A stretch of 63,394 bases of DNA, counting the filler. It is 7 parts of 7 records of this genome, joined end to end, with 100 filler letters (N's around TTAATTAATTAA, not from the genome) between each part and the next. Parts side by side here need not be neighbours in the genome. Positions count along the whole stretch, not along the records: positions 22,270 to 40,300 come from SRR20825010_62; 6 more parts are not named here. One strand, 5' to 3'. Position 1 is the first letter of the stretch. Every line of letters begins with the position of its first letter. The translations under genes and the position numbers were made by a program. Of this stretch, positions 1 to 63,394 are shown piece by piece. Below the pieces are notes generated by a model. That model ran no database searches. It worked only from the letters and a program-made list of their open reading frames with translations, and was not told the DNA's origin.

Positions 1-109
1 CCAAAAGGGCCCGGGCCTGCGGGTTGGCCGCCTCGATGCTTTCGTCGCGTCGGATCACCAACGCCGGTAGCGGCACCGCATCAACAAAGGCGGCAATAAA
101 CTCCGGCAT
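1..109 (-). CDS. phoR: Probable PhoR sensor histidine kinase, 5' fragment (runs off window)
   Basis: Manual translation from ATG at 109 gives MPEFIAAFVDAVPLPALVIRRDESIEAANPQARALL, a PAS-type N-terminus resembling roseobacter PhoR. The context next to gamma-CA/gmk fits. Only 36 codons are visible. Confidence 0.55.
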   Translation of the reverse strand, partial: MPEFIAAFVDAVPLPALVIRRDESIEAANPQARALL

Positions 110-110
110 C

Positions 111-221
111 TCAGGCCACCACCGTCGTGGAGACGATACGGCGCGCCATACTGATGGCGCATGTGACCTGGGCCACCGGCCCCCATCCGCCCACGCGCGG
201 CGGGCATGTCATGGCCATCAT
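111..221 (-). CDS. Possible 36-aa small protein upstream of phoR
   Basis: ORF MMAMTCPPRVGGWGPVAQVTCAISMARRIVSTTVVA, preceded by GGAGATGAG. The stop is 1 nt before the phoR ATG. Confidence 0.25.
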   Translation of the reverse strand: MMAMTCPPRVGGWGPVAQVTCAISMARRIVSTTVVA

Positions 222-433
222 CTCATCTCCACAGGTATTGTCATTTGCGACGGCTGCTTAGCGGATCGCCGCCAGACGGTCGATAGGAATGATCCTGCCC
301 GATTCGACCGGTCGTTCCGTTCTGACCGGCATCCGACACAATTCAAAACTATGAATGACCGTCTTCGAATGTGATAATTCATTACCAGCACCGCGTTACG
401 AAATTTGGTTGAACGGCCAGGGATAAGAAAGAC

Positions 434-952
434 ATGGACGGAACCAGACCATTTCACGGCGAGCTTTCTGCCGAACAGATCAAGAAAGACTCTGTGCCAG
501 AAGCTGTGGCGATCTATCAGGACACCATCGACGCGATCAAGGCACACTTCTGGACCCGCGATTGGGACGCGCTGCTGTCCTTCATTGCAATTCCCAACCG
601 GATCAGCGCGCTGGATGCCGCGCGGGTGTTCAATTCCCATAAAGAATGGCTGAACGTCACCCGCGCCGCGCGGACCTGTTTCGCGGATCAGGGCGTGACC
701 GAATATCACCGCATCTGCGGCGGTGCCTTCTTCACGGACGCCGATAAACATGAGATCACCGGGTTTCACGAAACCTATATCCTGCGCGGATCTGCCTTGG
801 CCGCGCCAAGGTTCAAAGGATACATGCAGATGGTTTTGCGCGATGGCCGCTGGCAGTCGGCAGGGCTGCACACAGATCAGCGTGACACGGTGTTTCCGAC
901 CATCTACGCAGACCGTCTGGTGCCCGCCATGGACCCGCGACCAACGCCCTAA
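434..952 (+). CDS. Hypothetical protein, possibly NTF2/SnoaL-like fold
   Basis: 172-aa ORF with AAGAAAG upstream. Helix-then-strand pattern ending in MVLRDGRWQ. Converges on the gamma-CA gene with a 4-bp overlap. Confidence 0.65.
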
Positions 953-1470
953 AGCACCGTCAGCCCGGCGGCAAAGCGGGCGGCGTTCGCCTGATACCCC
1001 AGTGCCGATTTGCGCAGCCCTTCGATGGCGGCCTCGTCCAGTTGGCGCACCACCTTGCCGGGCATTCCCATCACCAGACTGCCGTCGGGGATTTCTTTGC
1101 CCTCTGTGATCAGTGCGCCTGCGCCGATCAGGCAATTCTTGCCGACCTTCGCGCCGTTCAGGATGGTCGCCCCCATGCCGATCAGCGTGTTGTCCCCGAT
1201 GATGCAGCCGTGCAGCATGACCTTATGCCCGATGGTACAGCCTTTGCCGATCACCAACGGATAGCCCATGTCAGTATGACAGACCGTGTTTTCCTGCACG
1301 TTGGACCCTTCGCCGACGCGAATTTCCTCATTGTCGCCGCGCAGCGTGCTGCCAAACCAGACCGAGGCGCGCGCCTCCAGCACCACCTTTCCGATCAGGT
1401 TGGCGTCCGGCGCGGCCCATGCGTCCGCTGCCAGATCCGGCGCGATTCCGTCCAATGCGTACAACGTCAT
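949..1470 (-). CDS. Gamma carbonic anhydrase family protein (hexapeptide repeat)
   Basis: [22 protein letters not shown] and GHKVMLHGC motifs, with left-handed beta-helix repeats. Confidence 0.95.
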
Positions 1471-2117
1471 GATAGTTCCTCAAATTCAGTTTGAAGGCTT
1501 CGGACATGATCCAGCAGCCCGGGCTGTTGGGTGCGTCGCAGGCGCGCCGCGGTAACCACGCTTTTCAGCCGCGCCTCGGTCTCGTCCAGATCCTCGTTCA
1601 CCAGGACAAAGTCATAAGAGCCCCAATGGCTGATCTCATCCCAACTTTTCTGCATGCGCTTGTCGATCACTTCAACGTCGTCCTGCGCCCGGGATTCCAG
1701 CCGCCGCTTGAGTTCAGCAATCGACGGCGGCAACAGGAAAATCGACAGCGTGTGCAGCGCCAGTTCTGAATTGGTCATCTGCTGCGCGCCTTGCCAGTCG
1801 ATGTCGAACAGCACATCCTTGCCCGCGATGATCGCATCGCGCACCGGCCCCTTGGGCGAGCCGTAGAAATTGCCAAAGACATGGGCATGTTCCAGCATCT
1901 CGCCGTGACTGACCGCTTTCCTGAAATCCAACTCACTCATGAAATGGTAGTCTTCGCCGTCGACTTCGCCGTCCCGTGGCGGGCGCGTCGTGGCAGAGAC
2001 CGAAAAGACGATCGACGGATCCCAGGCGCGCAGCCGCCGCGCCAGTGTGGATTTCCCCGCGCCTGAGGGCGAGGACAGGATAATCAGCAATCCGCGTCTT
2101 GTTGTGGTCAGGGTCAT
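1467..2117 (-). CDS. gmk: Guanylate kinase
   Basis: P-loop [36 protein letters not shown] and DIDWQGA motifs. Confidence 0.98.
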
Positions 2118-2124
2118 GTCGGGG

Positions 2125-3015
2125 TCACTCCACGTTCTGGACCTGTTCGCGCATCTGGTCGATCACGGTTTTCAGCGCCAGCCCGATCTGGGTCAGCCGC
2201 GCATCGCCGGATTTCGAGCATAACGTATTGGCCTCGCGGTTGAATTCCTGCATCAGGAAATCGAACTTGCGGCCCACCGCGCCCTCGGCCGCCAGCAGAT
2301 CGCGCGCGGCGGCGATATGGGCCCGCAGCCGGTCGATTTCCTCGGTGATGTCGGATTTCACGGCGATCACCGCCAGTTCCTGCGCGATGCGCGCCTCGTC
2401 CACGCCATCCGTATTGGCCATCACGCGGGCCAGTTGTTCACGCAGACGGTCGGCCTGTTGCGGCTGGCGGTCGGCCACCGCCCGGGTGGCGTCGTCAACC
2501 AGCGTTGTGATCTCGTCCAGTTGCCCGGTCAGGATGGCGCTCAACGCCGCGCCTTCGGATTGGCGCATGGCGACGAAATCGGACAGAGCCCCGTCGAAAT
2601 CCGCCAGCAGCGCGGCGGCCAGCGCGACCGGCTCTGCCTCTGGTGCCTCGGTTGTCAGCACCCCGCGCAATCCGACGATTTCTGCCGCCGTCGAGGGCGC
2701 CAGAGACAGCCCCTCGGCCATGGCGTCCGCCTCGATCCGGTGCATCGCGGCCAGAACGGCGGCCAGTTGCGCCTCATCCAAACGCAGCCCGGCGTCGCCC
2801 TCATCCGCCGCAAGTTTCAGCGAGATTTGCAGGTTGCCGCGCTTGAGCACTGCCGCGCAGCGGGCCCGCACTCCGGCCTCCAGCCCGTCGATCCCGTCGG
2901 GCATCCGCAACCGCAGGTCCAGCCCCTTGCCGTTGACACCGCGCAATTCCCAGACCCAGTTGCGGCCAAGTCCCTGTCCGCTCCGGCTTGCAAAGCCCGT
3001 CATAGATTGGCGCAT
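2125..3015 (-). CDS. yicC: YicC/YloC family endoribonuclease
   Basis: Starts MRQSMTGF, contains [22 protein letters not shown] and ends MREQVQNVE. Conserved yicC-gmk synteny. Confidence 0.96.
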
Positions 3016-3179
3016 CTCGCCCCCTCCGCCGTCTTTCGCCCCGAGGTATCGGCAGACGCAGCCGGGCGCAAGTCGCGGTCAAGGAACATGCGGTCCGTTA
3101 ACCTTCGCCAAAGAATTGGGACGAATTTGAAACGAACCTCTGCTAGTAAGGATTTAGTAACCTCAATTAAGCAGGCTGG

Positions 3180-3935
3180 ATGGCAAACGCGCCTTACCAA
3201 GCCGCTACGGACGACGGGAGTTTTGGCATGTTGGGCAAAGGTGGCAAAGACAAGGGCATCGTTTCCATGACGGAACGCGAAAGGATGCGGCGGATGGCCC
3301 CCCTGCGGCAGGTCGAGGCCTATTGGCACGGGCTGTGCGCGGCGGACGAGGTGCCGATGCGCAGCCAGATTGACCCGCGCGGCATGGAAGATGCGCTGGA
3401 AAACGCCTTTTTGATGGAACGGATTGCGCCCAGCATGGCCAAGATCCGCGTGGCGGGCACCCATCTGAACGACATCATGGGGATGCAGATTGCCGGGATG
3501 CCGCTGTCGTGCCTGATTGCCCCGCCGGATCGTGAACGCTTTGGCGAGGCGGTGACGCGGCTGTTTGCCGATCCGGCCATCGTGCGGCTGGATCTGGCCG
3601 CCGAGGGTGGTTTTGGCAAACCCGACCTTGAGGCGCACATGATCCTTTTGCCGCTGCGGTCCGATTTCGGCGACCAGACCCGTGCTTTGGGCGCGCTGAT
3701 CAGCCATGGTCGCATCGGCCGCACCCCGCGCCGCTTTACCCTGCGCCATATCGAGGTGACGGCGGCGCTGTCGGGCACGGTCGTTACACCGGCCCCGACA
3801 CAGCCCGCGTCGGCCGACGCCCCAGTGATGCGAAAAAAACCAGCCGCCGATGGGCCACGCACTGCGCCGCCGACTTCGGTTTCAGCCTCTGGCGACGTGA
3901 AGAGTCACCTGCGGTTGGTGATAAGCAACGACTGA
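3180..3935 (+). CDS. PAS domain protein (PAS_5/DUF1457 type)
   Basis: EAYWHGL...PMRSQIDPRGMEDALENAFLMER...RVAGTHL is typical of this alphaproteobacterial family. C-terminal HLRLV motif. Start is uncertain (3180 or 3268). Confidence 0.85.
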   Translation: MANAPYQAATDDGSFGMLGKGGKDKGIVSMTERERMRRMAPLRQVEAYWHGLCAADEVPMRSQIDPRGMEDALENAFLMERIAPSMAKIRVAGTHLNDIMGMQIAGMPLSCLIAPPDRERFGEAVTRLFADPAIVRLDLAAEGGFGKPDLEAHMILLPLRSDFGDQTRALGALISHGRIGRTPRRFTLRHIEVTAALSGTVVTPAPTQPASADAPVMRKKPAADGPRTAPPTSVSASGDVKSHLRLVISND

Positions 3936-4010
3936 CCGAGCCAATCCTGACAAGGAGGGACAGGCAGGCGCTGATGCACAAATTGCTTGATTTCGGTTCT
4001 TCAGAACCTG

Positions 4011-4844
4011 TCAAAGAAAAATTGAAACTCCTGCCCAAATGGTGCTGAGAAGACCGGCAGCTGTCGAAGCCGTCTCCGTGGCATCGCAGGCAGCCTTTAA
4101 CTTGTCATAGGTTTTCCGCAGAGCCGATTTGTCTGGCTCAGACTTTTTCAGTTCCGCTCGAAGGAGATTGAGCTCAGCGACCACGCCTTCTGCCCCTGCT
4201 CTATCCAGCTTGGCGCCCAACTCATTCATCGCTTCGTTGAATCCATTGGACAAAAACTGCAAATCGTTCGCGTCCAAACCATGATGATGAGTGAAATTCA
4301 CGGAAAAATCATAATTGTTCGTCGTATTGAAGGTGTTCTGGCTGTTGTCATTGATCTCACGATTGTCAACATTCACAGTGTACTGAACGCCTGAATTCGA
4401 TGAAGAAATCGCCTTGAAAATCACGTCGCGCAGTTTCTGAATGAACTCTCGATCCCGTGACCAAAGCAGAGATACAGCGCCGGCGTTCGTCTGAAGGCTA
4501 ACTCCAAACTCCCACACATATTTGTTGGGGCGCATTACACCCCGAATCGCAAAAAAAGCTGCCAGCGCCATCAAGATATACGCAAGATTCAAAATAACAA
4601 ACTCAGGCAAAAATGGTCTGAGGGAATAATATATGTATCCGGGAAACATATACTGCGACTTCGGGTATATCAGGCTGACGCAAAGAAGAACAAAGGCGAT
4701 ACCGAGGAATCTTTTGCGACGCGCTTTGTGTTTTTCGTCTGAAATGGGCCGCAGTACATGCCGCTCAACCATCGACGCAGACGCAACGTTTCGGGTCGGA
4801 ATGGATTGATTGTTATAGGTTATCGCATCATTCGTGATGTCCAT
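4011..4844 (-). CDS. Membrane protein, DUF6232-like, with C-terminal helical domain
   Basis: N-terminal beta region, two TM segments, then GVSLQTNAGAVSLLWSRDREFIQKLRDVI. Visibly AT-richer than the flanking genes. Confidence 0.6.
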   Translation of the reverse strand: MDITNDAITYNNQSIPTRNVASASMVERHVLRPISDEKHKARRKRFLGIAFVLLCVSLIYPKSQYMFPGYIYYSLRPFLPEFVILNLAYILMALAAFFAIRGVMRPNKYVWEFGVSLQTNAGAVSLLWSRDREFIQKLRDVIFKAISSSNSGVQYTVNVDNREINDNSQNTFNTTNNYDFSVNFTHHHGLDANDLQFLSNGFNEAMNELGAKLDRAGAEGVVAELNLLRAELKKSEPDKSALRKTYDKLKAACDATETASTAAGLLSTIWAGVSIFL

Positions 4845-5259
4845 CTTATCTCTCTTCTTACTCGCCTTCTGCCTTGATAATGCTTACGCGCAACGGATGG
4901 TCGCGACAGACGAATAGACGCTGTCCCGGCACCGCGCCCCGCTGATGTGTGTCGGTGATCCGCCCCTTGGCAAAGCACCACAGTCACTTGCGAACATCTT
5001 CAGCACCACTGCCTACGCCTCACGCCATCTGCCCTCAGCAGAGGAGATTCTGATAGTGGAATTTTTGGTATCTCTATCTATCGAGAATGCCAACTAAAGA
5101 TTGCACAATCAAACTTAAGTATGTCTCACCGCACGGGGCCACTGCACTGATCAGTCCAATTGCCTAACTTGCTTGTCTGTCAGAAAACCGAACATCTGGA
5201 CGAAGATGGTTGTGGGCATCGTCGTTGTGGTGGCGAGCGCAGATAGTCAGTTCTCACCT

Positions 5260-5560
5260 GAAAGCGATTTCCATTTGTCAAAATCGTCAGGGCGCGCGCG
5301 TTACTTAGCATCGAAATCGCCGCGAGGAGTTGCAGACTCATTCCCCGAACTTCTTGGCAACTTACAACTCTGCGGGCGGACTCGAGTCCCTCTGCGGCCT
5401 CACGTCCAACGATTAGATCTGCAAGATCTGGACATCCGAGCCGGCCCAACTCATCCTTAACCCGCGTCACCAGTTTACCGGACCCGAACTCCTCGGCCAA
5501 ACAGGACAAATTTTTCAGCCCGTTCTGATTACGAAAAGGCCCTGTCCCTACACTAATGAC
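5260..5560 (-). pseudogene. Possible decayed MarR-family regulator remnant
   Basis: Minus-strand peptide KNLSCLAEEFGSGKLVTRVKDELGR...GREAAEGLESARR resembles a MarR winged helix. Divergent from the RibD pseudogene. Boundaries are approximate. Confidence 0.25.
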
Positions 5561-5647
5561 CAGACAAGGAGTGCCCTGCCGGTGATCAACTAAGCCAACC
5601 GCACAATCGCCTTCGTGTGTGTAGGAGTTTTTTTTGAGGAGCATGCA

Positions 5648-6143
5648 ATGCACCTCATCGCATATAATGTGACCGTCTCTGTTGACGGTTTTATTTCCGG
5701 CCACAATGGGGACATTTCGAACTTTGCGCACAGTGGCCCGATATTCTGTCGCAATCATGGGACGAAACACCTATGAATTTGGCTATCGCTTTGGCATGCC
5801 CCCCGGCCAGAACCCTTATCCCCATTTAAGAACTGTCGTTTTGTCAAAATCTCTGAACCTTCCTGAAGAGAGCGAGGTGGAGCTACGCAAGACATGTGAC
5901 CTCGCTTTCCTTACGACTCTCAAGGCAACTTCTGATGGTCCAGTCCACCTCTTTGGCGGCGGGAATTTTGCAGGTGCGCTTTTGTCGATGGGAGCGATCG
6001 ATCTTTTGCGCCTATAGCGCGCGCCAATTCTACTGGGCGGCGGGGTCACGCTATTTGGAAGGACAAAGGTTTCTGCAAACCTCAGCCACATCCGGTCCCA
6101 CATGTATCCGTGCGGCTATGTGCTACAAGAGTTCGCTCTATAG
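5648..6143 (+). pseudogene. Dihydrofolate reductase/RibD C-terminal family pseudogene
   Basis: GAGGAG then ATG at 5648 gives MHLIAYNVTVSVDGFISG. A frameshift near 5740 leads into MGRNTYEFG...GGGNFAG. An in-frame TAG at 6015-6017 is followed by RAPILLGGGVTLF, and the final stop is at 6143. Confidence 0.85.
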
Positions 6144-6190
6144 GATTAAGTCGGCCCACTTGGACGCATTTTGCCAAATTACCCAATAGA

Positions 6191-6226
6191 AAAAACGCCC
6201 CGGCAGTTCCCTGCAGGGGCGCTTTT
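6191..6226 (-). terminator. Rho-independent terminator after DAHP synthase (possibly bidirectional)
   Basis: AAAAACGCCCCGGCAG-TTCC-CTGCAGGGGCGCTTTT hairpin. Confidence 0.7.
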
Positions 6227-6249
6227 CATTTCTCAGCGATCCGCCAACC

Positions 6250-7438
6250 TCAGGCGCTGGCCGCCTCTGCCGCCTTGGCGCGGCGGGCCACCAGTTCTTC
6301 GGCCACGAGAAAGGCCAGTTCCAACGACTGCGAGGCGTTCAGGCGCGGGTCGCAGGCGGTGTGATAGCGGTCCGACAGATCCTCATCGGTGACTTCGCGC
6401 ACGCCGCCGGTGCATTCGGTCACGTCCAGACCCGTCATCTCGAAGTGCACGCCGCCGGGAATGGTGCCCTCGGCCTCATGCACGCCAAAGAACTCACGCA
6501 CTTCTCGCAGGATCAAATCGAAGGGACGTGTCTTGTAGCCGGAGGCCGATTTGATGACGTTGCCATGCATCGGATCGCAGACCCATGTCACCTTGGCGCC
6601 CTCTTCCTGCACGGCCTTGACCAGGGGCGGCAGTTTCTCACTCACCTTGCCCGCGCCAAAGCGTGCGATCAGTGTCAGCTTGCCCTCTTCGTTTTTGGGG
6701 TTCAGCTTGGCCATCAGGATCTTGAGATCCTCTGGCGTGGTGGTCGGGCCGCATTTCAGTCCAACCGGGTTCAGCACGCCGCGTGCGAATTCCACATGCG
6801 CGCCGTCCGGCTGCCGGGTGCGGTCGCCGATCCAAATCATGTGACCCGAGCCTGCCAGCCAGTTGCCAGAAGTCGAATCTTGGCGGCAAAGTGCCTCTTC
6901 GTATTCCAGCAACAGTGCCTCGTGGCTGGTGTAGAAGTCGACCGTGTGCAGCGTATGCGCCTGATCGCCGGTCACGCCTGCGGCGGTGAGGAAATCCAGT
7001 GCGTCCTGAATACGGGTCGACATCTCGCGGTAGCGCGCGGCCTTTTCGCTTTCGGTAAAGCCCAGCGTCCATTGATGGACCTTATGGACATCGGCGTAAC
7101 CGCCGGTCGAAAAGGCGCGCAGCAGGTTCAGCGTTGCGGCCGCCTGTGTGAAGGCCTGCAACATGTTGCGCGGATCAGGAATGCGCGCCTCGGGCGTAAA
7201 GGCAAGCTTGTTGATGATGTCGCCCCGGTAGCTGGGCAACTCGACGCCATCCTTGACCTCGGTCGGGGCGCTGCGCGGCTTGGCGAACTGCCCGGCCATG
7301 CGGCCCACCTTGACCACCGGAACTTTGGCCCCGTAGGTCAGCACCATCGCCATTTGCAGCATCACCTTAAAGGTGTCGCGGATCGCATCGGCCGAGAATT
7401 GTTCAAAACTTTCGGCGCAATCGCCGCCCTGCAACAGG
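6250..7438 (-). CDS. Class II DAHP synthase (5' truncated by contig end)
   Basis: [36 protein letters not shown] and [10 protein letters not shown] motifs. Confidence 0.97.
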
Positions 7439-7538
7439 NNNNNNNNNNNNNNNNNNNNNNNNNNNNNNNNNNNNNNNNNNNNTTAATTAATTAANNNNNN
7501 NNNNNNNNNNNNNNNNNNNNNNNNNNNNNNNNNNNNNN
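7439..7538. other. Artificial contig linker
   Basis: 44 N + TTAATTAATTAA (stops in all six frames) + 44 N, with an abrupt composition change across it. Confidence 0.99.
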
Positions 7539-7561
7539 ATTCGATTCCCGGTGGGATCACT
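7539..7561 (+). repeat. tRNA 3'-end-like att remnant (tRNA-Phe-like, tentative)
   Basis: ATTCGATTCCCGGTGGGATCACT has T-loop plus acceptor-strand geometry. It is followed by the hairpin/T-tract GCGTTAACT-TTCAATG-AGTTAGCGC-TTTTTTT. Confidence 0.6.
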
Positions 7562-7622
7562 AGAAGGCGTTAACTTTCAATGAGTTAGCGCTTTTTTTGT
7601 ACACTTTAGGGTAAAATGCTCC

Positions 7623-7826
7623 CTATCGATTGGTATTGTCCTCAATACGTTCAAGTAACTGAATCGTATTCTTCAACTGAGAATGGATATCATCTAAATC
7701 GTAAGTGTTTATTGGAATATTGGAAGTATTAGTTTCAGTCCCCGAAGTTGATGAAGCTGTCGCATCCACATTTTCTAAGATTTTCTCAAGCAATTCAATT
7801 ATTCTTTCGCCTTGTTCTTCTGACAT
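7623..7826 (-). CDS. Small hypothetical protein (67 aa)
   Basis: Amphipathic helical ORF with an A-rich Bacteroidota-type initiation region. Confidence 0.55.
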   Translation of the reverse strand: MSEEQGERIIELLEKILENVDATASSTSGTETNTSNIPINTYDLDDIHSQLKNTIQLLERIEDNTNR

Positions 7827-8091
7827 ATCTTTTTTCTTTAAAAATACTACAATTAGGATATTTCTTGCAAAGAGATTTCAGAATACCCTGAGTAAAAAAA
7901 CATGAGAAGTTTACTTAACAACAACATGCACCAATGCCGAGGAATGCTGCTATTTGCTTTTCTAACGTAATTTATTAAGGGCATCACTAACATTCATATG
8001 TTCAGGATATGGTTAGGATATGGTTAAAGTACAAGGATACCACTCTAATGTTGAGGGTGTGTACGCATTGAAGATTGTTCTGAAGCTTAAG

Positions 8092-9813
8092 TCATTCCTC
8101 ATCCGAAAAGAGACCATCTTTAACACCCATTTCATGATCGATTCTAATCGATAATCTTCGGTTTTTTGGCTTATTCTTAAAGACATTTTGGATATACTCA
8201 TCTCCAAAGTATTCATAATGGGCAGGGATTAAGTGTCGAAACACCTCTAAAGTTAAAAGCCTAACCTTATTTACAAGTTCAGTAAAATCTATGGTGTCCT
8301 CTCTCAATTTCCCAACTGGAAGATATTGGAAAACTTTATGTGCTACAATTCTATTTCCTGCTAAGGCTAGTGCATTTGCCTTTTGTCCATAGGATATTAT
8401 GTTTTTCTGTTTTAAAAGTTCTAAATCAACTATTCTCAATAGCTGAACTAATCTCCATAGGTATTGACCAGAAACCCCTTTATTAAAAAGTGTTATGTAT
8501 GGTGGTTTATCAATATCTAGCCAAAATTTGCCTATTTCGCCCTTAACCATAGCTGCATAGTCAATGTCCGGCTGTGCACATGCAAGAGCTGCAGTGGCTT
8601 CATGTAAATCGAATCCCTTGTTTATATCAGATATTTTCTCGCCAGTCTTAAAAACATATTGTATGTTGTCTAAAATGAGTTCTTTTCTAATTCTCTCTTG
8701 TTCAGGATCAAGGGCAGCAAAATCTTTATCAACAATACGATTCTGAGTATTTGTATATCGAGTTACTTCCTTCGCGTAAGAATCATCTGTTCCTTCTAGT
8801 TCGATGAACTTAACAAATACCCTAGCCTCAGAAACCTTATCTGGGAAATTCCTATAGGTTTCACCAATACATCCGAAGGTCTGGGCCCCATTAACAATTT
8901 GAGCATCGTACAAGTTGAAAATCCCAAAATCTTTGTTGTTGCTATGCCTCAGTGCTTTCTTTACTGACCTACATATTATTGTAATTCCGTTATTGAAATA
9001 CCAAAAATTTTCAGGTCTATTGGTTAGGGTTGTTTTAATATATGTGTTTACACCACTATCTCCTTTATACTTTCGAATATTTTTAATAAGTAGTCTCACG
9101 CCATACGACTTCCACCAACTGGCTACAGTGGCCGCTTCCACATGTCCATAAAATGAGCGAAACGGATCTATTTGTTGGCCCCAATAATTCAAGCCAATAT
9201 CGTGCAGATTAATCGGGTCACCATCGGCTGCTGACATTACTATCTCATATAATCGATTTTGATCTAGGATGGAATAATTGAGAGTGTCAGTTATATCGTT
9301 ATAACTCTGTCTGAGTTCCTCAAATCTGGTTTTGGATGCAGGATTAATGCTGTTTGCTCCTGTATGTGCAATAACCAATTCAATCTTATAATCATCTCCA
9401 TGGATCACATTTAAGATTTCGGTCTCACGAGACTTTATCTTTTCATTGAATTTGTCAAAATCACCCTGAACCAGTAGTTCAAACCCTTCGATGAATTTTA
9501 ATATATCAGATTGTGAAGGAGCACCGGTTCCTTTAGTAATGAACTTCGATTGAATCAGAAAAATCGTCTTTGCAGTTTTATCCACATTAATTGCATCTAA
9601 GCCGAAATCATCAAATCCATCGGTAATTGATTTAACAGCCTCCCTACAGGTACATTCGCATTTGGTCTTTATGTATAAAGCTGAAAGAGCCTTTGAATAG
9701 AAGTTTTTTAAGTCATCTTCCTTGCTAAGGTCGAGCTCAAATTCATTGAGCATACATTCTCGAAACGACTTCAAGAGCCTGTTTTCTATTCTCTTAACGT
9801 GTAATTGTGCCAT
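8092..9813 (-). CDS. AIPR family protein (abortive infection phage resistance)
   Basis: N-terminal nuclease-like DGFDDFGLDAI...IQSKF, and AIPR core motifs NIRKY, FWYFNNGITI, QIVNGAQT and TNTQNRI..DF. Confidence 0.92.
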   Translation of the reverse strand: MAQLHVKRIENRLLKSFRECMLNEFELDLSKEDDLKNFYSKALSALYIKTKCECTCREAVKSITDGFDDFGLDAINVDKTAKTIFLIQSKFITKGTGAPSQSDILKFIEGFELLVQGDFDKFNEKIKSRETEILNVIHGDDYKIELVIAHTGANSINPASKTRFEELRQSYNDITDTLNYSILDQNRLYEIVMSAADGDPINLHDIGLNYWGQQIDPFRSFYGHVEAATVASWWKSYGVRLLIKNIRKYKGDSGVNTYIKTTLTNRPENFWYFNNGITIICRSVKKALRHSNNKDFGIFNLYDAQIVNGAQTFGCIGETYRNFPDKVSEARVFVKFIELEGTDDSYAKEVTRYTNTQNRIVDKDFAALDPEQERIRKELILDNIQYVFKTGEKISDINKGFDLHEATAALACAQPDIDYAAMVKGEIGKFWLDIDKPPYITLFNKGVSGQYLWRLVQLLRIVDLELLKQKNIISYGQKANALALAGNRIVAHKVFQYLPVGKLREDTIDFTELVNKVRLLTLEVFRHLIPAHYEYFGDEYIQNVFKNKPKNRRLSIRIDHEMGVKDGLFSDEE

Positions 9814-9902
9814 TACTTAAAATGTAAACAAAGATTATTGGTGAATTGGCACCATTCTTCCGCTCCTTCTGACTTAATAATGGCACCCCAATTGGAATTC
9901 GA

Positions 9903-10493
9903 TTATTCATCATCAAACACAATTGATAAGTAAGTTTCTAGTTCAGTGCCTGAAAGGGCCAACTCTGGGATTTCTGATTGTTTAAGGCCCTCGATGAAAG
10001 TGTACGTATACCTTATTTCCATTAATACTTTACTCATTAGCGCCTTGTTTTCCTCTTCTTCGTCCATATTGTCCACAATTTCGATTACCCCTTTAAACTT
10101 TTCGATCATAAGACGAACGTTATCAATGCTTTCTGATTTTGTAGCAGCGTATATTCCTCTGTTGAAGGCTGTCAATGCATCGATTGTCCGTCCTTGCGCC
10201 ATAAAAGCATGCCCCTCGGCATTTCTAGCCATTGTAAGGGCATTGTAGGATTCGCGCTTTATATTTCTAGACTCTTGGTCGATTAGTATTTTGTACTCTT
10301 CATGAATTTCGCTTTTTAAGCTCTCCTTCAATTCTGCCTCCCTAATCCGTAGCTGCTTACGCTGCAGCCGATCTATTGCCAGAGGTACTGCAACCCCAAT
10401 TACCGCTGCAAGAATTCCCATTGTAGCTAATAATCGGTTGAACGCTTGATCATAGAAGGCATTGACTTTATCTAGTAATTCTATAGGATCCAT
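9903..10493 (-). CDS. Hypothetical membrane-anchored helical protein
   Basis: 196 aa with one N-terminal TM segment, a coiled coil and TPR-like helices. Confidence 0.75.
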   Translation of the reverse strand: MDPIELLDKVNAFYDQAFNRLLATMGILAAVIGVAVPLAIDRLQRKQLRIREAELKESLKSEIHEEYKILIDQESRNIKRESYNALTMARNAEGHAFMAQGRTIDALTAFNRGIYAATKSESIDNVRLMIEKFKGVIEIVDNMDEEEENKALMSKVLMEIRYTYTFIEGLKQSEIPELALSGTELETYLSIVFDDE

Positions 10494-10521
10494 TTTAAAC
10501 GCATTAATCGGTCAGAGGAAG

Positions 10522-10542
10522 ATTTGATTCCTAGTAGGACTC
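10522..10542 (+). repeat. Degenerate second copy of tRNA 3'-end-like att sequence
   Basis: ATTTGATTCCTAGTAGGA matches ATTCGATTCCCGGTGGGA (7539) at 14 of 18 positions, in the same orientation. Confidence 0.4.
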
Positions 10543-10695
10543 AAATTAACACCGTTTCTTGAAAAATAAGAGCAATTCTAAATATTTGTGTACGCTATGT
10601 AGTACTATCTTTGCTGAAACAAGCGGTTCTTAATGAAATACCCCTCTCAATTGAGTTGGGTATTTTAGTTATGAGACAGTTTGAACTGCAAAGGC

Positions 10696-12603
10696 TTAGT
10701 AAATAGGTACATTAAAACTGACTTCCAACCCACCGGTTTCCAGATTGGAGTACTCGATTTTCCCGCCGATTTTATTGATCCGATTGCGAATATTGTAAGT
10801 TCCTATCCCCATTTCTTTTGAATTTGAATCAAAAAGCCCAATCCCATTGTCGCGAATAGTTACATAAATCTCATCACTCACCTGCTCGATATTGATCACT
10901 GCTTTGGTGGCTTTGGAATGTTTAATGATGTTGTTGGTCAGTTCCTGAACGGCTCGGTAGAGGTTAATTTTAACTTCTTTGTGGATGAGGTCTTCGTTTT
11001 CCAAATAAGTGATCATTCGGAAATCAATACTTGACAAACTTTTAAGCTGATGCTCCAGTCGGCCAATAAGCTCAGAAAGCGACATCTCATTCATGTCTGC
11101 CGACAGCAAATTGTGCGATAAATTTCGTGTATCGTTTGTGACCTTTTTGATCAGCTTCGTGAGCTGATGTATGCGGTTACTCAGTTCTTCATGGTTCTGC
11201 ATCGTGCTGGGCAGGCTTTCCGATTGAATACCACAAGCCACGAGCTCCTGTACTATTCCATCGTGCAGTTCAAAGGCGATCCGGTTTTTTTCCTTTTCTT
11301 GTGCTTGAATAGAGCTTTCCAGCATCAATTGCTGAAAATTCTTCTTTGCTGTAATGTCCTCTATAAAGGCAATGTATGAAGTGGGATCTTCTCCGGGTTT
11401 CCACATGGGAGATACCGTGAGGTTGATCCAGAAAATCTTGCCATCTTTACTTACATGTCTTTTTTCCAGACTGAATTCGCGGATTTCGCCAGAAAGTAGT
11501 TGCTCCCTTTTTTTAAGGGTTTCAGGCAAGTCGTCTTTATAAACAATATCCTGATTACACATTTCAAGCAGCTCCTTTTCCGAGTACTTCACCAGTTTGC
11601 AATACTTTACATTAACCTCCAAAAATCGGCCCGTTCGGGTATCCACATGGGCCACACCGATAGCTGCTTGTTTAAAAAAGGATCTGAATTTACGCTCGCT
11701 CTCAATAAGCGCCAGAGAGTGGGCCCGCAGCGTTTTTTGGAGTTCAACTGGTCGGCGAACTAAATCCGCAACAAAAAAACCGGTGATAATAGCAAGTAGG
11801 AGGCTGAAAAGGCCCTGTATATATACTGTTGTAAGCTTCGTCTGATCCTTTAGTGGCATAACGGAAAGCGTCCAGTTGCCTGAGGGAAAGTTAATTTCTT
11901 CTACAAAGTCAAAATACTGATTCTGAATTCGAGGTAAAAAGTATTCCACCTCACCAGTATTTGGATTTATTTTGGATAACTGAAAATGGAAATCACGATT
12001 ATTTTTGGAGGAAATCCCCGAGGTTTCGAGCAGGTGATCCAGTTTTATAATAACAGCCGAAAACCCCCAAAACTTACCCTGAATAAAAATGGGCATTCGT
12101 CCGAGAATGGCCATACCTCCCTGCTTAAGCTCAAACGGGCCGGCAAAATACATTTGCTTTAATTCCTTGGCCATCAACGCCTCTTTTTTATGTAGCGAAT
12201 CGTTTAGAATGTCGTAGTTCATGGCCGCCTCATTTCCTGCCATTGGATAGATGTATCGGATAACTCCCTGGGGCACCAGTTGCACTGCGTCGAGGTATTC
12301 ATTGGAACTCATTACCTGAGCAGCAACAGAATCAAAATTAATGGGTACCCCATCCTTGTTTATCGTCAGAGCCATAGTCAGGGCCGCCGTATGACTGTTG
12401 ATGATCGATTGCTCAATATTTCGTTCTACCGAGGAAATCAACTGATACATTTCCCTCTGAACATTTTTCATTTCAATGTCATAGTTCAGGTAGGTGGTGT
12501 ATCCGCCTATGGATAAGATGATAACACTCGATAAGAGACCAAGAGAAATGGCCCTGCTCCATTTATTTCCAGGATTAATCAGACCGTCTTCCTTACTTGT
12601 CAT
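10696..12603 (-). CDS. CHASE-PAS sensor histidine kinase (HisKA_3 type)
   Basis: TM, CHASE motifs (YIYPMAGNEAA, AGPFELKQGG), TM, PAS/PAC, ELHDGIVQ H-box, NIIKHS and DNGIG. Confidence 0.92.
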   Translation of the reverse strand: MTSKEDGLINPGNKWSRAISLGLLSSVIILSIGGYTTYLNYDIEMKNVQREMYQLISSVERNIEQSIINSHTAALTMALTINKDGVPINFDSVAAQVMSSNEYLDAVQLVPQGVIRYIYPMAGNEAAMNYDILNDSLHKKEALMAKELKQMYFAGPFELKQGGMAILGRMPIFIQGKFWGFSAVIIKLDHLLETSGISSKNNRDFHFQLSKINPNTGEVEYFLPRIQNQYFDFVEEINFPSGNWTLSVMPLKDQTKLTTVYIQGLFSLLLAIITGFFVADLVRRPVELQKTLRAHSLALIESERKFRSFFKQAAIGVAHVDTRTGRFLEVNVKYCKLVKYSEKELLEMCNQDIVYKDDLPETLKKREQLLSGEIREFSLEKRHVSKDGKIFWINLTVSPMWKPGEDPTSYIAFIEDITAKKNFQQLMLESSIQAQEKEKNRIAFELHDGIVQELVACGIQSESLPSTMQNHEELSNRIHQLTKLIKKVTNDTRNLSHNLLSADMNEMSLSELIGRLEHQLKSLSSIDFRMITYLENEDLIHKEVKINLYRAVQELTNNIIKHSKATKAVINIEQVSDEIYVTIRDNGIGLFDSNSKEMGIGTYNIRNRINKIGGKIEYSNLETGGLEVSFNVPIY

Positions 12604-12828
12604 GTCGTTGTTTAAAGTGAAGAGCTTTAGAGGGGAAACCCTTTTTTGTGTTCAATTATGTTCCGAAGATAAGCCAGAATGCCCTATATATTTAATAATT
12701 CCGATGATGTGCAGGAAAAGGCAGATGGATGACATCATACGAATAAGTTAGGAAACGATAAGTCACCCAAAGTTGCATATTCCGTGCTTTTGGTGTAACG
12801 CTATTTCAGTATAAAACCGTCATTGTAT

Positions 12829-12860
12829 AAAAAAAGCCCGATAGATTCCGGGCTTTTTTT
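12829..12860. terminator. Rho-independent terminator
   Basis: AAAAAAAGCCCG-ATAGATTC-CGGGCTTTTTTT. Confidence 0.8.
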
Positions 12861-12870
12861 GCTTGAAATA

Positions 12871-13578
12871 TCAGTTACACAATTGATCGTATACAAATAT
12901 ATGTTCCTGAAAATCCTTCCATTGGAATTTCTCACCCTCATAGCTCTCTTTAAAAATGTCACAATCCTTATAAAGCTGACTCAAGGCCTCCTTGCTGTAG
13001 CGGGACTTCTTGTACACTTCCGATTTGTTGCCGTCAAACACGATCAGGTAGGATTTGTCTTCACCGCCGGCCACTGTTATCCCTCCTATGCTTGTGCTCA
13101 TGCTTTCGTTTGCATTTGGATCCAGATACACTTTGATTTTGCTGTCGAACCCTGGGTTTAGCAGCTGCATCATCACAAATTTGTCTTTCCCTTTTGGTAA
13201 AAGTGCTTGTTCGAAATAAACCCATTCCCTATTCAGAACAGCATTCAAATCCATTTCACCGGCTCGGGCGATATTGGGGACTGACATAGCGCTTGCTAGG
13301 TTGGAGAGTTTGCTGGGCTTCACCGCCAGAAGCGTCACATCAGTTGATTTGAACTTACTTTTCGTTCCGTCTTCCTGCTTGATTGTAAAGGAGCGAAGTT
13401 GACCGTTCATGATCATGGCTGTTCCGATTGTACCCCGAACCGTATCTCCTGCCAGAGTAACTGCATACACTTCTTTCGCCATACCAATTTCGGCGTTGTT
13501 CATTTCGGGTAAAAAGTATTGGGCCTGTGCCAACACCATAGTGAGGCTGCATAGTGCAGTTGTAAAGATTTTTTTCAT
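12871..13578 (-). CDS. Secreted hypothetical protein
   Basis: 235 aa with a Sec signal peptide (MKKIF...AQAQ). Confidence 0.85.
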   Translation of the reverse strand: MKKIFTTALCSLTMVLAQAQYFLPEMNNAEIGMAKEVYAVTLAGDTVRGTIGTAMIMNGQLRSFTIKQEDGTKSKFKSTDVTLLAVKPSKLSNLASAMSVPNIARAGEMDLNAVLNREWVYFEQALLPKGKDKFVMMQLLNPGFDSKIKVYLDPNANESMSTSIGGITVAGGEDKSYLIVFDGNKSEVYKKSRYSKEALSQLYKDCDIFKESYEGEKFQWKDFQEHIFVYDQLCN

Positions 13579-13706
13579 TGCGATTTTGGTTTTAGAATGG
13601 GAGTCAATTTAGAAAAATTAAATCATTTGTTCATAGTAATACGTAGACTTGGTTTATTGTCCTCACTCGAACTTTTCAATCTCTTGAAGGCGATTACTTT
13701 TAATGT

Positions 13707-14090
13707 ATGAAAATTGAACACATTGCACTTTGGGTTAGTGATTTGGAAGCTATGAAGCTTTTTTACACTTTGTATTTTAATGCCACAAGCAATCGGCGAT
13801 ATGAAAACGAAAAGAAGCAGTTTTCATCTTACTTTCTGTCCTTTGAAGAGGGCTGTCGCCTGGAACTCATGCATCATCCGGATGTGAAAATCGGAGAACA
13901 AACCGGCCTAGTCAGCGGGTTGGTACATTTCGCACTATCACTTGGCAGCAGGGCAGCAGTTGATTCCCTGACTCAGCGGTTGCGTGCAGATGGTTTTACC
14001 GTCCAAGGTGAACCTCGTACCACCGGTGATGGCTATTATGAAAGTGTGGTTTTGGATCCGGAAGGCAATCAGATTGAGCTGACCGTGTGA
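13707..14090 (+). CDS. VOC/glyoxalase family protein
   Basis: MKIEHIALWVSDLE...GEPRTTGDGYYESVVLDPEGNQIEL. Confidence 0.93.
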   Translation: MKIEHIALWVSDLEAMKLFYTLYFNATSNRRYENEKKQFSSYFLSFEEGCRLELMHHPDVKIGEQTGLVSGLVHFALSLGSRAAVDSLTQRLRADGFTVQGEPRTTGDGYYESVVLDPEGNQIELTV

Positions 14091-14268
14091 TAGCTAAGTT
14101 GGGAAGCGGGTACTTGACTTGAAGTTTCAGTAGCTTCCATTTGCGCATTTAGCCTTTATAACATTCTTTCAAGTGGTTCCAATTGGTGTGAGAATCGATA
14201 ATTGAAAAACACTTCAATTGCCATTTTTGACTCCTTTGTGCCTGCTTATTATCCACCACACTCCATGA

Positions 14269-14368
14269 NNNNNNNNNNNNNNNNNNNNNNNNNNNNNNNN
14301 NNNNNNNNNNNNTTAATTAATTAANNNNNNNNNNNNNNNNNNNNNNNNNNNNNNNNNNNNNNNNNNNN
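14269..14368. other. Artificial contig linker
   Basis: N44-TTAATTAATTAA-N44. Confidence 0.99.
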
Positions 14369-14436
14369 AATCTCTAGCTGGAAACGCTCGATCTCTAGAA
14401 GGAAATGATCGATTTTTTTGATGCTTTCGAGCCTTG

Positions 14437-15519
14437 TCAACCTTCGCTAGCCAGCGTCACAACCTTGCGCATAAGCGAGGGCAAAGCCTCCCCTTCCAGC
14501 TCGTCTTCCCCTGTCCAGATGCCTGTCGCCTTGGCCGCTTCGCGCGCAGCGGCCTTACCGACAAAGACGGTGAGCACCAGATGGAAATGCGTGAATGTGT
14601 GTTCCACCACACCAATGCGCTTCTTCCATTTCGTGTTCAGCGGCGCGTGTTCGAGATGGTCAGCATCAGGTGTTTGCGTCTCGATCCATGGCGTTGTCGG
14701 CACTTCCATCATGCCGCCCAGCAGTCCTTTGGCCACGCGTTTGCGCAACAGCACCGCGCCATCGGGACGCGTCACGAAGAAGCATGCGCCATAGCGCGTT
14801 GGTCGCGGTTTCTTCGGGGCGCGGCGTGGCAGCGTCTCGGCAATGCCTTTTGCATTAGCGTCACAAATATCCGCCAACGGACAAAGCATACATGATGGGC
14901 TTTTTGGCGTGCAGATAGTCGCGCCCAGATCCATCATGGCTTGTGCGAAGTCGCCCGCGCGTTTGTCGGGTGTCAGCGTCTCCGCCTTCTCTCTGATTTC
15001 CGGTTTGGAAAGCGGCAGCGGTGTCTCAATCGCAAAGAGCCTTGTGACCACGCGGTCCACATTGCCGTCAATCACCGTCGCGCGTTTGCCAAAGGCAATG
15101 GCGGCAATGGCCGCCGCCGTATAAGGCCCGATACCGGGCAGTTTTTGCAATGCTTCTTCCGTATCGGGAAAGGCTCCGCCATATTCATTTGCAACAGTGA
15201 TCGCGCATGCATGCAGGTTTCGCGCGCGGCTGTAATAGCCAAGCCCCGCCCAGCGCTTCATCACATCGTCTATAGGTGCCGCCGCCAGATCATTGACCGT
15301 TGGCCAGCGTTGCAGGAAGTCGCGAAAATATTTGCCGACAGCGGCGACCGTTGTCTGTTGCAGCATGATCTCCGACAGCCAGACCGCGTAAGGGTCGGCA
15401 TGTTTGCCTTTGCCCGGTGCTTGCCGCCATGGCAGCACGCGGGCATGGCGGCCATACCAGGGCAGCAGTTTTGCCGCGACGGGTTTGGCGGGAGTGTCGG
15501 GGGTCGCACGAGTTTTCAT
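14437..15519 (-). CDS. mutY: A/G-specific adenine glycosylase
   Basis: SEIMLQQT, WAGLGYYSRARNL, LPGIGPYTA, VIDGNV and an Fe-S C-x6-C-x2-C-x5-C motif. Confidence 0.97.
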   Translation of the reverse strand: MKTRATPDTPAKPVAAKLLPWYGRHARVLPWRQAPGKGKHADPYAVWLSEIMLQQTTVAAVGKYFRDFLQRWPTVNDLAAAPIDDVMKRWAGLGYYSRARNLHACAITVANEYGGAFPDTEEALQKLPGIGPYTAAAIAAIAFGKRATVIDGNVDRVVTRLFAIETPLPLSKPEIREKAETLTPDKRAGDFAQAMMDLGATICTPKSPSCMLCPLADICDANAKGIAETLPRRAPKKPRPTRYGACFFVTRPDGAVLLRKRVAKGLLGGMMEVPTTPWIETQTPDADHLEHAPLNTKWKKRIGVVEHTFTHFHLVLTVFVGKAAAREAAKATGIWTGEDELEGEALPSLMRKVVTLASEG

Positions 15520-15596
15520 GGGGCAAGACTTGTGGCGTTTTCGTCGCCCGCGTCAACCGGCTCGCAAGCGGCGCCGTTTCGATGCAGAATAGATAT

Positions 15597-16127
15597 ATGT
15601 CCGAACCGTCCGACGAACAGCTCGCCCCCAGACGCTTCAGCCTGCCCCCCGTGGGTCAGCGCGTGTCGCAGCTGACGCGCGACCTGTTCCGCAAACGCGG
15701 CTTTGCCGAGGGTCATATTCTGGCGCATTGGCCCGATATTGCAGGCGATGTGATCGCCGATTATTCCGCGCCCGAACGCCTCGTCTACCCTCGCCGCATC
15801 CGGGACGGCAAAGGCCCGCAAGGCGCCGCCACACTCGAAATCCGTGTAGACGGCCCCATAGCGCTCGAAATCAAGCATCTGGAACCCCAAATCATCGAGC
15901 GGATCAATTCATATTATGGATATTCGGCAGTCTCGCGCCTCAAGCTCACGCAAGGCCCCCTGCCGCAAAAACCCAAGCCCCGCCGTCGCCCGATCCGCAA
16001 ATTGGCCGCCGACGAGCAACAAGCCCTTGCCGGACAGCTCGAACCGATCACCCAACCCGACCTCAAGGACGCATTAACGCGGCTCGGAGAAAGAATTCTG
16101 GGGAGAACTTCGGCCCGTAAAGGCTGA
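15597..16127 (+). CDS. dciA: DUF721/DciA family protein
   Basis: ILAHWPDIAG and ALEIKHLEPQIIERINSYYGY motifs. Conserved mutY-DUF721-dsbA-smc synteny. Confidence 0.88.
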   Translation: MSEPSDEQLAPRRFSLPPVGQRVSQLTRDLFRKRGFAEGHILAHWPDIAGDVIADYSAPERLVYPRRIRDGKGPQGAATLEIRVDGPIALEIKHLEPQIIERINSYYGYSAVSRLKLTQGPLPQKPKPRRRPIRKLAADEQQALAGQLEPITQPDLKDALTRLGERILGRTSARKG

Positions 16128-16253
16128 AGATGCCATAACGGGCCCAAAAACCCTGTGAGTCTCGATTCTGGTTCAGAGTCGAGTCAAAGGTTTGGTTGAG
16201 TGGCCCTTTTGGCAGAGCCATAATGCATCAACATCTAGTGGGGATTGCATCAA

Positions 16254-17000
16254 GTGAATCAAAATCGGGTTATAGCGATTGCGGTAGCGGCTGCTTTGGT
16301 CATCGTCGTTCTGGGCTTTGTGGGCTATCGCTCCTTCGCCTCCAAGGACGGGTCGGCAGGCGCGGGCGACGCAAATTTGAGCGAAATCGAGAAAGAACTC
16401 GCCGTTCCGCCGCCGATGGGCGACATGTCGCTTGGCGACCCCAAAGCGCCCGTCAAAATCTATGAATATGCCTCCGTTACCTGCTCGCATTGCGCCGAAT
16501 TCAACAAGGATACGTTTCCCCTGCTGAAACGCGACTATATCGATACGGGCAAAGTCTATTACACGCTGCGCGACTTCCCCTTCGACCCGATCGCAACCGC
16601 CGGCTATATGCTAGCCCACTGCGCTGGACCGGAGCGCTATTTCGGCTTCGTGGATGTGCTATTCTCCACACAAGTCCAATGGGCATTCGTGCAGACCCCT
16701 ATGGACGCGCTGAAAAGTCTGGCGCGTCAGGGCGGGTTTTCGGAAGAATCCTTCGACGCCTGCATGAAAAACGAAGAAATTTTCAACCACGTGAAAAGCG
16801 TGGCTGAGCGCGGGGCACAGACTTTCGGTGTGCGTTCGACGCCAACTTTTTTCATCAATGGCGAAAAGGTCGAGGGAGCAATTCCTTACGAAGAGCTTGA
16901 ACCCATTGTGAATAAGCATCTCTCGGGCGAAGGCGCAGAGGCAAGCGATGTCAAAGCACCATCCAATGAGGCAACTCCGGCCGAACCCGCCGCCAAATAG
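16254..17000 (+). CDS. DsbA family thiol-disulfide oxidoreductase
   Basis: LGDPKAPVKIYEYASVTCSHCA and STPTFFING motifs, with an N-terminal TM segment. Confidence 0.93.
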   Translation: MNQNRVIAIAVAAALVIVVLGFVGYRSFASKDGSAGAGDANLSEIEKELAVPPPMGDMSLGDPKAPVKIYEYASVTCSHCAEFNKDTFPLLKRDYIDTGKVYYTLRDFPFDPIATAGYMLAHCAGPERYFGFVDVLFSTQVQWAFVQTPMDALKSLARQGGFSEESFDACMKNEEIFNHVKSVAERGAQTFGVRSTPTFFINGEKVEGAIPYEELEPIVNKHLSGEGAEASDVKAPSNEATPAEPAAK

Positions 17001-17132
17001 GCGGGAACAGCCCTGATGACCAGTAGCGTATTCGCCCAACCCAGCGCTTTTCGAAAGCACTAAACTTCGGAAAAGCGTTGCGGCAGAGGCATCTATCCGA
17101 TTTACGACGCCCCAAAGCAGGATCGAACCCAA

Positions 17133-20100
17133 GTGAAATTCAACCGTTTGCGCCTTTCAGGCTTCAAATCATTTGTTGATCCGACCGATCTCATTATCGA
17201 TCCGGGCCTCACAGGCGTGGTCGGTCCCAATGGATGCGGCAAATCCAATCTTCTCGAAGCCCTGCGCTGGGTAATGGGTGAAAACTCATTCAAGAATATG
17301 CGCGGCTCGGGCATGGAAGACGTGATCTTTGCGGGAACAACAGGTCGCCCTGCCCGCAATTATGCGGAGGTCACGCTCTATATTGACAATGCCGACCGCA
17401 CAGCACCGGCTTCCTATAATGACTGCGATGTGATCGAGGTTTCGCGCAAGATCGAGCGCGATCAAGGTTCGACCTATCGTGTAAATGGGCGTGAAGTGCG
17501 CGCGCGCGATGTGCAGTTGCTATTTGCCGACGCCTCCACGGGTGCGCATTCACCTGCGCTGGTGCGTCAAGGTCAGATCGCACAGATCATCGCGTCAAAG
17601 CCAATCAATCGTCGCCGCATTCTGGAAGAAGCCGCTGGCATTACCGGTCTTTACACACGCCGCCACGAAGCTGAACTGCGCCTGAAAGCGGCTGAAACCA
17701 ACCTGACCCGTCTCGACGATGTCGTGGCGCAGGTGGAAAGCCAACTTGCGAGCCTCAAGCGTCAGGCCCGTCAGGCCACCCGCTATCGCAATATTTCTGG
17801 TCAGATCCGCGAGACGGAAGCCATCGTCCTGCATCTGAAATGGTCGCAAGCCGTTGAAGGCTTGAAGTCGGATGAGACACGTCTTGCACAGACAGACGAA
17901 CGTGTTGCCGAGCTGACGCGCGAAAGTGCCGCGGCTACCATCGCGGAAGCCGATGCAGCCGAGTCCATCCCCGCTCTGCGCGATACCGAAGCACAGGAAT
18001 CTGCCCGTCTTCATCGCCTCACGGTCGAACGCGATCAGTTGGATGCGGAAGAAGCCCGTGCGCGCGAACAGGCGCAGCGTCTTACCGCTCGTCTTGACCA
18101 GATCGGTCAGGATCTTGCCCGCGAAAAAAACCTGATCGAAGACACGCGTAATGCGATGGCCAAGCTTGATCAGGAAACAGAAGAGCTGCAGGCCGCCAAC
18201 GCCGGTCAGGACGAAGCGCAGGAAGAAGCTCGCACAATGGTCGAGGAGACACAGGTCCGTCTCACCACCAGCGAAACCGAACTCGATCAGCTCACCCGCG
18301 AAATCGCTGTTTTGACAGCCGAACGCCAGAGCCTCGAAAAGGCGATTGAAGCAGGCCGTGTGCGCATTGAACGTCTGCAAGCGCAGCTGGATGAAATTTC
18401 ACGCGAACAGGCAACGTTGACAGACGCTGCCGAGAAACAAGCCGAAATCGACCTGCAATCAGCAGAACTCGAAGCTGCTGCACAGGCAATGGGCGAAGCC
18501 GAAATGGCTGCAATGGAAGCGGAAGAAGCCCGCACTGCAGCCCAATCCGCCGAGCGTGCAGCGCGCGAGCCAATGCAGATCGCAGAGCGTCAGGCCGGTG
18601 ATCTTTCAGCTCAAGCCAAGACCATTGCGAACCTTCTGGCCGTTGACGAAAACGACCTTTGGCCACCGATGATCGACGCGCTGACCGTAGAGCATGGCTA
18701 TGAAACTGCTCTTGGCGCAGCCATGGGTGATGATCTGGCTGTGCCGGGTGATGTGGCTGCTCCTGTGCATTGGGATGCCCTGCCCGATTTCGATGTGCCG
18801 CCAGCATTGCCGGCAGGCGCTACGCCGCTCACGCAGTTTGTGCGTGGTCCGTCGGCCCTGTCGCGTCGCTTGTCGCAAATCGGTGTTGTAGATGCGCAGG
18901 ATGGCAAACGTTTGCAGAATGACCTGAAGCCGGGACAACGCCTTGTCACGCGCGAAGGCGGATTGTGGCGTTGGGACGGCTACACAGCGGCCGCCGATGC
19001 CCCGACCGCTGCTGCACGTCGTCTTGAACAGCGTAACCGTCTGGCCGACCTTGAAATTGAAATGCAGGGCGCACGGGAAGTAGCCAGTGAAGCGCGCGCC
19101 GTTTTTGAAAATGCACGCGTTGCGGCCGAACAAGCATTGGCGCACGAGCAGGACGCGCGTCGCCAGCAGCGTGAGGCACAAACCGCACATAATACTATTC
19201 GCGAACAGCTTGCTGCCGCAGAACGCGCAGCCTCTGCACTCTTGCAACGTGTGGCCACTCTGACTGAAGCCGAAGAGCGTATTCAGGGCGATCTTGGTGA
19301 AGCTACACGGACGCTTGAAGAAGCCATGATGGCCCTTGAAGGTTTGCAGCCCGACGAGGAATTGCGTCACCGTGCAAGCGAAATGCGCGACATGGTGGGT
19401 CAGTTGCGCGTTGCGCTGACAGAATCACGTGCACGCCATGAAAGCATGAAGCGCGAAGGCGAAGCACGCACACGTCGTCTGGCCGGCATCAATGACGAGC
19501 GCCGCGCTTGGGAGCTTCGCTCAACAAATGCCGAGCGCCAGATTTCTACACTGGAAGAACGCCAGGCCGAAGGCATGAACGAATTGCAGGAGCTGGAAGC
19601 CGTTCCTGCATTGGTCGAAGAACGCCGTATTGGCCTTCTGGAGCACATTGCTACAGCAGAGACTGCACGAGGCGCTGCCGCCGATGCACTGGCCGAAGCC
19701 GAAGCCCGTCTGTCGGAATGTGCGCGTCTTGCCAAGACATTCCAGGCTCATCTGGGCGAATCGCGTGAAGAGCGTGCCCGTATTGACGGGCTTGTCGAAG
19801 GTGGCCGCGAACGACTTCGTGAAACAGAAGAGCGCGTCCGTGAGGCACTTGAATGCGAACCTTCTGCCGCCCTAGCACAAGCCAATCTGGAAGAAGGCGC
19901 AGAGTTGCCAACGCTTGAACAGGTTGATGCCAAGCTCGAACGCCTGAAGCGCGAGCGCGAAAGCCTTGGCGGTGTCAATCTGCGCGCCGAAGAAGAATCG
20001 CGTGAATATGCCGAGCAGCTCGAAACTATGACCAGCGAACGCGAAGACCTGATCAGTGCCATCGCCAAACTGCGTCAAGGCATTGGCAGCCTCAATCGCG

Positions 20101-20591
20101 AGGGCCGCGAGCGCATGCTTGAGGCCTTTGAAAAGGTCAATGCCAGCTTCTCGCGCCTTTTCACGCATCTCTTTGGTGGTGGCGAAGCGCACCTCAAATT
20201 CACCGAATCGGACGATCCGCTGGAAGCCGGTCTGGAAATCTTCGCCCGCCCGCCGGGCAAACGCCTCCAGATCATGTCACTCCTCTCGGGTGGCGAGCAG
20301 GCTTTGACAGCTATGTCACTGATTTTCGCCGTCTTCCTCACCAACCCTTCCCCCATCTGCGTACTGGACGAAGTGGACGCGCCGCTCGACGACGCCAATG
20401 TCGAACGGTTCTGCGATCTTATGGAAGAAATGACACGCACAACCGATACGCGCTTCCTCATCATCACCCACCATGCGCTCACAATGGCCCGCATGAACCG
20501 CCTGTTCGGCGTGACAATGCAGGAGCGGGGTGTTTCGACATTGGTGTCGGTTGATCTGGAAGGTATCGAGCGGTTCAAAGAAGCGTCCTAA
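17133..20591 (+). CDS. smc: Chromosome segregation protein SMC
   Basis: GPNGCGKSN, long coiled coils, hinge, LSGGE and LDEVDAPLD. Confidence 0.98.
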   Translation: MKFNRLRLSGFKSFVDPTDLIIDPGLTGVVGPNGCGKSNLLEALRWVMGENSFKNMRGSGMEDVIFAGTTGRPARNYAEVTLYIDNADRTAPASYNDCDVIEVSRKIERDQGSTYRVNGREVRARDVQLLFADASTGAHSPALVRQGQIAQIIASKPINRRRILEEAAGITGLYTRRHEAELRLKAAETNLTRLDDVVAQVESQLASLKRQARQATRYRNISGQIRETEAIVLHLKWSQAVEGLKSDETRLAQTDERVAELTRESAAATIAEADAAESIPALRDTEAQESARLHRLTVERDQLDAEEARAREQAQRLTARLDQIGQDLAREKNLIEDTRNAMAKLDQETEELQAANAGQDEAQEEARTMVEETQVRLTTSETELDQLTREIAVLTAERQSLEKAIEAGRVRIERLQAQLDEISREQATLTDAAEKQAEIDLQSAELEAAAQAMGEAEMAAMEAEEARTAAQSAERAAREPMQIAERQAGDLSAQAKTIANLLAVDENDLWPPMIDALTVEHGYETALGAAMGDDLAVPGDVAAPVHWDALPDFDVPPALPAGATPLTQFVRGPSALSRRLSQIGVVDAQDGKRLQNDLKPGQRLVTREGGLWRWDGYTAAADAPTAAARRLEQRNRLADLEIEMQGAREVASEARAVFENARVAAEQALAHEQDARRQQREAQTAHNTIREQLAAAERAASALLQRVATLTEAEERIQGDLGEATRTLEEAMMALEGLQPDEELRHRASEMRDMVGQLRVALTESRARHESMKREGEARTRRLAGINDERRAWELRSTNAERQISTLEERQAEGMNELQELEAVPALVEERRIGLLEHIATAETARGAAADALAEAEARLSECARLAKTFQAHLGESREERARIDGLVEGGRERLRETEERVREALECEPSAALAQANLEEGAELPTLEQVDAKLERLKRERESLGGVNLRAEEESREYAEQLETMTSEREDLISAIAKLRQGIGSLNREGRERMLEAFEKVNASFSRLFTHLFGGGEAHLKFTESDDPLEAGLEIFARPPGKRLQIMSLLSGGEQALTAMSLIFAVFLTNPSPICVLDEVDAPLDDANVERFCDLMEEMTRTTDTRFLIITHHALTMARMNRLFGVTMQERGVSTLVSVDLEGIERFKEAS

Positions 20592-20612
20592 ATATTCCAT
20601 AATAGAGGCACT

Positions 20613-20642
20613 AAGGCCCCCGTCACGGGGGCCTTTTTCTTT
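20613..20642 (+). terminator. Rho-independent terminator after smc
   Basis: AAGGCCCCCG-TCA-CGGGGGCCTT-TTTCTTT. Confidence 0.85.
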
Positions 20643-20833
20643 GCCCATGAGAGCGCGACTCAGTCCACCGGAGGGGCGGATTGCCGCAGCCGCGAATAAC
20701 GCCGAAAAACCCATTGTTTTCAATTGCTTAAATAGTGTTAGCAGGTTCTTGACAGGCTTATGGGTCACAAGTAGGGTGCGCGCGGCTTGAGGCGGGGTTG
20801 AATGGTTGATGGAACCGGTTTCACAGGTCTTTT

Positions 20834-21253
20834 TTGACGGCGGAGCATGCTTTGGCTGACAAAAGAAACTCAGGGGAAAACGGGACCGGCAAAGACCCTA
20901 CGGGTGGTTCGAATTCACTTGCCGATCTCGATCGGCGAATTCAGGCGGCCCGCAAGGCGGCCAATTTGGCTCCTGCTCAACCAGAGAACGAAACGGTCGC
21001 TAACCGGCCGTCTGATATGGGTGTTGCCCTTCGGCTCTCATCGGAGTTGGTCGGAGGTGTGCTGGTCGGTGCTGCAATCGGCTGGGGCCTAGATTGGGCG
21101 TTTGGTACTTCCCCGATATTCCTCATCATTTTTGTGGGGCTGGGGTCGGTAACCGGAATAAGAAATGTGCTTCGTTCGGTAAAGGAATTTGACGATTCCC
21201 GTGCCGAGAACGAAGTGAAGCAGGACAGGAGCGGGCTTGGGCCCGCCGACTGA
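20834..21253 (+). CDS. atpI: AtpZ/AtpI family protein
   Basis: SELVGGVLVGAAIGWGLDWAFGTSP motif, located upstream of atpB. Start is uncertain. Confidence 0.88.
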   Translation: MTAEHALADKRNSGENGTGKDPTGGSNSLADLDRRIQAARKAANLAPAQPENETVANRPSDMGVALRLSSELVGGVLVGAAIGWGLDWAFGTSPIFLIIFVGLGSVTGIRNVLRSVKEFDDSRAENEVKQDRSGLGPAD

Positions 21254-21270
21254 AGATAAGGTCTGGCGAC

Positions 21271-22047
21271 GTGGCATCTGAACACGCTCAAGGTGGTTTC
21301 CCCGTAGATCCGTTGCACCAGTTTGTGGTCAACAAGATCATCCCCCTGCAAATCGGGGGCTTCGATGCCTCCTTTACAAATGCAAGCCTGTGGATGGTGA
21401 TTTCGGCGCTGGCCGTCATGTTCATCACCGTTGTCGGCATGAGCAAGAAATCCATCGTTCCCGGTCGCTTTCAGGCCGCCGCCGAGATGCTCTACGAATT
21501 CATCTACAACATGGTTCGTGACAATGCGGGTGAGAAGGCCATGCGCTTCTTCCCCTTCATCTTCACCCTGTTCATGTTCATTTTTGCCGCAAATATTATC
21601 GGCCTCTACCCCTACGCATTCACTGTCACGAGCCATATTGTCGTGACCTTCGCGATGGCAATCACCGTGTTTGCCGCAGTGACGCTGACCGGTTTCTATC
21701 TGCACGGCTTCAAGTTCCTGAAGCTCTTTGTACCTTCCGGCGTGCCTTTCGTGCTTCTGCCGCTTGTGATCGCGATTGAGGTGATTTCCTATCTCTCGCG
21801 TCCCATCAGCCACTCTGTTCGTCTGTTCGCCAATATGCTGGCAGGTCACATTACCCTCAAAGTGTTTGCCGGTTTCGTGCTGACCTTTGGTGCCATGGGC
21901 GGTGTCGGTATTGCCGGTGCCATCCTGCCGCTTGCCATGATTGTGGCACTGACGGGTCTGGAACTGCTGGTTGCGGCGCTGCAGGCCTATGTATTTGCAA
22001 TTCTGACCTGCATGTATCTGCATGACGCGATGCATCCAGGTCATTAA
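21271..22047 (+). CDS. atpB: F0F1 ATP synthase subunit a
   Basis: RPISHSVRLFANMLAGH and LQAYVFAILTCMYL motifs. Confidence 0.98.
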   Translation: MASEHAQGGFPVDPLHQFVVNKIIPLQIGGFDASFTNASLWMVISALAVMFITVVGMSKKSIVPGRFQAAAEMLYEFIYNMVRDNAGEKAMRFFPFIFTLFMFIFAANIIGLYPYAFTVTSHIVVTFAMAITVFAAVTLTGFYLHGFKFLKLFVPSGVPFVLLPLVIAIEVISYLSRPISHSVRLFANMLAGHITLKVFAGFVLTFGAMGGVGIAGAILPLAMIVALTGLELLVAALQAYVFAILTCMYLHDAMHPGH

Positions 22048-22139
22048 GACGATCAAGACTGAACCCGAGTTTACGAGTTAGGTTCGGCAATGTGCCGTTC
22101 CCAAGAACCAAAACGGATAACCTGAAGGAGCACTTCACT

Positions 22140-22169
22140 ATGGAAGCAGAAGCAGCAAAGTACATCGGC
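22140..22169 (+). CDS. atpE: F0F1 ATP synthase subunit c, 5' fragment
   Basis: AAGGAG SD, then MEAEAAKYIG, the alphaproteobacterial subunit c start, directly after atpB. Confidence 0.85.
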
Positions 22170-22269
22170 NNNNNNNNNNNNNNNNNNNNNNNNNNNNNNN
22201 NNNNNNNNNNNNNTTAATTAATTAANNNNNNNNNNNNNNNNNNNNNNNNNNNNNNNNNNNNNNNNNNNN
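22170..22269. other. Artificial contig linker
   Basis: N44-TTAATTAATTAA-N44. Confidence 0.99.
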
Positions 22270-22408
22270 GCCAAAGCTGAATGGTTATTTCCTGAAACAG
22301 ATCGTTGTGTGCGTCACTGTCGTTGGTATATAACCTACAGATTTTATGTACAATGTTTTGGTTTTCCTCTAATTGAGTTACAAAACTATGTTCCAGTTCT
22401 TTGTTCAA
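22270..22408 (-). CDS. ECF sigma factor, 5' fragment
   Basis: NIVHKICRLY...DLFQEITIQLW is sigma region 2. Confidence 0.85.
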
Positions 22409-22523
22409 TGGTTTTTTGTTGGCTTTTTTATTAGTGTTCTATTTAAACCCTTTGTTACAAAATTCCTAAAAAATAAGTGTACTTCCCCTACAAAGACTAA
22501 TTTTGTTATATAAATTTAAAAAG

Positions 22524-23795
22524 ATGAATATTCCTGAAACTGGTGTCCCACGTATAGTTGTAATCGGTGGTGGATTTGCCGGTATTTCCTTTATAAAACA
22601 ACTTCAGAAAGAAAAAGTGCAAATAGTACTTTTTGATAGGCATAATTATCACACCTTTCAACCTTTGTTATACCAAGTTTCTACAGCAGGGCTGGAGCCA
22701 GATTCTATTGCATATCCACTTCGAAAAATTTTCAGAAAAAACAAAGATTTTCACTTTAGAATGGCGGAAGTGGAGCATATTAATACGGATACTAATACCA
22801 TTTCAACGTCGGTTGGGAGTTTAACATATGATTATTTGGTAGTAGCCACTGGTACGCGAACTAATTTTTTTGGAAATAAAAGCATTGCTGAAAATAGCAT
22901 GCCAATGAAAACTGTTCCTCAAGCTTTAAACATTCGTAGTTTGATTCTACAAAACATTGAAAAAGCAGATATTACAACAAATGAAACGGAACGTAAAAGA
23001 CTTTTAAATTTTGTAATCGCAGGTGCAGGCCCAACGGGTGTTGAGCTTGCTGGTGCTTTGGCTGAATTCAGAAAAGGAATTCTTGAAAACGATTATCCAG
23101 CGCTTAATGAAATTGAAATGAATGTTCATTTAATTGAAGGTTTAGACAGAGTTTTACCGCCAATGAGCGAAAAGGTTTCTAAAAAGGCACAAAGTTTTCT
23201 TGAAAATCTCGGCGTGCAAGTTCACCTTAAAACATTTATAAGCGATTATGACGGGAAAACGGTAACAACCAACGACGGTAAAAAATTTGAAACCGCTACT
23301 TTTATTTGGGCAGCAGGAGTAACAGGTGCTCCAATTGAAGGTATTAATGGCGAAGCTTTAATAGAACGTGCAAATAGGTATCGTGTTGATGAATTCAATA
23401 AAGTGAAAGGTTTTAAAAATATTTATGCCTTGGGCGATATTGCTTTAATGCAATCAGAAAAATACCCTAAAGGGCATCCGCAAGTGGCGCAACCTGCAAT
23501 TCAGCAAGGGAAAAGTTTAGGAAAAAATTTTGCTAAAATGTTGAAAGGTTCTAAAATGGAAGCCTTTAAATATTTTGATAAAGGAACCATGGCCACTGTA
23601 GGAAGAAATAAAGCTGTGGTCGATATTGGTAATATGCATTTTGGAGGTGCTATTGCCTGGTTTTTATGGATGTTTGTACACCTTTGGTTCTTGGTAGGTT
23701 TTAGAAATAGAGTGATTACTTTTTTTAATTGGACGTACAGCTATATAAATTATGACCGAGCTGCACGATTAATTATCCGTCCGTTTAAAAAATAA
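22524..23795 (+). CDS. ndh: Type II NADH dehydrogenase
   Basis: GGGFAG, FQPLLYQV, GAGPTGVELAG, AQPAIQQG and DKGTMATVGR motifs. Confidence 0.93.
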   Translation: MNIPETGVPRIVVIGGGFAGISFIKQLQKEKVQIVLFDRHNYHTFQPLLYQVSTAGLEPDSIAYPLRKIFRKNKDFHFRMAEVEHINTDTNTISTSVGSLTYDYLVVATGTRTNFFGNKSIAENSMPMKTVPQALNIRSLILQNIEKADITTNETERKRLLNFVIAGAGPTGVELAGALAEFRKGILENDYPALNEIEMNVHLIEGLDRVLPPMSEKVSKKAQSFLENLGVQVHLKTFISDYDGKTVTTNDGKKFETATFIWAAGVTGAPIEGINGEALIERANRYRVDEFNKVKGFKNIYALGDIALMQSEKYPKGHPQVAQPAIQQGKSLGKNFAKMLKGSKMEAFKYFDKGTMATVGRNKAVVDIGNMHFGGAIAWFLWMFVHLWFLVGFRNRVITFFNWTYSYINYDRAARLIIRPFKK

Positions 23796-23822
23796 TGACT
23801 GCATTTTAAAGCAATATTTAGC

Positions 23823-24419
23823 TTAACAGTTTTTATATTTATCATAAAGTCCAATTCCTTGTTTAATCATTACTGAGCATTTCTCAAGGCGACTTTGTTG
23901 TGTAATTTCACGTTTGGCATTCCCAATATGTTCTGCATATTCACGCTGTTTACCTGGAGTAAGTTTATAAAATTGCACTTTTAAATTTTTGTCTTCTGAA
24001 AGTGCTTTATTAAAAATTTCAGGGATGGAAATATCTTTTTTCACCACTTTTTTTAATTCTTTTCCAGCTATCGAATTTGCTATTGCTTCTTCTACATACT
24101 CCAATACAAGTTTAGAATCTATGGTGTCGCTTTCTTCAAATCGCCACTGCCGTAGTGCTTTTGTAACCCCTTCTTGCGCATTGATAAGTTTATTGCTCTT
24201 GTCCTTTAAAAAAACGCCTTGATGAAACCAAATGGCAATGTGGTTTTTAAAATCGGACATTGCTGCAATCATTTTTCCATTAAGAGTATATGTTGGTTTT
24301 CCCCATTTTACTTCTTCTTTTAGCTCCGTTTTTTGAAAAACTTCGCGAAGCAATTGCAGCTTTTCTTTCCACTTTGTTTGCTTTGTTATAAAAGCATCTA
24401 CTTTTTCAGAATCGGTCAT
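23823..24419 (-). CDS. YdeI/OmpD-associated family protein
   Basis: KWGKPTY, WFHQGVFLKD and LTPGKQREY...AKRE motifs. Confidence 0.9.
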   Translation of the reverse strand: MTDSEKVDAFITKQTKWKEKLQLLREVFQKTELKEEVKWGKPTYTLNGKMIAAMSDFKNHIAIWFHQGVFLKDKSNKLINAQEGVTKALRQWRFEESDTIDSKLVLEYVEEAIANSIAGKELKKVVKKDISIPEIFNKALSEDKNLKVQFYKLTPGKQREYAEHIGNAKREITQQSRLEKCSVMIKQGIGLYDKYKNC

Positions 24420-24521
24420 ATTTTTTATTTTAATCCGAAGATACAATTTTCTCTAAGAATTTTTAAAATCGATTTTTCTCGTTTATTGTATAAAAATCCA
24501 TAATGCTTTTTTGTTGAAATA

Positions 24522-24558
24522 AAACATATATTTATTGTTTATCAATAAATATATGTTT
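24522..24558. promoter_or_regulatory. Perfect 16-bp inverted repeat, putative operator of DUF2975-XRE operon
   Basis: AAACATATATTTATTG-TTTAT-CAATAAATATATGTTT, adjacent to a -7-like TATATTCG element. Confidence 0.75.
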
Positions 24559-24587
24559 ATATTCGCAAAATAATTTTAAATCTTATT

Positions 24588-25115
24588 ATGATGAAAACAG
24601 CTATTATAATGAAAGTGATGAATGTTATTTTCTGGATAATCTTTGTCAGTTTGTGTATCAAAACCGGTGCCTTGATAGTTTCTTTTTTTATGAGTTTGTT
24701 TCCTAACCCTGATGATTTAGTAAACCTTTATTTGGGAGTTAGCTTTTTCGAATTGAACCCAATTTATATAATCCATTACATAGGTGTTCTCAGCTTTTTA
24801 ATGATATTGACGGGAATGAAAGCCTATATCGCCTATCTTGCTATTAAGCTTTTTATGAAATTTGATTTGAATAATCCATTCAACAAAAGGGTTGCAGACT
24901 TAATTTCAAAAATCAGTTATTTTGCATTGAGCATTGCTGTTGTCGCTTTAATTGCCAATCAATATACCGAACGTATAGTAAAAAAAGCAGCAGAAATGTC
25001 CCAAATAGATTGGGGTGCACAGGAATTTCTGTTTTTTGCGGGTATCATATATATTCTAGCTTTGGTTTTTAAAAGAGGAGTGGAAATTCAAAACGAAAAC
25101 GAATTAACAATATAA
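24588..25115 (+). CDS. DUF2975 membrane protein
   Basis: Four TM segments, NPF motif, and C-terminus VFKRGVEIQNENELTI. Confidence 0.9.
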   Translation: MMKTAIIMKVMNVIFWIIFVSLCIKTGALIVSFFMSLFPNPDDLVNLYLGVSFFELNPIYIIHYIGVLSFLMILTGMKAYIAYLAIKLFMKFDLNNPFNKRVADLISKISYFALSIAVVALIANQYTERIVKKAAEMSQIDWGAQEFLFFAGIIYILALVFKRGVEIQNENELTI

Positions 25116-25118
25116 AGT

Positions 25119-25322
25119 ATGCCAATAGTTGTAAACTTAGACGTAATGATGGCGAAACGAAAAATGTCATTAAATGAGCTTTCCGAAAAAGTGGGATTAA
25201 CCCTTTCCAACCTTTCCATTTTGAAAACTGGAAAAGCAAAAGCAATACGTTTTACCACTTTGGAAGCCATTTGCGAAGTGCTTGAATGTCAGCCTGGCGA
25301 TATTTTGGAATTTGTTTCTTGA
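25119..25322 (+). CDS. XRE/YozG-type HTH transcriptional regulator
   Basis: MPIVVNLDVMMAKRKMS...NLSILKTGKAKAIRFTTLEAIC...QPGDIL. Confidence 0.95.
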   Translation: MPIVVNLDVMMAKRKMSLNELSEKVGLTLSNLSILKTGKAKAIRFTTLEAICEVLECQPGDILEFVS

Positions 25323-25326
25323 ATTT

Positions 25327-25356
25327 ACAATTGAGCAATCCATTTTTACAGTTCGG
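25327..25356 (+). promoter_or_regulatory. LytTR binding site 1
   Basis: ACAATTGAG-N12-ACAGTTCGG, matching the AgrA-type 9-bp direct repeat with a 12-bp spacer. Confidence 0.8.
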
Positions 25357-25422
25357 TCTATTTTCTTCTGAAAAGTTATTTCAGAGTTTCATTTTTGTAC
25401 TGAAAATAAAACCAACCGCTAC

Positions 25423-27576
25423 ATGAAAATTTCAGTTATTACCCTTTTACTCATCGTTTTTCCGTCCTTGTTTTTTGCACAAACCATTATTTCAGGAACT
25501 GTTACAGACAACAAAGGCATCCCGATTATTGGCGCTAATGTATATTTAGATGGTACCTATGATGGCACTTCAACTACCGACAGCGGCACTTTTTCATTTG
25601 AAACCTCAGAAACGGGTACACAAACCTTAACCATTTCATACGTTTCTTTTGAAACAACTATTTTGATTAAAGAAGTTTCAGAAATGAAAAATCTAGCGAT
25701 TGTGCTTCGTGAAGATGTAAACTCATTAGAGACTGTAACTATTGCTGCGGGCTCATTTTCTGCAGGCGATAATAGTAAAATTTCAGTTTTAAAACCTTTA
25801 GATATTGTAACAACTGCAAGTGCTTTGGGTGATTTTGTAGGTGCACTACAAACGTTGCCAGGTACAACAACTGTTGCTGAAGACGGTCGTCTTTTTGTTC
25901 GTGGTGGCGATGCTAATGAAACTCAAATTTTTATTGATGGCATTCGTGTTTTTACGCCTTATGCTCCCTCAACAAATAATATCCCTACACGCGGCCGGTA
26001 CAGTCCTTTTTTGTTTGATGGAATTACATTTTCTACGGGTGGATATTCTGCGGAATATGGACAGGCGCTGTCTTCCGTATTGCTTTTAAATACAATTGAC
26101 GCACCTGATCAAGAAAAAACAGATATCGGTATTATGAGTGTAGGTGGTAGTTTAGGGCATACAAAAAAATGGGAGAAAAGCTCTTTAAGTTTAAATACTT
26201 CATATATAAACTTAGCTCCTTACAATGCTATTTTTCCGGATAGAAATGAGTGGCATAAGCCTTTTGAAACAGTTTCAGGTGAGGCAGTATTTCGTCAAAA
26301 AATTGGGGATGGATTGCTAAAAGTGTACGGTGCTTTTGATACTTCCAACTTTTCATTAACTCAAGAAGATATCAACCAAGCGGAAGGCGTAACTTTTAGT
26401 CTTAAAAACCAAAACTTTTATACAAACGCCAGCTATAGTGAAATGCTTGAAAAAGATTGGACAATTTTTGTAGGAGGAAGTTATACGCATGGCCGAACAA
26501 AAATAGGTATCGATGAAGCAACAATTAAAGATGTTGAAAATTCAGCCCACCTTAAATTCAAATTAAAAAAACGCTTTAGTAATTACTTTAAATTAAATTT
26601 TGGAGCAGAACAGTTTTTGACTGATTTCAACGAAAACTATAAAGAACCTAACTTTGACACAAAATTAGGTTTCAACAATGCTATTTCTGCAACTTTTACT
26701 GAAGCAGATATTATTTTTTCAAGAAAATTAGCTTTAAAGTTTGGTGTTCGAGGAGAATACAGCGAATTATTTAGCGAATTTACATTTTCACCAAGAGCTT
26801 CATTTGCATATAAAACAGGTAAAAATAGCCAGCTTTCATTAGCGTATGGAGACTTTTACCAACAACCTAATAGTGAAGTGTTGAAGTTTACAAATAGCTT
26901 AGAAGCACAAAATACCCAACATTACATTATGAACTATCAATATTCTGCAAACAACCGAATTTTTCGAGCTGAAGTTTATAGAAAACAGTATAATAATCTT
27001 GTAACATATTCGGAAGCGTTACCTAATGAAGCCTCTATTTTTTCGAATGACGGAAATGGATACGCCCAAGGCCTTGATTTATTTTGGCGGGATAATAAAA
27101 GTATTAAAAATGTAGATTATTGGCTGAGCTATTCCTATTTGGATACCGAACGAAAATATAAAAACTATCCAACGGAAGCCACGCCAAGCTTTGCAAATAC
27201 ACATAATTTTTCCGCTGTTGCGAAATATTGGATAGACGATTGGAAAAGTCAAGTAGGTTTTAGCTATCAATATGGTAGCGGCAGAACCTATACCGATGCA
27301 AACGAACCAGGATTTCTTCAGAAAAAAACAAGAGGATATAATAATGTAAGTTTAAACTGGGCGTATTTACTTTCACAACAGAAAATCCTTTATTTTTCAA
27401 TAAATAACGCTTTCGCTTTTAATAATATTAATGGGTATCAATACGCAAACACACCCGATGTTAATGGAAATTTTGCAAGACGAGAGCTTCAGCCAGCCGC
27501 TGATCAATTCTTTTTTGTAGGATTCTTTTGGACAATTAGCGACGACGGAAAAGACAATCAATTGAATAATTTATAA
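25423..27576 (+). CDS. TonB-dependent receptor
   Basis: Signal peptide, carboxypeptidase-regulatory-like N domain, plug (LFVRGG...IFIDG, GGYSAEYGQALS) and beta-barrel. Confidence 0.93.
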   Translation: MKISVITLLLIVFPSLFFAQTIISGTVTDNKGIPIIGANVYLDGTYDGTSTTDSGTFSFETSETGTQTLTISYVSFETTILIKEVSEMKNLAIVLREDVNSLETVTIAAGSFSAGDNSKISVLKPLDIVTTASALGDFVGALQTLPGTTTVAEDGRLFVRGGDANETQIFIDGIRVFTPYAPSTNNIPTRGRYSPFLFDGITFSTGGYSAEYGQALSSVLLLNTIDAPDQEKTDIGIMSVGGSLGHTKKWEKSSLSLNTSYINLAPYNAIFPDRNEWHKPFETVSGEAVFRQKIGDGLLKVYGAFDTSNFSLTQEDINQAEGVTFSLKNQNFYTNASYSEMLEKDWTIFVGGSYTHGRTKIGIDEATIKDVENSAHLKFKLKKRFSNYFKLNFGAEQFLTDFNENYKEPNFDTKLGFNNAISATFTEADIIFSRKLALKFGVRGEYSELFSEFTFSPRASFAYKTGKNSQLSLAYGDFYQQPNSEVLKFTNSLEAQNTQHYIMNYQYSANNRIFRAEVYRKQYNNLVTYSEALPNEASIFSNDGNGYAQGLDLFWRDNKSIKNVDYWLSYSYLDTERKYKNYPTEATPSFANTHNFSAVAKYWIDDWKSQVGFSYQYGSGRTYTDANEPGFLQKKTRGYNNVSLNWAYLLSQQKILYFSINNAFAFNNINGYQYANTPDVNGNFARRELQPAADQFFFVGFFWTISDDGKDNQLNNL

Positions 27577-27580
27577 AGTT

Positions 27581-27610
27581 ACAATTCAGTTGCTAAATGC
27601 AACAGTTGGG
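27581..27610 (+). promoter_or_regulatory. LytTR binding site 2
   Basis: ACAATTCAG-N12-ACAGTTGGG. Confidence 0.8.
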
Positions 27611-27680
27611 TTCATTGCTTTTTTAAGTATGCCTAACTTTGGTGAAATTTGAATAATTAAAAAACTTAATACTATATAAA

Positions 27681-28097
27681 ATGAAAACAATACTCACTTT
27701 AGTACTAATTTTTTCAGCTACAATGGTTCTTCAGGCACAGAATACTATTGAAGTTTCCATTTCTGGTTTCACAAATGATAAAGGAAAAGCGATGATTGGT
27801 CTTTATAATTCAGAAAATGACTTTCTAGAAAACGAATATAAATATGCAACACCAGCAATACTTAATAAACAATCAAAAGCTTCTTTTGCAGGAATTCCAG
27901 ATGGAGTATATGCCATTTCTGTTTTTCATGATGAGGATGATGATAATGAATTTGATATGTTTATGGGTTTTATTCCAAGGGAAGATTATGGAAACTCTAA
28001 TAATGTACCGCCAAGATTTGGTCCGCCTGAGTGGAGTGATGCAAAGTTTGAAGTTAAGGGAGGTGAAGTCACCACAATTGAAATTAAAATACTTTGA
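27681..28097 (+). CDS. DUF2141 secreted protein
   Basis: GVYAISVFHDED, GFIPREDYGNSNN and GPPEWSDAKF motifs. Confidence 0.92.
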   Translation: MKTILTLVLIFSATMVLQAQNTIEVSISGFTNDKGKAMIGLYNSENDFLENEYKYATPAILNKQSKASFAGIPDGVYAISVFHDEDDDNEFDMFMGFIPREDYGNSNNVPPRFGPPEWSDAKFEVKGGEVTTIEIKIL

Positions 28098-28156
28098 TTT
28101 TTTATACAGTTACAACAAATAAATTCTTGAGAATAGTAATCAATAAAACAATAATC

Positions 28157-28819
28157 ATGCAACACATACTTACTTATTTTACTTTGTTTTTTACTGCTTT
28201 AGTAATGCAAGCACAAACCGAACTTCCTGAAACTGGTTCAGATTCTGACCCTACAAAATATCAAATAGGAATGCAAAAAGCTTTTAAACTCTGGGAAGAA
28301 AACAAACCTTGGGAGGCTGCAAATGTTTTTGAAAGAATTGCCACTGCCGAACCTGATAATTGGTTGCCGCCTTATTACGTAGCTCAAATTAATATTATGT
28401 ATAGTTTTTCTGAAAAAGATGCTGTAAAATTAAAAGCACAATTAGATAAAGCTCAGGATTTTATAAATGATGCCACAACAATTTCAAAAGATAACCCAGA
28501 ATTACTAGTGCTTCAAGCGCAATGGTATACCGTTTGGATTGTTTTTGATGGACAGCAATATGGAATGAAATATTCTGCAAAAGCAGCTGCGCTTCACAAT
28601 AAAGCAAATGCCTTGGCTCCAAATAACCCACGTATTATTTTAGCAAAAGCTGAATGGGATATGGGTGGTGCAAAATACTTTGGGCAACCATTAGATCCCT
28701 TTTGTAAGGACATTCAGCGTGCCATAGATCTTTTTGCTACCTTTAAACCTGCTGGAGAATTTTACCCAACTTATGGTGAAGAAAGAGCCAAACAAGTTCA
28801 GGCAGAAAGTTGTAAATAA
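28157..28819 (+). CDS. Secreted TPR-like protein
   Basis: Signal peptide, FERIA..E..NWLPPYY and PNNPR motifs, all-helical. Confidence 0.85.
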   Translation: MQHILTYFTLFFTALVMQAQTELPETGSDSDPTKYQIGMQKAFKLWEENKPWEAANVFERIATAEPDNWLPPYYVAQINIMYSFSEKDAVKLKAQLDKAQDFINDATTISKDNPELLVLQAQWYTVWIVFDGQQYGMKYSAKAAALHNKANALAPNNPRIILAKAEWDMGGAKYFGQPLDPFCKDIQRAIDLFATFKPAGEFYPTYGEERAKQVQAESCK

Positions 28820-28890
28820 TCCTTTTTAGTATGAGTTCAAGAATTTATATAAAGAAAATTCTTGAGGCTTAATTAACAATAAATTAAACG

Positions 28891-30225
28891 ATGGTAATGC
28901 GTATTTTAAAAGATTTAGGAAAAGCTTTTTTTGTAGGAATACTTGTGTTTATTGTACTGGGCTTAATTCAGTATGCTAACGGTTATGAGTTTCAGAGTGG
29001 GAGCGAACTCCTTAAATTTTTTCTTTATAACCAACTATACTCTGTTGTGCTTTATATGCTGAATGCAAATTACTTTGGGTTTTTATTGAAGCAGTTTCCA
29101 AACCAAGTTTTTAAAGCGAAAAACCTTTTAAAAGGACTTTTTGGTGGAATTATAGTTACACTTATAGGCCTATTTTTTATACGCGTTTTTACTGAAGTTC
29201 TTATTGAAGGAAGAGATTTTTCCACATTTATAGCTTCAGAAAAGATCCAATATTATTATATCTCGTTTATCATTTCTATAGTTGTAACCATTATTTTTTA
29301 TTCGGTTTATTATTATAGAAATAAGCAGGAAAGTAAGGTAACAGAGCAAAAAATAATTGCTGGTACTGCTTCAGCTAAATTTGATGCGCTTAAAAATCAG
29401 CTCGATCCACATTTTCTTTTTAATAGCTTGAATGTACTTGTTAGTTTAATTGAAGAAAACCCTCAAGCAGCAACTCGGTTTACTACGTCACTTTCAAAAG
29501 TGTATCGGTATGTACTGGAGCAGAAAAATAAAGAATTAGTGACATTGGAGGAAGAATTGAAGTTTGCTGAGTTGTATATTTCGCTATTGGCAGTTCGGTT
29601 TGAGGATAGTATTATTTACACTCCACCTGTAACATTAAAAGATTCGCAAGCAAAGGTTGTGCCTCTATCGTTACAGCTTTTACTAGAAAATGCGGTAAAA
29701 CACAATCAAGTTACTCCTTCAAAAAAACTTCATATTACCATTACTGAAGAAAATGGAAACTTAATTATAACCAATAACAGTCAGCCAAAACAGGTTTTAA
29801 AAGAAAGTACCGGTGTAGGTTTACGGAATATTCGTGATAGATATGCGCTATTAACAAACCAGCCCGTACTTATTCGAGAAAACAGAAAGGAGTTTAGTGT
29901 AACGATTCCTGTTTTGACTCAAAACATAAAATTTATGAATACACAAGAAACTTTTATTTCAGAAAAAAAATATACGCTAGCTAAAACCAAGGTGGAAAAA
30001 TTAAAAGCATTTTATGTTCACCTTACAATATATTTACTATTTGTACCTGTCTTTATTTACTTAAATTACATTTCAAATGCTGGGTTTCCTTGGGCATTGT
30101 TTCCTATTGTAGGATGGGGATTTGGTGTAATGGGCCATGCAGCTGAAACATTTAATTACAATCCTTTTTTCGGGAAAGATTGGGAGGAACGTAAAATCCG
30201 TGAATTAATGGATAAGGAAGATTAA
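28891..30225 (+). CDS. LytS-type histidine kinase with C-terminal 2TM domain
   Basis: Four TM segments, LKNQLDPHFLFNSLN, LLENAVKHN and GVGL motifs, and a C-terminal 2TM domain ending WEERKIRELM. Confidence 0.93.
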   Translation: MVMRILKDLGKAFFVGILVFIVLGLIQYANGYEFQSGSELLKFFLYNQLYSVVLYMLNANYFGFLLKQFPNQVFKAKNLLKGLFGGIIVTLIGLFFIRVFTEVLIEGRDFSTFIASEKIQYYYISFIISIVVTIIFYSVYYYRNKQESKVTEQKIIAGTASAKFDALKNQLDPHFLFNSLNVLVSLIEENPQAATRFTTSLSKVYRYVLEQKNKELVTLEEELKFAELYISLLAVRFEDSIIYTPPVTLKDSQAKVVPLSLQLLLENAVKHNQVTPSKKLHITITEENGNLIITNNSQPKQVLKESTGVGLRNIRDRYALLTNQPVLIRENRKEFSVTIPVLTQNIKFMNTQETFISEKKYTLAKTKVEKLKAFYVHLTIYLLFVPVFIYLNYISNAGFPWALFPIVGWGFGVMGHAAETFNYNPFFGKDWEERKIRELMDKED

Positions 30226-30228
30226 ATT

Positions 30229-30258
30229 ACAGTTCATCCTTTTAATATTACGATTGGG
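30229..30258 (+). promoter_or_regulatory. LytTR binding site 3
   Basis: ACAGTTCAT-N12-ACGATTGGG. Confidence 0.72.
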
Positions 30259-30324
30259 AGACTTCAATTTTAAAAAGGAACTAAGCTGTATTATTTTTAT
30301 CCTATAATTTAAAACAATCTAAAA

Positions 30325-30630
30325 ATGGAATTTGAAAATAAAGAAAATAAGTATCTTAAAGCTAAAGAACGTGTAGCTGAAATTAAGAAGTTTTACACCA
30401 GTCTTATATTTTATGTAGTATTTATTTGTGCCCTAGCAGGATTAAATTATTATGTAAATGAGCTTCGCCACCCTTGGTTTTTATGGGCAGCATTTGGTTG
30501 GGGAATCGGAATCTTTTTTCAAGCGTTAAAAGCTTTTCGCTGGACACCTTTTATAGGAAAAAATTGGGAAGAAAGAAAGATGAAGCAGTTTATGGAAGAA
30601 GAGGAATACAACAACAATAACTCCAATTAA
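30325..30630 (+). CDS. 2TM domain protein
   Basis: AKERV..IKKFY, WGIG and WEERKMKQFM motifs. Confidence 0.9.
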   Translation: MEFENKENKYLKAKERVAEIKKFYTSLIFYVVFICALAGLNYYVNELRHPWFLWAAFGWGIGIFFQALKAFRWTPFIGKNWEERKMKQFMEEEEYNNNNSN

Positions 30631-30631
30631 G

Positions 30632-30961
30632 ATGAATTATTCAAAAAAAATGAAATTTGAGAGTGCCCAAAAAAGGGTTGAAGCATTAAAAAGTTTTTAT
30701 AAGCATGTACTGGTTTACGGTATAGTAAACATTGCACTTTTCGTTGTTAGAGGACAGATACTTGAGTTTTTTATGAACGAATCAACAGATAAAAACTTTA
30801 TTGAGTGGATAGATTGGAATATTTTAATAGTTCCTATTTTTTGGGGAATTGGTTTGTTATTTCACGCAGCAAAAACGTTTAAATATAAGTTGAAGTTTAT
30901 AAAAAACTGGGAAGAAAACCAACTAAAAAAATTCATAACTAAAGAACAAAACGAACGCTAA
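30632..30961 (+). CDS. 2TM domain protein
   Basis: AQKRV..LKSFYKH, WGIGLLFH and WEENQLKKF motifs. Confidence 0.9.
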   Translation: MNYSKKMKFESAQKRVEALKSFYKHVLVYGIVNIALFVVRGQILEFFMNESTDKNFIEWIDWNILIVPIFWGIGLLFHAAKTFKYKLKFIKNWEENQLKKFITKEQNER

Positions 30962-30963
30962 AA

Positions 30964-31272
30964 ATGGAAACCGAAAAGAGTTTGGCTTATTTAAGAGCAA
31001 AGAAAAAAGTAGAAACACTTAAAAGTTTTTACAGTCATTTGGTGGTTTATTTACTAATTAATACCGCAATCATACTTGTTTCTGCGAATGTTTTTAATGA
31101 TAAACCAATAAATTTTTCACACTGGAGTATGTATTTTACCGCAATGTTTTGGGGTATAGGTTTGGTTTCACACGCACTCTATGTACTCTTTGTTATGAAT
31201 TTTAAAAATAATATTTTTAAAAACTGGGAAGAGAAAAAACTAAAACAATTTCTAGAAGAAGATCAATCATAA
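30964..31272 (+). CDS. 2TM domain protein
   Basis: AKKKV..LKSFYSH, WGIGLVSH and WEEKKLKQF motifs. Confidence 0.9.
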   Translation: METEKSLAYLRAKKKVETLKSFYSHLVVYLLINTAIILVSANVFNDKPINFSHWSMYFTAMFWGIGLVSHALYVLFVMNFKNNIFKNWEEKKLKQFLEEDQS

Positions 31273-31298
31273 AATAATTTACCAGCAACCACAAATTA

Positions 31299-32054
31299 AT
31301 GAATGTATTAATAATTGAAGACGAAAAACCATCTGCACGCTATTTGCAGCGTATGCTAGAAAAACAAGACGTTAAGGTTAGTCAAATGCTTCACAGTGTA
31401 GAAGAAGCTGTAAATTGGTTTCAAAATAACCCACATCCAGACCTTATTTTTTTAGACATTCAATTGAGTGATGGACTTTCTTTCGAAATTTTTGACGCCG
31501 TTGAAGTACACAGCGCCATAATATTTACTACTGCATTTGACGAATATGCTTTGCAAGCATTTAAATTGAATAGTATTGATTATTTATTGAAACCAATTGA
31601 TGAAGACGAATTATATGTAGCAGTTGTAAAGTATAAATCGTTTAATCCAACAGTTCAAAATGTTCAGTTTAATTTTGAGGATATTAAAAAAATGCTTGTA
31701 AACCCTGTAGAAAGAGCGTATAAAAAACGTTTTACAACAAAAATTGGCCAGCATATAAAGATGATTTCTGTAGATGAAATTGAATGCTTCTATTCTGAAA
31801 ATAAAGGCACCTACGCACACACTGTAGACGGACGTAATTATTTGTTAGAAACTACTCTAGAGCAATTGGAGCAAGAGCTTTCGCCAGAATTATTTTTTAG
31901 AATAAGTAGAAAATTCTATATAAATATTGAAGCTATAAAAGATATTATTTCATACACAAACTCACGACTTCAATTAAAATTGAATAACTATAATGAGCAG
32001 GAAGTTATCGTAGCGCGTGAACGGGTGAAAGATTTTAAACTTTGGCTAGAATAG
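31299..32054 (+). CDS. LytTR family response regulator
   Basis: REC domain (IIEDE, FLDIQL, YLLKP) plus LytTR domain (FFRISRKFYIN). Confidence 0.96.
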   Translation: MNVLIIEDEKPSARYLQRMLEKQDVKVSQMLHSVEEAVNWFQNNPHPDLIFLDIQLSDGLSFEIFDAVEVHSAIIFTTAFDEYALQAFKLNSIDYLLKPIDEDELYVAVVKYKSFNPTVQNVQFNFEDIKKMLVNPVERAYKKRFTTKIGQHIKMISVDEIECFYSENKGTYAHTVDGRNYLLETTLEQLEQELSPELFFRISRKFYINIEAIKDIISYTNSRLQLKLNNYNEQEVIVARERVKDFKLWLE

Positions 32055-32056
32055 CA

Positions 32057-33280
32057 CTATTTTTTTTCTTTATTAATTTCAATTCTATTATCCTGAAACG
32101 AAGAAGGCAACAATTTTGGAATAAATTTCACTAATAAAGGAAGTAAAACACTACCACCAGGAAGCAAAAAAATAGTCAATGACGGAATGCTTTTACAAAC
32201 GTCCAAAAGTTGCTCCTTAACTTTGTTTTTTTCTTCGGGAGATAAATCTCGTAAAGTAGATTGCCCCAAAAGTACAACCAACTCGCCACTTTCTTCCAGC
32301 TCGCGTGCTAAACGGTCTTTATTTCTTATAATTAATAATTTTACAGTTGAAGCAGATTGCTTGTAAAACTGCTTCACAGGGTGCGAATATTCAAAAAGAA
32401 GTATTTTTTCAGTGTATTTTTTTGAAAAATTAGCAAGACACTCCAAGCTATTGTTTAAATCTTCTTCGGAATAATTTAAAGTTAAAACTAATTGCTGTAA
32501 AAACTGATGTTCCGTTTCATCAAGTTTTAAATCTTCCCAAATAGTAAGACAGCATAAATCCAAGATATACTTTCTTTCCAAGGAGTTTTCAGTAATATTT
32601 AAATAGTTTAAACTCTCTAAAAAAGTAGAAAAACTACCATCGGTTTTGGCAACTATATATTCAGATGAGGTTTCGAAAAGCTCAATTAGTAATTTATCGT
32701 ATTTAGATTTTTTCTTTTTAGATTTCAATGTGTAAAAACAAGCTGTAAGTACAATTGTTTCTTGTTGTTTGTAATAGTTTTTGGCATTGCTTGGTTCTTT
32801 TTGCCAATGTTTATAAGCAAGAACATCCAAATATAAAAGTGCATGCGTAAGCAGTGAAATTGTATTTTTCTTTAATAACGAATTTGTTTCTTGCAAGCGC
32901 GCCGATAGAATATGCTCTAAAGTATTTGAAGGACTTTGTGAAAGTGTAAATTTTTGAAAAAAACCTGTTTTACCTTTTTCTATATGCCTGTAAAAAGAAA
33001 GAATATCTGTTATAGCTTCCGAATTGCTGGATTCTGGATTTTGCTGATAAAATTGAAAAAGTAAGGAGTGAAAAAGATTTATTTTTGTGAGTTCTTCTTT
33101 AGTAAGTTTTAAGTTGCCAAGCGATTTTTTTGGTAAGGCAGAAACAGAAACACCATAAATAAACCCAGTGTTTTTAAGCGCTTCATAGAATTTTAAGTTA
33201 GTTTGAAAAGAATCAATTAATTCATTCTTTTCAAAAAGATTTAAAAACTTTAAAATCCAATCGGCTGCAGAGGGGTTCAT
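32057..33280 (-). CDS. LETM1-related (biofilm-associated) protein
   Basis: C-terminal QLLDVCKSIPSLTIFLLPGGSVLLPLLVKFIPKLLPSSF is LETM1-like. MNPSA..WI N-terminus. Confidence 0.82.
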   Translation of the reverse strand: MNPSAADWILKFLNLFEKNELIDSFQTNLKFYEALKNTGFIYGVSVSALPKKSLGNLKLTKEELTKINLFHSLLFQFYQQNPESSNSEAITDILSFYRHIEKGKTGFFQKFTLSQSPSNTLEHILSARLQETNSLLKKNTISLLTHALLYLDVLAYKHWQKEPSNAKNYYKQQETIVLTACFYTLKSKKKKSKYDKLLIELFETSSEYIVAKTDGSFSTFLESLNYLNITENSLERKYILDLCCLTIWEDLKLDETEHQFLQQLVLTLNYSEEDLNNSLECLANFSKKYTEKILLFEYSHPVKQFYKQSASTVKLLIIRNKDRLARELEESGELVVLLGQSTLRDLSPEEKNKVKEQLLDVCKSIPSLTIFLLPGGSVLLPLLVKFIPKLLPSSFQDNRIEINKEKK

Positions 33281-33354
33281 TGAAATATTTATGATTATTT
33301 TAGGCGTTCAAACGCTGGTTTTGCTACGTTAACAAAAGATTAACGTTTTTGAAA

Positions 33355-33383
33355 AAACCATGCACTCACATTTAAACGTAAGT
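33355..33383 (+). promoter_or_regulatory. Putative ECF (SigK-type) promoter of DUF4331 operon
   Basis: AAACC-N17-CGTAAGT. A second copy lies at 36153. Confidence 0.65.
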
Positions 33384-33426
33384 ATAGCGAACAAACAAAA
33401 ATAATTAATAAAAACTAACAAAAAAG

Positions 33427-34113
33427 ATGAAAAATTCAAAACTTTTTGCAGTAATCGGTGGACTGGGCATAGCCGCACTATCGGTATTTTTAATATCTGC
33501 GGATCACATTGACGCACCAGCAGTTGCAGGTACAACAGCAGATATTACAGACTTTTACGCCTTTCAAGGCGAGAACAGTAATAACTTTGTGCTAGCAGCA
33601 AATATACAAGGACTTTTGCCTCCGGGTACTCCTACAGACCAAGCCGAATTTGATGAAACGGTTTTGATAGAATTCAATATTGACAGAAATAACGACCTTA
33701 AAGAAGATTTTGTTATTCAGGCAATAAAACGTGGTGATTCAATGTATTTCTTTGGCCCCTCGGTTCCAGCTATGACAGGCGCACAAAGTACTATTGCTAC
33801 AACTGATCCTATTAGTGTAAAAATTTCTACAAAAGATGATGTTCAGATAACAGAAATGAATGGCATGAAATTTTTTGCGGGACCAAGAGAAGATCCTTTT
33901 TTCTTTGATTTTAACCAATACAACGCAGTGCTTTCTGGTACCGCAACAGGTTTTAACAATCCTGGGGATGATACTTTTGCAGGAACAAATGTATTGAGTA
34001 TTGTTGTGGAATTTCCAAAGGCTATGTTACCAGGTGGAGCTACGGGCGTAAACCCATTTGCAGCAAGTACACCTATCTATAATGTATGGGTAGAGGCTAA
34101 AAGAAAACAATAA
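33427..34113 (+). CDS. DUF4331 family protein
   Basis: Signal peptide, then SADHIDAP, ADITDFYAF, FAGPREDPFFFDF and DTFAGTNVLSIVVE. Confidence 0.9.
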   Translation: MKNSKLFAVIGGLGIAALSVFLISADHIDAPAVAGTTADITDFYAFQGENSNNFVLAANIQGLLPPGTPTDQAEFDETVLIEFNIDRNNDLKEDFVIQAIKRGDSMYFFGPSVPAMTGAQSTIATTDPISVKISTKDDVQITEMNGMKFFAGPREDPFFFDFNQYNAVLSGTATGFNNPGDDTFAGTNVLSIVVEFPKAMLPGGATGVNPFAASTPIYNVWVEAKRKQ

Positions 34114-34141
34114 AAATTGCTAACACTAAAAATTTAAAAAG

Positions 34142-34768
34142 ATGAAAACATTTAAATATATATACCTTTTTGCCGCAATAACAACGTCAGTATTGTTTGT
34201 GCAATGTACCGATGATGACGATAATATAATTACGAACCCAACTTGTACCGATGGAATTTTAAACGGTGATGAAACAGAAATTGACTGTGGCGGAACAGCT
34301 TGTGCACCTTGTGGAGAAGTAGTGGATTTTAGCGGAACTTACATACAGGAAGACCAAATGGGGCGTCCTGGTATAAATACCGTATTTGGATCAGAAGGAT
34401 TTAAAGATGCATTTAATGTTACTGTACCATCTGCAATGCAAGTAGCTTTCCAAGCAAAATTTGAAGCAAAATTATTGGCATTGAATTCTGGATATACTAC
34501 TAATGCTTTAGGTTTAACTGCAGAACAATTCACAACAGTACTTTCTAACGATGTTTTATGGTTAGCTGAAACAGGGATAACTACTTACTTTAACGGAACC
34601 GAAATATTGACTGGTAGAACCTTGAATGATGATGTGATTGATGTATCCTTACTTTTAATTTTTGGAGGTCCTGACGGATCTGAAAATCCAACATTAACAA
34701 GTGATGGAGTGTCAGGTAATGATGCTTCGTTCTCTGCGTCATTCCCATATATGGCTGGACCATTTTAA
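34142..34768 (+). CDS. DUF4331 C-terminal-type lipoprotein with Cys-rich insert
   Basis: Lipobox-like FVQC, then QEDQMGRPGINTVF, GRTLNDDVIDVSL and FPYMAGPF. Confidence 0.85.
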   Translation: MKTFKYIYLFAAITTSVLFVQCTDDDDNIITNPTCTDGILNGDETEIDCGGTACAPCGEVVDFSGTYIQEDQMGRPGINTVFGSEGFKDAFNVTVPSAMQVAFQAKFEAKLLALNSGYTTNALGLTAEQFTTVLSNDVLWLAETGITTYFNGTEILTGRTLNDDVIDVSLLLIFGGPDGSENPTLTSDGVSGNDASFSASFPYMAGPF

Positions 34769-34786
34769 TAAGTAAAGTTTTAATAC

Positions 34787-34816
34787 AAAAAAGAGAGCGT
34801 TTCGTTCTCTTTTTTT
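34787..34816 (+). terminator. Intra-operon hairpin/terminator
   Basis: AAAAAAGAGAGCG-TTT-CGTTCTCTTTTTTT. Confidence 0.65.
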
Positions 34817-34866
34817 GTTTAAAATATATTTAAATGAAAAATTTGACCAACACAAATACCTTCAAA

Positions 34867-36144
34867 ATGAAAAATTTAATACCCTTATTATTTTTTGCTG
34901 TTTTTATTGGATGTCAAGAAAAGACTGAAAAAATAACCGATAGTAAAGATTATAACCCGTATTTAATTACCACTAACAATCCTTCAAAAGAAGCACTTTT
35001 ATCTGAGTTTGAATTTTGGGAGAAAAGATTCAATAACGATTCAACTAACTTGATGGAAATGACCCGTATGTCTAGCCTTCATGCAAGAATGTTTGGAATA
35101 AACGGAACTATTTCAGAATTAAAAACTTCAGAAGAATTAATTAAAAAGGCATACGCTGTTTCAGCACGTAATAAAGATACCTATTTGCGCAGTTTAGCAC
35201 ATAATTATATTTCACAACACCGTTTTAAGGAAGCAAAAGTTTTATTGGATAGCGCATATACCTATCCAGATAATCATAAAGAAACGGAGATGATGCTTTT
35301 TGATGTGGCGATGGAATTGGGCGACTATCAGCTTGCAGATACGCTGTTGGGAAAAGTAAAGGCTCCAAAAAATTTTAATTATTTAATTCGTTTGGCAAAA
35401 TGGAGCGACCATAATGGAAATCTTGATGCAGCCATAAAATATATGGAACAAGCTAAAACAATTGCTGAAGCACGAAAAGACAAAAGTTTAATGGTTTGGG
35501 TTTATAGCAATATTGGCGATTTTTATGGTCATGCTGGACGTATTCAAGATTCTTATAAAAGTTATTTGAATACATTGGCAATTCAACCAGACAACCATTA
35601 TGTAAAAAAACAACTTGCATGGATGATTTATTCTCTTGAAAAAAATACCAAGGAAGCAAATCGTATTTTAGATTCCGTACAGGTAAATCATAATATACCT
35701 GATTATCATTTATTGAAAGCTGAAATGGCTGAATATGATGGCGATATTTCTAAAGCAAACAATGAATATGAAAAATTTATAAAAGCTACAGATAATGTGG
35801 CCTATGGTGGAATGTATACTACCTACCTTATATCAATTTATGCAGAAAAGGATCCAAAAAAAGCACTTGAATTAGCCGAAAAAGAAATTATGAATCGCGC
35901 TACACCAGAAACGTATCAATTGCTTGCATATGCCCAATTAAAATCTGGCAATAAAGAAGTTGCTCTTAATACAATTGAAACGTTTGTTGTTGGAAAAACT
36001 TCAGAGCCTAATGCGCTTTTTCATTCAGCTTTAATATATAAAGCAAATGGAATGAATGCTGAGTTAAATTCATTAAAAACTGAACTGTTAGAAGCATTTT
36101 ATGAATTGGGACCTTTAAAAGCAAAAGAAATAAAAATGTTATAA
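34867..36144 (+). CDS. TPR lipoprotein (cell surface protein)
   Basis: Lipobox FIGC followed by multiple TPR-like helical repeats. Confidence 0.85.
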   Translation: MKNLIPLLFFAVFIGCQEKTEKITDSKDYNPYLITTNNPSKEALLSEFEFWEKRFNNDSTNLMEMTRMSSLHARMFGINGTISELKTSEELIKKAYAVSARNKDTYLRSLAHNYISQHRFKEAKVLLDSAYTYPDNHKETEMMLFDVAMELGDYQLADTLLGKVKAPKNFNYLIRLAKWSDHNGNLDAAIKYMEQAKTIAEARKDKSLMVWVYSNIGDFYGHAGRIQDSYKSYLNTLAIQPDNHYVKKQLAWMIYSLEKNTKEANRILDSVQVNHNIPDYHLLKAEMAEYDGDISKANNEYEKFIKATDNVAYGGMYTTYLISIYAEKDPKKALELAEKEIMNRATPETYQLLAYAQLKSGNKEVALNTIETFVVGKTSEPNALFHSALIYKANGMNAELNSLKTELLEAFYELGPLKAKEIKML

Positions 36145-36152
36145 CAAAATGA

Positions 36153-36180
36153 AAACCAAACTACTACTTTTTCCGTAAGT
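36153..36180 (+). promoter_or_regulatory. Putative ECF promoter for downstream sRNA
   Basis: AAACC-N16-CGTAAGT, the same motif as at 33355. Confidence 0.65.
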
Positions 36181-36184
36181 GTTA

Positions 36185-36302
36185 ATGAGGTTGGTTATCT
36201 ATCGAATAATTGATAGATATTTTAAAACCGGAAATACCGGTTTTCAGAGTTTTTTTGTTAGTTGGAGCGCCCGTCATAATTTTGATGGGCGCTACTTTTT
36301 TT
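36185..36302 (+). ncRNA. Putative ECF-dependent small RNA
   Basis: Own promoter, hairpins at 36196-36219 and 36224-36244, a single-stranded U/G-rich seed at 36245-36265, and a terminator stem at 36266-36293 followed by a U-tract. Confidence 0.6.
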
Positions 36303-36325
36303 AATATTTTTAAAAATATATTTTC

Positions 36326-36357
36326 AAAAAAAAACTTGAGCGTGAACTCAAGTTTTT
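36326..36357 (-). terminator. Terminator for sigma/anti-sigma operon
   Basis: AAAAAAAAACTTGAG-CGTGAA-CTCAAGTTTTT. Confidence 0.75.
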
Positions 36358-36377
36358 AAATATAACTTTTCTTTTTC

Positions 36378-37175
36378 TTAAATAGTTATTGTTCCTAACG
36401 TATATAATTGTGATAGGGTAGGTATTTTACTTCCTCCAGCAGGTTCTAAAGTTATTCCAAAAGCTTCAGGATCTGGGAAATTTTCGAACTTATAAATTCC
36501 GTTTTCGCCGGCTTCATTTTCGGCAGCAATTAAACCTACACTTGTTGGCGTAAGAGGTTCCATTTTTAACGACCATAGTTGGTAAACTTTTCCTGGAGGT
36601 GGCGTAGGTAAACCTTTAACATCTATGTAAGCTATGTTGTTTTTTTTATCTAAATACACTTTTGCATAAGCTTCAGGTGCAACAGCTTGATTTCCGGGAA
36701 GTGTATAGGTTTGGTATTCTTTAGACCTTAATACATCCAGTATTTTAGTGTTAGCTACTAATTGATTTTCAATAACATTTTTATCTTCTTTTAAAACGGT
36801 GTTTTCTGTTGAAGTTATTTGTAGTGAATTATTTAAATCATTATTTTGTTTTAACATCCATAAGATACCACCCATAAATAGTATAGCGGCTGCCCAACCT
36901 GTAATGGCTGACCAATTAAGTGTTTTTACCTTGGTATCACCAATATTCTTAACATATCTAATTGAGTTGAGAATGTGTGTCCATGTCATTGCTTGCACGG
37001 GAGGCGCAACATTTTCAGCAATGTGAATAAGAGATTTTTCAATTTGCTCAACTTCTCGCTTCACTTCTTCGCTATTGGCAATTGCAGCTTCCACTTCAAT
37101 AACTTCTTCTTGTGGCAATGCGCCACAAACGTACATTTCTAATTTCCCTGATGCTATAATTTCTTCAGTATTCAT
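36378..37175 (-). CDS. Anti-sigma-K factor, RskA family
   Basis: N-terminal SGKLEMYVCGAL, one TM segment, and C-terminal KVYQLW...AFGITLEPAGGS..PT. Confidence 0.92.
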   Translation of the reverse strand: MNTEEIIASGKLEMYVCGALPQEEVIEVEAAIANSEEVKREVEQIEKSLIHIAENVAPPVQAMTWTHILNSIRYVKNIGDTKVKTLNWSAITGWAAAILFMGGILWMLKQNNDLNNSLQITSTENTVLKEDKNVIENQLVANTKILDVLRSKEYQTYTLPGNQAVAPEAYAKVYLDKKNNIAYIDVKGLPTPPPGKVYQLWSLKMEPLTPTSVGLIAAENEAGENGIYKFENFPDPEAFGITLEPAGGSKIPTLSQLYTLGTITI

Positions 37176-37179
37176 AATT

Positions 37180-37713
37180 TTATCCTAGTACCATTACCCG
37201 TAATTCATTTATACAGGTTCTGTTTCTTGTTTTTAAAGTTCCTAAAGGTATCTCAAGTGTTTTTGATGCTTCCGCTTGTGTATATCCTTTAAAATATAAA
37301 AGGTCAATTATTTTTATACATGCTGGTTTTAAGGCATCTACAAATTTTTTGAGACCAATTGCATTTGTTTTTGTGTTTAAGCTATCTGAGGATGATAGTA
37401 TATCTACGAAGTTTGTGGTGCTTAGGTTTTTTTTAGTGTTTTTAAATGCTTTTGACCTAGTTTGATCTATAGCTGTATTTCTTGCAATGTTTAATAGCCA
37501 AGTAAAAAACCGTCCTTTATTTACAGCATAAGAGCCGGAATTATTCCATACCTTTATGAATACGTCTTGTAGCACTTCTTCAGCAACACTTTCATCTAGT
37601 ACAATACTGTATATTATTCCATAAATAGCTTCACTATACATGGTGTATATGCGGGAAAAGGCTTTCTCATTCCCGTTTTGCATCGCTATGATGAGATCAT
37701 TGGGTTGTTCCAT
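37180..37713 (-). CDS. ECF sigma factor (SigK-like)
   Basis: AEEVLQDVFIKVW, FTWLLNIARN.AID and IPLGTLKTR motifs. Confidence 0.95.
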   Translation of the reverse strand: MEQPNDLIIAMQNGNEKAFSRIYTMYSEAIYGIIYSIVLDESVAEEVLQDVFIKVWNNSGSYAVNKGRFFTWLLNIARNTAIDQTRSKAFKNTKKNLSTTNFVDILSSSDSLNTKTNAIGLKKFVDALKPACIKIIDLLYFKGYTQAEASKTLEIPLGTLKTRNRTCINELRVMVLG

Positions 37714-38025
37714 AAATTTATTCTTCGAAAGTAAAAGTAATAAATTAATAGCTTAAGTTTCATTTGATTTTTTGATTTGTAGGAAATTAATTTTTAGGTC
37801 ATTTTATTTGAATTAAATCTCATTTTAATCATTCATTGACTTCATTAACCTTAAAGATGTTTATCAGAACTTTTTGTTTGTAAATGGTTGTTTTTCAGTA
37901 ATTAATAATTTGTAGGAAAGGTTTAAAATGATTTTTTTTAGCGTTTTTTCAGTATTTTTACAACTGCCGCATTTCATATAACATGCGCTTTGCGCTAAAA
38001 AAACAAACCTGAAAAAATTAATATT

Positions 38026-40300
38026 ATGAAACAAACTAATTGGATTTTATCCATAACTCTACTCTGTTTTTTTTGTAGCAATGTTGCAATTGCTCAAAAT
38101 TACACAACGGCAATCAATAAACAATTAAATGACCTAGCTGCCCAAGATAAATTGGCCCCCCAAGATGCTAATTGGATTTTAAGCTCACATCACACCAGTT
38201 CTATTAGTGGAGTGGAGCATGTATATTATAGTCAAAAATTCAACGGACTTGAAGTATACGGTACCGCATCTGGTGTACATTATCTTCCTAATGGGCAAGT
38301 AATCTCTAAAAACAATAGTTTTATAAAAAATGTAGCACAGAAAGTTTCTGGTTCTTCTTCTCCAGGATTAACTCCTGAAGAAGCAATTCGTTCCGCAGCA
38401 ACTCAGCTAGGATATAAAATTGTAAAACCCATAAGCGTGTTAGAGAGTAAAAAAGGAAACGGTAAAGAGTTTCTTTTAAGCGATGGTGGAATATCATCAT
38501 TACCTATTCCTGCAAAATTATTGTATATTATTACTAAAAATGATCGTGTAGCATTAGCTTGGGATGTTTCAATAAAAAATATTGAACCAGGAAGTGGCGA
38601 ATGGTGGAGTTTAAAAGTAGATGCTACTACAGGAAGTATTATCGATAAAGTTAATTGGATGCTAAGCTGTAGCCCTGGTCATGACCATGATCATGACCAT
38701 GATTCAAAAACGCTAAATTTCAATGACAATTTATACGATATTCCAAATTATAAGGAGACTCTAGCTACTAAACCAGCTGCATGTACAACTTGTTACGAGG
38801 TGTTTGAAATGCCTAAGGAAAGCCCATATTATGGCGATAGAACAATCGTAAATTCTCCAGCAAACCCCATAGCATCTCCTTATGGTTGGCATGATACCAA
38901 TGGTGTCGCTGGTGCAGAATATACAGTTACCAGAGGTAACAATGTAAATGCTTTTGATAATGTTACAGACTTTCAACCAGATGGTGGCGCTGATTTAGAT
39001 TTTTCAGGCTTTCCATTTTCACAAACTTATACGAATACCAATCAATATGAGTCTGCCTCAATTACTAATTTGTTTTACTTGAACAACATTTATCATGATA
39101 TCATGCATTTTTACGGTTTTGATGCTCCAGCTGGGAATTTCCAAGAAAACAATTATGGAAATGGTGGTGCTGGAAGCGATTCTGTGAATGCACAGGCACA
39201 AATGGGTATAGTGTGTAATGCTTTTTTTGGAACACCTGCAGATGGTGGAAACCCTGTAATGGAAATGTATGTATGTGATGATAAAGACGGTGATTTTGAA
39301 GCAACTGTTGTATTTCATGAATACTCACATGGTACTTCAAAGAGGTTAACAGGAGGTGCGTCTAATATAAATGTCTTGTTTAATAATGAACAAATGGGCG
39401 AAGGCTGGAGTGATTTTTATGGAATAGTATTTACTATTAGGTCTAGTGATACTGGAGAGACACCACGTGCTATTGGAAATTACCTTAAAGGACAGGGAAT
39501 CGATGGTATAGGAATAAGAACTTTTCGTTATTCTACAGATATGACCGCTAATCCTCAAACATATAATTCTATTAAAGGTACGGTAGGAGCTCATGCCCTT
39601 GGTGAAGTATGGGCTGGAATGCTTTGGGAGCTTACTTGGGGTTTAATAGACGAACACGGGTTCAATGATAACCCTTATGAATTTACAGGCGATATAGCAC
39701 AAGACAAAGGAAACACAATGGCTGTTGCAATTGTAACTGAATCATTAAAATTACAACCAGGTAGCCCAGGATTTGTAGATGGAAGAGATGCTATACTTGC
39801 AGCAGATCAAGCAATTTATGGTGGTGCAAACGCATGTATTATTTGGAAAGCTTTTGCAAAAAGAGGTGTAGGTTATAGTGCTAACCAAGGTTCTTCAAAT
39901 AACAGAAACGATGGAACTGAAGCCTTTGATTTGCCTGCTCCAGAAACCACAGACCTAACTGATATTTGTGTTGGAAGCGAAGTAACAGTTACAGCAACCC
40001 CAATAAGCGCATCTAGCACCATAAACTGGTATGATGCAGAAACGGGAGGAACTTTATTGTTCACTGGTGCTTCATATACTTTTACCCCAACAGTAAATAC
40101 AGATCTTTATGCTGAAGAAGTACCTGCAACTGGCGCTGGCTGTTTTACAAGAGCACACACACAGGTTCTTGTAGATGCTATTAATCCAGAAATTGTATGT
40201 CCTGCAAATAGTGTTGTTGAAGTAAATCAAGGGGAGCAATATACATTGCCAGATTATACTACAGCTGCAACAGCAACAGATAACTGTACTACTTCTCCTG
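38026..40300 (+). CDS. M36 (fungalysin) metallopeptidase, 3' truncated, probable T9SS substrate
   Basis: Signal peptide, FTP/PepSY propeptide, ASPYGWH, HEYSHG, EGWSDF, FAKRG and C-terminal Ig-like domains. Confidence 0.92.
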
Positions 40301-40400
40301 NNNNNNNNNNNNNNNNNNNNNNNNNNNNNNNNNNNNNNNNNNNNTTAATTAATTAANNNNNNNNNNNNNNNNNNNNNNNNNNNNNNNNNNNNNNNNNNNN
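40301..40400. other. Artificial contig linker
   Basis: N44-TTAATTAATTAA-N44. Confidence 0.99.
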
Positions 40401-40404
40401 AATT

Positions 40405-40480
<76 letters not shown>

Positions 40481-40643
40481 ATTTCAACAACGTGTCGTCG
40501 TTGAGAGAACGAAATTATAGCAAGAAAATTTTTTGTGTCAAACGTTTTTGCAAAATAACTTCATTTATTTTCGTTGTGCCTAAAAAATGTGCAAACCCAA
40601 GCCTGTCGCGGCTTTCGGGCTAGTTGGGTTTTTCAGGTTCAAG

Positions 40644-41348
40644 CTATTGATTCTGTTGTGAAATGTAGTTTTTCCACCCGCGCATGCGCAAATCGCAGGC
40701 TGGGCATTCCCCGCAACCAAAACCCCAATCGTGTTCGTGTGTTCGATCGCCTGTGTAACAGGTGTGGGTGTCGCGAACAATAATTTCAAGCAATTTCTTG
40801 CCGCCCAATTGTTCGCCAAGCTGAAATGTTTCTGTTTTGTCGATCCACATTAGTGGTGTTTCAAAGCGGAAGGTGCTGGCCATACCCAGGTTGGTGGCCA
40901 CCTGAAGGGCTTTTAATGTGTCTTCGCGGCAATCCGGGTAGCCAGAAAAATCAGTTTGGCACATGCCGCCCACCAGGGTGGACAATCCCCGGCGATACGC
41001 AACCGCAGATGCAATCAGGAAGAACACCAAATTGCGGCCCGGCACGAATGTATTGGGCAGGCCGGTTTCATTCAATTCGATTTCTCGATCTTCAGTCAGC
41101 GCACAATCGGATATTTGCCCCAGCCAGCTGAGATCAATCACGCGGTCTTCGCCCAGCTTGTGTGTCCATTGGGGAAACTGTTCGCGCACCCTTTCCAGCA
41201 CTGTTAGCCTGCATTCCAGTTCAATGCGATGGCGTTGGCCATAGTCAAACCCGATGGTTTCAACATGGTCAAATTTGGACAAGGCCCATGCCAGGCAAAC
41301 GGTGCTGTCTTGTCCGCCAGAAAACAGCACTAGTGCTTTTCTATTCAT
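40644..41348 (-). CDS. queC: 7-cyano-7-deazaguanine synthase
   Basis: [30 protein letters not shown] and CGECPAC motifs. Confidence 0.97.
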
Positions 41349-41395
41349 GATTGGTGCGAAAAAATGCAGTAAAACGCTATTTTAGCCTTACAAAC

Positions 41396-41422
41396 AAAAA
41401 ACCCCGCCGTGTTGCGGGGTTT
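41396..41422 (-). terminator. Rho-independent terminator after LuxR gene
   Basis: AAAAAACCCCGC-CGTGTT-GCGGGGTTT. Confidence 0.75.
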
Positions 41423-41446
41423 CTCGTGGAAGTAAGCGGTGCCGGC

Positions 41447-42181
41447 TTAGTTGGCAATGCCCGCTGAAATGGCGTATTTCACCAGCTGAACGCTGGAATC
41501 CAGGTTCAGTTTTTGCAGCAAGCGGGCGCGGTAGGCGTCGATGGTGCGTGGTGACACTTTTAAAAGCTCGGCGATTTCGCGACGCGGACGGCCTTGGGCA
41601 ATCAAGGTCAATACCTGTCGTTCACGGCGAGTCAGTTGGGCGCCTTCGTCTTGCTCGGCCAGGGTTTGCATCTGGCTGCTTTGTTCTTGGCGGTCGTGTA
41701 GCGATGTGCCGGAATACATGCGGTTGCTGACCAGCTCAGGCGCAACATAGCGATTGCCGGTAGCAACAGTGTCGATGGCTTCGCGCAGTGTTTCTACGGA
41801 GGACTGTCGGCTTACGCAGGCCCAAACCCCGGGTTTGAAGGCCATGGCCAAAATATCTTGTGCGGTTCCTTCGCACACCAGCACCACGCGCACGTCGGAA
41901 TAACTGGCGCCGATGTGTTGCACCACGGTTTCGCCGTGTTTGTTGCCTTTTTCGATGGTAATGACCACGATCCGGGTCTCGGCGCTTGCCAGGTGGTTGT
42001 CGATTTCTTCCAGTGTAGTGCGGTTGGTGACAAACATTGGTTGAAGGCTGACTGTTCTGCCGGGGGTTTGTGTGTTTAACCCGGAGTCACGGGGCGTTGA
42101 TGGTCTGCCGGTCAAGCCCTTGTCATTTTTCATAGTCCCGCCTATGTGTGGCTGGCTTGGCCAGCTCGGAATTAAGGTCAT
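41447..42181 (-). CDS. LuxR/NarL-family regulator with degenerate receiver domain
   Basis: HTH LTRRERQVLTLIAQG...EIAELLKVSPRTIDAYRARLLQKL. The receiver lacks the phospho-Asp. Start is uncertain. Confidence 0.88.
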   Translation of the reverse strand: MTLIPSWPSQPHIGGTMKNDKGLTGRPSTPRDSGLNTQTPGRTVSLQPMFVTNRTTLEEIDNHLASAETRIVVITIEKGNKHGETVVQHIGASYSDVRVVLVCEGTAQDILAMAFKPGVWACVSRQSSVETLREAIDTVATGNRYVAPELVSNRMYSGTSLHDRQEQSSQMQTLAEQDEGAQLTRRERQVLTLIAQGRPRREIAELLKVSPRTIDAYRARLLQKLNLDSSVQLVKYAISAGIAN

Positions 42182-42548
42182 GTACGCCCCGCTGTTGGTA
42201 TCGATTCGGTTGATGCTATGAAGGTTTGTACTTCACCCCTAAAAAATTGGATTCAATTGGATGTAGGTAAATTCGGGCGGGTTAATCACAATGCGGGGGA
42301 GGTGATTTTTTAGCGATCTATGTAAGCAAATAGACATTATTGGTACTGTTCGGATGTCAGAACTTTTGCTAGTATCCCTAGACTAGGTGATACTTAGGAG
42401 TTACATCCCCTTAACAGGGTGACCCTATTCAGTGGTTTGAACAGTAAAACTCGGCCTTTTTGATGAAACCAAAGTTCAGCTCAACTGTAAATTAACAGTA
42501 TCAGAACGTATCAAAAACACGGATTACTTCATCTCGGGGACAAGCAGG

Positions 42549-43184
42549 TTGAGAGAAGAACTCGCTTCTTTAATTGAACGAATTGCAAATCGCGATCGAA
42601 AGGCGTTTGAGGAGTTGTATCAACTCACGTCCCGAAAGATGTTTGCAGTGGCGTTGCGCATTGTTCGAGAGCCCGGAATGGCTCAGGATGTGCTGCAAGA
42701 TGCCTATATCCGCCTGTGGCGATATGCTCATACATTCAACAATAAACTTTCTGCCCCCGAAACATGGTTGCACCAAGTGGTTCGAAACAGGGCGCTTGAC
42801 CTGATTGCCCAACACAGCCACACGGTGAATTCAATTTCTCTTGACCAGTTTTCTGATCAGGATGATGAACCCAATGAATTGGTTTTTGAAGCCCACTCGG
42901 TGAGCAGTGATGATAAGGAAACCAGCCGGGTCATGCAGGCATGTGTTCAGCGCCTGGACGGCAAGTACCGGCAGGTTCTTACTTTGGCATACACGCACGG
43001 CATGAGCCATGCGGAAATTTCCGATCATCTGGATGTACCTCTGGGTACTGTGAAAACCTGGGTTCGTCGTGGTTTGATTGAATTGAAAACGGTGTACGAC
43101 GAATTTCAGACGGAAGGTTTGGCCACGCTTGCGGCGAACAACACCCGCCGGCAAGACGCCGAACAATCTGGATATATGGCGTAG
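42549..43184 (+). CDS. ECF sigma factor (SigK-like)
   Basis: AQDVLQDAYIRLW, TWLHQVVRNRALD and MSHAEISDHLDVPLGTVKTWVRRG motifs. Confidence 0.94.
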   Translation: MREELASLIERIANRDRKAFEELYQLTSRKMFAVALRIVREPGMAQDVLQDAYIRLWRYAHTFNNKLSAPETWLHQVVRNRALDLIAQHSHTVNSISLDQFSDQDDEPNELVFEAHSVSSDDKETSRVMQACVQRLDGKYRQVLTLAYTHGMSHAEISDHLDVPLGTVKTWVRRGLIELKTVYDEFQTEGLATLAANNTRRQDAEQSGYMA

Positions 43185-43194
43185 GAGAGACCCA

Positions 43195-43611
43195 ATGACT
43201 GACGATGAAAAAAACTGGCTGGCAGCTGACTATGTGCTGGGTGTCATGCGCGGCACAGAACGCACTGCTTTCGAGGGGCAATTGAAGCTTGATCCGGTTT
43301 TGGCCAAGTCGGTGTTGAACTGGCAGGAAAGGTTGAGCCTGATCGATACCAAGCCGCAGGTGTTGTACCCCACGATGTCGGAATCTGAAGTGGATGCTGC
43401 ATTGAGCAATGTATTTGATCGTGTGTGCAAAGCCATTGATGCCCAAGCGGACGTTAAAAGCAGGCTTGACAACCCCTTGGCGAAGATGACGCGTGAACAG
43501 TTGGCGGGTATGCGCCCAGCGGTGGTGCGTTTGATTGCTTCTTATCTGGTATTGCTTGAAAGACTGAAAGCGCAGCAGTTGCGCATGGCCGGTTCGGCTG
43601 GCGCTGTGTAA
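43195..43611 (+). CDS. Short anti-sigma-like protein (RskA N-terminal domain only)
   Basis: AGGAG SD, then LAADYVLG....ERTAFE..L..DP......WQERL. No TM segment or C-terminal sensor. Confidence 0.75.
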   Translation: MTDDEKNWLAADYVLGVMRGTERTAFEGQLKLDPVLAKSVLNWQERLSLIDTKPQVLYPTMSESEVDAALSNVFDRVCKAIDAQADVKSRLDNPLAKMTREQLAGMRPAVVRLIASYLVLLERLKAQQLRMAGSAGAV

Positions 43612-43625
43612 CCTGGGAACTCGCA

Positions 43626-45560
43626 ATGTCGGTTAAATATTTGTTCAAAGAAAGACTGGAAGCACTTTGGAACTTTGGTTTGAAGTCCGAGCGTTCGGGC
43701 GATGACAAAGCGGGTCAGGCGAGCATTGAGCCCAACCAATCCAAAACTGTTGAAGGTGTCATTCGAAACGCGCTTCCCTTGCTCAAGCGTGCTGCACTGC
43801 TGTCGATATTCGTCAACCTTGTTGCGCTGTTTCCTGCGGTGTTTTCCCTTCAGGTCTATGACCGGGTTATCTACCGTTCAGGCCTGAATACGCTGACCGC
43901 CTTGTTGATCGGCATGGGTATTTTGTTGGCGGCAGATTTGATTTTGCGTTCATTTCGGGCCCGTGTGTTGCGCGTGTCGGCAGTAAAAATTGATGGCCAG
44001 ATCGCCAGCAAACTGATGAACAAAATATTGTCCATTCCCTTGCGGCAACTTGAGGCGCGTTCCACTGCGGCCTGGTATTCCTTGTTTAAAGACGTGGACA
44101 CCGTGCGCGTGGTGTGGAGCGGCGCGGTGGCCATGACCATTCTCGATTTGCCATTCGCTATTTTGGCCATCGGTCTGATTGCCACCATCGCTTTGCCTGT
44201 GCTGCCTGTGCTGCCTGTGGTGTTGATTGGTTTGATGTGCCTGGCGGGTTTGTCTTGGTACAGTTCGGGTGAATTCCGCAAGCGCCGTGTTGAAGAATTC
44301 TCGCGCGCACGCCGCCGTGACGAAGTGTTGGCCGAAGTGTGCCGTGGCCGTGAGGCCATCAAAAGCCTGGTGCAAGATGATTCTGCCAAGCGGGCCTGGG
44401 TGTCCAGCTACAACTCCTGGGTTCAGGAATCGTTTCAGAAAAACGGTGAAATGGAAGACCAGCGCGAACTGTCCATTTCCATCATGTTGTGCGTGAACGT
44501 GGCCATTACTGCAGTGGGTGCGTATGCCGTGATCAACCAGTGGATGACCGTGGGTGGTTTGATTGCATCGAACATGCTTGCGGCCAAGGCCATTGGCCCG
44601 TTGGCTGCATTGACTGGCCATTGGCGATCGATTGCCCATTCCCGCGAGGCCACTGATCGCCTTAACAAAGTGTTTGCGGCGGATGAAGAAAAGCAGCACA
44701 CCGGTTTGAATCTTCCAATGCCCTCTGGCGCACTGCGACTTGAAAATGTGAGCTACCAACACGTGGGCGCGCAAAAAGAAGTGGTGAAATCTGTTTCTGC
44801 CCAAATTGGTCCCCGCGGAATTTATGGTTTGGCGGGTGATAACGGTGCGGGCAAATCGACGTTGCTGAAATTGTTGCGCGGCCTGTATGAACCGCAGGGC
44901 GGCAGGGTGCTGTTGGACGAATATGATTTGTCGCAGTTTTCCCGGCAGGAGCTTGCAAAATGGATCGGCTTTTTGCCACAAACATCGCAGTTGTTCGAAG
45001 GCACTATCGTTGAGAATCTGCGCCGGTCTAACCCGGATGCTAGTGACGAGCAGATTCTTCTTGCGGCCAAGCGTTCCGGCGCGCATGAATTCATCGCGAA
45101 AATGCCCGATGGTTACATGACGCAGGTGGGCGAAGGCGGCAACCGTTTGTCGGGTGGCCAGCGCCGCCGCGTGGCCATTACCCAAGCTTTCTTGTCGGAT
45201 GCGCCGGTGTTGTTGCTCGACGAGCCCACGAACGATTTGGACTTCGCGGCCGAAACACACCTGATGGCGGTTTTCAAAAGCCTGGCCACGGTGAAAACCA
45301 TCATCATGGTGACGCACTCGGTTCGCTTGATGTCGATTTGCGACAAAATTATATATTTGGACAAGGCGTCCAAGCTGCATGTTGGGTCAACGCCTGAAAT
45401 GTTGAAGTTGCTGTACGGTATTTCGGTTCCGAAACCTGTTCCTGCTGCTCCCAAAGCGACTTCGCAGCTTGGCGCAACCGACACCGTAAAACCCCTTGGC
45501 ACAGTGGGTGCGGAAGGCCAGATCAATTCTGATGTAGGCGGCAAAGCCGCCCAAGCCTGA
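43626..45560 (+). CDS. Type I secretion system ABC permease/ATPase
   Basis: FSLQVYDRV, ILDLPF, GDNGAGKS, LSGGQ and LLLDEPT motifs. No C39 domain is evident. Confidence 0.93.
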   Translation: MSVKYLFKERLEALWNFGLKSERSGDDKAGQASIEPNQSKTVEGVIRNALPLLKRAALLSIFVNLVALFPAVFSLQVYDRVIYRSGLNTLTALLIGMGILLAADLILRSFRARVLRVSAVKIDGQIASKLMNKILSIPLRQLEARSTAAWYSLFKDVDTVRVVWSGAVAMTILDLPFAILAIGLIATIALPVLPVLPVVLIGLMCLAGLSWYSSGEFRKRRVEEFSRARRRDEVLAEVCRGREAIKSLVQDDSAKRAWVSSYNSWVQESFQKNGEMEDQRELSISIMLCVNVAITAVGAYAVINQWMTVGGLIASNMLAAKAIGPLAALTGHWRSIAHSREATDRLNKVFAADEEKQHTGLNLPMPSGALRLENVSYQHVGAQKEVVKSVSAQIGPRGIYGLAGDNGAGKSTLLKLLRGLYEPQGGRVLLDEYDLSQFSRQELAKWIGFLPQTSQLFEGTIVENLRRSNPDASDEQILLAAKRSGAHEFIAKMPDGYMTQVGEGGNRLSGGQRRRVAITQAFLSDAPVLLLDEPTNDLDFAAETHLMAVFKSLATVKTIIMVTHSVRLMSICDKIIYLDKASKLHVGSTPEMLKLLYGISVPKPVPAAPKATSQLGATDTVKPLGTVGAEGQINSDVGGKAAQA

Positions 45561-45649
45561 TGAGCGAGGGCAGGGAAATCATGAAGCCAAACAATGCCTT
45601 GACCGAAGTGGGTAAAAACGACCCAGTGCCTTATGAGTTGCCCGCGCTG
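45560..45649 (+). CDS. 5' fragment of next operon gene (probably HlyD-type adaptor)
   Basis: ATG overlaps the ABC stop (TGATG) and the frame is open to the contig end. Identity is inferred from context only. Confidence 0.45.
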
Positions 45650-45749
45650 NNNNNNNNNNNNNNNNNNNNNNNNNNNNNNNNNNNNNNNNNNNNTTAATTA
45701 ATTAANNNNNNNNNNNNNNNNNNNNNNNNNNNNNNNNNNNNNNNNNNNN
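45650..45749. other. Artificial contig linker
   Basis: N44-TTAATTAATTAA-N44. Confidence 0.99.
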
Positions 45750-46085
45750 GCTTTACCCTTGGCAACAGTTGCAGGAACGGCAGTTGTAGTTGCAACAAGT
45801 ACAGATTTAAGCCCTGTAATAACGTGGGCATTGGCTATAATTGCTGGTGGCGGAACTGCGGCTGCAATAAAAGGGAATGTTTCAGCTGCGCGACTCACAT
45901 CAACCGCAACAACAGGCGGAATCGCGAACCCAGTTATAAGTACAGTAGAAACTGGCACCTCAATAGTTATGGCATTTGCCTCTATATTTGTTCCAGTTAT
46001 AGCATTTTTGTTAGTCATTTTTCTGTTTTTTGTGATATTTAGATTTTACAAAAAGCTTCGGAAAAAAAGATTGCCAAGAAATTAA
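45750..46085 (+). CDS. DUF4126 membrane protein, 3' part
   Basis: [19 protein letters not shown] and [19 protein letters not shown] motifs. Confidence 0.85.
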
Positions 46086-46120
46086 TCTTCTTATTTTTGA
46101 ATTCATCTAAAAAAAACGAC

Positions 46121-47956
46121 TTGAAAATAATAGCAATGATACCCGCGCGTTATGGCGCGTCTCGATTTCCTGGAAAATTAATGCAGGATTTAGCAGGAAA
46201 ACCTGTAATAGTACGAACTTATGAAGCCGCAAAAGCCACCAACCTTTTTGATGAAGTATATGTAGTAACTGATAGTGAAGTAATTTTTCAAGAAATAGAA
46301 CTGAACGGTGGAAAAGCAATCATGAGCCTAAAAGAACATGATTGTGGGAGTGATCGTATTGCGGAAGCTGTTGAAAACATGGATGTAGATATAGTGGTAA
46401 ATGTTCAAGGAGACGAACCATTTACAAGTCGCGAAGGTTTGGAAAAAGTTTTGGCAGTTTTTAATGAACCAGATGCTGAAAAGATAGATCTAGCTTCTTT
46501 AATGGCCGAAATTCACGATTGGAAAGAAATAAACGACCCAAATACTGTTAAGGTAATTGTTGATAAAGATAATTTTGCGTTATACTTTTCACGTTCTCCA
46601 ATTCCGTATCCACGGGATAAAAACGTAGCACTTCAATATTATAAACACAAAGGAATTTACGCTTTTAGGAAGCAAGCGATTATGGATTTTTACCGCTTGC
46701 CAATGCGTTCATTAGAAGCAGTTGAAAAAATTGAATGCATTCGTTATTTAGAATATGGCAAAAATATAAAGATGGCAATTTCTAACACAACGGGAGTGGA
46801 GATTGATACTCCAGAAGATCTTGCAAAAGCGAATGAAATATTAAAAGCCCAAAACACACCCAGCAATACAGTAAATAATAAATTTCGGAATTTTCCAATG
46901 GTGCCAAAAGTAGTTTTTGGTGAAGGGTGTTTCAATCAGCTTTCATCGATTCTTTCTTCACAGGCTAAGGAAAAAGCTCCCTTTATATTTTTGGTAGATG
47001 ATGTTTTTGAGGGAAATACTGAATTTATTGATAGAATTAAAATTCGTTTTAATGATAAGTTGATATTTATTTCAGCAAATGAAGAACCAAGAACCTCTCA
47101 AGTAGATGCTTTGGTTAAAAGTATAAAAGCAGAATTTACTACTTTACCTTCAGGAATTATTGGTATTGGTGGCGGAACGGTTATGGATTTGGCAAAAGCA
47201 ACGGCTATAATGCTAAATAATAAAGGTGGCGCAGCTGATTATCAAGGTTGGGATTTAGTAAAACAAAAAGCGGTGTATCACGTAGGTATTCCTACAATTT
47301 CTGGTACTGGTGCCGAAGTTTCTCGAACTACTGTTTTAACGGGACCTATTCGTAAACTTGGTATTAACAGTGACTTCACACCATTTGATCAAGTTATTCT
47401 TGACCCAGAATTAACAAAAGGGGTTTCAAAAAATCAGTGGTTTTTCACCGGGATGGATTGTTTTATTCATTGCGTAGAATCATTAAATGGTACTTTTTTG
47501 AATGCTTTCAGTCAGAGTTATGGCGAAAAAGCATACGACCTTTGTATGGAAATTTTCTTAGACGATTCCCTTACTGAAGAAGAATCACGTGCCAAATTAA
47601 TGATGGCTTCATGGCATGGCGGAATGAGTATTGCCTACTCGCAAGTGGGGGTTGCACACGCTATGAGTTATGGATTGGGTTACGTATTAGGCACGAAACA
47701 CGGTGTGGGCAATTGTATTGTTTTTCAGCATTTGGAAGAATTTTATCCTAAAGATGTGGCGTTATTTAAAAAAATGGTGTTAAAACACAATATTGAAATT
47801 CCACAAGAAATTTGTAAAAACCTTTCAGAAGAACAGATGGATACCATGATTGGTGTTGCATTAGGCATGGTTCCATTATGGGAAAATGCACTCGGGGAAA
47901 ACTGGAAATCAATTATAACACACGAAAAGCTAAAGCAGCTATATCTAAAAATGTAG
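46121..47956 (+). CDS. kdsB: Fused CMP-Kdo synthetase (KdsB) and Kdo 8-oxidase (KdnB-like, Fe-ADH family)
   Basis: N-half: [46 protein letters not shown]-half from about 46883: [55 protein letters not shown], as in Shewanella KdnB. Single reading frame. Confidence 0.9.
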
Positions 47957-47976
47957 TTTAATAGCTATTCAAGTTT

Positions 47977-48513
47977 ATGGGAATTGTAAAATTTGTTTTT
48001 GAAAAATTGATGGGCTGGAAAATTGACGGCTCTTTTAATCCAGTTGTTAAAAAAGCTGTCATTATTGTAGTGCCACATACCAGCTGGCACGATTTTTATC
48101 TTGGATTATTTACACGTAGATTAACTAAAACTAAGATTAATTATATCGCAAAAAAGGAATTGTTTAAATGGCCTTTTGGTTGGTATTTTCGTTGGACTGG
48201 TGGAGAGAAACTTGACCGAACACCAGGGCAGAATAAGGTAGAAGCTATTGCAGAAATTTTTAAAAATAAAGAAGAATTTCGTTTGGCAATGTCTCCTGAA
48301 GGTACCCGGAAAAAAGTTCTGACATGGAAAACAGGTTTTTATTATATCGCCACTACAGCTAATGTGCCTATTATTTGTGTAGCTTTCGATTATGGTAAAA
48401 AAACGATAAAGATTAATGAAGCTTTTTATCCAACAGGAAATATTGATATAGATACTAAAGTACTTCGCACTTATTTTGATGGTGTAGTTGGAAAAAAATC
48501 TGAATATTCGTAA
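47977..48513 (+). CDS. 1-acyl-sn-glycerol-3-phosphate acyltransferase family
   Basis: PHTSWHD (HX4D) and SPEGTR motifs. Confidence 0.92.
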   Translation: MGIVKFVFEKLMGWKIDGSFNPVVKKAVIIVVPHTSWHDFYLGLFTRRLTKTKINYIAKKELFKWPFGWYFRWTGGEKLDRTPGQNKVEAIAEIFKNKEEFRLAMSPEGTRKKVLTWKTGFYYIATTANVPIICVAFDYGKKTIKINEAFYPTGNIDIDTKVLRTYFDGVVGKKSEYS

Positions 48514-48548
48514 AAAAAATGTCATCCTATTTAAGATGACATTTTTTT
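48512..48548. terminator. Bidirectional terminator
   Basis: AAAAAAAATGTCATC-CTATTTAA-GATGACATTTTTTT between convergent genes. Confidence 0.8.
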
Positions 48549-48562
48549 AAAATTTATAAACT

Positions 48563-49285
48563 TTATTCGTCCGAAGATTCTTCCATGGTATGATATACGT
48601 TTTGAACGTCATCATCTTCTTCAATTTTTTCTAGGAGTTTTTCAACATCGGCGGCTTCTTCTTCAGTAAGTTTTTTTGTAACCTGTGGAATTTGTTCAAA
48701 TCCAGAAGAAAGAATTTCAATTTTATTTTCTTCTAAATAGGATTGGATCGCACCAAAACTTTCAAAAGGAGCATAAATCATAATGCCATCTTCATCTTCA
48801 AAAATTTCCTCCACACCGTGGTCAATCATTTCAAGTTCAAGTTCTTCAATATCCAAGCCTTCAGGGTTAATTCTGAAATTACACGTATGGTCGAACATAA
48901 AGGAAACCGATCCTGAAGTGCCCATACTCCCATCGCATTTATTAAAATAACTACGAATATTAGCTACAGTTCTGGTATTGTTATCAGTAGCAGTTTCTAT
49001 TAAAATAGCAATCCCATGTGGTGCATAACCTTCAAAAAGTACTTCTTTATAATCGCCTAAACTTTTATCGCTTGCACGTTTAATGGCGCGCTCCACGTTG
49101 TCTTTTGGCATGTTTACAGCCTTAGCATTTTGGATAACGGCACGTAATCTTGAGTTTGCATCTGGATCTGGACCGCCTTCTTTAACAGCCATTACAATAT
49201 CTTTTCCAATGCGTGTAAAAGCTTTGGACATTGCAGACCAACGCTTCATTTTTCTTGCTTTTCTGAATTCAAAAGCTCTTCCCAT
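48563..49285 (-). CDS. yebC: YebC/PmpR family protein
   Basis: MGRAFEFRK, NMPKDNVERAI, EGYAPHG and EDDDVQNVYH motifs. Confidence 0.96.
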   Translation of the reverse strand: MGRAFEFRKARKMKRWSAMSKAFTRIGKDIVMAVKEGGPDPDANSRLRAVIQNAKAVNMPKDNVERAIKRASDKSLGDYKEVLFEGYAPHGIAILIETATDNNTRTVANIRSYFNKCDGSMGTSGSVSFMFDHTCNFRINPEGLDIEELELEMIDHGVEEIFEDEDGIMIYAPFESFGAIQSYLEENKIEILSSGFEQIPQVTKKLTEEEAADVEKLLEKIEEDDDVQNVYHTMEESSDE

Positions 49286-49414
49286 ATATTATTGTCTATT
49301 ACTATTTATTATTATCTATTCTTTAAAAGAAGAATCAAATATAAAAAAATCCAAATTCCAAACCCTAAATTATTTGAAATTTGGTGATTGATGCAAGGAG
49401 TTTCTTAGTAATTT

Positions 49415-49696
49415 TTACCCAATCAAGGTATCTATTATCTTTGCAAGCTCAAAATCTTTTTCGGTCACACCATCTGCATCATGCGTTGAAAGATAAATTT
49501 CTAATGAATTATACACATTGCTCCATTCTGGGTGGTGCTGAAGTCTTTCGGCTTCAAATGCAATTCTTGTCATAGCAGAGAATGCTTCCTTAAAATCATC
49601 AAATTCAAAAACGGTATGCAGTGCACCTTCGTGATACCCCCAACCTTCAATTTCTTTTAATTTTTCGTTTATTTCTTTTTCTGATAAAGCTTTCAT
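49415..49696 (-). CDS. phhB: Pterin-4a-carbinolamine dehydratase
   Basis: HHPEWSNVYN and THDADGVTEKD motifs. Confidence 0.94.
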   Translation of the reverse strand: MKALSEKEINEKLKEIEGWGYHEGALHTVFEFDDFKEAFSAMTRIAFEAERLQHHPEWSNVYNSLEIYLSTHDADGVTEKDFELAKIIDTLIG

Positions 49697-49702
49697 AGTT
49701 TT

Positions 49703-50560
49703 TTATTTAATTGATGCAATTTCCTCATTTAGGCTAGATTCTTCAATTACCTGCATCACAGAAATTTGATGTGAACTTGGCAATTTATTTTCCTTCGGAA
49801 GTATCGCGTTATAACTGTCTTCATTCCTTGAAAAAACACTTTTAAAGATAGGCATTTTATCGCCCATTTTTGAAGCAATTTCCCGAAAAAGATCTTCGTG
49901 ATGAACCATATCGGTACTCGCCAAGTGAAAAATTCCACGAAGCGACTTATTAATAATATAGTGAATTTGCTGGCAAACTTTGTTTATTGTGGTTGTTGTA
50001 ATCACCAAATTTGGGAAAACTTCAAAATTTGCATTGTGGCGAATACACTGACGTAGATGAAGTATCTCTGGCGAATTTATACCAAGAACCATTGGTAATC
50101 TTATAATTGTGGTTTGCAGCGGTATTGTTTCTAGCAACAGTTTTTCAATTGAAATTTTAAACCTTCCAGCTGTAGTTTCTGAAACAGTTACATCATTTTC
50201 ATAGGACGGATGCTTTAATTTTCCATCAAATACTTCTGAAGAGGAAATGTATAAAACCGAACAATTTTGATTGAGAAGCGCATAATTTACCAATTGTTGA
50301 TGCGCCTCAAATTGACTTTTATAAACGCCATTTATTGCAGAAATTATTACGGTAGGTTTTAAGGTATTCAATAACAAAAGCATTGAATCTTCTTCAACAC
50401 AGAAATTATAAAATATTTGATTTTCAGAAAAAGCTCCGTGCTGTTTGCAGTATGTACAATGCGTTTCAAAATAGGAGAGGAGTTCTTTATAAAGGGCATT
50501 GCCAATAAAACCGCTGCCACCTAAGATTAAAATACGCTGTTTTTCTTCCTTCTTCGTCAT
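49703..50560 (-). CDS. RmlD-like NAD(P)-dependent sugar-nucleotide reductase
   Basis: ILGGSGFIG, YISSSEVFDG and GIFHLAS motifs. Confidence 0.85.
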   Translation of the reverse strand: MTKKEEKQRILILGGSGFIGNALYKELLSYFETHCTYCKQHGAFSENQIFYNFCVEEDSMLLLLNTLKPTVIISAINGVYKSQFEAHQQLVNYALLNQNCSVLYISSSEVFDGKLKHPSYENDVTVSETTAGRFKISIEKLLLETIPLQTTIIRLPMVLGINSPEILHLRQCIRHNANFEVFPNLVITTTTINKVCQQIHYIINKSLRGIFHLASTDMVHHEDLFREIASKMGDKMPIFKSVFSRNEDSYNAILPKENKLPSSHQISVMQVIEESSLNEEIASIK

Positions 50561-50579
50561 TAATCTCTTTCTTGATTTC

Positions 50580-51494
50580 TTAAAAGATAGACAATTTTGT
50601 TTTGGTTGTAAATTGTTCCAAAGCCTGCATGCCTAAATACGAATTTCCTTTTGGGTTTAAGGCTGGCGCCCAAGTTGCTATTGTAAAACAATGTGGTAAA
50701 AGTGCAACAATGCCACCGCCAACGCCACTTTTTCCGGGTAAACCAACTTCAAATGCAAATTCACCTGCTTCATCATAAAAGCCACAAGTAAGCATAATTG
50801 CGTTTATACGCTTTACTTGGCTAGAATTTAAGTGTTGAATATTTTTTAAGCACTTTCCTTTATTTGCAAATACGAAAAATGCATTTGTAAGTTGCTTGCA
50901 ATCCATCATAATTGAACATTGATGAAAATAAAAATCCAAAACGTCTTCAACTTTATTATTAAGATTGCCGTATGCTTTCAATAAATTTGCCGCAGCATAA
51001 TTATTAAAACCAGTGATTCGTTCAGATTCAGCTATTTTTTCATTGTATGAAACAGTGTCGTCATGCGTTAATGTTCTCACGAAATTTAAAAAATCGTCTT
51101 TTGGGTTTTTTAAATTTGAAAGCAAAACATCAGCAACTACAATGGCTCCCGAATTTATCAATGGGTTTCTAGGAATTCCGTTTTCAAGTTCTAAAAGCGA
51201 AAGATGATTGAATGGGTTTCCTGAAGGCTCAACGTCTACACGCTCCAAAAGGTTATTTCCAATCAATTGAAATGCCATTGCTAGGGAAAATACTTTTGAA
51301 ATACTTTGAATAGAAAACATTTCAGAAGCATCGCCAACAGCATAATTTTCGCCCGTAATTAGCTGTAAATGAATTCCAAGTTTTTCTTTGGAAATCGTAG
51401 CCAATTCTGGAATATAGCTGGCAATTTTCCCTGTATTCTCTACACTTTTTAGCGATGCATGTATTTCTTCTAAAATAGCTTGGTATTCCTGCAT
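50580..51494 (-). CDS. glsA: Glutaminase
   Basis: FSIQSISKV, EPSGNPFN, PRNPLINSGA and GLPGKSGVGGG motifs. Confidence 0.96.
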   Translation of the reverse strand: MQEYQAILEEIHASLKSVENTGKIASYIPELATISKEKLGIHLQLITGENYAVGDASEMFSIQSISKVFSLAMAFQLIGNNLLERVDVEPSGNPFNHLSLLELENGIPRNPLINSGAIVVADVLLSNLKNPKDDFLNFVRTLTHDDTVSYNEKIAESERITGFNNYAAANLLKAYGNLNNKVEDVLDFYFHQCSIMMDCKQLTNAFFVFANKGKCLKNIQHLNSSQVKRINAIMLTCGFYDEAGEFAFEVGLPGKSGVGGGIVALLPHCFTIATWAPALNPKGNSYLGMQALEQFTTKTKLSIF

Positions 51495-52576
51495 TAACCT
51501 TTATAAAATGGTGTTTTAACAATCGTTGCAGCTACAGGTTTGTTTCTAATTTGAATAAAAATTTCAGTGCCAGCTGTAGCATTTTCAATAGTTACATACC
51601 CCATTCCGATACCTTTGTTTAATGATGGCGCCATGGTTCCGCTGGTAACAATACCAATATTTTTACCGTCTTTATCTACAATCTCATAATCATGACGTGG
51701 TATTCCACGGTCATTTAGTTCAAAACCAATAAGTTTTCTTTTTACGCCATCTTCTTTCTGCATTTTTAGATTTTCTGAATTGGTGAACTCTTTTGTGAAT
51801 TTAGTAATCCATCCCAATCCAGCTTCTAAAGGTGAAGTAGTATCGTTTATATCATTTCCGTAAAGGCAAAAGCCCATTTCAAGTCGAAGTGTGTCACGTG
51901 CTGCAAGTCCAATTGGTTTAATTCCAAATTCTTTACCAGCTTCCATAACTTTATTCCAAACTTGCTCTACTTCATTGTTTTTGCAGTAAATTTCGAAACC
52001 ACCACTTCCTGTATATCCTGTTGCACTGATAATTACGTGCTCAATTCCTGCAAAATCTGAAACTTTAAAATTGTAAAACTTTATAGCGCTCAAATCTTCT
52101 GAGGTTAGTGATTGCATCGCTTCAATAGCTTTTGGTCCTTGAATTGCCAACAAAGAATAATCTTCAGAAAGATTTCTCATTGTAGCATTCATTGTATTTT
52201 TACTTTCAATCCAATCCCAATCCTTATCAATATTTGAAGCATTTACAACCAGCAAATATTCTTCATCTTTTAGTTTGTAGATAATTAAATCGTCTACAAT
52301 TCCACCAGTATCATTAGGAATACAACTGTATTGCGCCTGGCCATCCACAAGTTTTGAAGCATCATTGCTACTTACTTTCTGAATTAAATCGAGCGCGTTT
52401 GGGCCAGTTATTAAAAACTCTCCCATGTGCGAAACATCAAAAACACCAACGCTTTTTCGTACAGTTTCATGTTCAGCATTAACGCCTTCGTATGAAACAG
52501 GCATATTGTGACCTGCAAAAGGAACCATTTTGGCGCCCAGTTGTTCGTGTATATGTGTAAGTGCTGTGTTTTTCAT
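51494..52576 (-). CDS. gcvT: Glycine cleavage system T protein
   Basis: [22 protein letters not shown] and [11 protein letters not shown] motifs. Confidence 0.97.
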
Positions 52577-52793
52577 ATGATTTTGGTTTATTCGGAAATC
52601 TCTGCATTTTTTTCCAGAGATAAGATTCATGATTAGTTTTGTCTAATTTTTCAATAAAAATTTTCACAAATGTATTACAATACTTATAAAGGTAACGAGT
52701 ATTTTGAGTGATTATTTTCAATAATTTTCACGTTAAAATCATCTTAATCAACTGTGTTGTTCCTAATGTTTTCAATACTTTTAAAAGAAAAAA

Positions 52794-54155
52794 ATGACTG
52801 CAACCACATCAATTAACCCATATACTGGTGCGGAATTGAAATCCTATAAAAACCACACAGATAAAGAAGTTTCAAAACTTATTGATAAAGCGAATAAACA
52901 GTTTTATAAATGGCGAGAAACTTCGTTTTCTGAACGAAAAGAGTTAATGCTTTCAGTAGCTAAAGAGCTTGAAAACAATAAAATGGAATATGCTAAAACA
53001 ATGACTTTAGAGATGGGTAAACCAATTTCTCAAGCAATTGCGGAAGTAGAAAAATGTGCTTGGGTGTGCGAATACTATGCTGAAAATTCTGAAAAACAAC
53101 TTCAAAATGAAATAATTAAAACAGATGCGCACAAAAGTTATGTAAGTTATGAACCTTTGGGGGTTATTCTAGCCATTATGCCTTGGAATTATCCATTTTG
53201 GCAAGTTTTTCGTTTTGCTGCACCTGCACTAATGGCGGGTAATATAGCTGTTTTGAAACATGCTTCAAATGTATTTGGAAGTGCTTTGAATATTGAAAAA
53301 GTTTTTAAAAACGCTGGTTTCCCTGAAAATTGTTTCACCACATTGTTAGTTGGGAGCAAAGCAATTGAAGCAATTATTGAAAATGAATATATAAAAGCCA
53401 TAACATTAACAGGAAGTGGTCCTGCGGGAGCATCTGTAGCTTCAATTGCGGGAAAAAATTTCAAAAAAACAGTTTTGGAATTGGGCGGAAGCAATGCGTT
53501 GGTGGTGATGAAAGATTGTGATATGGATAAAACGATTAATACGTGTGTTCAAGCCCGTTTTCAAAATACGGGACAAAGTTGTATTGCTGGAAAAAGAGTA
53601 TTGGTTGACGAATCTATTGCTGAAGAATTTATATCGAAATTACTTGTAAAAGTGCATGAACTAAAAGCTGGCGATCCAATCAATGAAGAAACCTATGTTG
53701 GTGTTTTGGCACGAGAAGACCTTGCAAAAGATATTGAAAAACAAGTAAATGCCTCTATAAAAGCTGGTGCTAAACTTGAACTAGGAGGAAAGCGACAAGG
53801 AGCTTATTTTGAACCAACTGTACTTACAAATGTTACAGAAAAAATGCCCGTTTTTAATGAAGAAACTTTCGGTCCCGCATTATCCGTAACAACTTTTAAA
53901 ACAATAGAAGAAGCAGTGGCACTTTCCAATAATTCAAAATTTGGATTGGGAGTTTCACTTTTTACAAAAAATATTGCTTCGGCTGAAAAGCTTGCTTTTC
54001 AGTTTGATGAAGGCGCAGTTTTTATAAATGAATTGGTGAAAAGTGATCCACGATTACCTTTTGGAGGGATAAAACAAAGCGGTTATGGCCGTGAGTTGAG
54101 TGAACATGGTATTCGTGAATTTATGAATCGCAAAACAGTTTTCATTACTAAATAA
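52794..54155 (+). CDS. NAD(P)-dependent succinate-semialdehyde dehydrogenase
   Basis: IMPWNYPFWQ, LELGGS, GQSCIA, EETFGP and PFGGIKQSGYG motifs. Confidence 0.93.
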   Translation: MTATTSINPYTGAELKSYKNHTDKEVSKLIDKANKQFYKWRETSFSERKELMLSVAKELENNKMEYAKTMTLEMGKPISQAIAEVEKCAWVCEYYAENSEKQLQNEIIKTDAHKSYVSYEPLGVILAIMPWNYPFWQVFRFAAPALMAGNIAVLKHASNVFGSALNIEKVFKNAGFPENCFTTLLVGSKAIEAIIENEYIKAITLTGSGPAGASVASIAGKNFKKTVLELGGSNALVVMKDCDMDKTINTCVQARFQNTGQSCIAGKRVLVDESIAEEFISKLLVKVHELKAGDPINEETYVGVLAREDLAKDIEKQVNASIKAGAKLELGGKRQGAYFEPTVLTNVTEKMPVFNEETFGPALSVTTFKTIEEAVALSNNSKFGLGVSLFTKNIASAEKLAFQFDEGAVFINELVKSDPRLPFGGIKQSGYGRELSEHGIREFMNRKTVFITK

Positions 54156-54199
54156 CTACTTTTACATACTACAATATATTAAACCAAACCCACTTTTTA

Positions 54200-54589
54200 A
54201 TGAATTTTCACACACGTAAATGGATAAAGCCAGAAGATTTAAACCCAAACGAAACACTTTTCGGAGGAAGATTGTTAGAATGGATTGATGAAGAAGCTGC
54301 ACTTTATGCAATAATTCAGCTAGAAAACCCGCGAACAGTTACAAAGTTTATGAGCGAAATAAATTTTAGAAGCTCCGCAAAAAAAGGCGATATCATTGAA
54401 ATAGGACTTGAACCAACTGCTTTTGGTAGAACATCATTAACACTCGCTTGCGAAGTAAGAAACAAAATGACGCGTGAAGTTATCATTAGTATCGACAAAA
54501 TTATAATGGTGAGCTTGGATAGTGAAGGTAACCCAGCAGCACACGGAAAAACAGAAACTGAATACGTTAAAGATCGTTTAGGAAAATAA
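54200..54589 (+). CDS. Acyl-CoA thioesterase (hotdog)
   Basis: PEDLNPNETLFGGRLLEWIDE motif. Confidence 0.92.
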   Translation: MNFHTRKWIKPEDLNPNETLFGGRLLEWIDEEAALYAIIQLENPRTVTKFMSEINFRSSAKKGDIIEIGLEPTAFGRTSLTLACEVRNKMTREVIISIDKIIMVSLDSEGNPAAHGKTETEYVKDRLGK

Positions 54590-54591
54590 TT

Positions 54592-55854
54592 TTAAGCCAA
54601 AGCTTGGAGATCTTTCCCTGTAGGAAGTTCAAAAATTTCTAATCCAAAATAAGGGATCGAAGCTAATAAATGATCGAAAATATCTGCTTGAATATGTTCA
54701 TAATTCTCCCATCTTTTGTCATAACTAAAACAAAATATTTCAAGAGGAATTCCTTTATCAGTTGGTGCTAAGTGGCGAACCATTAAAAATAAGTCTTTGT
54801 TTATTGCTGAATTTTCATTCAAAAATGCATCCGCATAATGACGAAAAACCCCCAAATTTGTTTGGTTTCTTCCGTTTATCAATAAACCTTTATCTGCTTC
54901 ATTGGTTCGATTAAATTTATCTACATCTTTTTGGCGATGCTCCAAATAAGGTTTTATAAGTTGTATTTCTTTAAGTTTTTCAACATCTTCTACAGAAAGA
55001 AATTTGATTGAAGATTGCTTAATAAAGATAGAACGTTTAATTCTTCTACCTTTACTTTCTTGCATTCCACGCCAGTTTTGAAAAGAATCTGCAATCAAAC
55101 TATAGGTGGGAATTGTTGTAAAAGTATTATCAAAATTTTGAACACGAACGGTAGCGAGGTTTATTTCGGTAACATAGCCATCTGCTCCAAATTTGCTAAA
55201 GGTTATCCAATCGCCAATGCGAACAATATCATTCACCGAAACTTGAATACTTGCTACAAAACCAAGAATGGTGTCTTTAAAAATAAGTAGAATTACTGCG
55301 GAAGCTGCCCCCAACGTTGTAAGGCTAGCAACAGAAAATCCGGTAAGAAGTTGAATAATCAAGAAAATGCCAATTCCCCACGCAAAAATCATCATTACTT
55401 GCACGTAGCTTTCCATCGGTTTGTCTTTAAACCGTTCGTTTTCTTCAAGAAAATTACGTGTGCTTCGTAGAATACTTCTAAAAATATACACAAAGAGAAC
55501 TACAGATAAAACCTTAGTAGCAACCAATAAAAAATTGGTCATAAAAGGCGATTCAATAAATATGATTGGTACTAAATGCCATAAAATACCAAGCGGTAAA
55601 ATATGGGCTACAAACCTTGGAAAATTGCTTTTCACAAGATAATCATCGAATGTCGTTGTTGTTTTGTTGCTAAAAGCTTTAAAAGCTTCAACTATAAATT
55701 TTCTAAAAATTATATCAAGAATATAGATACAGACAAGAACAATAATGCAGTTTACAACTACATTAATAAATATTGCCCATTGCAAGTTCATTCCTTCACT
55801 AACAAGGTATTCTTGCAATATGCAGCTATATTTTTGAAGTAAATCTTCGTTCAT
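54592..55854 (-). CDS. MscS-family mechanosensitive channel (YbdG/MscM-like)
   Basis: FKDTILGFVASIQ, GDWI, NWRGMQESKGRRIKRS and TNLGVFR motifs. Confidence 0.93.
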   Translation of the reverse strand: MNEDLLQKYSCILQEYLVSEGMNLQWAIFINVVVNCIIVLVCIYILDIIFRKFIVEAFKAFSNKTTTTFDDYLVKSNFPRFVAHILPLGILWHLVPIIFIESPFMTNFLLVATKVLSVVLFVYIFRSILRSTRNFLEENERFKDKPMESYVQVMMIFAWGIGIFLIIQLLTGFSVASLTTLGAASAVILLIFKDTILGFVASIQVSVNDIVRIGDWITFSKFGADGYVTEINLATVRVQNFDNTFTTIPTYSLIADSFQNWRGMQESKGRRIKRSIFIKQSSIKFLSVEDVEKLKEIQLIKPYLEHRQKDVDKFNRTNEADKGLLINGRNQTNLGVFRHYADAFLNENSAINKDLFLMVRHLAPTDKGIPLEIFCFSYDKRWENYEHIQADIFDHLLASIPYFGLEIFELPTGKDLQALA

Positions 55855-56139
55855 TTATAGATATTTTTTTTCTACATAAAAAGGTCCAAAAGGAAGTATA
55901 GAACACATAACCACAATAAAAAGATCTATAATGGACCATTTCAATTTTCGGTACATGTATATGGCGCCACCAACATAAAGTACAAACAGTACACCATGTG
56001 CCATTCCTACAATTTGAACCATCTGAGGCATTTCCCAAATATACTTTAAAGGCATTGCTATTCCTAATAATACAAGAAATGAAATGGCTTCTAAGGTGCT
56101 AATTAATCTAAATATTCGTACTGAAATTTCCACAAGCAT
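55855..56139 (-). CDS. DUF3817 membrane protein
   Basis: LEAISFLVLLGIAMPLKY, GMAHGVLF and LPFGPF motifs. Confidence 0.9.
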   Translation of the reverse strand: MLVEISVRIFRLISTLEAISFLVLLGIAMPLKYIWEMPQMVQIVGMAHGVLFVLYVGGAIYMYRKLKWSIIDLFIVVMCSILPFGPFYVEKKYL

Positions 56140-56226
56140 ATTTTTTTTTGCAAAGATACACCATGCGTTGTTTAGGCCTATTTTTTATGAAATATTTTAG
56201 GAAAAATTTTAATTAAAAAAGAAGTT

Positions 56227-56841
56227 CTAATTACAATGTAAGGGAACATTTAAAGTTTTGTAGCTCCCATTTTTTCTATAGCTAAAATGCCACCATTCTG
56301 TGCGTATGGTATTAAACCCAACTTTTCGCATTCCTTCAAATAAAAGTTTTCTGTTTGCGAGTATTTCTTCTGAAAAATTATAGTTATCAATATGTGCTTC
56401 TCTTCCAAAATAATCATAATCGCTACCCATTTCAACATAACAACCATCTAGCGTTTCTAGGCTAATATCTACTGCCGCACCTTTATTGTGGATGGAGCCT
56501 TTACCATAAGGATTGCCTACATAGGTTGGGCGTGGAACTTTTTCCCACATTTTTTTTTGAACATCAAGCGGGCGGTAACAGTCATAAATTTTTATACGGT
56601 AGCCTTTTTCACAGAAGTATTGGTTGGCTTGCAAAAGTGCTTGAGCTACATCGGGGCGAAGCAAACATTTTGCGCAATCATAAAGTGTTTCTCCAATAAA
56701 ATTATTTGGCGTTGCGTAGCGAATTTCATAACTAAATTCGGTAGAAAGTTCTTCAAGATTTACGAGGGGTTCCTGAATTTTTTCTTCGGAAGAAACCTTA
56801 AAAAATAACAAACTGATAAAAAGTACTACCAACAATTTCAT
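56227..56841 (-). CDS. ddpX: D-Ala-D-Ala dipeptidase (M15D)
   Basis: YATPNNF, YDCYRP, SIHNKGAAVD and EWWHF motifs. Confidence 0.92.
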   Translation of the reverse strand: MKLLVVLFISLLFFKVSSEEKIQEPLVNLEELSTEFSYEIRYATPNNFIGETLYDCAKCLLRPDVAQALLQANQYFCEKGYRIKIYDCYRPLDVQKKMWEKVPRPTYVGNPYGKGSIHNKGAAVDISLETLDGCYVEMGSDYDYFGREAHIDNYNFSEEILANRKLLFEGMRKVGFNTIRTEWWHFSYRKNGSYKTLNVPLHCN

Positions 56842-56909
56842 AATTCAAATTTAAGTAGAATTTAATAACATTCGGAATCGGTATTTGTAACTTTGAAAAA
56901 AATAAAATA

Positions 56910-57632
56910 ATGAATGATTTAGGAACAAAATCCGCATTAGTAACTGGCGGAACAAAAGGAATAGGTTATGGAATTGCAGCAGCTTTGCTAAAAGTAGGCA
57001 TAAATGTGGCCATAACTGGAAGAACAAAAGAAACTGCAGAAGCAGCAGCGAAACAATTAAACGCAAATAGCAACGACAGTGCGTTTGCAATAGGGTTGGA
57101 GGCAGATGTTCGTAATTTTGAAAGCCAACAAAATGTAGTAAATATTGCAGTAGAGAAATTTGGAAGGTTAGATATTGTAATTGCAAATGCTGGATTGGGT
57201 CATTTTGGTTCTGTTGAAGAACTTAGTATTGAGCAATGGCAAGAAACAATAGATACAAATCTTTCGGGGCCGTTTTATTCTTTGAAAGCAAGTTTAGATC
57301 AGTTGAAAAAAAATAAAGGATACTTTATTAGTATTTCAAGTTTGGCGGGAACAAATTTTTTTAAAGGAGGAAGTGCTTATAATGCTAGTAAATTTGGACT
57401 TACAGGGTTCACACAAGCTGCTATGCTTGATTTGAGAAATTACGGAATAAAGGTTTCTACAATAATGCCGGGTTCAGTTTCAACACATTTTAATGGAAAT
57501 GAACCAGATAGTAACGATGCTTGGAAAATCCAAAAAGAAGATATTGGAAAACTAGTTATAGATTTATTAAAAATGAATCCACGTACCCTACCTAGTAAAA
57601 TTGAGGTACGACCAACGATGCCTCCATCATAG
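56910..57632 (+). CDS. SDR family oxidoreductase
   Basis: TGGTKGIG, ANAG and YNASK motifs. Confidence 0.94.
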   Translation: MNDLGTKSALVTGGTKGIGYGIAAALLKVGINVAITGRTKETAEAAAKQLNANSNDSAFAIGLEADVRNFESQQNVVNIAVEKFGRLDIVIANAGLGHFGSVEELSIEQWQETIDTNLSGPFYSLKASLDQLKKNKGYFISISSLAGTNFFKGGSAYNASKFGLTGFTQAAMLDLRNYGIKVSTIMPGSVSTHFNGNEPDSNDAWKIQKEDIGKLVIDLLKMNPRTLPSKIEVRPTMPPS

Positions 57633-57647
57633 TTTCGTTGTATAACA

Positions 57648-57687
57648 ATATAAAAAAGACTGTCTGAAAAGACAGTCTTTTTTATAT
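57648..57687. terminator. Bidirectional terminator
   Basis: ATATAAAAAAGACTGTC-TGAAAA-GACAGTCTTTTTTATAT. Confidence 0.85.
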
Positions 57688-57711
57688 GGAAAAATCTCTA
57701 GGAAATTTACA

Positions 57712-59274
57712 TCATTCTATTATTTGTTTCACCTCACCACAGGTTAACATGGCATCGCCAAAATAAGGATTGATAACTTTTTTTTCTGTACTTAACCAAT
57801 AAGCGCCTTTGTTATTATTTGCCATTGGGCAGAATTGATGAAATACTTTTTCATTAATCCCAAAAACTTCAATTGCAGTTGTTAAGTGAGTTGAAAGCTG
57901 TTTAAAATGATTTCTTTGTTTTGCAATTTCTGAAGTATTCAAAATAGAAGTTGCCGCCGTTTTTATATCCCTTTCAATGTTCATCCAGTGCTTATGAACT
58001 TCTGTATCTGTTAATAAGTTTACATCTACTTTGGTTAGGTTATTTATGAGGTTTTTAGAAAATTGAGTAGCATCTTTTGAATTTTCTTGAACCAATGCAT
58101 CTTTTAAGTTGATATAGTCATTAAATACTTTTTTCAATTGGTTTTGAAAATCACGCGACACTTGAACTCTTTCATTACTATTAAATGATTTTTTATTATT
58201 TGTTGAAATAGAACTCTCCATTCCTAAATGGCCTTCATGCCCCGTTGAAACTTTGCCCCCATCTTTATTCATCATCGATTTTTTGCCTTGTAATTGAGCT
58301 GCTGCATCAACTGTAAAAGTGCCGTTGGTTACTATTTCATCACCATTATTTAAGCCTTTTAAAACCTGGTAATTTTCACCAATTTTAGTGCCTAGTTTTA
58401 TTTCACGCATTTCAAAAATAGCATCATTTGGGTTTGTTTTTACATACACCACAGAGCGTTCACCAGTCCATAAAACTGCTGTTGAAGGTATTGACAACAC
58501 TTGATTTTCGGTTGATGAAATTTCTTTAATATTTCCTTCTACAAACATTCCTGGTTTAAAAACATTTTCTTTATTAGTTAGCACCACTCTTAGTTTTACG
58601 GTTCTAGTTTTGGTGTCTAAAACAGGGTCTATAAAATCTACTTTCCCCTTAAACTCTTGGTTTGTATATGCATTGGTAGTTATGGTAATATCTTGCCCTT
58701 TTTTAAACAAGCTGATTTGATTTTCGTATACATCAAAATTTGCCCAAACTGTTGAAAGATCTGAAACTTTAAAAATGGGCTTCCCATCCATAATATGCGC
58801 GCCTTCACTCACTGCTATTTCTGTAACCACACCCGAAACGTGTGAGTAAATTGTAAAACTCGTCTTAACATTACCTGTTTTAACAACTTCATCTAATTGA
58901 GACCCATGGATTTTCCAATTTTTAAACTTATTTTGTACTGCTTGGTAAAGCTGTGGTTGGGTTTCTCTTAAGCTGTAAGTCGTAATTAGTTCTTGTTGTG
59001 CAGCTATCAAATCGGCAGAATAAATTTGCGCAACAGCTTGCCCTTTAGTTACTTTTTCGCCTAAAGATTTCACGTATAATTTTTCTATTCTTCCATCAAA
59101 ATGAGCAGGTTGTATGGCCGAATTATCTTCATTTTCTACAATTTTACCTGATAATTTAATAGCGTTATCTTCTACTTTACCTTTTCCAACAATGGAAGTT
59201 TGAATGTTTGCTAATGCCATCGCGTTTTTGGTAAGCTTGAATTGGTCAGCGGTTAAACCATCTGCGCTACTCTC
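57712..59274 (-). CDS. CusB-like RND periplasmic adaptor with DUF3347 domain (5' truncated)
   Basis: GRIEKLYV, DLSTVW, FIDP...TRTVK, KPGMF, and C-terminal FCPMA...GAYWLS...NPYFGDAMLTCG. Confidence 0.9.
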   Translation of the reverse strand, partial: ESSADGLTADQFKLTKNAMALANIQTSIVGKGKVEDNAIKLSGKIVENEDNSAIQPAHFDGRIEKLYVKSLGEKVTKGQAVAQIYSADLIAAQQELITTYSLRETQPQLYQAVQNKFKNWKIHGSQLDEVVKTGNVKTSFTIYSHVSGVVTEIAVSEGAHIMDGKPIFKVSDLSTVWANFDVYENQISLFKKGQDITITTNAYTNQEFKGKVDFIDPVLDTKTRTVKLRVVLTNKENVFKPGMFVEGNIKEISSTENQVLSIPSTAVLWTGERSVVYVKTNPNDAIFEMREIKLGTKIGENYQVLKGLNNGDEIVTNGTFTVDAAAQLQGKKSMMNKDGGKVSTGHEGHLGMESSISTNNKKSFNSNERVQVSRDFQNQLKKVFNDYINLKDALVQENSKDATQFSKNLINNLTKVDVNLLTDTEVHKHWMNIERDIKTAATSILNTSEIAKQRNHFKQLSTHLTTAIEVFGINEKVFHQFCPMANNNKGAYWLSTEKKVINPYFGDAMLTCGEVKQIIE

Positions 59275-59374
59275 NNNNNNNNNNNNNNNNNNNNNNNNNN
59301 NNNNNNNNNNNNNNNNNNTTAATTAATTAANNNNNNNNNNNNNNNNNNNNNNNNNNNNNNNNNNNNNNNNNNNN
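59275..59374. other. Artificial contig linker
   Basis: N44-TTAATTAATTAA-N44. Confidence 0.99.
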
Positions 59375-59480
59375 TTGGCAAACATCTATGTGTTATATTA
59401 GGACCGCCACCAAAGTTCATTTCCCGAACAAGTACCGATCAGTTGATCATGTAGAACAGCTTTTTTTGACACCAGCGGCT

Positions 59481-61334
59481 CTATCTTTGACTTCTGATAA
59501 AGTTGGTACAGGCCTCAAAATCATCGAATATTTGATTTTCCGGAATCAATGATGGAATCAAATCGACCCGCTCCATCATATATTTGGGTTGCTCGAGGAC
59601 ATGTACAAAGAGTACCGTGATAGCTTTATTTTTAAGTTCTATCAATATGTCCTCAAGGGTATATAGCCCCGATTGGTCCAAATACTGCATCCGGTCCATT
59701 CGTATGACCACCATGGAGGCGGTTTTCGGTATTTGTTTGGCCAATTGTTGAAACTCGCTTGTAGACCCAAAAAACAAAGGTCCGTTCAAGTGTTTGATAA
59801 AAACCTCCTTTTTGAGATCCTCTGGAAAGTTCGCTTCATCCGCCCAACCCTTTTCTTCCAGTAAGGTCTTGACATCCGATTGCCTGGCCGTTAAGTCCCC
59901 CATTTTTTTCATGAACATCAGGGAGGCGATTACCAATCCGATACCCACGGCGTAGACCAAATTCCAAACGGAGGCCAAGACCATGACCACCAACATGACC
60001 ACCACCTCGGAACTGATCTTCAAAGGTCCGAATTTGACATCTCTGGGCAGATACGGTATGGCCCTGAGCCCCTTGTAGTCGATTACCCCAATCCCCACGG
60101 TAACCAGGATGCCGGCAAGAACGGCGGCCGGTATTTTGGAAGCGATGGGCCCTAAGGCCAACAATACGACAAGCAACAGGATTCCCGCAATCATACCCGA
60201 TAATCTGGTCTTACCACCGGCATTGATATTGACTACAGTACGGATGGTCGCCCCCGCTCCGGGGATACCCCCAAAAATGGCCGCTATACTGTTACCGATG
60301 CCCTGCCCCATCAATTCCTTGTTGGGCTTATGCTGTGTTTTGGTCATATTGTCCGCGACCACAGAGGTCAATAGCGAATCTATGGCTCCCAAAAGTGCCA
60401 GGGTCAAGGCTGTAAAAATATAGGGTGTTATCGAATTTAATTTGAATTCACTGAAGATGTCCAAATGGGGAACGGGAAAACCGCTGGGTATTTGTGGGAT
60501 GGGCCTGTAATCCAAGCCTATCCCATAGGCCGCCCCTGAAACGACCAACAATGCGACCAATGCACTGGGAATGGCGCTAGTGATTCTTTTAAAGCCATAG
60601 ATGATCACAATGGTAGCCAGGGCCAGGGCAAATTCCAACCAATCGATCCGTTGCAGGGCCATTGGCAAAACCTTGATTGTACCGATGACCCCGGAAGCAT
60701 CTTTATTGGCCAAGGTCCGGGCCTCTTTCAGGATATTTTCCTCAGATGCCTCCCCCGCCCTGTCCAGGGTTTCTTGAAAATCCTCAAGCACCAGTATTCC
60801 CCCATTCGATTCTTCATTAAGGATATCCCTGAGGATAACCTCTTTCGCCCGAGGTCTGAATCGGTCCACAAATGCTTCATCTTCCGTTGGGTAATAGCCC
60901 ATGGAAGGCAACAGCTGGGTAACAAGGATGATTACACCAATGGCCGTCATAAAGCCTGAAACCACAGGATACGGAATATAGCGAACATATTTTCCAAGTC
61001 CTGCAAGGCCCAATAGGATTTGTAACAACCCTGCCAATAGAAATACCGATAAAATGGCTGGCAATGCCTTCTCCAGATTACCATCGTTCATGGCCACGAT
61101 ACCGGCAACCACGACCATGCCAACAGCGGTCATAGGTGCCGTTGGACCGGATATCTGAGTATTGGTGCCACCGAACAAGGCAGCGAAAAAACTGATGAAA
61201 ATGGCACCGTACAAACCGGCACTGGGACCCAAACCCGAGCTGACACCAAAGGCCAGGGCCAAGGGCAGGGCGACAATGCCTGCCGTGATACCACCAAAAA
61301 GGTCTCCTTTAAATTTGGAAAAAAAGTGCTTCAT
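59481..61334 (-). CDS. SulP/SLC26 anion transporter with STAS domain
   Basis: GITAGIVALPLALAFG, QISGPT, GAIDSLLT, GAGATIRT and GPLFFG motifs. Confidence 0.95.
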   Translation of the reverse strand: MKHFFSKFKGDLFGGITAGIVALPLALAFGVSSGLGPSAGLYGAIFISFFAALFGGTNTQISGPTAPMTAVGMVVVAGIVAMNDGNLEKALPAILSVFLLAGLLQILLGLAGLGKYVRYIPYPVVSGFMTAIGVIILVTQLLPSMGYYPTEDEAFVDRFRPRAKEVILRDILNEESNGGILVLEDFQETLDRAGEASEENILKEARTLANKDASGVIGTIKVLPMALQRIDWLEFALALATIVIIYGFKRITSAIPSALVALLVVSGAAYGIGLDYRPIPQIPSGFPVPHLDIFSEFKLNSITPYIFTALTLALLGAIDSLLTSVVADNMTKTQHKPNKELMGQGIGNSIAAIFGGIPGAGATIRTVVNINAGGKTRLSGMIAGILLLVVLLALGPIASKIPAAVLAGILVTVGIGVIDYKGLRAIPYLPRDVKFGPLKISSEVVVMLVVMVLASVWNLVYAVGIGLVIASLMFMKKMGDLTARQSDVKTLLEEKGWADEANFPEDLKKEVFIKHLNGPLFFGSTSEFQQLAKQIPKTASMVVIRMDRMQYLDQSGLYTLEDILIELKNKAITVLFVHVLEQPKYMMERVDLIPSLIPENQIFDDFEACTNFIRSQR

Positions 61335-61444
61335 AAAAATGTTGATTGTTTACTTATGTCCCATGCTCGGTTACTTTAGAACAGCGTATTCTCAGCGATC
61401 TTCACATATGCTCTAACCACCGATCGATCCTTGTATTGAGGTTT

Positions 61445-61834
61445 TCAGTTGAAACGTTCCAAGATTTTCGAGAACAGCAACAACTTGATCTGTGAATAGC
61501 TTTTTATATGGCCCATATAACCATCTCGGTTTTTCTCATGGGTGTTGAGATAATAGGCATCACATTCCATGGTATCGCATTCGATGGCATTCAACATGGT
61601 ACGTTCATAGCGGTACAATGTTCCCAACCGAAGTTGATTATCCCTTTGGATCGCCAAAAGCCGTTGGTTCATGGACGGATCCCCCAACAACCTTTTTTCC
61701 AATTGGATCAAGTACTGCAGTTCTTCATTGACTCCTTCCATGGTCTCTGTCCAATTGGTGATTTCCAATTTGTCCTTTTTACTGATGATCCGGCTTATGG
61801 ATTCATGAAAATAGGGGCGGTTGACGGATTTCAT
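61445..61834 (-). CDS. Hypothetical protein (129 aa)
   Basis: Helical ORF with an ECDTMECD motif, overlapping the upstream gene by ATGA. Confidence 0.75.
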   Translation of the reverse strand: MKSVNRPYFHESISRIISKKDKLEITNWTETMEGVNEELQYLIQLEKRLLGDPSMNQRLLAIQRDNQLRLGTLYRYERTMLNAIECDTMECDAYYLNTHEKNRDGYMGHIKSYSQIKLLLFSKILERFN

Positions 61835-62250
61835 AGTACCATGTTCAGGTTGATGGACTCATTTTCCTGTTCGATGTGCTCAATGGTCAGTTTCTGGTTG
61901 CCCGATGGAAATTCCCAAACTATGCAATCTCCTTTGGCGTACCCCATTACCGCGGACCCCATGGGCGTTAATATGGATATGCAATCGTTCTTGACATCAC
62001 TTTTCTTGGGAAGTACCAATTTGAATTTTTTATGCCACCCATTTTCGGAAACAATCGTGACATTGGAATTGAACCGTATCACATCCTTGGGCATATCCTT
62101 CTCATCCAATATCTTCGCGGTCTCCAATTCCCCGGCCAACTTCCTTACCGATTTTCTCCATGTACTGTCCTGATGGTATCCCGAAAGGTTCATCAACCTT
62201 TTGAGTAGGACATATTCCTTTTTTTCAATCAACAGACTATCGTATTTCAT
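61831..62250 (-). CDS. GreA/GreB family, Rnk-like factor
   Basis: EL..A.ILDEKDMPKDVIRFNS and ISILTPMGSAVMGY..GD...W motifs. Confidence 0.88.
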   Translation of the reverse strand: MKYDSLLIEKKEYVLLKRLMNLSGYHQDSTWRKSVRKLAGELETAKILDEKDMPKDVIRFNSNVTIVSENGWHKKFKLVLPKKSDVKNDCISILTPMGSAVMGYAKGDCIVWEFPSGNQKLTIEHIEQENESINLNMVL

Positions 62251-62315
62251 TGTATTAATTTTATGGATTATGGGTTTCGCTGGATCAGTTCCGGCAAAAC
62301 CCTTCGTTTTTTTTA

Positions 62316-63394
62316 TTATGGGAATATGCCCCGCTGTACATAGGTTTCCTCAAGTCGCTCTATGGCAATGACAAAGGCAGCCGTTCTCATGTCCAGGTTC
62401 TTTGTTTTTGTTTTGTACATGACCTTGTTGAACGATTCCCGCATCTTTCTTTCCAGTTTCTCCAATACCTCGTCCAACTGCCATATTTCCCCATTGCGAT
62501 TCTGCAACCATTCAAAATAGCTGCCTATTACACCACCGGAATTGCACAGGATATCCGGTATGATGTCAATGCCCCGCTTCAAAAGTATCTCCTCCGCCTT
62601 TACATCGGTCGGTCCATTGGCCCCTTCGGCAATCAAGCGGGCCTTGATGTCATGGGCATTATCCACTGTGACCTGGTTGCCCAATGCCGCAGGTATACAA
62701 ATGTCACAGTCCAAACCAAAAAATTCGGCATTGTCGATGACATTTGCCCCTGCAAAGCCCGATATACTGCCCTTTTTGGCCTTCGCATAGTCCAAAAGTT
62801 TTTCCGGGGAAATACCCTCATGGTTGTGGATACTACCATAGGCATCCTGTACGGCAATTAGAATGGCTCCTTCTTTTTTTAGAAAATGGGACGCCCAATA
62901 GCCCACATTACCAAACCCCTGTACAATGAATGTTTTGTTCTTTAGGTCAATCGTATTGTGTTCCGCCCAAAATTTGATGGTCAGGAAAACCCCATAGCCC
63001 GTTGCCCGGTCCCTTCCTTCAGAACCTCCGGCACCAATGGGTTTTCCCGTGACCACATGCAGGTTCTTCGAGCGTTCATTGGGGGATTTGGTGGACATAT
63101 AGGTATCCAAGATCCAGGCCATGGTTTGCGGGTTGGTGTTGACATCAGGCGCAGGAATATCCAGTTCCGGTCCAATATTGTCCCCAAGGGCATAGGTAAA
63201 CCTTCTGGTGATCCGTTGCAGTTCGTCTTGGGAATATTTGGTGGGATCCAACTGTATCCCTCCTTTGGCCCCACCATAGGGCAATCCGGCCAAAGAGGTC
63301 TTCCACGTCATCCACATGGCCAGGGCCCTGGCAGCGTCAATGTCCACCGTGGGGTGGTAACGCAATCCTCCCTTGTAGGGCCCCAGTGCATTGT
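62316..63394 (-). CDS. gdhA: Glutamate dehydrogenase (5' truncated)
   Basis: GPYKGGLRYHP, GGAKGG, DIPAPDVNT, QGFGNVG and EGANGP motifs. Confidence 0.95.
   Translation of the reverse strand, partial: NALGPYKGGLRYHPTVDIDAARALAMWMTWKTSLAGLPYGGAKGGIQLDPTKYSQDELQRITRRFTYALGDNIGPELDIPAPDVNTNPQTMAWILDTYMSTKSPNERSKNLHVVTGKPIGAGGSEGRDRATGYGVFLTIKFWAEHNTIDLKNKTFIVQGFGNVGYWASHFLKKEGAILIAVQDAYGSIHNHEGISPEKLLDYAKAKKGSISGFAGANVIDNAEFFGLDCDICIPAALGNQVTVDNAHDIKARLIAEGANGPTDVKAEEILLKRGIDIIPDILCNSGGVIGSYFEWLQNRNGEIWQLDEVLEKLERKMRESFNKVMYKTKTKNLDMRTAAFVIAIERLEETYVQRGIFP

Follow-up and report, generated by a model that had tools for sequence, protein, structure and literature searches.

Directly behind an operon for two DUF4331-family proteins and a TPR lipoprotein, marine Flavobacteriaceae carry a conserved structured element that we read as a small RNA of about 115 nt, transcribed from an ECF-sigma-type promoter of its own. 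Operon and RNA would presumably both be switched on by an adjacent pair of SigK-like sigma and RskA-like anti-sigma factors. The RNA is most likely a trans-acting base-pairing regulator; by annealing through its single-stranded stretch, CAGAGUUUUUUUGUUAGUUG(A/G), to A-rich translation starts that have no SD, it would prevent initiation there. The RNA would probably feed back on its own operon, with the targeted cistron varying by lineage: the third gene (TPR lipoprotein) in several clades, and the first gene in the lineage of the window (the whole stretch of 63,394 nt analysed here, filler included). We give this explanation as a whole, an ECF-dependent small RNA with lineage-varying feedback on its own operon, a probability of about 0.5. 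The features concerned are these:

33328..33345, + strand: direct repeat GTTAAC-N6-TTAACG, directly upstream of the operon -35 and kept in most related loci
33355..33382, + strand: ECF-type promoter of the DUF4331 operon, AAACC-N17-CGTAAG, from a motif scan
33390..33402, + strand: second, imperfect seed-complementary site AACAAACAAAAAT in the 5' UTR, read in the sequence
33413..33425, + strand: 13-nt site AACTAACAAAAAA, positions -14 to -2 relative to the first-gene start, perfect complement of the RNA's single-stranded stretch
33427..34113, + strand: gene 1, for an exported protein of the DUF4331 family, matching the profile's N-terminal part (Pfam PF14224, E 2.1e-23)
34142..34768, + strand: gene 2, for another protein of the DUF4331 family, matching the profile's C-terminal part (Pfam PF14224, E 3.1e-11)
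34787..34816, + strand: terminator-like GC hairpin and U tract between genes 2 and 3, a motif present in 56 of 75 loci
34867..36144, + strand: gene 3, TPR lipoprotein (Pfam TPR families)
36153..36179, + strand: ECF-type promoter of the small RNA, AAACC-N16-CGTAAG, beginning 9 nt past the gene 3 stop codon
36184..36302, + strand: small RNA of about 115 nt (covariance model R1 matches 36184-36297, 115.3 bits)
36245..36265, + strand: putative seed CAGAGUUUUUUUGUUAGUUGG, near-invariant and single-stranded (alignments A1 and A2), with the reported 13-mer at 36251-36263
36266..36302, + strand: intrinsic terminator, with an 11-bp stem (36266-36293), two bases and a U7 tract (36296-36302)
36378..37175, - strand: anti-sigma factor with RskA C-terminal domain, convergent with the RNA (Pfam PF10099, E 2.2e-18)
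37180..37713, - strand: ECF sigma factor, SigK-like (Pfam Sigma70_r2/r4 and Sigma70_ECF)

That the element behind this exported-protein operon is a real RNA seems to us very probable from the comparative evidence. It begins about 40 nt past the gene 3 stop codon, a synteny kept in 52 loci, and comprises a 5' GAGGUUGGUU, hairpin 1 (36195-36219), hairpin 2 (36224-36244), the single-stranded seed and the terminator, with a fold z-score of -6.3. Model R1 located the element immediately downstream of the TPR gene both in the window and in 52 loci (E < 1e-6), a count that comes from searching 53 of 79 sources; across all 79, weaker matches at the same position were obtained in L029, L077, L071, L072, L067 and L075. 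Among 151 sampled genomes of the family, 18 had an R1 match, usually one each. Over 50 distinct RNA sequences, 95.8% of cells were paired and two-sided changes occurred at 25 of 28 pairs, against 37-49% pairing when partners were slid by 1-3 columns as a control, in a covariance-model alignment that leans towards the structure supplied. MAFFT with RNAalifold recovered almost no structure from 49 sequences because the hairpins were misaligned. Of the 11 terminator stem pairs, 10 covary; the terminator, at which a discrete RNA would end, is predicted, as is the structure. Contigs from four sequencing runs contained only fragments of genes 1 and 3, or plain DNA. The 21-nt U-rich seed stretch is near-invariant over 49 aligned sequences and its flanking helices covary; the 13-mer lies between hairpin 2 and the terminator stem and is unpaired, as the earlier note had it; this holds in the centroid fold (mean unpaired probability 0.66). 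A cmscan of 32800-36800 against Rfam 15 (E <= 10) gave five weak matches, none near its gathering score and none in 36150-36310. We also considered a small protein, given a 39-codon open frame at 36185-36304, and rejected it: its ATG is absent in most relatives (GTTGAGG or ATTGAGG) and, judged informally from the alignments, the frame breaks where the U-run and loops differ in length by 1-2 nt.

The earlier note had inferred that one sigma factor induces both the mRNA and the RNA; the motif AAACC-N16/17-CGTAAG precedes both, so that an alternative-sigma promoter is, at motif level, common to the small RNA and the protein-coding operon. It occurs three times in the window against 0.14 expected, and in 2.0 Mb of the sister genome, that of the closest relative, it stands before a gene or RNA only at these two. 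A loose scan of 2 Mb of that genome gave 78 matches, the full form being in promoter-like position only at the operon and the RNA. Of 75 loci overall, 63 have an ECF-like motif ahead of the first gene, as do 47 of the 52 RNA-bearing ones, and the ECF-type promoter and RNA core occur together in the window and 53 loci. From the motif position we infer a transcription start for the operon at about 33388-33390. Adjacency leads us to presume that the SigK-like sigma reads both promoters; the top NCBIfam match of its gene is SigK, under the cutoff, and the anti-sigma gene matches NF052375 with 100.5 bits (cutoff 100). Also encoded around the operon and the sigma/anti-sigma pair are a histidine kinase, 2TM proteins, a LytTR regulator, a LETM1-related protein and an M36 peptidase. 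Separately, the direct repeat upstream of the operon -35 may be a candidate binding site of another regulator. Within the operon, the true start of gene 3 is likely 34867 (MKNLIPLLFFAVFIGC) rather than 34834, where the ORF opens, the ATG there not being conserved (ACG in L001). The hairpin between genes 2 and 3, with which weak Rfam matches on the opposite strand coincide, may attenuate read-through into gene 3.

The observation from which the analysis started is a complementarity between the RNA and the leader of the first gene. On re-reading the sequence, TTTTTTGTTAGTT in the RNA (36251-36263) is indeed the exact reverse complement of AACTAACAAAAAA (33413-33425); a single base, G33426, separates the latter from the ATG at 33427, and T36250 faces this G, so that the further G-U pair proposed can form. 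The site's position at -14 to -2 also fits SD-less initiation, being where Bacteroidota use upstream adenines according to the available portion of one study (PMC7366714). Within the window, these two sites are the only ones at no more than one mismatch. The duplex has a predicted energy of -14.4 kcal/mol and is A-U throughout save two G-C pairs; in a cofold of RNA and leader the AACAAACAAAAAT site (33390..33402) is used, with a ddG of -14.1 kcal/mol.

How far chance could account for the match was assessed against 1714 leaders from 2.0 of the 2.9 Mb of the closest relative's genome, in which ORF and start calls are crude; this relative has 95% TPR identity to the window, an identical first-gene leader and a near-identical RNA. 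A contiguous run of at least 13 nt to the 23-nt seed occurred in two of the 1714 leaders, one of them the first-gene leader, and in none with the seed reversed. At 12 or more matches of 13, the real seed found eight leaders and the reversed seed 12. Ranking by duplex energy in the same genome placed the first-gene leader only 27th of 1714. Seed complements showed no excess across the genome: 30 leaders reached -14.4 kcal/mol or lower with the real seed against 40 with the reversed seed. Shuffles of the window produced at least two matches at no more than one mismatch in 10 of 100 cases. The earlier note had itself cautioned that low-complexity AT-rich sequence may match by coincidence, and on whether the match exceeds chance the results are mixed.

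Conservation in orthologous loci did not hold for the perfect match. Among RNA-bearing loci with a called first-gene start, only two of 52 (the window and L001) have it, and the longest runs in the remaining 50 first-gene leaders are 10 nt or less. Other Aequorivita carry AACCAACAAAAAA, which matches at 12 of 13 positions with a C-A mismatch (-9.8 kcal/mol). Eight of the 1714 background leaders match that well, and when 60-nt windows are drawn at random from the locus, 16-35% equal or beat this energy. In other genera the first-gene leaders are unrelated, while the seed is near-invariant. The variable position of the 13-mer is C, T or A by species, and a single substitution separates the perfect match from the common form; a C-to-T change probably made an older 12/13 match perfect in the window's lineage. 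A perfect match in two of 52 loci, with a single C-to-T change behind it, makes this a candidate feedback site of recent origin, confined to its lineage, and not the conserved function. That the small RNA represses DUF4331 translation in the window's organism is a tentative proposal, which we consider possible but on balance doubtful.

These data bear directly on the model first put forward, taken in a strict form in which the DUF4331 initiation region is the principal conserved target of a dedicated incoherent feed-forward loop. The perfect 13-nt match at the initiation region, the common promoter type and the 12/13 matches kept across Aequorivita speak for it; yet outside Aequorivita no comparable leader match accompanies the invariant seed, and on first-gene leaders the reversed seed does as well as the real one (fractions of 0.15 and 0.12, respectively, at E <= -14). 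Since the specific enrichment lies at the third-gene leader instead, we regard this strict form as improbable. The idea of a loop survives in modified form, with the seed complement enriched at the third gene in other lineages and the first-gene match a lineage-restricted case.

At the third gene, ACTAACAA occurs in nine of 51 leaders as compared to five of the 1714 background leaders (Fisher p = 1e-11, uncorrected for phylogeny), and in none of 22 third-gene leaders from loci where the RNA is absent. An energy of -14 or lower was reached by 25% of the 51 distinct third-gene leaders, by 0% with reversed or shuffled seeds, and by 1% of other leaders. The complements are found in the sense orientation only (10 sense, 0 antisense), in two registers (-21 and -7), and the TPR tree divides their carriers among three clades or more. 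Counted over the 52 loci, matches of 11-14 nt occur in six and energies of -15 or lower in 12; leaders of the L005 and L027 type carry CAACTAACAAAA. The window's own third-gene leader is decayed, with a weak site (-9.7 kcal/mol), and about half of the Aequorivita loci have no strong site in either the first- or the third-gene leader. When the whole operon was scanned at <= -16, the real seed hit 23 of 52 loci and the reversed seed 12, a roughly twofold difference with its excess at the third-gene leader. Variant seeds in Dokdonia match their own third-gene leader in L064 and L072 (10 and 11 nt) but not in L067 or L071; these sister genomes differ, and any own-operon pairing is therefore not strictly maintained. 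We put feedback on the operon in at least some lineages at even odds, and action of the RNA by seed pairing somewhat higher, as likely. Other parts of the locus were rejected as partners: the sigma-factor leader has A-runs, yet reaches -14 in just 8% of 48 leaders; the anti-sigma and M36 leaders never do; and pairing of the conserved 5' GGUUGGUU with the leader motif AACCAAC (-9.4 kcal/mol) is equalled by about 15% of background leaders.

A real ECF-dependent regulator might also have its targets only outside the operon, the 13-mer being a low-complexity accident. Candidates would be exported or envelope mRNAs, such as bamA or that of a secreted 861-aa protein of the sister genome. The interior of bamA in one Aequorivita genome matches at 19 of 20 positions (-23.1 kcal/mol; -20.3 and -18.9 in two others), where just nine of 49973 genome windows reach -19, and another sister-genome leader holds a 15-nt run, stronger than the first-gene site. 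The middling energy rank of the first-gene leader, the readiness of A-rich leaders to pair with any U-run and the single substitution at a variable position all agree with an accident. These outside candidates are, however, no better conserved: for bamA the sister genome gives only -11.2 and Ulvibacter -7.3, and look-alikes of the 15-nt site in two other genomes stand in a different context. The unbroken 13-nt run is rare, and falls exactly at an initiation region within the same small regulon; in several clades, moreover, the seed again finds a complement in its own operon, at the third gene. Targets exclusively outside the operon therefore seem unlikely to us, though this is the strongest of the competing accounts. 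A combination of the two, in which the RNA autoregulates its operon with a target that moves between cistrons while further envelope targets such as bamA hold the seed fixed, is more speculative still; if true, feed-forward and feedback would be joined in one circuit, in a form undescribed in Bacteroidota.

Pattern searches of five and 20 genomes revealed no recurrent target site at start codons; what recurred was an opposite-strand 3' UTR and a lysine-rich coding tail. In the 20 genomes, a 17-mer at no more than two mismatches gave 100 matches, of which the RNA gene accounts for about 19, compared to 176 for the backward control. This would suit a reading without pairing, in which the element is a structured operon 3' end serving stability or termination, or a U-rich stretch kept for protein binding or titration. 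Between the gene 3 stop and the RNA there is no terminator, and a transcript reading through from the operon would thus include the element in its 3' UTR; the 21-nt invariance exceeds what typical seeds need; and in five genomes a similar U-run with GGUUGGUUG stands just before the terminator of another conserved gene, unrelated to this locus. Set against this are the element's own conserved promoter just past the stop codon, covarying hairpins with a fixed linker, which is the pattern of seed-bearing sRNAs, and an enrichment of sense complements in third-gene leaders that is confined to loci with the RNA, and we hold this reading, too, to be improbable. Least probable by far is an explanation at the DNA level, as a protein-binding site present in both places or as the guide RNA of a dCas12f-sigma complex. 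As double-stranded DNA, two reverse-complementary sequences are one and the same site, and an RNA-guided sigma-E system is known in Bacteroidetes from the available part of one report (PMC13472631). The first gene has its own promoter motif, however, the match is only 13 nt long and lineage-specific, leader copies are always RNA-complementary, and a Pfam scan of twelve ORFs (28891-40356) gave no Cas12f/TnpB match.

Under the preferred reading, lineage-varying feedback by an ECF-dependent small RNA, the locus is a compact, testable module of a sigma/anti-sigma pair, one small exported-protein operon and one small RNA. It could show how base-pairing RNAs act on SD-less, adenine-dependent initiation regions, and whether alternative-sigma regulons of Bacteroidota carry built-in RNA feedback, with species differences in the complementary cistron as natural controls for experiments. 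Almost nothing is known about RNA regulators of Flavobacteriia. Literature searches at listing level turned up neither a published ECF-dependent sRNA from Bacteroidota nor a paper that mentions 'DUF4331'.

MicA, RybB and MicL of Enterobacteria are sigma-E/ECF-dependent envelope sRNAs. FoxJ of Fusobacterium is another, as the available text of its report describes (PMC11005410). The RNA described here resembles all four in having an ECF-type promoter and a presumed co-induction with the sigma regulon, in its short conserved single-stranded stretch and Rho-independent terminator, and in its candidate targets, mRNAs of exported or envelope proteins. It has no sequence or Rfam relationship to them; its sigma factor is SigK/RskA-like and not RpoE/RseA, its host belongs to the Bacteroidota and is not known to have Hfq, its seed is A/U-rich and fits SD-less, A-rich leaders, and its candidate targets include genes of the same regulon.

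Within Bacteroidota, GibS of Bacteroides thetaiotaomicron is a trans-encoded sRNA with a conserved single-stranded region and targets that lack an SD (PMC7366714). Such a region facing SD-less translation initiation regions is what we predict here. GibS, however, is unrelated in sequence and has its seed at the 5' end, no ECF promoter is reported in the accessible part of that paper, and GibS targets were tested experimentally while the present RNA is known from sequence alone. The guide RNAs of dCas12f-sigma-E, as far as the available portion of the source describes them, likewise link a Bacteroidota ECF sigma to a small RNA matching gene-adjacent DNA (PMC13472631). They differ from our case, where no dCas12f gene lies in the neighbourhood, the 13-nt match is downstream of a recognisable promoter, and the architecture is sRNA-like with three hairpins. 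A parallel for feedback is offered by two autoregulatory sRNAs of Vibrio cholerae, OppZ and CarZ, which derive from the 3' ends of operons and, in the portion of the study available, inhibit translation of their own operon (PMC7398697). They share with the RNA here the position at an operon 3' end and pairing with the own transcript, which in our case is predicted and lineage-variable. In Vibrio, regulation can also be confined to an internal cistron rather than the whole operon, to which the third-gene leader matches would correspond. Both Vibrio sRNAs are released from the mRNA by RNase E and lack a promoter (PMC7398697), and extra processing of the present RNA from read-through transcripts may occur as well. 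Since the present RNA has an ECF-type promoter of its own, however, its circuit would combine feed-forward with feedback.

The stretch directly 3' of the third operon gene is strongly structured (fold z-score -6.3 against 200 shuffles), and resolves into a small RNA with three hairpins and a U-rich linker that we treat as its seed. The elements of the locus are as follows.

33355-33382: operon promoter motif, AAACC-N17-CGTAAG
33427-34113 and 34142-34768: operon genes 1 and 2, DUF4331 family
34867 (most likely start): operon gene 3, TPR protein with a lipoprotein signal peptide
36153-36179: RNA promoter motif, AAACC-N16-CGTAAG
36195-36219 (+): hairpin 1 of the RNA
36224-36244 (+): hairpin 2 of the RNA
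36245-36265 (+): single-stranded linker of the RNA
36266-36293 (+): 11-bp stem of the RNA terminator, then a U tract
Convergent with the operon: genes for an RskA-type anti-sigma factor and a SigK-like ECF sigma factor

A search with the TPR protein found 78 related loci, from Aequorivita, Ulvibacter, Marixanthomonas, Patiriisocius, Rasiella, Cochleicola, Luteirhabdus, Jejudonia, Dokdonia, Aquimarina and others. A covariance model of the RNA, built from 24 Aequorivita sequences, matched the window at 115.3 bits, in the same position behind the operon. The RNA was found at this position in 52 loci at E < 1e-6 (model search, 53/79 sources), and searching all 79 sources added weaker same-position matches in L029, L077, L071, L072, L067 and L075. 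In a model-fitted alignment of 50 distinct sequences and 28 pairs, which is biased towards the structure used for fitting, paired cells amounted to 95.8% vs. 84.3% in shuffles (0/500 as high). Both sides had changed in 25 of the 28 base pairs, and a control with partners slid by 1-3 columns gave only 37-49% pairing. While the helices vary, the linker CAGAGUUUUUUUGUUAGUUG is invariant or almost so. Nothing in Rfam 15 matched the RNA, even at E <= 10; it is a new RNA family. In a sample of 151 genomes of the bacterial family, 18 had model matches, mostly one each.

Weaker resemblances were seen elsewhere. A second model match of 53 bits (L187:2870-2993, contig 8 of genome G042) lies in a different context and consists of 5' UGAGGUUAAGG, a single hairpin, AUAGAGUUUUGUUAUUAG and then a terminator, without an ECF-type promoter; its seed would be related, and it may represent a sibling of the RNA. 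In five genomes (loci L216, L226, L227, L228 and L229), a conserved gene whose product has a Ser/Arg/Thr-rich tail ends in a 3' UTR of AGUUUUUUGGUUGGUUG followed by a terminator, which is similar to both conserved stretches of the RNA. A weak model match in the window at 57651-57738 (-) (E 0.025) is probably due to chance.

The AAACC...CGTAAG pattern has three matches in the window, with 0.14 expected, and the genome of the closest relative, scanned loosely for the promoter over 2.0 Mb, had 78 matches, of which the full form was promoter-like only before the operon and the RNA. RNA promoter and RNA core occur together in the window and in 53 loci, and we consider the RNA and its shared promoter well supported. 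An ECF-like motif precedes the first gene in 63/75 loci, including 47/52 with the RNA and 16/23 without it; thus, this promoter type is more widespread than the RNA. From motif identity and adjacency, we infer that one sigma factor may drive both operon and RNA. The third window match to the loose pattern, at 41811-41836 (-) in GC-rich DNA, is probably a chance occurrence.

Just upstream of the operon -35 lies a direct repeat, GTTAAC-N6-TTAACG (33328-33345), conserved across genera and absent from the RNA promoter. A second regulator may bind here, for example the LytTR protein whose gene lies upstream. A separate unit there (28891-32054) encodes a LytS-type histidine kinase with a 2TM domain, three small 2TM-domain proteins and a LytTR response regulator. 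Tandem 6-7-nt repeats occur just upstream of the LytTR gene ATG in eight related loci (L002, L005, L008, L009, L013, L014, L015 and L037) and not in the window; the unit (for example CAACCAT x5 or x6, and GAAACCT or GAAATC in other species) and copy number vary by species. Blocks of 48-64% GC (1-8000, 14001-22000, 40001-46000 and 60001-62000) may reflect foreign DNA or chimerism of the assembly; the remainder is 30-37% GC, and the RNA and operon sit in this low-GC part.

The earlier note had described a 13-nt antisense match between the RNA and the start region of the first gene, and the observation is confirmed in each particular. TTTTTTGTTAGTT (36251-36263) is the exact reverse complement of AACTAACAAAAAA (33413-33425), which stops one base short of the DUF4331 ATG at 33427, and a further G-U pair is possible between T36250 and G33426. 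These are the sole window sites with at most one mismatch to the 13-mer; 10 of 100 window shuffles held at least two such matches. Cofolding of the RNA with the leader gave a ddG of -14.1 kcal/mol, and also an alternative two-site pairing via upstream AACAAACAAAAAT (33390-33402). Initiation in Bacteroidota is reported to use adenines at -3, -6 and -11 to -15 instead of an SD sequence (PMC7366714; PMC6847099); the 13-mer, which runs from -14 to -2, covers them.

The match did not prove to be conserved in orthologues. Among the 52 loci that have the RNA and for which a first-gene start was called, the 13-nt run is found in only two, the window and its closest relative L001 (95% TPR identity); in the remaining 50, no run is longer than 10. 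Most Aequorivita carry AACCAACAAAAAAG before the ATG, which pairs at 12/13 with a C-A mismatch (-9.8 kcal/mol), a duplex equaled or exceeded by 16-35% of random 60-nt windows of the same locus, and genera outside Aequorivita have the same seed with different first-gene leaders. At the variable leader position, most species have C, the window lineage has T, and L004, another related locus, has A. On a quick TPR tree (72/79 rows, after dropping those without a clean third-gene call, including L008 and L027), the window and L001 sit inside a group of relatives with the C state, so the perfect match is a derived single substitution.

Chance was assessed against 1714 leaders of the closest relative, called by a crude longest-ORF rule over the first 2.0 Mb of its largest contig. 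The identical first-gene leader ranked only 27th of 1714 by duplex energy with the real seed. At E <= -14.4 there were 30 leaders with the real seed, 40 with the reversed seed and 16-58 with twelve shuffled seeds. Rarity of the 13-mer at leaders held only for the exact string: runs of at least 13 occurred in 2/1714 leaders (reversed seed, 0), whereas at least 12/13 was reached in 8/1714 (reversed seed, 12/1714). The two leaders are those of the first gene and of a secreted 861-aa protein (15-nt run). Thus, the match is rare as an exact string and thermodynamically unremarkable. Across loci, E <= -14 was reached by 12% of 41 distinct first-gene leaders for the real seed, compared with 15% for the reversed one, so the match there is not specific to seed orientation.

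In other lineages, the own-operon site with better support is the leader of the third gene. The ATG at which the ORF of this gene opens (34834) is unlikely to be the true start; it reads ACG in the closest relative, and the conserved start is 34867. Of 51 distinct third-gene leaders, 25% reached E <= -14, whereas reversed and shuffled seeds gave 0%, and other leaders (n = 140) 1%; runs of 11-14 nt occurred in 6/52 rows, and E <= -15 in 12/52. The 8-mer ACTAACAA was present in 9/51 distinct third-gene leaders of RNA-bearing loci vs. 5/1714 in the background (Fisher p = 1e-11, kinship ignored), in 0/22 third-gene leaders of RNA-less loci and in 1/41 first-gene leaders. The 6-mer ACTAAC was found in 10/51, with 10 sense and 0 antisense occurrences, in registers -21 and -7. 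Sites span at least three clades of the TPR tree (an Aequorivita subclade, L057/L062 and L059), and loci L019 and L020 pair in another register, spanning the start codon. In the window itself, this leader has decayed (GACCAACACAAAT, -9.7 kcal/mol). Two observations argue against strict maintenance: in about half of Aequorivita loci neither leader has a strong site, and in Dokdonia, where seeds vary, a match to the locus's own third-gene leader was seen in L064 (10 nt) and L072 (11 nt) but not in the sisters L067 and L071.

Pattern searches of 20 genomes found no conserved start-codon target. The 17-mer seed complement with at most two mismatches had 100 matches (about 19 being the RNA gene itself) against 176 for the backward control, indicating no global excess. 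Individual candidates included the bamA coding region of one Aequorivita genome (L084:1501-1520, genome G003), with 19/20 seed complement and -23.1 kcal/mol; a value of -19 was reached in just 9 of 49973 sliding windows. This site, encoding SQ(I/V)TKKLWEQ, scored -18.9 and -20.3 kcal/mol in two further Aequorivita genomes (L189 and L190), but was weak in the window's closest relative (-11.2) and gave -7.3 in Ulvibacter. The closest relative also has a 15-nt perfect seed complement (L083:1501-1520; genome G001, contig 2, ~1765070) 20-35 nt upstream of the ATG of the secreted 861-aa protein; similar strings in two other genomes have a different context.

The RNA is most likely a trans-acting base-pairing sRNA, co-induced with the operon by the neighboring ECF sigma factor. 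The adjacent sigma factor would switch on operon and RNA together, and the U-rich linker would base-pair at initiation regions rich in A. There is no terminator between gene 3 and the RNA, so the RNA could also form the 3' UTR of read-through transcripts. Genes 2 and 3 are separated by a terminator-like hairpin (34787-34816), conserved in 56/75 loci, which suggests that gene 3 is expressed discoordinately; a separate site at its leader would then have a purpose. Weak Rfam matches of the locus fall on this hairpin. Beyond sequence complementarity, we infer each step of this mechanism. The DUF4331 initiation region stands as a plausible lineage-specific target candidate, to which we assign a probability of roughly 0.35, and not as a conserved feature.

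The RNA appears to work similarly to sigma-E-dependent envelope sRNAs, among which we take MicA, RybB and MicL to be comparators, and to FoxJ, a sigma-E-type envelope sRNA. A guide RNA of the dCas12f-sigma-E type (PMC13472631) was rejected because no dCas12f gene lies in the neighborhood. In its predicted action on SD-less initiation regions, the RNA resembles GibS (PMC7366714). In position and possible self-targeting it is similar to OppZ and CarZ (PMC7398697) but, unlike them, it has its own promoter.

Follow-up and report, generated by a model that had tools for sequence, protein, structure and literature searches.

The window analysed here, a stretch of 63,394 nucleotides assembled from seven parts, carries a gene of about 117 bases that probably specifies a non-protein-coding RNA, an undescribed regulator in the stress response of the adjacent sigma factor. 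In many genera of marine Flavobacteriaceae it retains the promoter assigned to that sigma. The best overall explanation, which we favor with moderate confidence, is that it encodes an sRNA that stands alone and acts in trans, serving the neighboring SigK-like/RskA-like system as its non-coding arm. Its conserved part is mainly an unpaired core 5' of a terminator, and the hairpins are conserved less. If true, this would give a SigK/RskA-type sigma an sRNA arm. It would also supply a sigma group that lacks a consensus in the ECF classification with both a candidate regulon and a promoter consensus (AAAACC-N16-CGTAnnT), and cultured strains would then allow a direct test of the way a U-rich seed chooses targets among uniformly A-rich leaders. 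Marine Flavobacteriaceae do not use Shine-Dalgarno initiation, and to our knowledge almost no sRNAs have been characterized in them.

The locus and the predicted RNA

Between positions 7439 and 59374 the window consists of several contigs of differing GC content with paired runs of N between them, and the contig holding the sRNA covers 22270-40300 only. This contig is close to Aequorivita sp. Q41 (RskA 94% identical), whose genome (G001) stood in for the window organism in genome-wide work, with targets sought by pattern. The neighbors named in the original prediction were recovered with Pfam (two DUF4331 proteins, a TPR protein, RskA_C, and an ECF sigma), and the top NCBIfam model for the sigma was SigK PRK09646, at 113 bits, under its cut-off of 226. 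The ECF-type promoter reported after the TPR stop codon and its copy before the DUF4331 operon were both where they had been placed, as were the two hairpins, the U/G-rich stretch, the GC-rich terminator with its U-tract, and the separate terminator of the convergent anti-sigma gene (Table 1).

Table 1. Positions of features in the window (numbering of the whole stretch).
Feature	Position	Strand	Remarks
ECF-type promoter, DUF4331 operon	33354..33383	+	17-nt spacer; copy of sRNA promoter
DUF4331-leader stretch of 13 nt, exact complement of core; candidate target	33413..33425	+	directly 5' of start codon
Two DUF4331 genes	33427-34113 and 34142-34768	+	PF14224 (Pfam)
Terminator-like hairpin between second DUF4331 gene and TPR gene	34787..34817	+	similar hairpins visible in most relatives
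TPR gene upstream of sRNA	34867..36144	+	Pfam; start probably 34867 rather than 34834
ECF-type promoter of sRNA	36152..36180	+	-35 AAAACC 36152-36157, 16-nt spacer, -10 CGTAnnT 36174-36180
Predicted sRNA, about 117 nt	36186..36302	+	5' end placed by inference at 36184-36187
5' motif GAGGUUGGUU	36187..36196	+	second GUURGUU-type copy, partly accessible
Hairpin 1	36196..36219	+	fold
Hairpin 2, CCGG stem	36224..36244	+	fold
Conserved unpaired core CAGAGUUUUUUUGUUAGUUG, presumed seed	36245..36264	+	U/G-rich; 0.97 identity in 16 homologues
Intrinsic terminator and U-tract	36266..36302	+	stem 36266-36293
Separate terminator of convergent sigma/anti-sigma operon	36327..36357	-	fold z -4.6
RskA-like anti-sigma gene	36378..37175	-	PF10099, E 2e-18
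ECF sigma gene, SigK-like, with Cys132 and Cys167	37180..37713	-	Pfam, NCBIfam
Third promoter copy, inside sigma coding sequence, pointing into rskA	37402..37430	-	synonymous-codon bias

Two exact copies of the promoter pattern lie in the window, where 0.05 would be expected, and none of 100 shuffles reached that count; this test is partly circular because the pattern came from the original prediction, and the main evidence is the cross-species tests below. The start of the RNA was placed by analogy with two mapped ECF-type (SM6) promoters of Flavobacterium psychrophilum (PMC9723704), using their distance from CGT to start. The predicted folding energy of the 117-nt RNA is -41.2 kcal/mol (z -5.5), a large share of which is owed to the terminator (alone z -6.3); the part 5' of the terminator has a z of -2.55, and 4 of 200 shuffles were as stable. 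The terminator varies in sequence (0.59 identity) yet its pairs are kept. The core is predicted to be mostly unpaired, as had been proposed, with a mean unpaired probability of 0.76 in the window RNA and above 0.5 in 20 of 24 folds, and the motif GUURGUU is found twice within the RNA.

A hand-anchored count for hairpin 1 (21 sequences, seven core pairs, three rows without an anchor omitted) gave five cells changed on both sides and five broken, and the hairpin is absent or replaced in more distant loci. For hairpin 2 the same kind of count, in which L211 was mis-anchored, gave three cells changed on both sides and several G-U changes, and 95.5% of cells are paired on the MAFFT alignment. Broken pairs were few in these counts. 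Over that whole alignment 88% of cells pair and three pairs change on both sides, a number reached by 45 of 500 shuffles; the covariation suggested as a check does not exceed that of shuffles there. RNAalifold missed hairpin 1 because of misalignment, and model R1 was therefore built without it. The hairpins are plausible, with weak covariation that does not amount to proof.

The absence of a long open reading frame held across species, as there is no conserved frame in 24 homologues, and held less well in the window, which has a 39-codon ATG-led frame from 36185. It is highly improbable that the locus is a leaderless small-protein gene starting at this ATG: the frame does begin at the predicted transcription start, but it reads through the terminator, an ATG lies in the first three bases of only 7 of the 24 homologues (frames of 5 to 39 codons, products mostly unrelated), and eight have no ATG at all.

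Conservation, independence from the operon, and the adjacent sigma factor

Fifty-one loci were gathered by RskA homology alone (11, plus 40 of another 62 strong matches from 151 sampled genomes of the family). Promoter, U/G-rich core and terminator occur together in 27 of the 51, and in 21 of 21 where the sigma is at least 65% identical to that of the window. Across 16 close homologues, chosen by protein homology, identity to the window is 1.00 for the -35 box, 0.49 for the spacer, 0.88 for the -10 box, 0.94 for the 5' GGTTGG, 0.68-0.77 for the hairpin stems, 0.97 for the core and 0.59 for the terminator. Conservation had been expected of both promoter and hairpins; the promoter is kept, and the hairpins proved to be the less conserved part. 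The promoter consensus is AAAACC-N16-CGTAnnT, with a 16-nt spacer in 27 of 28 sRNA promoters and a final T, which the search did not require, in 27/27 sRNA and 29/29 operon promoters with that spacer; the operon promoter is present at 33 of the 39 loci holding the first DUF4331 gene.

Of 401 Flavobacteriaceae genomes, 35 had a single match to the promoter-plus-core pattern; the reversed control gave one match. These 35 comprise 27 at the sigma/DUF4331 locus, two relocated full copies, four at a second locus, and two inside open reading frames. A covariance model found matches in 28 of 151 genomes at E <= 0.05, of which the best 15 (E <= 1e-5) are all at the sigma/DUF4331 locus, and in neither A. 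sp. Q41 nor U. litoralis was there a second copy with a score better than E 0.15. Outside the sigma/DUF4331 locus the core lies 5' of 1 in 101 terminators, and no copies of it were found in viral contigs.

The unit persists where the TPR gene and the operon promoter have been lost (L005, L089 and L102, on three separate branches of a quick IQ-TREE tree), is kept without the operon in L107, L113, L114, L200 and L297, and is relocated intact in L197 and L220. These losses and relocations, which the unit survives, bear on whether it is merely the 3' UTR and terminator of the DUF4331-TPR operon with a silent relic of a promoter. We consider that improbable: eight loci (L104, L110, L111, L121, L124, L127, L298 and L299) do have the core and terminator after the last operon gene, mostly a TonB-receptor gene, with no nearby promoter match, and the folding signal is largely that of the terminator, but the conserved promoter boxes flank a free spacer, and the terminator-like hairpin before the TPR gene should limit read-through from the DUF4331 genes towards the sRNA. 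Five further loci have a degenerate version of the unit, and in L008 and L098 the sigma and operon are present and the RNA is absent. An ECF-promoter-led non-coding unit, independent of the operon as originally proposed, is well supported by these comparisons, and it is very probably transcribed as an sRNA.

Three Aequorivita species (A. xiaoshiensis, A. sinensis and A. sediminis; L009-L011) have no sigma orthologue anywhere in the genome (best E about 1e-15 vs 1e-111). They keep both DUF4331 genes and have lost the TPR gene, the promoters and the RNA, although other ECF sigmas persist there. The three form one clade, sister to L005, in which the TPR gene and operon promoter are already gone and the sigma and RNA are retained; the RNA was therefore lost with the sigma and not with the TPR gene, as one event. 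A truncated RskA gene remains in L009-L011 around 5970-6550 (C-terminal 182-residue match), and since this remnant sits between them the RNA and the sigma were removed by separate deletions.

The third promoter copy lies about 250 nt before the end of the sigma gene, faces rskA, and is complete in 41 of 49 sigma genes. Its codons are nearly fixed (AAC 47/48, CTN 47/48, TTC 47/48, GTA 48/48) against backgrounds of 42%, 48%, 21% and 40%, respectively, elsewhere in the same genes; the counts are not independent, as the genes are related, yet these span 51-96% protein identity. A promoter inside the sigma gene with biased synonymous codons ties the motif to the adjacent sigma, and a probable role is induction by the sigma of its own anti-sigma, a negative feedback. 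The sRNA is likewise likely to be controlled by this sigma, with indirect support from the single co-loss and from the internal promoter. Cys132 and Cys167 are both present in 48 of 49 sigma orthologues, and because such a cysteine pair is described as redox-sensing in SigK (PMC7826278), the signal may be oxidative or envelope stress.

Genes behind the promoter motif, picked by eye among the matches listed, include SelR/MsrB, CMD-family, DUF547, ferritin-like and PHO4 genes. The candidate regulon comprises loci L284, L287, L288, L290 and L285, where CMD-family, DUF547, PHO4, ferritin-like and SelR genes lie immediately behind the promoter, and several of these genes are clustered with a methyltransferase, a radical-SAM/DUF3641 protein and a glycosyltransferase.

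In two genomes, G025 and G060, the motif is present at a second locus and only distant RskA homologues were found, so another sigma may read it too. That a different ECF sigma of the same promoter preference, such as a paralogous RskA-type pair (about 27% identical), is the main driver of the RNA seems quite unlikely. Distant RskA homologues are widespread in the family and ECF regulons may overlap (Guerin et al. 2021, PMC9723704), but the two genomes may be incomplete, the motif within the adjacent sigma gene is under synonymous-codon constraint, and the sRNA and its promoter are gone where that sigma is gone and other ECF sigmas remain.

By gene context only, the sigma fits the description of ECF214s1 (Casas-Pastor et al. 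2021, PMC7826278), a Bacteroidetes ECF group with an RskA-like anti-sigma in +1 and DUF4331 nearby; the text for group ECF214 gives no consensus promoter and names no sRNA.

The core and its possible targets

The complement of the core is A/C-rich, of the type AACUAACAAAAAA. Adenines at -3, -6, -12 and -13 promote translation initiation in F. johnsoniae (PMC6847099), the closely similar core of the F. psychrophilum sRNA Rfp18 (below) has predicted targets at start codons, and the FopS sRNAs of Bacteroides thetaiotaomicron block translation by pairing with initiation regions (PMC11697453). For these reasons base-pairing with A-rich translation-initiation regions is favored as the mode of action, and we regard it as reasonably probable.

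The DUF4331 leader of the window has a perfect 13-nt match to the core at the start codon (duplex -14.4 kcal/mol), which suggested that silencing of its own operon might be the main role of the RNA. This was rejected as the match is not a conserved feature: only the window, L001 and L124 have it in perfect form, and most close relatives have a mismatch. Eight of 28 DUF4331 leaders fall within the best 5% of 784 leaders for pairing with the core, and the mean shuffle z of these leaders is -1.1 against -0.35 (p 0.012, from related sequences); leaders at loci without the RNA score like most of those with it. Pairing with TPR leaders is patchy and strong only in L002 and L003.

Core-complementary sites before ATG were not enriched in 27 genomes (82 vs 113 for the control), nor was a second genome-wide pattern of complementary sites (18 vs 34); both patterns ended in a fixed base class, and some sites were dropped as a result. 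Leaders of signal-peptide genes pair no better after control for base composition (p 0.33). Eight start regions picked by hand for the complementary motif, a biased choice, all precede genes for exported-like proteins that are not mutual orthologues. Searches with the complementary-site patterns found no conserved distant mRNA target.

An alternative, which we judge unlikely, is that the RNA is independent and sigma-driven but that its core binds a protein, for example of the RRM type, as a decoy or chaperone-loading site in place of a pairing seed. Such a site would suit an invariant core with no conserved target, and the GUURGUU motif is present twice in the RNA, ends several mRNAs together with a terminator in Aequorivita sp. 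Q41 (L177, L178 and L188), and does so for the TonB-receptor gene of the DUF4331 operon in other genera; the FopS sRNAs moreover bind the RRM protein RbpB (PMC11697453). Against it, Rfp18 combines a nearly identical core with start-codon predicted targets and an effect of its deletion on mRNAs (PMC9723704), and by the example of FopS, binding and pairing are not exclusive (PMC11697453).

With base-pairing as the preferred reading, oxidative or envelope stress would probably cause the anti-sigma to release the sigma. The freed sigma would then transcribe the DUF4331 operon, its own anti-sigma gene from the internal promoter, distant stress genes, and the sRNA. The sRNA would offer a single-stranded U/G-rich core directly 5' of its terminator, and this core may pair with the A/C-rich initiation regions that Bacteroidota use instead of a Shine-Dalgarno sequence, altering the translation or stability of several mRNAs that probably encode exported proteins.

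Described RNAs and related units

A literature search in which subscription papers were mostly uncovered returned no description of this RNA, in line with the original prediction, no sRNA arm of a SigK/RskA-type sigma, and no main text on DUF4331. Rfam likewise gave no family at gathering score, the best for the window being BTnc231 (22.2 bits vs 80.4), and no matches in ten loci.

MicA, RybB and MicL of enterobacteria are sigma-E-dependent sRNAs and form the non-coding arm of an ECF regulon. They differ from the RNA here in belonging to another phylum, in an anti-sigma of the RseA and not the RskA type, and in being Hfq-dependent, and they have no sequence relation to it.

The closest described RNA, one the original prediction did not name, is Rfp18 (THC0290_N_0179) of Flavobacterium psychrophilum. 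For its highest-ranking targets, pairing is predicted around the start codon, and two metalloprotease mRNAs were less abundant after its deletion (Guerin et al. 2021, PMC9723704). Both are RNAs of Flavobacteriaceae of about 100-115 nt, with a 5' hairpin region, a core (AGUUUUUU(G/U)GUURGUU) and then a terminator, and 14 of 15 positions are shared in the U/G-rich core. The two differ in promoter class: Rfp18 has a sigma-A promoter (PMC9723704), with TAnnTTTG in 74 of 74 homologues and the ECF motif AAAACC-N16-CGTAnnT in none, whereas the sRNA here has an ECF-type promoter and no TAnnTTTG upstream. They also differ in locus, as 80 Rfp18 loci, drawn from metagenomes, contained no DUF4331, TPR, RskA or sigma match, and the genomic position of Rfp18 held no such RNA in five of five genomes checked here. 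The labels of the Rfp18 neighbors are, we assume, hppD and DUF3108. Just 5' of the core, Rfp18 has a CAU that could cover an AUG, and the sRNA here has CAG. An Rfp18 model (R2, 18 homologues) scored 15-29 bits on the seven listed of eight sRNA loci, L131 being the one with no score listed, and 107-119 bits on held-out Rfp18 homologues, and R1 scored at most 21 bits on 20 Rfp18 loci. Identity with Rfp18 was rejected on promoter class, locus and these cross-model scores; a 20-nt Rfp18 motif matched none of the 151 family genomes.

Two further comparisons are more distant. Rfp11 of F. psychrophilum is an sRNA from an ECF-type promoter (SM6, CGT box) with a GUUAGUU motif at its start (PMC9723704); compared by eye only, its promoter has neither AAAACC nor CGTAnnT as such, and the portion of its sequence covered has no such core before the terminator. 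FopS and GibS of B. thetaiotaomicron, also from Bacteroidota, have a single-stranded seed that pairs with initiation regions of envelope-protein mRNAs, but FopS exists in 14 copies with sigma-A promoters and a 5' seed (PMC11697453), whereas the sRNA here has one copy each in A. sp. Q41 and U. litoralis, is ECF-led, and has its core adjoining the terminator. ECF-led sRNAs are a known kind, with Rfp11 as an example in Flavobacterium. The unit described here has its own conserved ECF promoter and terminator and no conserved open reading frame, and is probably a real, undescribed sRNA family of that kind.

A joint reading, which we offer tentatively and consider doubtful as a whole, is that Flavobacteriaceae have a portable anti-initiation-region seed, complementary to A/C-rich leaders, that is wired to sigma-A in Rfp18 and to a SigK-like sigma here. 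Its core and terminator would form the 3' end of an operon or a stand-alone gene depending on the genus, and a regulon might include several such RNAs, such as an smpB-neighboring RNA, the L283 unit, and the units whose promoter lies within the final codons of another gene. On this view the locus would capture a regulatory RNA in passage between 3' UTR and independent gene; of what the sigma expresses locally, the RNA would be the component that survives loss of the operon.

Several units with some of these elements were seen elsewhere. A second candidate sRNA of about 100 nt with the same promoter, a common UG(U)GAGGUU motif and a terminator is present at L262:1501-1640, L268:1501-1650, L281:986-1130 and L282:1015-1165; in L262 and L268 it adjoins a histidine-phosphatase-like gene, and its other neighbor there is presumably an smpB-like gene. 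L283:1031-1160 (minus strand) holds a third unit of promoter, UUUUGGUUGGUUAGUU core and terminator, which scores 34 bits with the Rfp18 model. At L203, L206 and L207 (about 1500-1660) and at L300:1926-2080, the last codons of a gene for an exported protein of 360-390 aa with no Pfam family contain the promoter motif, and the core and terminator come next, which may yield a 3'-derived sRNA from an intragenic promoter. In A. sp. Q41 the homologue (L178) has the core and no promoter match. L181 (G001:C2 about 1061100-1061230) is a stand-alone unit on the strand opposite both neighbors, with a 5' UGAGGUGGGG motif, core and terminator in an Rfp18-like layout and no known promoter motif found. L109:6287-7240 contains two tandem units of ~400 nt with no long open reading frame, each with an ECF promoter, a common internal motif, a core-like stretch and a terminator.
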